From Acinetobacter wanghuae (lineage in GTDB: Bacteria; Pseudomonadota; Gammaproteobacteria; Pseudomonadales; Moraxellaceae), in the NCBI RefSeq assembly GCF_009557235.1, contig NZ_CP045650.1, positions 2,430,001 through 2,462,000 on the forward strand: a stretch of DNA of 32,000 nt. The letters run 5' to 3'. Under the pieces are notes generated by a model. The model was not told the DNA's origin and made no database searches. It worked only from the letters and a program-made list of their open reading frames with translations. Shown here piece by piece: positions 1 through 32,000 of the stretch. The position numbers and the translations under genes were made by a program. Each line of letters starts with the position of its first letter. Positions within the stretch are counted from its first letter, which is position 1.

Positions 1-1
1 T

Positions 2-871
2 TCTCAATATGCAAAAACCAAGTATCCCATTGTATTTTCACATGGTATGGCGGGTTTTATTCGCATTGGCACAGATCAATTTGGTATGGATTATTGGTAT
101 CAAATTTTGCCAGATTTGGCACGTAATGGTGCTAACGTGTGGGCAACCCGTGTATCCCCATTTAACTCATCTGAAGTTCGTGGTGAACAACTGCTGCAAC
201 AAGTTCAAGAAATTACTGCAATTACTGGCGCTAAAAAAGTCAACCTGATTGGCCATTCACACGGTGGTCCAACCATTCGTTATGTTGCGGGTGTTGCACC
301 GCAATATGTCGCATCACTTACAGGTATCGGAGCACCGCATAAAGGCTCACCTGTTGCCGATTTAATTTTGGCGGCAGAAGGTACTATTATTGAAAACCCA
401 TTGGTCGGTACGGTGAACTTTGTCTCTAAAGCCATTACTTGGGCACAAGGACTCGATCCAAAAAGCTTCCCACATGATGCCTTGGCAGGTGGTAAAAGTT
501 TAACGCTTGCTGGATCTGCTGCTTTTAACCAAAAATTCCCATTAGGTATGCCAACCACTGCATGTGATGAAGGTAAAGCGGTTGATGGCGGTATTTATAA
601 TTATACTTTCACGGGTACAGGAACTGTGACCAATATTCTAGACCCAGATTCAGCACTGAAAGTGACCAGTCTGCTCATCGATAAAGGTAAAAATAACGAT
701 GGTCTTGTATCTCAATGTAGCGCACGTTTTGGTAAAACGATTCGTGATAACTACAATTGGAATCACTTGGACGAAGTGAATATGGTGTTGGGCTTAAAAA
801 ATGTCTTTGCACCTGACCCAGTCGATGTTTACCGTCAACATGCCAATCGTTTAAAACTACAAGGTTTATAA
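2..871 (+). CDS. lipA: Triacylglycerol lipase, family I (5'-partial; the start lies left of the window)
   Basis: The frame of ORF 47..871 stays open back to nt 2, reading ..KYPIVFSHGMAGF (oxyanion-hole block). It has the GHSHGG nucleophile elbow, a C-terminal NHLDEVN His block and two Cys (TACDEG / SQCSARFG). Stop codon at 869-871. Confidence 0.85.
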   Translation, partial: SQYAKTKYPIVFSHGMAGFIRIGTDQFGMDYWYQILPDLARNGANVWATRVSPFNSSEVRGEQLLQQVQEITAITGAKKVNLIGHSHGGPTIRYVAGVAPQYVASLTGIGAPHKGSPVADLILAAEGTIIENPLVGTVNFVSKAITWAQGLDPKSFPHDALAGGKSLTLAGSAAFNQKFPLGMPTTACDEGKAVDGGIYNYTFTGTGTVTNILDPDSALKVTSLLIDKGKNNDGLVSQCSARFGKTIRDNYNWNHLDEVNMVLGLKNVFAPDPVDVYRQHANRLKLQGL

Positions 872-882
872 ACTTTACATAT

Positions 883-910
883 AAAAAATGCGCCCAAGGG
901 CGCATTTTTT
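883..910. terminator. Bidirectional rho-independent terminator between the lipase gene and rplS
   Basis: aaaaaatgcgccc-aa-gggcgcatttttt: a GC-rich stem flanked by an A6 run and a T6 run, placed between convergent genes. Confidence 0.7.
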
Positions 911-942
911 AACTCAAGATAAAACTTAACTTTAGCCTAAAC

Positions 943-1320
943 TTAAGAAGCTTTAACTTTACGAGCTGGTAATTTTTCACGAATACGTGCAGCTTTACCA
1001 GACAATTCGCGTAGGTAGTAAAGTTTAGCACGACGAACATCACCACGACGTTTCACTTCGATTTTAGCAACGATTGGAGAGTGAGTTTGGAATACACGCT
1101 CAACACCAATACCGTTAGAAATTTTACGTACTGTGAACGCAGAGTTCAAGCCACGGTTTTTGATTGCGATTACAACGCCTTCAAAAGCCTGAAGACGCTC
1201 ACGGTCGCCCTCTTTAACTTTAACTTGAACAACAACTGTATCACCAGGTGCAAAAGCTGGTAGATCAGTTTTTAACTGTGCGTTTTCAATTACTTGAACT
1301 AAAGGATGCTTACCGCTCAT
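943..1320 (-). CDS. rplS: 50S ribosomal protein L19
   Basis: [31 protein letters not shown]... is canonical L19. ATG at 1320 is preceded by GGAGA. The ORF-track extension to 1362 is rejected. Confidence 0.95.
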
Positions 1321-1508
1321 GGGGTATCTCCAAAATATGCGAGTTAGAAGAGGTCTAATCATCGCTGGGTACAGAGGCTAACACGCTTATACCCAATTAG
1401 CTTTCCCTTTATGGTTGACCGCTTCAATGCATAAAGAGCCTATTAATAAATACTTAAATTTAATTTAAGTACAGTGTTCGAAGACAGAACTGATTACGCA
1501 GCAATGCC

Positions 1509-2243
1509 TTACAAATCTTTCAGCCATTTTTTCTGCTGCTTAGTCAACTCAACTTGTTCAACCAATTCAGGTCGACGTTCAAGTGTGCGTTGATAGCGCT
1601 GCAAAAACCGCCATTTTTCAATATTTGCATGATGCCCTGATTTTAAAATCTCAGGCACATCCAAACCTTCAAAATGATCTGGCTTAGTATATTGCGGGCA
1701 ATCTAATAGACCATCCACAAATGAGTCTTGCACATGGGATTGTTCATCCGACATCGCACCCGGAAGTCTCCGAATGATACTGTCCAATAAAACCATCGCA
1801 GGCAGTTCACCGCCAGAAAGTACGTAATCACCTATGGACCATTCCTGATCAACATATTTTTGGATCAAACGTTCATCGACCCCTTCATAACGTCCGCACA
1901 GCACAATGAGTCCATCATATTTGACAAATTCTTGTACCGCAGGTTCATTTAGGGTTTTTCCTTGTGGTGACATATACACCACAGGAACACGAACCGCACC
2001 TGCTTCACGAGCAAGCTCTTTGGCATGATGAATTGCTTGTGCCAAAGGCTCCGCCATCATCACCATACCGGGACCACCACCGACTGGACGTTCATCCACA
2101 CGTTTGTAATTCCCTTGTGCAAAATCGCGAGGATTGATGCAAGTGACTTGCATCAATTCACGTTTTGCTGCGCGTCCGCTAATACCAAAACTTGTAATCG
2201 CTTCAAACATTTCAGGAAAAAGCGTAATGACTGCAAAAAACAT
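1509..2243 (-). CDS. trmD: tRNA (guanine37-N1)-methyltransferase
   Basis: [17 protein letters not shown]..., GGGPGMVM and [11 protein letters not shown] are TrmD motifs. AGGAG RBS. Located in the rpsP-rimM-trmD-rplS context. Confidence 0.95.
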
Positions 2244-2285
2244 CGCAGACTCCTCTATTTTCCGAATGCGTTCATCCTTTAAGGA

Positions 2286-2834
2286 TTAGTAATCTACGCC
2301 CCAATTCACGTAAATACGACCAGCTTCGAGATCAACACGTTGCACCACATCTTTATGCCATGGAATCATTCGCTCTTCGCCATCAATGCTATCTGGTGTT
2401 GCGCGAACAACCATCACATCATTGGCTCCTGTTTCAAACAGTTCAAAAATTTGACCGAGATTAATTTCTTGCTCTTCATCATCTAGACCTAACACGGTTA
2501 AGCCTTTTAAATCTGACCAATAAAATTCATCTACCCCTGCTTGAGGCAGTTGCGATTTTGAAATCCAAACATTTGCGCCAACCAAGCTATCTGCACCCGT
2601 GCGATCAACCACACCTTTGAGTGAAACAACCAAGCCTTTGCCATGTGGTTTCCAACGTTTTACATCTATAATTTGCCAACCTGCCTTGGTCTCAATGTAC
2701 CAAGGAAGATAATCAAATATATTGCTCATGGGTTCTGTATTGGAATAGACCCAGAGCCACCCATTTAATCCATATGCTGAACGTAACTGTCCAATCTGAA
2801 TACGATCTTCGGGAACATTCTGTGTTGGTGTCAT
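2286..2834 (-). CDS. rimM: 16S rRNA processing protein RimM
   Basis: Sits between rpsP and trmD and has a RimM-like IGQLRSAYGLNGWLWV N-terminus. ATG at 2834; the ORF track starts at a TTG at 2840. Confidence 0.9.
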   Translation of the reverse strand: MTPTQNVPEDRIQIGQLRSAYGLNGWLWVYSNTEPMSNIFDYLPWYIETKAGWQIIDVKRWKPHGKGLVVSLKGVVDRTGADSLVGANVWISKSQLPQAGVDEFYWSDLKGLTVLGLDDEEQEINLGQIFELFETGANDVMVVRATPDSIDGEERMIPWHKDVVQRVDLEAGRIYVNWGVDY

Positions 2835-2864
2835 GGGCAAGCTACTACCTAATTTATATAAAAA

Positions 2865-3122
2865 TTATGCAGCAACTGCAGCTTTTTTAGCTTGAGCAGC
2901 TAAAGAAGCAACACGTTCAGAAGGTTGAGCACCTTGAGAAACCCAATGAGCAAAACGGTCAGCATCTAAACGAAGTTTTTCTGCTTTACCTTGAGCTGTT
3001 GGGTTGAAGAAACCAATACGTTCGATGAAACGACCATCACGTGCATTACGGCTATCAGTCACAATGATTTGATAGAATGGACGTTTTTTAGCACCACCGC
3101 GTGCAAGACGAATAACAACCAT
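2865..3122 (-). CDS. rpsP: 30S ribosomal protein S16
   Basis: [41 protein letters not shown] is canonical S16. Confidence 0.95.
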
Positions 3123-3267
3123 GATAGAACCTTATAGTTTTTACGGATTATCCCTGTATCGACCACCGATACACTTCAAACCCCTTTCATAGAGGGCAAC
3201 ATTTTACGCGAACTTTGCCCTGAATGAAAGATCAATCCTTGTTTGGCTACAATTTTGATTTTGACAA

Positions 3268-3714
3268 TTATTCATCCCAGCTAGAGGTTGAAGAAAGAGA
3301 ACATACTGCTGCACCTTTAACCCAACATTTTTCACCACGATGATTTAATGCCACCATACCAGTACTACTTTGAGAATTCTGTGGGGTCGCGACTAATGTC
3401 CATCCATTGCGGGTAACATTTTCTAACGTCATCTCATAAAACACTGTACCCTGACTTGGGTATTTCACAGTCATTGATCGTCCTAGATCAGCTAATGTCA
3501 TTGGAGTATTATTAATTAAATACCCACCTTTTACTGCTTTATATTTTTGTAGATCTCCGGCAATTATCATCATTTCGGCTTTTACTTCTGCGCGACTGAC
3601 TTTTTGCTTATACTGTGTATAAGATGGATAAGCAATTGCTGCTAAAATAGCGATAATAGCAACTACAATCATGAGTTCAATCAATGTAAATCCTTTGGTA
3701 TTACCAAGATTCAT
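3268..3714 (-). CDS. pilE: Type IV minor pilin, PilE-like (positional equivalent of A. baylyi comF)
   Basis: Class III signal: MNLGNTKG|[27 protein letters not shown] at 3714 is preceded by GGGGGG. C-terminal Cys pair (CWVKGAAVC). Last gene of the minor-pilin operon; overlaps the previous gene by 14 nt. Confidence 0.75.
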
Positions 3715-4210
3715 AATCCCCCCCACAATCATTATATCCCTTTACAGCATCTATAGTTCTTGTCATACAGCGAATACCTGTACTTGATAGTAAAAGATCA
3801 TAATTCCGCGGTTGTTTTAGCGCCCCACTATGACTACTACGCTCCGCCTTGATCACCCAATTTTGCCCCAAGACAGTTGTATCTGTTAAAGGTTTTTTAG
3901 ACTCTTGATCAACTAGTGTAATTTTATACAATGCAGAAGTTGCATTGCTTCCAATAGGCAAATATAACTCACCTGTAGAAGCATCGTAACCTGAATATAA
4001 ATAAGTCGCATTAAACCCTTTATAGCTAAAGTTTTTATTTTTAAAGCGTTCCAGCTCAGCAGAAAGTCGTAAGACTTCCTGCTGAGCTTTTTTTAAATCT
4101 TTACGTTCTATATAAGTTCGATAATTGGGATAGGCAATTGCAGAAATTATTGCAATGACTATTACCGCTATCATCAACTCTATAAGGGTAAATCCATTAT
4201 TTTTTTTCAT
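3701..4210 (-). CDS. Type IV pilin-like protein (positional equivalent of comE; occupies the pilY2 slot of Pseudomonas)
   Basis: MKKNNG|[24 protein letters not shown] prepilin signal. Immediately follows pilY1. Confidence 0.7.
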
Positions 4211-4218
4211 GATCGACC

Positions 4219-7200
4219 CTATTGAGCTTCATACCAACGCAGCTGTTTTAGTTTTACAGCATTATCAAATAATTGACATTGAGGTAGATTCTTATTGACT
4301 GGCAATGCACAATCAACAGGCGTTGGATTATCACGATTCACAATTAAGCCCAACGTACTAATTTTATTGCCATACCCCTGGCCAATACCTGTACCCAAAA
4401 TACCTGCGCCTAGTTTTACACGGTTAGGTGATGTTGTACCTGTTGTATAGAAATCACATTTACCATAAGGTAAGCAATATTGATACAGATAAGAATCCCC
4501 TTTTACACCTCCGCCACAGCTTCCAGAGATACCTGTCCCATCCTTGTGGAATACATTGACATATAACATACCATCTAATGCATATATATCATTCATACCT
4601 TTATATGAGCCTGATGTACTTGAAAATGAATGTTTCCAACCAGCATTAAACATATTGCCGGTTTTTCTTGGTACAGCACCACCAATAGTTAAGCTTTTGA
4701 GTGTGTTTGCTTTAGTTGTATTTAAACTATAGTCGGCTGCATAAAGGTCTTTAGCAATAACATCATTATCATAAACAACAAAAACACCATCATTAGCACT
4801 TTGTGTACTATCTGCTAACGGAGCACTTCTATTTCCTGAACTAAATGCAACTGCTGCAAAAAGCCCTCCTGTGTCAGTATCCGTATGCACCGAAACACTT
4901 GGCATCTCATAGAAACGTGGACTTAAACCATTTAATTTATGCTCGGTAAACAATGTAACTGTACGTGCCCCGAATACATTTTTCTTGGCTTCATTAATCT
5001 CTTCTTTATCTTTGTTAGGATCTGTTTCAGTAGGTTGTCCAATAACAGGATTATTGTTTAAGTCTACTCGGAACGCTTGGCCTGCTAAATCTGCAAAATA
5101 GAGATGATCAGCTAGACCATCAGCATTACGGTCAATGGCATTAATTTGACTTACAACGCTGTATTGCAAATCACTATTTGCCGTAAAACGAATCTGACTA
5201 TCTGTCGGCGTGTCATTATTATCTACACTCGTCCACCATAGTAATTCTCCATTTTGAGCATCAAACATATAGACGCCAGCACCGATCTTATTGGTTTGTT
5301 GGTACGTTGGACACTCATAACCTTTGTTCGTTGCATTAGCGTCCTCAGTACAACTTACCGTACCTTCAGCATCATAACCACCACCTACAAACATCACGAG
5401 TTTTTTCGCACCACCCCAGTTTACATAAGCCAAAGTTGGTTTAGACCAACTTTGTCCCATACGTTTCAATGGCTGAGCGCTATTAGAATCTTCTGGATTA
5501 ATGTGGAACATCATTTCCGGATTCTGAAGATCCGTCAAATTTAAAGCATAATAGCTCTTGCCACCCATACGCAGACCACCATAAATCCACTGATGACCTT
5601 TTAAAGCTGCGCTTTCATCTTCATCAGTTTCTGTTCGATCGGAGTCTTTTACAGTGAGTAGACCATTTTTTGTTGTAGTGTATTGCGTATGTGCAACCCA
5701 AGGTGCATCTATGCCATAAAATAAATTTGACATACCACCTGTGGTTTTATCATTTAACAATAAAGCCTGTTTTTGATTCACCATCATTTCATGTGGCAAG
5801 AATCCAAAAACTTCATTACCTGTAGAAACATTAACTACATGCAAAATACCCTGTGTGCTGCCATACATTAAGTAATCTTTACGATTAGTGGTAACTAAAG
5901 CATTATTTTGAACAGAAACCTGCCCTTCTTGTGTTAACAACACTGGTGTCGAGTGCATTACAGCACCTAGACGCTTATCTGTGGCATAGGTACTTAAATT
6001 GGCTTTAGTAAAACCACTCGGCAATTCATTTAACTTATAACCTAAGGCATTTAGCCAATACAGTTTGTCAGAATCCCCAGCGAAAGCACCATCAAATAAT
6101 GCATCAACATCTACAACTTGCAAATCATTACCAGCTGATGCTGTCGAACCGGTAAGCGATCGATTGGTAAAAATTTTACGATGCGTGGTTACTTTTCCAT
6201 CTGTGAGAAAATCTGCGCCAACTTTTAATTGCCCTAAGACACCACCAGCCCAAAAGCCTTGTGCAGCGTCATTTAATGCACCATTAGTAGAGATTAAACG
6301 CTGTAAACCATCTGCAGAAAATAATTCACCATTTTTAATTCTATATTTATTTAAATTACCCATCCATATTTGGCTTACACTAGAAACTGTAGGTTGGAAT
6401 GATGCGTAATAAGCCTCGTTCTGCAGTGTAGTTGGGTTTAAAGCATCAACTGGAATTGTTGGTGTTCCTGTAGCAACAGGTTTAATATCTACTTCAACTT
6501 TTCGAACAAAGTCTAGAATACTGTTTCGAATATCATCAGAATTTTCAGCATAGTAGAATCCACCACCACCATATTCATCACTTCCCCATTTACACGCATT
6601 ATACGCATCCTTATTGTAACCAGTTGGATTCGCCCGAACTAAGGCTTCACAATCCTGCGTATCTTTTAAGTCTTCAAAAGATGAACCAAATCCAACAACT
6701 GCAGTTTTTATTGTCATATTACTTGGATTTTGGGTTTTATCCTTGAGCTTTTTAGCATATGCACCTATATATTCCCACCCACCTGTTTCACCATCAAAGA
6801 CACTCGCTTGAATAGTTGGAGATGCTAATATATTTGCTGTTGGCTTATTACTAAAACCATGGGAACCTAAAGTTAGATTCATAATAGTACGTGCCATGGA
6901 ATCTTTTGTAGAGTTTGGGGCACCATCTGTCAAAAAGTAAATTCCATTACCATCACATTGGCTTGTACTAGCACCTGCACGATATTTATCACCATCCTTC
7001 GAAGTAGCAACAGAGTGTGTAAAACCACCGACCAAATTATCCTTATTATCACTAGTTAATGAAAATGGGCTAGTGCGATAAGAGACCATATTTTTTACAT
7101 GATTAAGATGGTGACTCCAAACTTTCGCACCAATTGGTTCAATATCCATTGGTTCATGGTCTACTTTCATCCACCCTCCCCATCGCCATCCTACAGGTAA

Positions 7201-8469
7201 TGAACGATGTAAGAACCAAGCATCCGTAATACTACTCGTTGTCGCCCTGTATTTATTCCACAGATGGTTAATAACCTCTTGCTCATTTTTATACTGTGAA
7301 GGTGTTACAGTTATCCAACCACCATTCCCATCTGGTTTTTTAATGACCACCAATGCCCCTGGACCATTATTGTCAAAGAATTTCCCTGGGTATTTGCTAT
7401 CCATCCCCCTATTCCACTGGTTATCACAAAACATAGAGGTTGCACCTAAAGCCGTACCCGTATTTCCATCTAATCCCACACAAACGTAATACAATTGCTC
7501 TTGCGTATTTGTATTTCTAATTATAGAAGATCCATCATAAAGAACACCTAGATTTGATGGCTTTGTCAATTTCCCTGTCGTTGTGCCCATCATATAAGCA
7601 CCTGCTTCTGCATATGCATGCGCAGTAGGTGTACCACTAGAAGCTTTAAAATTATTTGGATACGTATTACTTGTTAATGTTAAATCATATTGAACAGTTC
7701 CAACTTTTGGTGCTGGGTTTCCATTCCCCATTGTCTTTGTATCTACTGATTCAATCGCTGCTAGTTCCTCAATTAAGCGCTTTCTTTGATCATGGGTTAG
7801 CTCTGCCACCGGTACTAAGATTTTTCCGGAATGACCGTCAACTAATTCTCGTCTATTTGAACCACTTGTACCAATTTTAATATCCGTCTTAGCTGAAAAA
7901 TGCCCTAAACCAATTTTCACATTATTATCAAGACTAGTATCAGATAACAATTGTATCATTGCATCTTTTAACCGAGATAATCTGTCAAACTTGCCTGTCT
8001 CAGATTCAATTAACTTACCCTTTTCATCTATGGTTGCGTCACCGCACCCTCTTAAATAATAAGAAATAGCTTGACCACCTACAGTAACTGTTTTTTTAAA
8101 AGCTGTTTTTCCTTTAGTATCACTACCAGCTCTAGTGTCTATAGCATTATAAACCCATTGTGTATAATCTATTGAAGGGTTAGAGTTATCTCCCTCCCTT
8201 TCTTTAACCGTATCTGGTTTGCATAACGATTGATTAACATCACCCGGACTACCAAACTTATTATTTTTTGGCAAAACAAGGGAACTTATCCCCATACTAC
8301 CTGAGGTATCAAGCATTAATAAAATACCTGTTTTACCTTTTTCAGAATCAGAGTAAATACTAATATCACTCGCTTGACTCATTGGAATGGCACTACAAAC
8401 CGTGAGAGTCAATGCAGTCGACACTGAAGCAGAAAATAATTTTTTTTGAAATGTCTTCATTTTATTCAT
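4219..8469 (-). CDS. pilY1: Type IV pilus tip adhesin / biogenesis factor PilY1 (ComC-like): N-terminal vWA domain plus C-terminal PilY1 beta-propeller
   Basis: 1416 aa. Contains a signal peptide, a MIDAS motif DTSGS (aa 54-58), later vWA blocks (SGTPTAHAYAEAG and IYFLTDGAPN), and the C-terminal calcium loop DRNADGLAD. Lies between pilX and the pilE-like genes. The start could instead be the second ATG at 8460, which has better RBS spacing. Confidence 0.9.
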   Translation of the reverse strand: MNKMKTFQKKLFSASVSTALTLTVCSAIPMSQASDISIYSDSEKGKTGILLMLDTSGSMGISSLVLPKNNKFGSPGDVNQSLCKPDTVKEREGDNSNPSIDYTQWVYNAIDTRAGSDTKGKTAFKKTVTVGGQAISYYLRGCGDATIDEKGKLIESETGKFDRLSRLKDAMIQLLSDTSLDNNVKIGLGHFSAKTDIKIGTSGSNRRELVDGHSGKILVPVAELTHDQRKRLIEELAAIESVDTKTMGNGNPAPKVGTVQYDLTLTSNTYPNNFKASSGTPTAHAYAEAGAYMMGTTTGKLTKPSNLGVLYDGSSIIRNTNTQEQLYYVCVGLDGNTGTALGATSMFCDNQWNRGMDSKYPGKFFDNNGPGALVVIKKPDGNGGWITVTPSQYKNEQEVINHLWNKYRATTSSITDAWFLHRSLPVGWRWGGWMKVDHEPMDIEPIGAKVWSHHLNHVKNMVSYRTSPFSLTSDNKDNLVGGFTHSVATSKDGDKYRAGASTSQCDGNGIYFLTDGAPNSTKDSMARTIMNLTLGSHGFSNKPTANILASPTIQASVFDGETGGWEYIGAYAKKLKDKTQNPSNMTIKTAVVGFGSSFEDLKDTQDCEALVRANPTGYNKDAYNACKWGSDEYGGGGFYYAENSDDIRNSILDFVRKVEVDIKPVATGTPTIPVDALNPTTLQNEAYYASFQPTVSSVSQIWMGNLNKYRIKNGELFSADGLQRLISTNGALNDAAQGFWAGGVLGQLKVGADFLTDGKVTTHRKIFTNRSLTGSTASAGNDLQVVDVDALFDGAFAGDSDKLYWLNALGYKLNELPSGFTKANLSTYATDKRLGAVMHSTPVLLTQEGQVSVQNNALVTTNRKDYLMYGSTQGILHVVNVSTGNEVFGFLPHEMMVNQKQALLLNDKTTGGMSNLFYGIDAPWVAHTQYTTTKNGLLTVKDSDRTETDEDESAALKGHQWIYGGLRMGGKSYYALNLTDLQNPEMMFHINPEDSNSAQPLKRMGQSWSKPTLAYVNWGGAKKLVMFVGGGYDAEGTVSCTEDANATNKGYECPTYQQTNKIGAGVYMFDAQNGELLWWTSVDNNDTPTDSQIRFTANSDLQYSVVSQINAIDRNADGLADHLYFADLAGQAFRVDLNNNPVIGQPTETDPNKDKEEINEAKKNVFGARTVTLFTEHKLNGLSPRFYEMPSVSVHTDTDTGGLFAAVAFSSGNRSAPLADSTQSANDGVFVVYDNDVIAKDLYAADYSLNTTKANTLKSLTIGGAVPRKTGNMFNAGWKHSFSSTSGSYKGMNDIYALDGMLYVNVFHKDGTGISGSCGGGVKGDSYLYQYCLPYGKCDFYTTGTTSPNRVKLGAGILGTGIGQGYGNKISTLGLIVNRDNPTPVDCALPVNKNLPQCQLFDNAVKLKQLRWYEAQ

Positions 8470-8477
8470 CTCCGACC

Positions 8478-9170
8478 TTATTTGATCAACTGCGGATTAG
8501 CACCCACGGTATAGTCAGCTTTTTGGGTGTTAAATGGGATATTCCATTGCATGAAGCAAGCTGATACTTCAGCAGCTCTTTTTCGAAAACAATTTTCAAT
8601 CTGAGTAGAAGTTGCGCTAGAAAAACTAGGTAAAACTGAAATTACAGTTGCACTAATATTATTTAAAACCATAGGAATACTCGTCAAAGAAGCCCCTAAG
8701 CTAGTGCCTTTTGGCACCAAAGACAGTGGATCAGCATTATTAATATTTTTTCTTAAATAAACCTGTGAAAGTACAGCAGATCGACCTGTGGCATATTGGG
8801 TTGCTTTACAAAAACCATTTACACCATTTTTTGTCGTACCACCTTGTGGATCAATCACGCTCGCATTTTGCATAGAAAAAAATGTAGATTGAGACGCGCG
8901 ATAACAAAATACCAATTCATCATCTGCATTATTTGCATCATTAAAATAACTATACATACCGTCAGCCGCGAGTTGTCGAGCCACTTGTTTGGGATCCTCT
9001 AAATTAAATAAAGCTGCATTCGAATTTTCTAGTAACAATGCTTGTACTTGACTATTAGTAGCTAGCCTCAAACCCAACACACCAGATTTGATTGCCCAAG
9101 TTCCTATTGAAACAATAAGAACCAACATCACAAGAACAATAATCAGTGCTGAACCAAGTTGACGTCTCAT
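8478..9170 (-). CDS. pilX: Type IV pilus minor pilin PilX
   Basis: MRRQLGSALIIVLVMLVLIVSIG is a PilX-type hydrophobic N-terminus. Its position between pilW and pilY1 fits. TAATG stop/start overlap with pilW. Confidence 0.75.
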   Translation of the reverse strand: MRRQLGSALIIVLVMLVLIVSIGTWAIKSGVLGLRLATNSQVQALLLENSNAALFNLEDPKQVARQLAADGMYSYFNDANNADDELVFCYRASQSTFFSMQNASVIDPQGGTTKNGVNGFCKATQYATGRSAVLSQVYLRKNINNADPLSLVPKGTSLGASLTSIPMVLNNISATVISVLPSFSSATSTQIENCFRKRAAEVSACFMQWNIPFNTQKADYTVGANPQLIK

Positions 9171-10111
9171 TAGAATGCTCCCAATGTATTTCTAAAACTT
9201 ACAACTTGTGTAATAGGCTGACGTAAGTATTGGCTATTTTTAGTATTAGGTTTTAATGTAATATCTTGACCCGCGATCTTATATGTAGCTTGGGTATTAA
9301 ATCTAGAATCACTACCTATAGATTCTGATGATGCAATTAATAGTCCGATTTCAACCGCGCCAATAGAATGATAATCCTGTTTATCTGTTACATCATCTGG
9401 CATCAAATTATCTAAGTATTCTTGAATGGTTACATATCTGAGTTGCTTTGCTGGATTTTTAACTAAAAAGCGAATCTTAAAAGCATCTACATTTTGTAAA
9501 ACCAGCTGCCCTTGTGCTCCCAAACCAACAACTTCAGTTGAGGTGGTCGTATAATAATAACCAGCATCACAATAAAGACCATAACGATCAAGAGCGCCTG
9601 GAATTTGCTGCTCATTTGGTAACTTATCTAGATAATAACGATACACATAAGTTCGACCAGTGATGATTTTAATACCTTCACAATCATATTGTTCATCCCC
9701 CCTAATATCGGGTACAAATTGAATAGTCAGCTGATCACTTGATGAACCAAGGGCTAAATTTGTGTCATCATTATCTAATCCAAATCTTGTGAAATACTTC
9801 GAGTCAGCTCCTGAACCCACCGCCGTAGGTAAATTACTTGCAGCAAAAATGACACCAGAACCAATATCTTTATTATTAATTTTTTGTTCAGAAGGGGTAT
9901 TTAAATTAGCATGTCTAATCTCATGCGCCATTTGAGCAAGGCCAAAATTAGCGTTCTGTTGTAAACTAGACATCCCTGACTGAAAATTCATTGATTTCTG
10001 AGCATTCATAAATAATGCTAATGCTGCGGCAATAATCAATAACCCCAATACCAAAGCAATCATTAATTCAAGAAGGGTAAAACCACGTTGTATTTTTTTG
10101 TAGTTAATCAT
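9170..10111 (-). CDS. pilW: Type IV pilus minor pilin PilW (ComB-like)
   Basis: MINYKKIQRG|FTLLELMIALVLGLLII prepilin signal. ATG at 10111; the ORF-track extension to 10144 is rejected. Overlaps the pilV stop by 8 nt. Confidence 0.85.
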   Translation of the reverse strand: MINYKKIQRGFTLLELMIALVLGLLIIAAALALFMNAQKSMNFQSGMSSLQQNANFGLAQMAHEIRHANLNTPSEQKINNKDIGSGVIFAASNLPTAVGSGADSKYFTRFGLDNDDTNLALGSSSDQLTIQFVPDIRGDEQYDCEGIKIITGRTYVYRYYLDKLPNEQQIPGALDRYGLYCDAGYYYTTTSTEVVGLGAQGQLVLQNVDAFKIRFLVKNPAKQLRYVTIQEYLDNLMPDDVTDKQDYHSIGAVEIGLLIASSESIGSDSRFNTQATYKIAGQDITLKPNTKNSQYLRQPITQVVSFRNTLGAF

Positions 10112-10631
10112 AGTTATAGACCTCCACAATAACGCATTGTGCACCTGGAGAATACGAAGTACTGTCCGTGCACGGTGTAGCTCCAGCTGCGATTTCTGAG
10201 GCAGCTGTTTGCGTTGTCTTATCAGCAGGGATCGTATCCCCCCAAGCTACATATACACATTTTCTTTTAAAGTCTTTATCAGTCCCCTGACAATCTAAAA
10301 TTGCGAGACGCATACCTTCGTGATCTGCACGTTTAGACACTTGAGCATAATCGTAAACAGCTAAGTCAGCTGGTGAACAATATTTTTTATCGCATTCTTC
10401 AGGTGTACCAGACGTTGCCAATTTATAGAATGCTAATCCATCACGATTCATTCGCATTCTTTCAGAAAGATCTCTGGCTAAATTCATTGCTTGAATGTTA
10501 TGCGCTGCTTCTTCACTTGCCATTATTGCTCTTACCTGCAAAGCTACAAACCCTAAAACAGCTATACTAAGCAGTAACAATGCAACCAACACTTCCACCA
10601 AACCAACGCCGATCTGTGATTTTGATTTCAT
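10104..10631 (-). CDS. pilV: Type IV pilus modification protein / minor pilin PilV
   Basis: MKSKSQIGVGLVEVLVALLLLSIAVLG is a PilV-type N-terminus (G-x-x-L-x-E-V-L-V-A). ATG at 10631 is preceded by GAGGG. Confidence 0.85.
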   Translation of the reverse strand: MKSKSQIGVGLVEVLVALLLLSIAVLGFVALQVRAIMASEEAAHNIQAMNLARDLSERMRMNRDGLAFYKLATSGTPEECDKKYCSPADLAVYDYAQVSKRADHEGMRLAILDCQGTDKDFKRKCVYVAWGDTIPADKTTQTAASEIAAGATPCTDSTSYSPGAQCVIVEVYNYD

Positions 10632-10639
10632 AACACCCT

Positions 10640-11062
10640 CTAACATGTTGTTTGATTTTTGTTGTACACAACAGAGCCATTAGTATTAAATCGAATAACT
10701 GCTTTTAAGGCATCGTTCTTTACATGCTTAAGGACGAAACATTGATTTGCCCCGACTAAGTATCCAAAATAATTATATTTTAGTAATGATGGTGCTGTTG
10801 CCCATACTACATGTTCTAAAGGAGTCCACGACTCATCGCCCCCTATACCCGTTGCTAAACTTAGCGTCTTTTCTTTTTTTCTTAATATAGCTTCGGAGCG
10901 TGTCTGCGAGGCCAATAAGACAATTTCATTAGCAGCACTATTTAATTGATTTTGTCTTATTTGGTTTACAAATGAAGGCGCCGCCATCATGGCAATAATA
11001 GCAAGTACTGCAATAGTCACCATTAATTCAATTAAGGTGAATCCATTTCCCCTGACTCGCAT
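10640..11062 (-). CDS. fimU: Type IV minor pilin FimU (GspH/FimT family)
   Basis: MRVRGNG|FTLIELMVTIAVLAIIAMMAAPSF. ATG at 11062 is preceded by GGAGAG. First gene of the operon. The 21-aa ORF-track extension is rejected. Confidence 0.75.
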   Translation of the reverse strand: MRVRGNGFTLIELMVTIAVLAIIAMMAAPSFVNQIRQNQLNSAANEIVLLASQTRSEAILRKKEKTLSLATGIGGDESWTPLEHVVWATAPSLLKYNYFGYLVGANQCFVLKHVKNDALKAVIRFNTNGSVVYNKNQTTC

Positions 11063-11149
11063 ATTCTCTCCATAAACACAAATGATTACCCTATTACAAA
11101 TAATAACCAATTTAAGATCAAACACATCTTTTTATAGGATAAAAGGTAT

Positions 11150-11190
11150 AAAAAAACAGACAATCGTCACAAAACAATTGTCTGTTTTTA
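11150..11190 (-). terminator. Rho-independent terminator downstream of ispH
   Basis: A 9-bp stem (acagacaat / attgtctgt) with a 12-nt loop, followed on the minus strand by a T7 run. It isolates ispH from the fimU operon. Confidence 0.7.
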
Positions 11191-11219
11191 TTCAATAAAA
11201 TTAGATTATGAAGTCTAAC

Positions 11220-12170
11220 TTATGCTTGCGTCACAGGAATACGTAATTCTTTCGGTAAACTAAAGGTAATATTTTCTTCGCGACCATCCAATTCTTTGGC
11301 ATGTGAAGCGCCCCAATCTTGCAATCTTTGAAGGACTTGCTTAATTAAAATTTCAGGCGCAGATGCACCAGCCGTCACCCCAACCTGTGATTTTTCACTA
11401 AACCATTCTTGTTTTAATTCATCAGCATTATCAACCAAATATGCGGATTTACCCATACGCTCTGCAAGTTCACGCAAACGATTGGAATTCGATGAGTTTG
11501 GTGAACCAACAACAAGCACCACATCACAACGTTCAGCTAAATCACGTACTGCATCTTGACGGTTTTGTGTTGCATAGCAAATATCATCTTTACGCGGACC
11601 TTGAATGTCAGGGAATTTTTGACGTAATGCATCAATGACTTTAGCAGTGTCATCTATCGATAGCGTTGTTTGCGTGACAAATGCGACTTTATTTGGATTT
11701 TTGATATTCAGAGCAGCGACATCATCTTCATCTTCAACCAAATAAATGTCACCGCCATTTTTCTTATCATATTGCCCCATGGTGCCTTCAACTTCAGGGT
11801 GCCCTTCATGACCAATCAAAATCGCTTCAATGCCTTCACGGGCATATTTGGTCACTTCAATATGTACTTTTGTCACCAAGGGGCAAGTCGCATCAAAAAC
11901 TTTTAAGCCACGACGAGTCGCTTCTTGTTGAACCGCTTTAGAGACACCATGTGCACTAAAAATGACAATATTATCATCCGGCACTTCATCGAGTTCATCG
12001 ACAAAAATTGCGCCACGCTGACGTAGATCATCAACTACAAATTTGTTATGAACCACTTCATGACGAACATAAATAGGAGGATTAAAACATTCTAGGGCAC
12101 GGTTCACGATCGCGATGGCACGATCCACCCCTGCACAAAAACCACGCGGGTTAGCTAAAACAATTTCCAT
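11220..12170 (-). CDS. ispH: 4-hydroxy-3-methylbut-2-enyl diphosphate reductase
   Basis: [19 protein letters not shown]..., VVHNKFVV and SSNSNRL are IspH/LytB signatures. GAGGA RBS. Confidence 0.95.
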
Positions 12171-12303
12171 AAAATCCTCAATACCTAGCCAATTTGTAGC
12201 AATTCAATTGAAATAAATGTAAACAATCGACGTACAACTATTTAGTTTAAAGCCTGTCTACTCTAAAATAGAGAAGATATTTTATCATATCAGGAAAAAT
12301 ATC

Positions 12304-12924
12304 ATGTCGGGTCTCTTGTTTGTCGTTTCTGCTGCGTCTGGAACAGGCAAAACATCCCTGGTTAAGGCATTACTTGAACGTGTCAATAACTTACACGTTT
12401 CTGTGTCTCATACGACACGCGGTCAACGACCTGGCGAACTCGATGGCGTGCATTATCATTTTGCAACCAAAGACGATTTCTTAAGCCTTGTAAATGATGG
12501 TGGTTTTATCGAATACGCGGAAGTATTTGGTAATTATTATGGTACAGCTCAAGCAACTGTGAAGCAGCAACTTGCAAAAGGTCATGACGTTTTACTTGAA
12601 ATTGACTGGCAAGGTGCGGAGCAAGTACGTAAGCTTTTTCCTGAATCTAAACAAATCTTTATTTTACCGCCAAGCCAATTTGATTTACGTCAGCGTTTAT
12701 CAAATCGTGGCACAGATTCAGTTGAAGTGATTGAACATCGTTTAAGCTGTGCAGTTGAAGATATGCAGCAATACAGTAACTTTGACTATGTCATTATTAA
12801 TGATGACTTTAATAAAGCCCTACACGATTTAGAATCGGTGATTATTGCCAATCGTTTGGTGCTGTCTCAGCAAGCCACTCGTCATGAAAAATTGATTCAG
12901 GCCTTAATTACTCCGACAGAATAG
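12304..12924 (+). CDS. gmk: Guanylate kinase
   Basis: P-loop SGTGKTSL, TTRGQRPGELDGVHYHF, EIDWQGA. Confidence 0.95.
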   Translation: MSGLLFVVSAASGTGKTSLVKALLERVNNLHVSVSHTTRGQRPGELDGVHYHFATKDDFLSLVNDGGFIEYAEVFGNYYGTAQATVKQQLAKGHDVLLEIDWQGAEQVRKLFPESKQIFILPPSQFDLRQRLSNRGTDSVEVIEHRLSCAVEDMQQYSNFDYVIINDDFNKALHDLESVIIANRLVLSQQATRHEKLIQALITPTE

Positions 12925-13001
12925 TGATTAAAACTTGAGTCTATTGGCAAAGCCTTTTATACTTCGCAGTCTGTTAAAATATTACTCAAACGAGAATTCC
13001 T

Positions 13002-13283
13002 ATGGCACGCGTAACCGTTGAAGATTGTTTAGACCATGTAGACAACCGCTTTGAGCTTGTACTAGTGGCAAGCAAACGCGCGCGTCAATTGGCACGTCAA
13101 GGCATTGAACCAACTGTAGAATGGGACAATGACAAACCGACAGTTGTTGCTTTACGTGAAATCGCAATGGGTCATGTATCTAAAGATATTTTGAAACAAC
13201 GCGATCAAGACTATCAAACGTCTAGTTTAGATCTTGCGCTTTCTGCAAATAATCTAAATTTAGATGGTTTTTCTTTCCAATAA
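13002..13283 (+). CDS. rpoZ: DNA-directed RNA polymerase subunit omega
   Basis: [30 protein letters not shown] is canonical RpoZ. Confidence 0.95.
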
Positions 13284-13296
13284 GAAATAACCGCTC

Positions 13297-13329
13297 AAAA
13301 AAGCCTAGTTTTTAACTAGGCTTTTTTTA
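13297..13329 (+). terminator. Rho-independent terminator after rpoZ
   Basis: aaaaaagcctagtt-ttt-aactaggcttttttt: a 9-bp stem followed by a T7 run. Confidence 0.75.
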
Positions 13330-13500
13330 TTGTCAGGCTTTTAACTTAGTGCGATAACGGTTATAACATTAGCTTGAATAATATCGTTTGTGTAATTTTT
13401 ACTCCGTTTTTAGCTTAAAAAATTGACAAGCGATGCAATATGCATTTCATTAAAGCATTCACATATTCTTTGTAAAAAAATCTAGTTTTAAAGGTGTTTT

Positions 13501-15603
13501 ATGCCAGGCCCACAGGTCAGCCAAGCCAAGCAACAGCTTAAAATCATTATTGACGCTTATCTCAATGAGAAAGACGTCGAGCGTGTACTTGCGGCCTGCG
13601 ATTATGCCGATATGGCACATGATGGGATCACACGTAAAAGCGGTGAACCCTATGTCCTGCATCCCATTGCTGTCGCCTCTATTTTGGCACATATGCGGCT
13701 TGATACTGAAACGCTCATGGCTGCCCTGCTTCATGATGTCATTGAGGACACCGAATTTAACAAAGACGATATTACTGAAACCTTTAGTCGTACCGTTGCC
13801 GAACTAGTCGATGGCGTCACTAAACTCAGTCATTCAAGCGACAAAGAATTTAATAAAGCTGCGTCGTTCCGTAAAATCTTACAAGCCACTTTACAAGACC
13901 CACGTGTCATTATTGTGAAACTCGCAGACCGTTATCACAACATGACCACCCTTGAAGCTTTACGCCCCGATAAACGCGCGCGTATTGCTAAAGAAACCTT
14001 TGAAATTTTTGTACCGATGGCACGTCTCGTCGGTATGAATGAGATGGCAGATAATTTAGAACATCTGTGTTATCAAAATCTTGATTTAGATATGTATAAC
14101 GATGTTCAGGCGGCTTTACTGCAAACCAAATCAAAACGTTGTGAATACCAAGCCATTTGGGAAAAGAAACTCAGCGACTTATTGGAACAGCATCGCCTAC
14201 AAGGTCGGATTAAAAAGAAAGATAACAATATTGAGCTGCTGCGCCATTTTGTGAAAAATGACATTAATCTACAAGAACTCACCCACAGCCATGCATTTGA
14301 AATTATTTTACAAAGCATTGCCGACTGCGACCGTTTTGCAGAACTCTTAAAAGACAGCTTTAAAGTCCTCAATTTCCAAGATAATATTCGTCAGCCTTTA
14401 CCTGGTGGCAACCAATCGCTCACCATGCGAATTAAAGGCGAAAAAACCACATTATCACTGACCATTCAAACTGAACTGATGCGTAAAGCGGCAAGATTTG
14501 GTTTAGTACTCGGTGAAAGTGCACCTCAAGCCTGTCGCTCTGCCATTCAAGCCTCAATGCAAAATTTAAACGTGTTGGTCGATGGCGAATGTGCCAAAAC
14601 GACATTTAGCGAACTACTCGATTATTTGCATCAAGAAAAGATTTGGGTCTATACCCCACAAGGGCATTTGCATGAATTGCCTCAAGGGGCAACCGCAGTC
14701 GATTTTGCTTATTCAGCAAGTCTATTTTTAGGCAACCATGCAGTAGGTAGCAAGGTAGATGGCGAAATTAAACCGCTTTCGACACCGCTTGCGAGTGGTC
14801 AAGTCATTGAGATTATTACCGATGTTCTTGCAACACCGAACCCCGATTGGCTCAGTTTTATTAATACCCAAAAAGCGCGTCGCGCCATTCAGAATATTCT
14901 GCGCGACCAAGATCGTGATGAACAGCTTCTCGTCGGTCAACAAGCGTTAAATCGTGCGCTTAAATTGTTTAATCGTTCAATTAAAGATTTAAGCTTGAGT
15001 GATTGGGAAAATTTACTCAATTGGCGCCATATTCAAACCCAAGAACAACTCTTTGAACAGATTGCAGTCGGTGACTTACTTCCACAGCTGGTCGCAAATC
15101 ATTTATTTGCCAATGACGAACACAGCAGCTCCGCTTCAAGCCGCTTAATTCAAGGTACAGAAGGCGCAGATGTCAAATATGCACATTGCTGTAATCCAGT
15201 TCTAGGTGATCCAATTCAAGGGCATTTAACCCGTCGTGGTTTAATTGTGCATCGTTCACGCTGTCATAATTTATTGCATGAGCAAAAACAGCATCCTGAA
15301 AATATTATGCCGCTGCATTGGACCACGGATGACAGCGAAGATATTAGCTTTACCGCTTATCTCTGTATTGACCTTGCCATGAATGATGAGCAAATTTCCG
15401 ATTTGATCTATCAATGTCGTAAAGCCAAATCAGGCGTTGAGTCAGTGCGCAATTATGATGGCAAAACTTATGTCAATATTGTGGCGCATAACCGTAAGCA
15501 AATTGCGCAAATTATTCGTGACCTACGCATGAATTTTGGCTTCCCACGTATTGTCCGTTTAGCACAGCCCATTGTGATGCCAGAAGCGTCTAAAGCAAGT
15601 TAA
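13501..15603 (+). CDS. spoT: RelA/SpoT-homologue long RSH. The HD hydrolase domain is intact and the synthetase domain is degenerate (SpoT)
   Basis: HD motif HPIAVASIL...LLHDVIEDT; TGS domain (IWVYTPQGHLHELPQGATAVDFAY); conserved-Cys region HCCNPVLGDPIQG; C-terminal ACT/RRM-like region. Follows gmk-rpoZ. Confidence 0.9.
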   Translation: MPGPQVSQAKQQLKIIIDAYLNEKDVERVLAACDYADMAHDGITRKSGEPYVLHPIAVASILAHMRLDTETLMAALLHDVIEDTEFNKDDITETFSRTVAELVDGVTKLSHSSDKEFNKAASFRKILQATLQDPRVIIVKLADRYHNMTTLEALRPDKRARIAKETFEIFVPMARLVGMNEMADNLEHLCYQNLDLDMYNDVQAALLQTKSKRCEYQAIWEKKLSDLLEQHRLQGRIKKKDNNIELLRHFVKNDINLQELTHSHAFEIILQSIADCDRFAELLKDSFKVLNFQDNIRQPLPGGNQSLTMRIKGEKTTLSLTIQTELMRKAARFGLVLGESAPQACRSAIQASMQNLNVLVDGECAKTTFSELLDYLHQEKIWVYTPQGHLHELPQGATAVDFAYSASLFLGNHAVGSKVDGEIKPLSTPLASGQVIEIITDVLATPNPDWLSFINTQKARRAIQNILRDQDRDEQLLVGQQALNRALKLFNRSIKDLSLSDWENLLNWRHIQTQEQLFEQIAVGDLLPQLVANHLFANDEHSSSASSRLIQGTEGADVKYAHCCNPVLGDPIQGHLTRRGLIVHRSRCHNLLHEQKQHPENIMPLHWTTDDSEDISFTAYLCIDLAMNDEQISDLIYQCRKAKSGVESVRNYDGKTYVNIVAHNRKQIAQIIRDLRMNFGFPRIVRLAQPIVMPEASKAS

Positions 15604-15678
15604 TCAGTTAAACCGATAATACTTTGCGATATTGATCTGATCTCATATGATGTAAGTGAATGATAAAAGGAGAAATTG

Positions 15679-16062
15679 ATGTCCCGCCAAGTGATCCATA
15701 CTGAAAATGCCCCTGCGGCAATTGGTACTTATTCTCAAGCAATTTTAGTTGGAGATACTTTGTATCTTTCAGGTCAAATTGGTTTAGACCCATATAGCAT
15801 GGAATTGGTTGAAGGCATTGAAGCTCAAATTCGCCGTGTATTTGATAATCTAAAAGCCGTTTGTGAAGCAGCAGGTGGCACATTGGCTGATATTGCAAAA
15901 CTCAATATCTTCTTAACAGATCTATCTCATTTCCAACTAGTCAATCAAATTATGGGCGAGTATTTTGCACAGCCCTATCCTGCACGTGCTGCGCTTGGTG
16001 TGGCGAGTCTACCCAAAGGTGCATTAGTGGAAATGGATGGTGTGGTTATTATTCATCAATAA
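15679..16062 (+). CDS. ridA: RidA/YjgF family reactive-intermediate deaminase
   Basis: [22 protein letters not shown]...[23 protein letters not shown] at 15679 with an AAGGAG RBS; the ORF-track TTG at 15676 is rejected. There is no terminator after spoT, so the two genes are probably co-transcribed. Confidence 0.9.
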
Positions 16063-16088
16063 GTTAATCAACTATATATTTCAATAAA

Positions 16089-16138
16089 ACCTGAGCCAGA
16101 TGAAAAGACATACTCACTTTTCCGCTCAGGTTTTATTT
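16089..16138 (+). terminator. Long interrupted hairpin terminator after ridA
   Basis: Outer stem acctgagc/gctcaggt and inner stem gaaaag/cttttc, followed by ttttatttt. Confidence 0.55.
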
Positions 16139-16187
16139 TGCCATCTAAAACATCGATGAGCTTAAAACCTTTTTTAAATGATTTTTA

Positions 16188-16217
16188 TTGACAAACGATA
16201 ATAGTTATCACTAATAT
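16188..16217 (+). promoter_or_regulatory. Sigma70-type promoter with an overlapping Fur box upstream of bfd
   Basis: TTGACA (16188-16193), 18-nt spacer, TAATAT (16212-16217). The 19-mer gataatagttatcactaat (16197-16215) matches GATAATGATAATCATTATC at 13/19 positions and contains the palindrome GATAA-tag-TTATC. Confidence 0.55.
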
Positions 16218-16251
16218 TACCCATCTTATTTATTCACTGTGGTTCTCTCAC

Positions 16252-16446
16252 ATGTACGTTTGTTTGTGCCGTGGCATTACAGATCAAGACATTAAAGATG
16301 CGATTGCAAATGGTGCTGAATCTTATCGCGAAGTTCGCGATTTACTCGACTTAGGTACATGCTGTGGGCGTTGTGCTCCAGAAGCAAAAATGATCATCAG
16401 TGACGAAATTTCGCAGCTCGCAGCACGACTGGCTGTGGCGGCATAA
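16252..16446 (+). CDS. bfd: Bacterioferritin-associated ferredoxin (2Fe-2S)
   Basis: MYVCLCRGITDQDI...GTCCGRCAP carries the Bfd C-x-C...C-x-x-C cluster motif. 64 aa. Adjacent to bfr. Confidence 0.9.
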   Translation: MYVCLCRGITDQDIKDAIANGAESYREVRDLLDLGTCCGRCAPEAKMIISDEISQLAARLAVAA

Positions 16447-16497
16447 TCTAAGAATAAACATAAGCAAAAAACCAATGATTCTCGAATCATTCCTCCT

Positions 16498-16526
16498 CCC
16501 CCGCCTTTGACTCTGGCGGGTTTTTA
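16498..16526 (+). terminator. Rho-independent terminator after bfd
   Basis: cccgcc-tttgactct-ggcggg followed by T5. It is preceded by a second hairpin, aatgattc-tc-gaatcatt (16474-16491). Confidence 0.7.
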
Positions 16527-16687
16527 TTGCTTAAACTTTAAGGTTTTCAAAAGCCGCGATGCATGTGATTGCGATTTTCATTTGCTGTTCAATAAATTAC
16601 TCGCCATCGGCTATGCACTTGCTTTAAGATAAGTTCAAGGTATCTTTCTTTAAAAGAAAGGTCGCAAGATTAAAATGGAGCTCAATG

Positions 16688-17152
16688 ATGAAAGGCAATC
16701 GTGATGTGATTAATCAGCTGAATCAGGTGTTATATCACCACCTCACTGCCATTAATCAATATTTCCTACATTCGCGCATGTTCAATGATTGGGGCATCGA
16801 GCAACTCGGTTCGGCTGAATATAAAGAGTCGATTCGTCAGATGAAACATGCCGATAAAATTATTGAACGGGTGTTATTTTTAGAAGGTCTGCCGAATTTA
16901 CAACACTTAGGCAAGCTCTATATTGGTCAGCATACTCAAGAAGTGCTGCAATGTGATATTCGCAAAGTGAATGAAAATATCGAAGCCTTACAAAAGGGAG
17001 TTGCCCTTGCTGAAACAGCAATGGACTACGTGACTCGTGATTTATTGCAAGAAATTTTAGAGAAAGAAGAAGAGTATTTAGATTGGGCAAGTACTCAACT
17101 TGATTTAGTCGCAAGTGTTGGCATTGAAAACTACATTCAAAGTCAGATCTAA
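16688..17152 (+). CDS. bfr: Bacterioferritin subunit: haem ligand retained, ferroxidase centre degenerate
   Basis: MKGNRDVINQLNQ...AINQYFLHSRMF...QMKHADK...FLEGLPNLQ...DYVTRD...LDW aligns without gaps to E. coli Bfr. GGAG lies 7 nt upstream of ATG 16688. Confidence 0.9.
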   Translation: MKGNRDVINQLNQVLYHHLTAINQYFLHSRMFNDWGIEQLGSAEYKESIRQMKHADKIIERVLFLEGLPNLQHLGKLYIGQHTQEVLQCDIRKVNENIEALQKGVALAETAMDYVTRDLLQEILEKEEEYLDWASTQLDLVASVGIENYIQSQI

Positions 17153-17168
17153 TATTTCCACCCCAACG

Positions 17169-17196
17169 AAAAAGCCAGCAGTATTGCTGGCTTTTT
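17169..17196. terminator. Bidirectional terminator between bfr and the convergent OTase gene
   Basis: aaaaagccagca-gtat-tgctggcttttt. Confidence 0.75.
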
Positions 17197-17212
17197 CGTA
17201 CTGATATCTAAT

Positions 17213-18850
17213 TTATCTTTTCGGCATTTCCGCAATCAAATCTTCGTAGCTCAATTGCATTTTTTGCACACGATCTAAGCGTAATAACTGATGCTTCGCT
17301 TGATCTTCATAGCCGTTATAAGCCAACAATTTGGCATATTTAATCAGATTATATTTAGTCGGATAACTCAAAATCAATTTTTCAATCTCATCCAATTCTG
17401 CTTTTGATACATCGCTATAAGCATTAAGACGAATCCAATCAATACGATGATTAAATTCAGTCAGCAGATAAATCGGACCCTGATCTTGAATACGTTCAGG
17501 TTGATGCTCATAACGCACCGTCTCTGCCATTTTGCTCACTGCCACATCATAATCACGATAAATCACAATCAGCAGCAAAAGCCCTATTCCAAACACAATC
17601 TTCATCGCAATTGGCGGCAGTGTGATTGTTTTTAAATCTTTCCGCTGCGCCAGCACCGTCCCAATAATAAAACCAACCGGCAATAAGAAATAAGCATAAT
17701 TTTGCGGAAATTCAAACATGGCATGGGTGACAAAAGCGCCAATCATGAGCATCCCAATCACAGATTCAGGCGTGTTGACAAACTTCTGTAAGCGATAGCC
17801 CAAATAGCCGAAATATGCCAAAAATGGCACACCGACAATGATGCCATTCCACAGTAAAAAATCGAGAATAAAGTTATGCGCGCTGCGAATCCAAACAGGT
17901 CCTTCGACGGTATCTGAAATCGACACAAATGCACTACTGGTTTGATACCATCCATAGCCTAGCCAAGGTTTTGCTTCTACCGCGGCAAGCATTTGCTGCC
18001 AAATCGCGACACGTGACATATCCCCTGTCGCACGTGAGACCACGCTACGACTACGAATAACGTCTGCATCTGTAAACTGTGTCATCAATTGACTTAGGAT
18101 CGGGAACAGCCAAATAAAGCCAATAAACACTGCAAGCCATAGCGCGCTATAAAACCATTTTAAGCGAAGCACTGCTCTATATTGGTAATAGCTCAAATAT
18201 ACTAAAATCAATAGCGCTGCGACCCAAGCAGTACGTGACTGACTTAAAGCAATGCCCATCACAATAATCAAACCGCCGAGCACCGACCACATTGTTTTTA
18301 ACTTGCGTTGTTCATACAGATACAGTGTTGCCATCAGAGACATAATGAGGAATGTCGCCATATTATTCGGTTGGGCAAAGTTGGCAAACGGTCGTGTTGT
18401 GCCGCTAATATTGACCATACCCGGCAAGATAGCATCTAAATTTGACCATTGGCACAGCGCAATGAGTCCAGTCACCACGCCAGAAATAACAAAAACATAA
18501 CTTAAGTAAGTAAAGGTTTGTTCCCTTTGATATTGCCCTTTTGAGAGTTGATAACCCAAGACACTCGCAAGCCAGAAACTAAAGATGAAAATAAAACCCA
18601 TCATTGCGGTATTAAAGAAAAACACCTGTCCCATAAGCAATTGCAGCAGTGGTACACATGCAAGCAGCAGCAATGGCAAAATTACTGTTGGCAATTTGAT
18701 TTTTTCTTTGAAGCAAATAGCCGCTAAAGCAAATAAGGCAAAAAATGCATATAGCTCACCTGTATAGGTCACCCAAGGGCGGTAATGGACAGGGATGAGC
18801 CATGCAAGGGAGATGAGTATGGCTGCGATGAGGGCAAGTGTGGCTTTCAT
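17213..18850 (-). CDS. pglL: PglL-type O-oligosaccharyltransferase (Wzy_C / O-antigen-ligase superfamily), probably the general protein O-glycosylation OTase
   Basis: Polytopic membrane protein with the blocks RPFANFAQPNNMAT, LSQSRTAW, PWLGYGWYQT, SAHNFILDFLLWNG and HAMFEFP. It sits next to bfr, where Acinetobacter pglL is found. ATG at 18850; the ORF-track TTG at 18871 is rejected. Confidence 0.7.
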   Translation of the reverse strand: MKATLALIAAILISLAWLIPVHYRPWVTYTGELYAFFALFALAAICFKEKIKLPTVILPLLLLACVPLLQLLMGQVFFFNTAMMGFIFIFSFWLASVLGYQLSKGQYQREQTFTYLSYVFVISGVVTGLIALCQWSNLDAILPGMVNISGTTRPFANFAQPNNMATFLIMSLMATLYLYEQRKLKTMWSVLGGLIIVMGIALSQSRTAWVAALLILVYLSYYQYRAVLRLKWFYSALWLAVFIGFIWLFPILSQLMTQFTDADVIRSRSVVSRATGDMSRVAIWQQMLAAVEAKPWLGYGWYQTSSAFVSISDTVEGPVWIRSAHNFILDFLLWNGIIVGVPFLAYFGYLGYRLQKFVNTPESVIGMLMIGAFVTHAMFEFPQNYAYFLLPVGFIIGTVLAQRKDLKTITLPPIAMKIVFGIGLLLLIVIYRDYDVAVSKMAETVRYEHQPERIQDQGPIYLLTEFNHRIDWIRLNAYSDVSKAELDEIEKLILSYPTKYNLIKYAKLLAYNGYEDQAKHQLLRLDRVQKMQLSYEDLIAEMPKR

Positions 18851-18888
18851 GAATGTATCAATGCTTTTCAATATTGCACATGATAAGC

Positions 18889-18920
18889 AAAAAGCAGATT
18901 AAAAGGTAATCTGCTTTTTC
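18889..18920 (-). terminator. Rho-independent terminator between the 243-aa gene and pglL
   Basis: Stem gcagatta / taatctgc with a 5-nt loop, flanked by A and T runs. On the minus strand it is followed by ttttt. Confidence 0.65.
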
Positions 18921-18934
18921 CATTTTTTAGCAAA

Positions 18935-19666
18935 TTAATTCCAAGGACGTAAATCGACTATCTTGAGTGGCTGACCATGTTTATCAAGTAATACAGTCAT
19001 GTCTGTTTGATTCGCTTTTAGGGGCACATAGCCCGATGCCGTAGGCGTGCTATTGAAAATTTTCTCTACCGTAGACTTTTCATTATAATTATATAAAGAA
19101 TCAAGATTTTTTATATAATTACCTTTAAGTAATATGTTTTGATCAAATTCAATATAACGGTCCGGCATTTGTGACAAAGATACTCCACCAAGGACTTCAG
19201 TAAATAAATCAGCTTGGCGTTTTTGAGGATCTTTCTGATTTTCAATCATTGCATATTGAGGTTTTAATAATGGGACATGATTGAATTTAGATTTTGCCTT
19301 GTCGATATGCTCTTCGAGAATCTCATTTTTTCGGACCAACTCAAAACGATCAACATTATAAACAATCCATGCAGGTCTACCTTGCTCAAGTGTAAATACG
19401 CCATACAATAAAGCTGAGATTTGAACCAAAATGATGATTGCTAGATCAAATTTTAACGATTTTTTATGCTCTTTATAGACCAACAATCCTAATAATGGAC
19501 CGATAGTGATATCAACAATAAACAACATTAAAATAATAGTTGTTACACCCACAGATTTTGCAAGTGGTGCTGGATACCAAAACAGAAACACTAAGCCAAG
19601 TAATAATATTGCCACGACCAGTGATATAACTAAATGTTTAATAAAGAATTTCAAACGTTTAGACAT
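18935..19666 (-). CDS. Polytopic membrane protein, tentatively a TfpX/TfpZ-family type IV pilin accessory protein
   Basis: 243 aa with 3-4 N-terminal TM helices (HLVISLVVAILLLGLVFLFWY; TTIILMLFIVDITIGPLLGLLVY; LAIIILVQISALLYGVF) followed by a soluble domain of about 150 aa. Its context is immediately downstream of pilA and the OTase. The family call is from memory of the architecture and was not searched. Confidence 0.45.
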   Translation of the reverse strand: MSKRLKFFIKHLVISLVVAILLLGLVFLFWYPAPLAKSVGVTTIILMLFIVDITIGPLLGLLVYKEHKKSLKFDLAIIILVQISALLYGVFTLEQGRPAWIVYNVDRFELVRKNEILEEHIDKAKSKFNHVPLLKPQYAMIENQKDPQKRQADLFTEVLGGVSLSQMPDRYIEFDQNILLKGNYIKNLDSLYNYNEKSTVEKIFNSTPTASGYVPLKANQTDMTVLLDKHGQPLKIVDLRPWN

Positions 19667-19672
19667 AATTAA

Positions 19673-21343
19673 TTACTTCGTATTTAATTGTGGTGTACTA
19701 CTATTTTTTTCAAATAGTGATGAAAGACCATTTTCTTGACGAGTACTAATTTTAGACAAATCTTTAAATAATGCATTTTTATTATAAAGAGCATTGTATA
19801 CATCAAGATAATAATTAGCTCTAACCATACTTCCATTAAAATAAAAAATTTGAGCCATTTTATACAAATTATATTCAGTTGGCTGGCTTTTCACATAATG
19901 CTCAAACAATTCCAAATTTGAATCAGGGTAATTATGATCTATTTTTGCAACAATAAAATCTGCTCGATCTGAAAACTGGGAAAATAACAGAGAATATTTA
20001 TGCTGTAATTTTCCAGTATTTTCCATGCCAGATGCATAACCAAAATCACTCAGCCACTGATCATACTGTTTAAATATTAAAGCATAGAAACAAATGCAAA
20101 TAAGAAAAATACATTGCTTTAATTTCTCATTAACTAAAAAATTTTTACAATTACAATCGATCAGTAATAAACCAATAAAGAAACCTAATGGAAATAAAAA
20201 ATAGCTATAATACAAAGGAAACTCAAGCTGAGCATGCACCAATATACATAACATCATCATAAACACATATAGTTGTGGCAAACTATGAATACTTAAAAAA
20301 ATTCGTTTTATAAGATACAAGCTATATCCAACAATTAAGAGGGCCAATGGAATGCCCACCCACAAAACTAAATCAATCATAATATTATGTGCGCTTGATA
20401 AATTCCCTTCATTTTTAAATAGAAGCACCCCTTCTAGCTGTGCGATTGTTGTTTGAAACCAACCATACCCTAACCATGGTTGTTGCATCGCGGCATAGTA
20501 CATATGCTTCCACATTTCAATACGACCTAACCCACCATTTAGTCGTTCTTGCACTGGAATTGGCTTGACTAGATTTAGATATTCAGAAATTTCAGCATTG
20601 AATATCAAAATAAATAAATAGATAAATAGAGCAGTTAAAGCAATGTAAGGCGTTGATTTTTTTTTAAAATTATTTTTATTAACTATGCAAATAATAAAAA
20701 ATACACATAAAATAATCCATGTCGTTCTCGATTGAGTTAATGCAAGTGCCCAAACCTCAAAAGGGAGGAGCAGAATTAAAAATATATTTTTAGACTTCAT
20801 ATGCTCATATAAAAACAGAAGACTACAAATACTGAGCATAAGCAATGTTGCCAAATGATTCGGCTGACCTAAATTTGCATAAGGTCGATTATGACTTAAA
20901 TTTAAGATATAAGGATGAGAAATTTGCAACCATTGCGCAATGGCGAATAGACTACTGATCAATCCAATAAGCGTAAAAAAATACGCAATATATTGAATAA
21001 TTTTATTTTTATCAGCCAAGTGATGGCTATTATAGCCATATAAAACAGTGGCTACAAAAGCAAAAATGAAAATGAAACTAAAAAATGCCGTAGAAAAATA
21101 ATACACCTGTCCAAAGCTAAATTGAACTAAAGGAATGAGACATATACAAAGAATAGGAATAGTAATTTTAGGCAGTTTAACTTCTTTTTTATAAAATAAG
21201 CCAAGAGATAAAACTAAGCCTAAAAACCACAAAAAATCTTGCGAGGATGAAGTCCATGGAAAGACTGACAAACATATAAAGTAAGATAATCCAAAACAAA
21301 GTAAAATCGTAAAAATTATAATATTCATTGTCATTTCATTCAT
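19673..21343 (-). CDS. PglL-type O-oligosaccharyltransferase paralogue, probably pilin-specific (PglS / PglL-ComP-like rather than the short TfpO class)
   Basis: 556 aa, collinear with the 17213..18850 protein: RPYANLGQPNHLAT, LTQSRTTW, PWLGYGWFQT, SAHNIMIDLVLWVG, HAQLEFP, plus a shared C-terminal P-x-x-YNL-x-K-x-A block. Directly downstream of pilA. Confidence 0.7.
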   Translation of the reverse strand: MNEMTMNIIIFTILLCFGLSYFICLSVFPWTSSSQDFLWFLGLVLSLGLFYKKEVKLPKITIPILCICLIPLVQFSFGQVYYFSTAFFSFIFIFAFVATVLYGYNSHHLADKNKIIQYIAYFFTLIGLISSLFAIAQWLQISHPYILNLSHNRPYANLGQPNHLATLLMLSICSLLFLYEHMKSKNIFLILLLPFEVWALALTQSRTTWIILCVFFIICIVNKNNFKKKSTPYIALTALFIYLFILIFNAEISEYLNLVKPIPVQERLNGGLGRIEMWKHMYYAAMQQPWLGYGWFQTTIAQLEGVLLFKNEGNLSSAHNIMIDLVLWVGIPLALLIVGYSLYLIKRIFLSIHSLPQLYVFMMMLCILVHAQLEFPLYYSYFLFPLGFFIGLLLIDCNCKNFLVNEKLKQCIFLICICFYALIFKQYDQWLSDFGYASGMENTGKLQHKYSLLFSQFSDRADFIVAKIDHNYPDSNLELFEHYVKSQPTEYNLYKMAQIFYFNGSMVRANYYLDVYNALYNKNALFKDLSKISTRQENGLSSLFEKNSSTPQLNTK

Positions 21344-21372
21344 AAAAAAAGCTGACCGAAGTCAGCTTTTTA
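21344..21372 (-). terminator. Rho-independent terminator or attenuator immediately after pilA
   Basis: On the minus strand: aaaaagcugac-UUCG-gucagc followed by U7. The U-tract abuts the ATG of the OTase gene. Confidence 0.7.
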
Positions 21373-21383
21373 ATACCTTCAGA

Positions 21384-21944
21384 TTAGAAAGTACCTGCTG
21401 TTTGAGGAACACGGCATGTTGCTGGTAAATATTTTTGTTTATCAGCATTACCAACTAAACCACATGACCATGATTTGATAAGAGCATTTGTTGCTGCATC
21501 ACCACCTGTTTGATTATTACCAGTGCCAGAAACGGCTGTAATACTTAAAGGAACCTGACCAGCAGCATCTGATGTTGGTGTCATATGAATTTGTAAACCA
21601 CTTGCACCTTTTAAAGAAGCATCTTTAGTTAAGGTCACACGAATTTGACCAACAATATTACCTGTTTTAGAAACTACAATTTCTTGTACGTATTTCGTTG
21701 CTGGAGTACCAGATGCTGAACCTTGCTCACATCCCCATGTATTTGTACCTGATGGAATAGTACCAGCGTCTACAGCTTCGGTTACCGCTGTACGACATGA
21801 AGACGCAGCTAAAATACCTTCAGATACTTTTGCACGAACTGTATAGTCTTGGTAAGCTGGAAGTGCAACTGCAGCAAGAATACCGATGATCGCTACCACG
21901 ATCATTAATTCGATAAGGGTAAAACCCTTTTGAACTGATTTCAT
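21384..21944 (-). CDS. pilA: Type IVa major pilin (PilA / ComP-like)
   Basis: MKSVQKG|[36 protein letters not shown]. Two Cys pairs, including a C-terminal D-region loop ([17 protein letters not shown]). ATG at 21944 with a GGAGAA RBS; the ORF-track start at 21956 is a GTG. Confidence 0.9.
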
Positions 21945-22006
21945 AACATTCTCCACAAATGTTTTATGTTTATTTATAAGCTTAATTGTTAAAGCTATTT
22001 ATATTT

Positions 22007-22022
22007 AGCATCTAACGTGCCA
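22007..22022 (-). promoter_or_regulatory. Sigma54 (RpoN) -24/-12 promoter of pilA
   Basis: The minus strand reads TGGCACGttagATGCT against the consensus TGGCACG-N4-TTGCW. GG and GC have exact spacing. It lies about 60 nt upstream of the pilA ATG. Confidence 0.65.
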
Positions 22023-22114
22023 ACTTTTATTATAGTAATTTTGAGAGAAAAAACAGCACTTTAAAAAAATATTTTTTAATTTGTAATTTTTAAGTTTCAT
22101 TTTGTGTAACTAAG

Positions 22115-22129
22115 TGACAAAAATTGTCA
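22115..22129. promoter_or_regulatory. Perfect palindrome TGACA-N5-TGTCA, a candidate enhancer (PilR-type) site for the pilA sigma54 promoter
   Basis: tgacaaaaattgtca is centred about 100 bp upstream of the -24 element. It contains TGTC on both strands, the core of described P. aeruginosa PilR sites. Confidence 0.35.
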
Positions 22130-22144
22130 GTTTTAAGACCTTAT

Positions 22145-22705
22145 TCACCCGAGTATAATCGGTTGATTACTAATCTCATTGTCTAAATCTTGAATTTTCC
22201 GATCATAGTAGGCATCTAATACCTTTCCAATTTCAAAAATACCATCAACCAAAGCTTCTTTATATTTTTTATCTGAAAGTTGTTGAAGAATATTTTGGCA
22301 AATTCCATCCCAAATTTCTTGTGTTGTGGCATTTCGAATACCACGATCAATCACAATTTCGACTTTTCGCTCGCATAGGTTTAAGTAAAGCAATACACCA
22401 CTGTTATATTCGGTGTCCCATGTACCTAGTTCAGCAAAGAGTTGACGAGCGCGACTTAAGGTATCGTGCTGATAAGCAATGGCCGCAGGTAAACAGGCTT
22501 CAATCACGACTTGAATTTCTCCGACATGACCATGCTCGGCTTCTGCCACCGCTTGCGCAATGGCATGTTGATCTTGCTTAGAGTAAAAACGTTTTGCCGA
22601 AGGGATATGACAAACATGCTTGAGCCAGCGTTTAAAACTGGGTTGATGTTGCTCAATAATTTTTGCTTGCGTGACAATATCTGTTGAATCTGTTGTTGTT
22701 ACCAT
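22145..22705 (-). CDS. TPM-domain protein, cytoplasmic type (no signal peptide)
   Basis: HGHVGEIQVVIE...SGVLLYLNLCERKVEIVIDRGI is a TPM (TLP18.3/Psb32/MOLO-1) fold signature. ATGGTAA start/stop overlap with the upstream gene. Confidence 0.75.
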   Translation of the reverse strand: MVTTTDSTDIVTQAKIIEQHQPSFKRWLKHVCHIPSAKRFYSKQDQHAIAQAVAEAEHGHVGEIQVVIEACLPAAIAYQHDTLSRARQLFAELGTWDTEYNSGVLLYLNLCERKVEIVIDRGIRNATTQEIWDGICQNILQQLSDKKYKEALVDGIFEIGKVLDAYYDRKIQDLDNEISNQPIILG

Positions 22706-23745
22706 GAGCCTGAAGCACCTCCCCCGCCAAAACCGCCACCGCCTCCACCGAAGCCGCCGCCAAAACCACCACGTCCACTACCGCCACCGCGCCCACCACC
22801 TGATAAAAAGGCTTGGAAGATGAGTTGGGCAATAGACGTGACCAATAAGAAAAATACACCTGCGCCAATGAGCAAGCTTGCCACTAAGCCCATTCCATTG
22901 ACCAGTCCTGCGGCAGTACCCGCAACAGCAGCCGTAGATGCACTGAGTTTTTTACCAAAAATGAAAGATGCAATGACACCTGCAACCACAATAAATAACA
23001 CCGAGCTTAAAGTCGATTGGGTGGCTTTGTGTGATTGATAGGCTTGTTCTTGGCGTTCTTTCAGTTCATCTGCAGCTTGGGCAGCAATCTCGGGATCTAA
23101 AGTTAAAATCCGTTCAATTTCAGCTAAGCCTGCATCAATCCCTTGTGCATACTGCGCTTGCTTAAAGTAAGGCGTAATTTTGTCATTAATAATCCGACTT
23201 GCCACAATATCAGGAATCACGCCTTCTAAACCATAACCGGTCAGAATTTGAATACGACGGTCATTAATGGCAATGGTCATAAGCAACCCATTATCGCGTT
23301 TGGCTGAACCCAATCCCCATGCTTCGGCAACACGCATCGAATAACCAAAGATATCCTCTTGACCTGTGGTGGGAACAATCACAACACCAACTTGACCTTT
23401 TCCCGCATTATGCAAATTTAAAATACGTTGGCTGATCTGTTGTTTTTCAGTGGCAGTGAGTAAATTCGCTTGGTCAATGACAGGTGCATTTAAACTCGGC
23501 AAATCACGCTGAGTCTGCCCTTCTGCCATATCATTAGCAATGTTCGGTTGTTGAACTTGCGCTTCGGCTGCCGCGGTCTGAGACGGTGTCGCTTCCTTTT
23601 GTTTATTTAAAATTTCACGCGCAACAATGACTTCTTCAATGTCTTGATCTGTCGCTGTGGCAGTCTCTGCCCATAAATAGCTGCTAAACAGACTGCTCCA
23701 GAATAACAGCACGACGGCTGCTATTTTTAGCGCTCGATTTTTCAT
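22699..23745 (-). CDS. YgcG-like TPM-domain membrane protein with a glycine-rich C-terminal tail
   Basis: Signal peptide MKNRALKIAAVVLLFWSSLFSSYLWA. TPM core GQVGVVIVPTT...NGLLMTIAINDRRIQILTGYGLEG. 2-3 TM helices. The tail is GGGRGGGSGRGGFGGGFGGGGGGFGGGGASGSW. ATG at 23745; the ORF-track TTG at 23769 is rejected. Confidence 0.8.
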   Translation of the reverse strand: MKNRALKIAAVVLLFWSSLFSSYLWAETATATDQDIEEVIVAREILNKQKEATPSQTAAAEAQVQQPNIANDMAEGQTQRDLPSLNAPVIDQANLLTATEKQQISQRILNLHNAGKGQVGVVIVPTTGQEDIFGYSMRVAEAWGLGSAKRDNGLLMTIAINDRRIQILTGYGLEGVIPDIVASRIINDKITPYFKQAQYAQGIDAGLAEIERILTLDPEIAAQAADELKERQEQAYQSHKATQSTLSSVLFIVVAGVIASFIFGKKLSASTAAVAGTAAGLVNGMGLVASLLIGAGVFFLLVTSIAQLIFQAFLSGGGRGGGSGRGGFGGGFGGGGGGFGGGGASGSW

Positions 23746-23769
23746 TGCAGAAGCCCCAATGTTATTCAA

Positions 23770-24360
23770 TTAGTTAAATGACACTGTTGGTGCTTTCTGT
23801 GCACTTTGCTCCGCACTAAAGTTTTGTTTGGTGTCCATACCAATCACTTTTGCGGTCATCACTTGTGGGAACTGACGCGCATAAGAGTTAAAGTCTTGAA
23901 CCGTTGTAATATAACGATTACGTGCCACTGCAATGCGGTTCTCTGTACCTTCAAGTTGAACTTGCAAATCACGGAACTGTTCATTGGCTTTTAAATCAGG
24001 ATAATTTTCAGTCACTGCCAACAAGCGTGACAATGCGCCCGTCATTTGTGATTGTGCTTCTTGGTATTTTTGGAATAACGCAGGATCCTCTAAAACGGCC
24101 TTATCTACTTTTAAGCCGGCAACATTGGCACGCGCTTCGGTGACTTCAGTCAACACTTGCTCTTCATGCGCTGCATACCCTTTCACCACATTGACCAAAT
24201 TAGGCACCAAGTCTGCACGACGTTGATATTGATTTTGTACTTCAGACCAAGATGCTGTCACCGCTTCATCTTTGACTTGCAAGGTATTGTAGCCACAACC
24301 ACTTAAAGTCAACGTACTGGTTAACGCCAAAGCCAATAGCGATTTTTTTAAATTATTCAT
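23770..24360 (-). CDS. lemA: LemA family lipoprotein
   Basis: Lipobox LTLSG|C. LemA-type YNTLQVKDEAVTASWSEVQNQYQRRADLVPNLV...ENYPDLKANEQFRDLQ...EGTENRIAVARNRY. GAGGT RBS. Confidence 0.85.
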   Translation of the reverse strand: MNNLKKSLLALALTSTLTLSGCGYNTLQVKDEAVTASWSEVQNQYQRRADLVPNLVNVVKGYAAHEEQVLTEVTEARANVAGLKVDKAVLEDPALFQKYQEAQSQMTGALSRLLAVTENYPDLKANEQFRDLQVQLEGTENRIAVARNRYITTVQDFNSYARQFPQVMTAKVIGMDTKQNFSAEQSAQKAPTVSFN

Positions 24361-24486
24361 TTTGAGTACCTCATGATTCTATTTATATCTGTTTAGATTG
24401 ATTCTAATCATTTTTATGCAACTGTTTGTTATTTTTTAATAATCAAATCTATTTTTTATTGTGTGTCCGTACTAAAAAATATCGAC

Positions 24487-25371
24487 TTAACTCAGTAACA
24501 TTGGCTGAGATGTGTCATCAAACGCTTCAAGGTGATATTCGGTTGCCATCCGTGTTTTCCACATTTGTAAAACCTCTGAATAATCGATGTGTGAAGGATG
24601 AAAGCCTGTTTTGTAATATGCCAAATATTCAGGTGCAGATTGAAGCATCATTTTGGCCAATAAATAAAAACCAAACAGATTGCCACCTATTTTTGGCAGA
24701 CTTTTCTTTATATCTTGTAAAAATAAACGACTGGCTGAGTAGAAAGTGAGACTGGCAAACCCCGTCGTCACGCTACGCATGATCAGACGGCGTACAGCAT
24801 CATCACCATAGACATGCTGATACACATCAAATGCGACCGAGCGATGTTCGATTTCTTCAATCGCATGCCAGACCCAAAGTTTCATCGCATCTTCATCGAG
24901 CGTACTTAAAATTTCAGGATGCTTCAAAATATAGCCCCCGAGCAATGCGGTAAAATGCTCAAAAGCACAGGTAATGGCAAGTTGATATTTGGGATCTAGA
25001 CTTTTTACATGATGCTCTTTACGTGCAAGCCACGCTTGAAACCGCTCCAACTGATAATCATCACGTCTCCAAGCAGCGTTAAATTCGCTATGTGCTTTTG
25101 AATGCATGGCTTCTTGACCAATAAAAGCCGCGATTTCAGCTTGAAGTTTTGGATCGGTTACACGGTCACGCACATTACGCACGCTATGTACAAAAAATTG
25201 CTCACCAATCGGAAATGTTGAAGATAGCCCTGTTAGTAAATGCGACATCACAGGTGAATTGGCAAAATAATGCCGTTTGATGGCTTTCGGATTAAATTTA
25301 AGTTTACGTACAGTAATGCCAATGGCTTTAGGACGATTTAAATAAGACTTGGCTGTGCTCACATGGCTCAT
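24487..25371 (-). CDS. Predicted metal-dependent hydrolase (PF10118-like helical protein)
   Basis: 294 aa with repeated E-x-x-H motifs (GQEAMH, AFEHF, EEIEH). The family was recognised by eye from FIGQEAMHSKAH...WHAIEEIEHRSVAFDVY. Confidence 0.6.
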   Translation of the reverse strand: MSHVSTAKSYLNRPKAIGITVRKLKFNPKAIKRHYFANSPVMSHLLTGLSSTFPIGEQFFVHSVRNVRDRVTDPKLQAEIAAFIGQEAMHSKAHSEFNAAWRRDDYQLERFQAWLARKEHHVKSLDPKYQLAITCAFEHFTALLGGYILKHPEILSTLDEDAMKLWVWHAIEEIEHRSVAFDVYQHVYGDDAVRRLIMRSVTTGFASLTFYSASRLFLQDIKKSLPKIGGNLFGFYLLAKMMLQSAPEYLAYYKTGFHPSHIDYSEVLQMWKTRMATEYHLEAFDDTSQPMLLS

Positions 25372-25578
25372 GCTGCAACTTCCATAAAAATAGAGATATT
25401 GAACATTATGTGAATAGAGTCACCTTTTCCCTATGGCAAAAATGCTGCGTTGATAGGCAAAAAGATTCAATTTAATTCTGTTTCATGATTTTTAGCTGCT
25501 GAAATACGCGTCGAATCGATGATGAATTCTTATTTTTATGATTATCCATAACGCTCCTCTACAAAGAAGCAATTAGTG

Positions 25579-25603
25579 AAAAACCCGCCGAGGCGGGTTT
25601 TAA
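25579..25603 (-). terminator. Rho-independent terminator after gltD
   Basis: On the minus strand: aaaacccgcc-tc-ggcggg followed by ttttt. Confidence 0.75.
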
Positions 25604-25621
25604 AAAGTTGAATCAGATGTA

Positions 25622-27089
<1,468 letters not shown>

Positions 27090-27111
27090 CTTCATTTCTG
27101 CAGTAGTGGAA

Positions 27112-30100
27112 TTATTGTGGATCAGCTTGAGTGGTTTTTAACAGCGTTTGTAAGTTCGCGGCTTTTGGTTTCACCAACCAGAACTTACGACTGTAGAAAT
27201 CAAACTCGTTGCGGATTTTGTACGCCCAAGCACTACCTGTTTCTTGAATATGTTCATCTAAGATACGACCCAAGAACGATTTATGTTCTTCCATCGCTTC
27301 TGTCGAAATACGATTCAGCTCAATCAATTCATGGTTGTAATGATCGACAAAGTCATTATCTAAATCAAGTACATAAGCAAAACCGCCTGTCATACCTGCA
27401 CCGAAGTTATGTCCAACTTTACCGAGCACAGTCACAATACCACCGGTCATATATTCACAGCAATGGTCGCCTGCACCTTCAATCACCGCGAAAGCACCTG
27501 AGTTACGTACTGCAAAACGTTCGCCTGCAGTTCCAGCAGCAAAGAGCTTACCGCCTGTTGCACCATACAAGCATGTGTTCCCAATAATTGCCGTATTTTG
27601 AGTTTGGAACGGTGAACCTTTTGGTGGGAAGATTGAAATTCTTCCGCCTGCCATACCTTTACCCACATAGTCATTGGCATCGCCTTCAAGTTTGATATGC
27701 AAACCACCTGCATTCCAAACCCCGAGCGACTGACCTGCTGTACCATTCAAATTCACTTTGACTGGATGGGCTTCCATGCTCAAGTTGCCATAACGACGTG
27801 CAATTTCACCTGAAAGGCGCGCACCAATTGAACGGTCACAGTTACCAATGCTGAAGTAGTATTCACCACCGGTGCCTTCTTCAATGGCAGGTAAAATTTC
27901 AGCCACCATTTTTTCAGCCAACACGCCTTTATCAAACGGTGCATTGCCTTCTACTTGGCAATACTGTGCTTTACCTTCCGCAGCAGGATGCGACTCAAGG
28001 AGTTTACTTAAATCTAAATGCCCATGCTTTTCAGTTTCACCCGGTAAAACTTCAAGTAAATCGGTACGACCAATCAAATCTTTTAAGCTTGATACACCAA
28101 GTGCTGCCAACCATTCACGGGTTTCTTCCGCAATAAAGGTGAAGAAGTTAATCAGCATTTGTGGCTCGCCAATGTAATGCTCTTGACGAAGATGATCTTG
28201 CTGCGTTGCGACACCAGTTGCACAGTTATTTAAGTGACAGATGCGTAGATATTTACAACCGAGTGCAATCATTGGCGTTGAGCCAAAGCCAAAGCTTTCA
28301 GCACCCAAAATCGCAGCTTTCACCACATCTAGACCCGTTTTCAAACCGCCATCGGTTTGTACACGGACTTTGCCACGCAAGTCATTCACACGAAGTGCTT
28401 GATGTGCTTCGCTTAAACCCAATTCCCACGGTGAACCCGCATGGTGAATTGAGGATAACGGAGATGCTGCTGTACCACCGTCATAACCTGAAATGGTAAT
28501 AAAGTCAGCATAGGCTTTTGCCACACCGGCAGCAATCGTCCCCACACCCGGTTCAGATACGAGTTTTACCGACACCATCGCTTGAGGATTGACTTGTTTT
28601 AAGTCAAAGATCAATTGTGATAAATCTTCAATCGAATAAATATCATGATGCGGTGGTGGTGAAATTAAAGTTACGCCCGGTACTGAGTAACGTAAACGTG
28701 CAATTAAGCCATTCACTTTACCACCTGGCAACTGACCACCTTCACCCGGTTTTGCACCTTGCGCGACTTTAATCTGCAATACTTCAGCAGAAGTTAAGTA
28801 CGCTGGTGTTACACCGAAACGACCCGATGCAATTTGTTTAATTTTCGAGTTACGAATCGTGCCGTAACGCGCAGGATCTTCGCCGCCCTCACCTGAATTT
28901 GAACGACCACCAATGGTGTTCATGGCAATTGCAATCGCTTCATGCGCTTCTGGTGACAATGCACCGAGAGACATACCCGCAGAGTCAAAACGTGGCAGAA
29001 TATCTTCTACAGATTCGACTTGCTCAACTGGAATTGAATTCTCAGTTTTAAGTTTAAATAGATCACGAATCGTCGCGATTGGACGGGTATTCACCAACTC
29101 TGCATATTCTTTAAAGTCAGCGTAGTTACCTGAACGCACGGCTTTGTGTAGCGAATTAATCACATCTGGGTTAAATGCGTGATATTCCTTACCGAACACA
29201 AATTTCAGCAAACCACCTTGATCAATCGGCTTACGATTTTTCCACGCAATATCTGCCAATTGTTTTTGATCATTTTCAAGATCTACAAAAGTTGCGCCTT
29301 GAATACGACTTGGTACACCTGCAAAACATGTATCAACCACTTCATTGGATAAACCAACAGCTTCGAAAAGCTGACCGCCACGATACGAAGCAACCGTTGA
29401 AATACCCATTTTTGATAAGACTTTGAGTAAGCCTTTTTCAATGCCTTTACGGAAATTATTTTGGGCATAAATTGGGTCACCCAATAACTCGCCTTTTGCG
29501 ATTAAATCATTAATCACATCATAGGCAAGATATGGATAGATTGCTGTTGCACCAAAGCCAAGTAAGACCGCAAATTGATGCGCATCGCGGGCAAAGCCTG
29601 TTTCAATCACTAAGTTTGCGTCGGTACGTAAACCTGCATTCATCAAATGATGATGAACTGCACCTGTCACCATAAAGGCATTGGCAGGCAAGTAACCTTC
29701 ACGAATTTTTTTATCAGACAGTACTAATAGAGTTTTGCCATCACGAATCGCTTGCGCGGATTCTTCACAAATACGTGTAATTGCGGCTTGCAGACCTTCA
29801 GTTTCCGCATAGTTCAGATCAATATCGGCAATTTCATAACCCGCCCGACCCAAAGTACGAATCTGATGCATTTTTGAATTAGACAAGACTGGGCTAGAAA
29901 CAATTAAGCGATCTGCGTGTTCAGGACCTTGTTCAAACACATTCTGTTCACGACCAAAACAGGTTTCCAACGACATCACAATCGATTCACGTAATGGATC
30001 GATCGGTGGATTGGTTACCTGTGCAAACTGCTGACGGAAGTAATCGGATACATGACGTACTTGACGAGATAACACCGCCATTGGCGTATCATCCCCCATT

Positions 30101-31593
30101 GAACCAACCGCTTCTTGACCACTTTCAGCAATGGGGCGTAACAATTGATCACGCTCTTCAAAGGTAACCATGAACATTTTTTGTGCCGCTTTCAAGGCGT
30201 CATTTTTTAAGCCTTGATCACATAAATATTCTTCAAGTTCTGGGCTACCTTGAACGCGCACAGAGTTCTCACGTAACCATTGACGATATGGACGCATGCG
30301 TTTGAGATGATTGCTCACATCACTGGTATCGAGTACTTTTCCAGTTTGCGTATCGACAACAAGGATCTGACCCGGACCGACACGACCTTTAGAAACGACA
30401 TCTTCAGGTTCATAGCCCCAAACACCAATTTCAGATGCGAGGGTGATGTAACCATTTTTGGTAATCACCCAGCGCGCAGGACGTAAACCATTACGATCGA
30501 GCATACAAATGGCATGTCGACCATCTTGAATCACAAGTCCAGCAGGACCATCCCACGCTTCCATATGCTTAGAGTTAAATTCGTAGAATGCACGTAAATC
30601 TGCATCTAAAGTTTCGACATTTTGCCATGCAGGTGGCACGAGCATACGCAGTGCACGGAATAAATCCATGCCACCACCGACCAAAATCTCAAGCATATTG
30701 TCTAAGCTCGATGAATCCGAACCGGTACGGTTGACGATTGGATTCAGCTCAGTTAAACCTGGCAATAATGGGTTTTCAAATTTTGGTGTACGTGCGACTG
30801 CCCAATTACGGTTTGCTGTAATGGTATTGATTTCACCATTGTGCGCGACATAGCGGAATGGTTGCGCTAAAGGCCAACGCGGCAAAGTATTGGTCGAGAA
30901 ACGTTGATGGAACACGACAATATGCGATTCTAAACGCTCATCCGCCAGATCTGTATAGAAGTCAGCAATGGCTGCTGGCATCATCAAACCTTTATAGCTA
31001 ATCACTGTTGAACATAAAGTGGTGACATAAAAAGAAGCATCATTCACCAATAATTGTTCTGCACGACGGCGTGCCATGAACAACTTACGGTTAAATTCAA
31101 CTTCAGTCACCCCAATTGGGCAATTCACAATAATTTGTTCAAATGCAGGTAAAGATTGCATCGCGATTGAACCCAATGCATCGTTATTGGTTGGCACGAC
31201 ACGCCAAGCAATAACTTTACAGCCTTCCGCTTCAATTTCTTTCGCAAGTACTTGCTTTGCATGTGCTGCAACAGCAGGATCTAAACTTAAAAATACCGTA
31301 CCGACAGCAAATACTTCACTGAGGGTAATATCACTCAGTCGTTTCGCTTCTTCACGGAAAAATGCTTTTGGCATCGCCAATAAAAGACCACAACCATCTC
31401 CGGTTTTGCCATCTGCGGCAATACCACCACGGTGGGTCATACAACTTAAACTATGAATCGCGGTCTTGACCAAGTGATGGCTTGCATCACCTTGCATGTG
31501 GGCAATTAAGCCAAAACCACAGTTATCTTTAAACTCATCGGGTTGATATAAACCTTGAGTGGGAGCTACATTGTTCGGCGATGGCATGTGCAT
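27112..31593 (-). CDS. gltB: Glutamate synthase (NADPH) large subunit
   Basis: 1493 aa. Ntn-amidotransferase N-terminus ...[16 protein letters not shown]/3Fe-4S central domain, C-terminal GXGXG repeat domain. The start is at 31593 or 31587. Confidence 0.95.
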
Positions 31594-31867
31594 AGCGTAC
31601 CCTTCTTTTTACAAAGCCCTAAAGGGCAATAAAACAATAGAAATTTTTCTTTGAAATGGTGTGTACAGTGACTCGCAGGAATTCTCAACGAGCAAAAATC
31701 ATCATGATGGTATTTGACCGAGCTGTTGCAGTTTAAATCGCATAATTATTCAACCTTATTTTGATTGGTTTATACGCAGTATACTCAACAAAACAGACAA
31801 TTCACCCCCAATATTGAATGATTTTTGCGCCAAAATAGGGAGATTCATTCATTTCATGCACCAATAA

Positions 31868-31883
31868 AGCAAATTTTGTGCCA
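31868..31883 (-). promoter_or_regulatory. Sigma54 (RpoN) -24/-12 core promoter facing gltB
   Basis: The minus strand reads TGGCACaaaatTTGCT, an exact match to TGGCAC-N5-TTGCW. It lies about 275 nt upstream of the gltB ATG, and the ORF track shows no ORF in between. Confidence 0.5.
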
Positions 31884-31967
31884 ACTTAAGCACTATTATT
31901 TATAGGGCTTGCTAGCCCATGCATTTGTGATGCTCAATATTATTATTCTTCATCTTTGATAGAAAAT

Positions 31968-31984
31968 TGCACCAAATAGGCACA
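31968..31984. promoter_or_regulatory. NtrC-like enhancer half-palindrome upstream of the gltB sigma54 promoter
   Basis: TGCACCA-aat-AGGCACA against the enteric NtrC consensus TGCACCA-N3-TGGTGCA: one half is perfect and the other matches 4/7. It lies about 90-100 bp upstream of the -24 element. The window ends 16 nt later. Confidence 0.3.
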
Positions 31985-32000
31985 CTTATTTTTTAAGCAA

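Follow-up and report, generated by a model that had tools for sequence, protein, structure and literature searches.

The analyzed window is a 32,000-nucleotide stretch of an Acinetobacter wanghuae contig (NZ_CP045650.1), and it contains a pilin island located between genes for TPM-domain proteins and bfr. According to the ORF listing, the four genes of the island are all on the minus strand; their products match the consecutive accessions QGA11996-QGA11999. On that strand the order is a sigma54-type promoter, pilA, a terminator, a gene for a candidate PglL-architecture O-oligosaccharyltransferase (OTase) linked to the pilin (OT1), a gene for a 243-aa protein, another terminator and a gene for a further enzyme of the same architecture (OT2). 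The pilA ORF (21384-21956) likely starts at the ATG at 21944, so that the gene spans 21384..21944 and its product begins with the leader MKSVQKG followed by FTLIELM. OT1 occupies 19673..21343 (556 aa, or 551 aa from the NCBI start). The 243-aa protein is encoded by a tfpZ/fimB-like type IV pilin accessory gene (18935..19666), hereafter tfpZ, whose ATG follows the OT1 stop codon after exactly 6 nt. The OT2 ORF (17213-18871) codes for 552 aa from a TTG or for 545 aa from an ATG (17213..18850); OT1 and OT2 are about 0.8 kb apart with tfpZ alone between them. ORF positions and domain matches bear out the gene identities, the gene order and the 6-nt spacing read from this DNA in an earlier note.

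The sigma54-type -24/-12 element, TGGCACGTTAGATGCT (22007..22022, minus strand), lies 63 nt upstream of the pilA ATG and has a single mismatch to TGGCAC-N5-TTGCW. The motif count alone is not significant (2 matches in the window vs 1.7 expected, not above chance). The sigma54 call, already made in the earlier note, therefore rests on positional conservation: the TTGGCA...TGC columns are invariant, and at the same position, in 10 aligned Acinetobacter pilA/comP upstream regions. The terminators after pilA, tfpZ and OT2 all combine a hairpin with a U-run. Between pilA and OT1 there is an intrinsic terminator or attenuator on the minus strand (21344..21371; stem AAAAAGCUGAC/GUCAGCUUUUU plus U7; MFE -14.5 kcal/mol, z -3.6), and the first ATG of the OT1 ORF abuts its U-run. 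The hairpin following tfpZ (18889..18919, minus strand; -16.1 kcal/mol, z -4.6) parts the cassette from OT2, and a strong bidirectional terminator (17166..17199, minus strand; -25.3 kcal/mol, z -7.1) separates OT2 from the convergent bfr. An equivalent of the pilA-OT1 hairpin, with different stem sequences, is present in 10/10 other pilin-OTase intergenic regions tested, and the pilA-terminator-accessory design is kept in all cassette types. Experiments on pilA-tfpY in P. aeruginosa showed that such a design matters there: the pilA terminator tunes expression of the accessory gene (PMC11841053).

The pilA product is a type IVa major pilin of 186 aa with Pfam Pilin and N_methyl domains, and its gene shares synteny with pilA of A. 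baumannii and comP of A. baylyi. We aligned it with eight other OT1-linked pilins. These proteins (169-191 aa) form a distinctive 'type A', recognizable by an AASSCRT...WGCEQ motif, a Ser/Thr-rich insert of ~25 aa and a CRxxQ tail. The window pilin ends in ...QTAGTF, its final residue being Phe. For its N-terminal half the best alignment is with Neisseria PilE (E about 1e-18), and a Ser/Ala/Gly/Thr/Pro-rich stretch sits at the position of the PilE Ser63 site. No invariant acceptor Ser/Thr was found in the alpha-beta loop of the aligned type-A pilins. A conserved (S/T)KYV was considered as a specific sequon and rejected, as pilins that have no linked OTase contain it too; for these two reasons we name no acceptor site.

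Both OT1 (551 aa) and OT2 (545 aa) contain Wzy_C, PglL_A and Wzy_C_2 above Pfam cutoffs, the architecture that, at about 525-600 aa, defines PglL-class O-OTases (PMC12645811, PMC9829042); no NCBIfam model matched either protein. OT1 is thus of the PglL class and not of the short TfpO class, as had been suggested. The two enzymes are collinear but highly diverged, with 29% identity over 530 aa (E 9e-67); their alignment shows all the sequence blocks that the earlier note listed as shared. Calling them paralogues was nevertheless an overstatement. Given the low identity and the difference in GC content (30% in OT1 vs 42% in OT2), OT1 has the look of an import brought in on a cassette and not of a gene duplicated in place. 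OT2 has genome-typical composition, groups with A. baumannii PglL in a clade with 99% bootstrap support (39% identity over 538 aa) and keeps its position beside bfr in most loci. By phylogeny and bfr adjacency it is a general PglL of the A1S_3176 type, in agreement with its initial identification, whereas OT1 falls into a separate clade and has a GC content of 0.30.

Phylogenetic analysis places the OT1 homologues in a clade of their own (100% bootstrap support), outside PglS, TfpO, TfpM and the general PglLs and inside the Acinetobacter PglL-like radiation. The tree is a neighbor-joining rather than a maximum likelihood tree, and its deep branches are weak (31-70% support). In 11/11 contexts of the OT1 clade the gene order is pilin-OT1-tfpZ. 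AT-richness is common to OT1 (GC 29.6%) and every pilin-specific OTase examined (PglS 0.24, TfpM 0.27, TfpO 0.31), while all OT2s have a GC content of 0.42-0.47. Pilin-specific OTases are typically encoded beside their substrate, whereas PglL is unlinked to its targets (PMC12645811). The reading of OT1 that we favor is that of a candidate for a new lineage of pilin-dedicated O-OTases, and we infer that it is active and dedicated to its pilin.

Comparison with known systems helps to delimit this lineage. The pilA-tfpO-pglL locus of A. baumannii and A. nosocomialis, reportedly described by Harding et al. in 2015, shares with the window the succession of pilin, terminator, pilin-linked OTase and general PglL, the latter being orthologous to OT2. 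Judging from the published accounts (PMC8457361, PMC12645811) and from the locus itself (L033), it also occupies the same slot between the TPM genes and bfr. The classical locus, however, lacks tfpZ, and TfpO is a 436-aa protein that has neither PglL_A nor Wzy_C_2 and needs a C-terminal Ser, in contrast to OT1 with its full architecture. More generally, we took TfpO and TfpM to be enzymes of 420-460 aa with Wzy_C only, acting on a C-terminal Ser/Thr of the pilin; OT1 differs in length (551 aa), in having PglL_A and Wzy_C_2, and in its Phe-ending pilin. A BLAST comparison of OT1 with TfpO and TfpM gave no significant similarity (E about 0.06). The pilin-tfpM-tfpZ-pglL locus of A. parvus DSM 16617 (L014) has the same four-gene frame as the window, but its TfpM is TfpO-like (422 aa) and modifies a C-terminal Thr; the main text of Knoot et al. 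2022 (PMC9829042) does not mention tfpZ downstream of tfpM.

The comP-pglS loci of A. baylyi ADP1 (L030) and A. soli (L031), retrieved as references with a ComP-like A. parvus pilin query, are closer in enzyme size and architecture. PglS, an enzyme for glycans that have reducing-end glucose, resembles OT1 in being PglL-sized, in combining PglL_A, Wzy_C and Wzy_C_2, in being AT-rich and in being encoded in the same slot directly downstream of the pilin gene, from which a terminator separates it. However, OT1 is 31% identical to PglS over only 348 aa and does not fall into the clade formed by the PglS enzymes of A. baylyi and A. soli (100% bootstrap support); in the tree that clade is the sister group of all the remaining PglL-like enzymes from Acinetobacter. 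The partner pilin of PglS is of the ComP type, 140-150 aa long, with a 19-23-aa Cys-flanked sequon around Ser82/84 (PMC8457361). The window pilin is about 40 aa longer; in the alignment with A. baylyi, A. soli and A. parvus ComP it lacks the ComP loop and the sequon CxGV..I.S.....N....C, and its Cys pair is placed differently (AASSC...WGC). Moreover, comP-pglS loci lack tfpZ, and pglL, adjacent in the window, is encoded elsewhere in comP-pglS genomes (PMC8457361) and is not adjacent in either of these two loci. Neisseria differs in another way: a single PglL, general and unlinked, serves its pilin and other proteins alike, in place of two enzymes of which one is pilin-linked.

The 243-aa protein matches the NCBIfam TfpX/TfpZ model NF041437 over residues 4-242 of 243 (297 bits, cutoff 200). 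Its 2459 homologues are mostly from Acinetobacter, and homologues carry a precomputed Pfam FimB domain (PF27166). Sequence identity to homologues is 60-83% in the N-terminal half and 37-65% in the C-terminal half. TfpX, TfpY and TfpZ share a fold of three N-terminal TM helices and a periplasmic mixed alpha/beta C-domain (PMC11841053); an AF2 model from a 16-sequence alignment gave helices 3-30, 41-65 and 71-95 plus C-terminal strands, at values too poor to use (pLDDT 57, pTM 0.30). In P. aeruginosa groups IV (pilA-tfpW-tfpX) and V (pilA-tfpZ), a gene of this family closes the cassette as in the window (PMC11841053; bioRxiv 10.1101/2020.04.19.049825), and in group IV a glycosylating enzyme precedes it just as OT1 precedes tfpZ. 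The likening of OT1 to TfpW holds for gene position only, since TfpW is a GT-C arabinosyltransferase unrelated to the Wzy_C/PglL family of OT1; the Pseudomonas cassette is also not followed by a general PglL.

The same slot is occupied by very different modules in other genomes. In 29 species-representative loci (28 from Acinetobacter, one from Moraxella) pilA is followed by a tfpZ gene, with many kinds of intervening module or none: homologues stand directly after pilA in two loci (L007, L011) and elsewhere after TfpM (L014), a Gtr-type module (L035) or a sulfatase/Wzy_C/beta-lactamase-fold module (L015). The TfpX/Z-type accessory assignment is confirmed at the level of the family, but TfpZ is not a partner specific to OT1. 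Besides the OT1 clade, two or three PglL-like lineages use the slot, and such other lineages fill it in five further loci. In the window, the exchangeable cassette comprises the 3' two-thirds of pilA, OT1 and tfpZ (19000..21771; GC ~0.30 vs 0.40 in the flanks), with its left breakpoint within pilA at about codon 58. Compared with locus L025, the window is 92% identical over 24444-21771, unrelated until 19004 and then 72% identical. Between genomes with differing flanks, homology extends as one block over pilA, OT1 and the 5' part of tfpZ. From these comparisons we identify the region as the 'type A' allele of a hypervariable Acinetobacter major-pilin island, pilA-[modification module]-tfpZ-pglL. 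Because the OT1 order recurs and tfpZ follows varied modules, we consider it one allele of a modular island and not the one-off hybrid envisaged in the earlier note; across the 11/11 contexts and the five further loci it is a recurrent, publicly annotated allele. The statement that the three-gene accessory arrangement is not a described system did stand: our literature search, which did not reach most subscription journals, found no paper describing it or, more specifically, a PglL-architecture pilin-linked OTase beside tfpZ.

Based on these data, we propose the following scheme, to which as a whole we assign a probability of roughly 0.6: a type-A allele with a pilin-dedicated OT1, TfpZ as an assembly helper and OT2 as the general PglL. 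The sigma54 promoter would drive pilA, and the hairpin right after it would let just some of the transcripts continue into the two accessory genes. OT1, inherited together with its own long pilin type, most likely moves an undecaprenyl-pyrophosphate-linked glycan, which in Acinetobacter is the capsule K-unit, onto one Ser/Thr of the pilin, located in one of its surface-exposed Ser/Thr-rich patches. By analogy with P. aeruginosa TfpY/TfpZ, the TfpZ/FimB-like protein may be a three-helix inner-membrane protein that promotes pilin assembly into pili and does not catalyze modification; we infer both this role and the modified pilin region. OT2, past the second terminator, would be the core general PglL glycosylating many periplasmic and membrane proteins. 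A point against the scheme is that this neighboring PglL might act on the pilin as well, in the way that the Neisseria enzyme acts on PilE.

Several other explanations deserve consideration. OT1 and TfpZ might form a two-protein glycosylation unit in which TfpZ is an adaptor, presenting the membrane-anchored pilin to OT1 or stabilizing it, so that the pair itself would be the novelty. The 6-nt spacing with no terminator in between and the adjacency in all 11 OT1-clade loci speak for such a unit. Yet TfpZ homologues also occur directly after pilA or after unrelated modules, and TfpZs of type-A cassettes belong to at least three lineages with C-domains only 42-65% identical. Phylogeny revealed no co-variation of TfpZ with OTase type; tfpZ recombines independently, which is why we down-weight a dedicated pair. 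In addition, P. aeruginosa group III and V pilins, whose accessory proteins are TfpY and TfpZ, are unmodified, and TfpY cross-complements TfpZ (PMC11841053). We therefore regard the unit as unlikely. Still less probable is that OT1 is a second general or differently specialized PglL, using another donor (e.g. with reducing-end glucose) or acting on other proteins, and hitch-hiking in the island. It does have the full PglL architecture, general PglLs are as similar to it as anything (30-34% identity over >500 aa), and the type-A pilins share no invariant acceptor residue. Against this stand the strict co-inheritance with one pilin type, the AT-rich cassette composition seen in all known pilin-specific OTases, and the presence of a general PglL 70 nt downstream.

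NCBI/UniRef names such as 'O-antigen ligase family protein' and 'Wzy polymerase domain-containing protein', together with the Wzy_C domain common to WaaL, might instead suggest that OT1 works on lipid-linked glycans or LOS and not on protein, as an O-antigen ligase or a Wzy-type polymerase would. This is very improbable: PglL_A scores above cutoff, and OT1 is nested in the Acinetobacter PglL-like radiation and encoded with a pilin gene on one side and a gene for a pilin accessory protein on the other. Nor did it group with WaaL/Wzy enzymes, an outcome anticipated as damaging to the OTase assignment; in the PDB, the OT1-clade profile matched solely a protein OTase (9rmk_A, 610 aa, E 3e-21) and no WaaL at E<=10. 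Equally remote is the idea that OT1 is a non-functional relic of an earlier cassette exchange. OT1 has no obvious Shine-Dalgarno sequence and its start codon abuts a terminator, but 11 loci have an intact ORF, and the catalytic-region motifs RPYAN..QPN, QSRT.W, GYGW, SAHN and H..LEFP are invariant across homologues of 49-88% identity.

All the pieces of the island belong to known families, and the arrangement is recurrent and automatically annotated. What the survey reveals is that non-baumannii Acinetobacter swap whole cassettes of pilin and modification enzyme at one locus, retaining a tfpZ/fimB accessory gene and a core PglL. [quoted passage not shown] Known O-OTases comprise four classes: TfpO, TfpM, PglS and PglL. 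It is a tentative possibility that the OT1 clade and the two or three PglL-like lineages of the same slot add new pilin-dedicated classes to them, with a new sequon on the long pilin and with TfpZ/FimB as the constant hub coupling any module to pilus assembly. An enzyme that has PglL architecture but is tied to a single pilin type would be an obvious candidate to consider next, and would blur the current rule by which PglL-like enzymes count as 'general' and have no linkage to the proteins they modify.

The island of the window comprises four genes, all on the minus strand. The first, pilA (21384-21956, probable ATG at 21944), codes for a protein with the prepilin leader MKSVQKG/FTLIELM and the Pilin and N_methyl Pfam domains. 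Next comes the gene for OT1 (19673-21343), a candidate pilin-linked oligosaccharyltransferase (OTase) of PglL architecture, with an ORF of 556 aa (551 aa from Met6, the NCBI start). Exactly 6 nt after its stop codon starts tfpZ (18935-19666; 243-aa ORF, NCBIfam NF041437), followed by the gene for OT2 (17213-18871/18850; 552/545-aa ORF). The earlier note had read this four-gene anatomy from the sequence, and all the ORFs were confirmed. The products have consecutive accessions (QGA11999-QGA11996, Acinetobacter wanghuae), with pilA annotated publicly as 'pilin', OT1 as 'O-antigen ligase family / Wzy polymerase domain-containing protein', tfpZ as 'TfpX/TfpZ family type IV pilin accessory protein' and OT2 as 'polymerase / O-antigen ligase family protein'. 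The TfpX/TfpZ-like identity of the 243-aa protein, previously only proposed, is supported by the HMM score (297 bits against NF041437, 'TfpX/TfpZ family type IV pilin accessory protein'; cutoff 200). Terminators consisting of a hairpin and a U-run are present 3' of pilA (z -3.6 relative to shuffles) and tfpZ (z -4.6), where the earlier note had placed them, and also 3' of OT2 (z -7.1). The count of the sigma54-like motif TGGCACGTTAGATGCT (22007-22022, minus strand) in the window is not significant, but its TTGGCA...TGC core, conserved by position upstream of pilA, is invariant at the same position 5' of pilA/comP in ten Acinetobacter loci.

The surroundings form a conserved frame, which in the minus-strand order of the window reads gltBD, metal hydrolase, lemA, two TPM-domain genes, the island, bfr, bfd, ridA and spoT. 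About 6 kb from the island lies a minor-pilin operon (fimU-pilVWX-pilY1-pilE-like; 3268-11125, minus strand) coding for N_methyl proteins, a Tt1218-like protein, PilW, a 230-aa ORF without a Pfam match, a 1416-aa PilY1-like protein and two ComP_DUS-type minor pilins. The window also contains a perfect sigma54 consensus, TGGCACAAAATTTGCT, at 31868-31883 (minus strand), about 275 nt 5' of the glutamate synthase large-subunit gene (27112-31593); with 1.7 near-matches expected per window, it may be a chance occurrence.

OT1 and OT2 can be aligned end to end (29% identity over 530 aa, E 9e-67), with every conserved block that had been listed for the pair visible in the alignment, and both contain Wzy_C, Wzy_C_2 and PglL_A above Pfam cutoffs. 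To place them, we computed a tree from 47 OTases by neighbour joining (535 alignment columns; 100 bootstrap replicates). OT2 falls within the general-PglL clade that includes A. baumannii PglL (99% bootstrap support), in agreement with its earlier assignment, and OT1 with its relatives constitutes a separate clade of its own (100%). The A. baylyi and A. soli PglS enzymes group in another distinct clade (100%), sister to all other Acinetobacter PglL-like enzymes; TfpM and TfpO are far outside. In pairwise comparisons OT1 matches A. baumannii PglL (30% identity over 517 aa, E 6e-75) and A. baylyi PglS (31% over 348 aa, E 4e-35); matches to TfpO and TfpM are not significant (E about 0.06). The catalytic-region motifs RPYAN..QPN, QSRT.W, GYGW, SAHN and H..LEFP are intact in OT1 and invariant in its homologues down to 49% identity. 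A WaaL- or Wzy-type identity of OT1 is opposed by the OT1-clade profile: its only match in the PDB was the solved 'Oligosaccharyltransferase' 9rmk_A (E 3e-21), with WaaL absent from the matches at E<=10.

In a survey of one genome per species (GTDB), a scan with the TfpZ alignment yielded 29 loci, 28 from Acinetobacter and one from Moraxella osloensis. These loci, annotated against the window proteins, and extra contexts added by exact protein look-up reveal that the site flanked by the TPM genes and bfr holds a mosaic pilin island, for which there are many alternative contents. We labeled these contents by letters. Type A, the arrangement of the window, is pilin (169-191 aa), OT1-clade OTase, tfpZ and pglL; its carriers include A. 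pseudolwoffii, A. lwoffii, YH16052, sp. A2, ASP199 and several metagenomic contigs. In types B and C (ANC 4862, twice; Ca. A. avistercoris; A. lwoffii P134B; A. towneri) the position of OT1 is taken by other PglL-sized OTases (545-561 aa) with 29-34% identity to both OT1 and OT2; the deep nodes joining OT1 and these types to general PglLs are weak (31-70%). Type D, found in the published TfpM strain A. parvus DSM 16617, has pilin, tfpM (422 aa), tfpZ and pglL, and in type E the pilin is followed directly by tfpZ, with or without pglL. Type F (A. baumannii) is pilA-Glucos_trans_II-GtrA-GT2-FimB-PglL, and type G (A. higginsii, NIPH 2100) is pilA, sulfatase-family, Wzy_C (394 aa), beta-lactamase-fold, second pilin, tfpZ and pglL. 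Type H (locus L033) is the classical pilA-tfpO-pglL without tfpZ, and type I (A. baylyi L030, A. soli L031) is comP-pglS without tfpZ or an adjacent pglL. The general rule is pilA, then a variable modification module or nothing, then tfpZ and pglL.

Individual loci show further features. The two type-B pilin-OTase-tfpZ cassettes of ANC 4862 reside on separate contigs (L005, L017), and only that of L017 is in the canonical bfr-linked position. The type F module (L035, 1811-7629) is of the Gtr type (bactoprenol-glucose style), occupies the usual tfpO slot and codes for Glucos_trans_II (506 aa), GtrA (116 aa), GT2 (306 aa) and FimB/TfpZ-like (244 aa) proteins. The type G module (L015, 3107-8735; L016, 3108-8735) codes for sulfatase-family (454 aa), Wzy_C, beta-lactamase-fold (397 aa) and second pilin (140 aa) proteins. 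The sulfatase family includes phosphoform transferases. The beta-lactamase-fold gene is also present in A. bouvetii (L009, 6183-7379). Between pilA and tfpZ, L021 (7613-7996), L010 (7611-7973) and L013 (7367-7987) have small ORFs coding for a 127-aa PARP-like, a 120-aa and a 206-aa DUF5677-like protein, respectively; the PARP-like (ADP-ribosyltransferase-fold) match of 27.6 bits is barely over the Pfam cutoff of 26.7. An IS605 OrfB/TnpB gene lies between bfr and bfd in ASP199 (L036, 9856-10950), and a PhdYeFM/TacA toxin-antitoxin pair directly 5' of the pilin in a metagenomic type-A locus (L037, 420-911).

Linkage, co-transfer, composition and regulation make OT1 a candidate member of the pilin system rather than of the general one. 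In 11 of 11 OT1-clade contexts examined the order is pilin-OT1-tfpZ, with an OT1-tfpZ gap of a few nt, and each time the pilin is of one distinctive type, marked by AASSCRT...WGCEQ, a variable Ser/Ala/Gly/Thr-rich stretch ahead of KYV, a Ser/Thr-rich insert of about 25 aa and a CRxxQ... tail. The window and the contig of its close relative Ca. A. avistercoris share 92% identity from lemA to about codon 58 of pilA and are unrelated past that point, until 72% identity returns at the end of tfpZ; in comparisons with type-A loci L004 and L039, homology extends over pilA, OT1 and the first ~114 codons of tfpZ. GC content drops from ~0.40 to ~0.30 across 19000-21500 (OT1 0.296, tfpZ 0.333, OT2 0.421; window 0.399). 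The AT-richness of OT1 cannot be put down to its being a membrane protein, as OT2 is one too and shares the fold of OT1. GC is 0.24-0.35 in every pilin-linked OTase examined (OT1, types B and C, PglS, TfpM, TfpO) and 0.42-0.47 in every OT2. A terminator hairpin was found in 10 of 10 other pilin-OTase intergenic regions tested, with differing stem sequences; in P. aeruginosa the pilA-terminator-accessory design has been shown experimentally to set the pilin:accessory ratio (PMC11841053). As for pilA itself (21384-21944), its overall GC is average (0.40) but its third-position GC is unusually low (0.16), below that of every other window gene measured, a possible sign of strong codon bias in a gene expressed at a high level.

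In many related loci there are two pilin genes in opposed orientation, one with a full leader and the other without its 5' end. Inverted repeats of 64-73 nt in the alpha1-coding region are spaced 0.8-1.2 kb apart (L008, 6294-6357 and 7165-7228; L024, 4538-4610 and 5806-5878); further such loci are L005, L006, L012, L013, L022, L023, L028, L040 and L041. The arrangement resembles an invertible segment with promoter and leader, which could direct expression to one or the other of two pilin bodies; Moraxella Piv inversion offers a comparison. Such loci typically include, immediately 5', conserved genes for 645-, 688- and ~118-aa proteins without Pfam matches.

TfpZ homologues are plentiful in Acinetobacter (2459 matches) and accompany unrelated enzyme modules or none. 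In the TfpZ tree the type-A cassette proteins split into at least three lineages, and identity to the window protein is 60-83% in the N-terminal (membrane) half and only 37-65% in the C-terminal half. These varied partners and lineages fit the published view that TfpY-like proteins aid in assembling pili, can cross-complement one another and are dispensable for modification (PMC11841053), and weaken an adaptor role such as that suggested for TfpX-TfpW (bioRxiv 10.1101/2020.04.19.049825).

A 2025 review of O-glycosylation in bacteria distinguishes three protein-specific O-OTase classes (TfpO, TfpM, PglS) in addition to general PglL, with PglL_A and Wzy_C_2 marking PglL and PglS (PMC12645811). 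For Acinetobacter the published rule allows two layouts, pilA-tfpO next to pglL and comP-pglS with pglL at another site (PMC8457361). The window matches neither: an enzyme of PglL/PglS architecture stands beside a non-ComP pilin, and both tfpZ and general pglL are adjacent. The TfpM paper (PMC9829042) does not mention tfpZ. No paper on this locus type was found in a search that missed many subscription papers, including Harding 2015; to that extent the view of the arrangement as undescribed holds, but the gene order recurs and is already auto-annotated. The functional guess of the earlier note is reasonable. What is new, judged by sequence, is OT1, which represents a separate lineage of PglL-like enzymes linked to a pilin and a candidate additional class of pilin-dedicated O-OTase. 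The second new point is that diverse pilin-modification modules of Acinetobacter have tfpZ/fimB as their constant 3' partner. To the earlier note the locus looked like a hybrid; the survey shows that it is no singular case but one recurrent allele of a modular pilin island.
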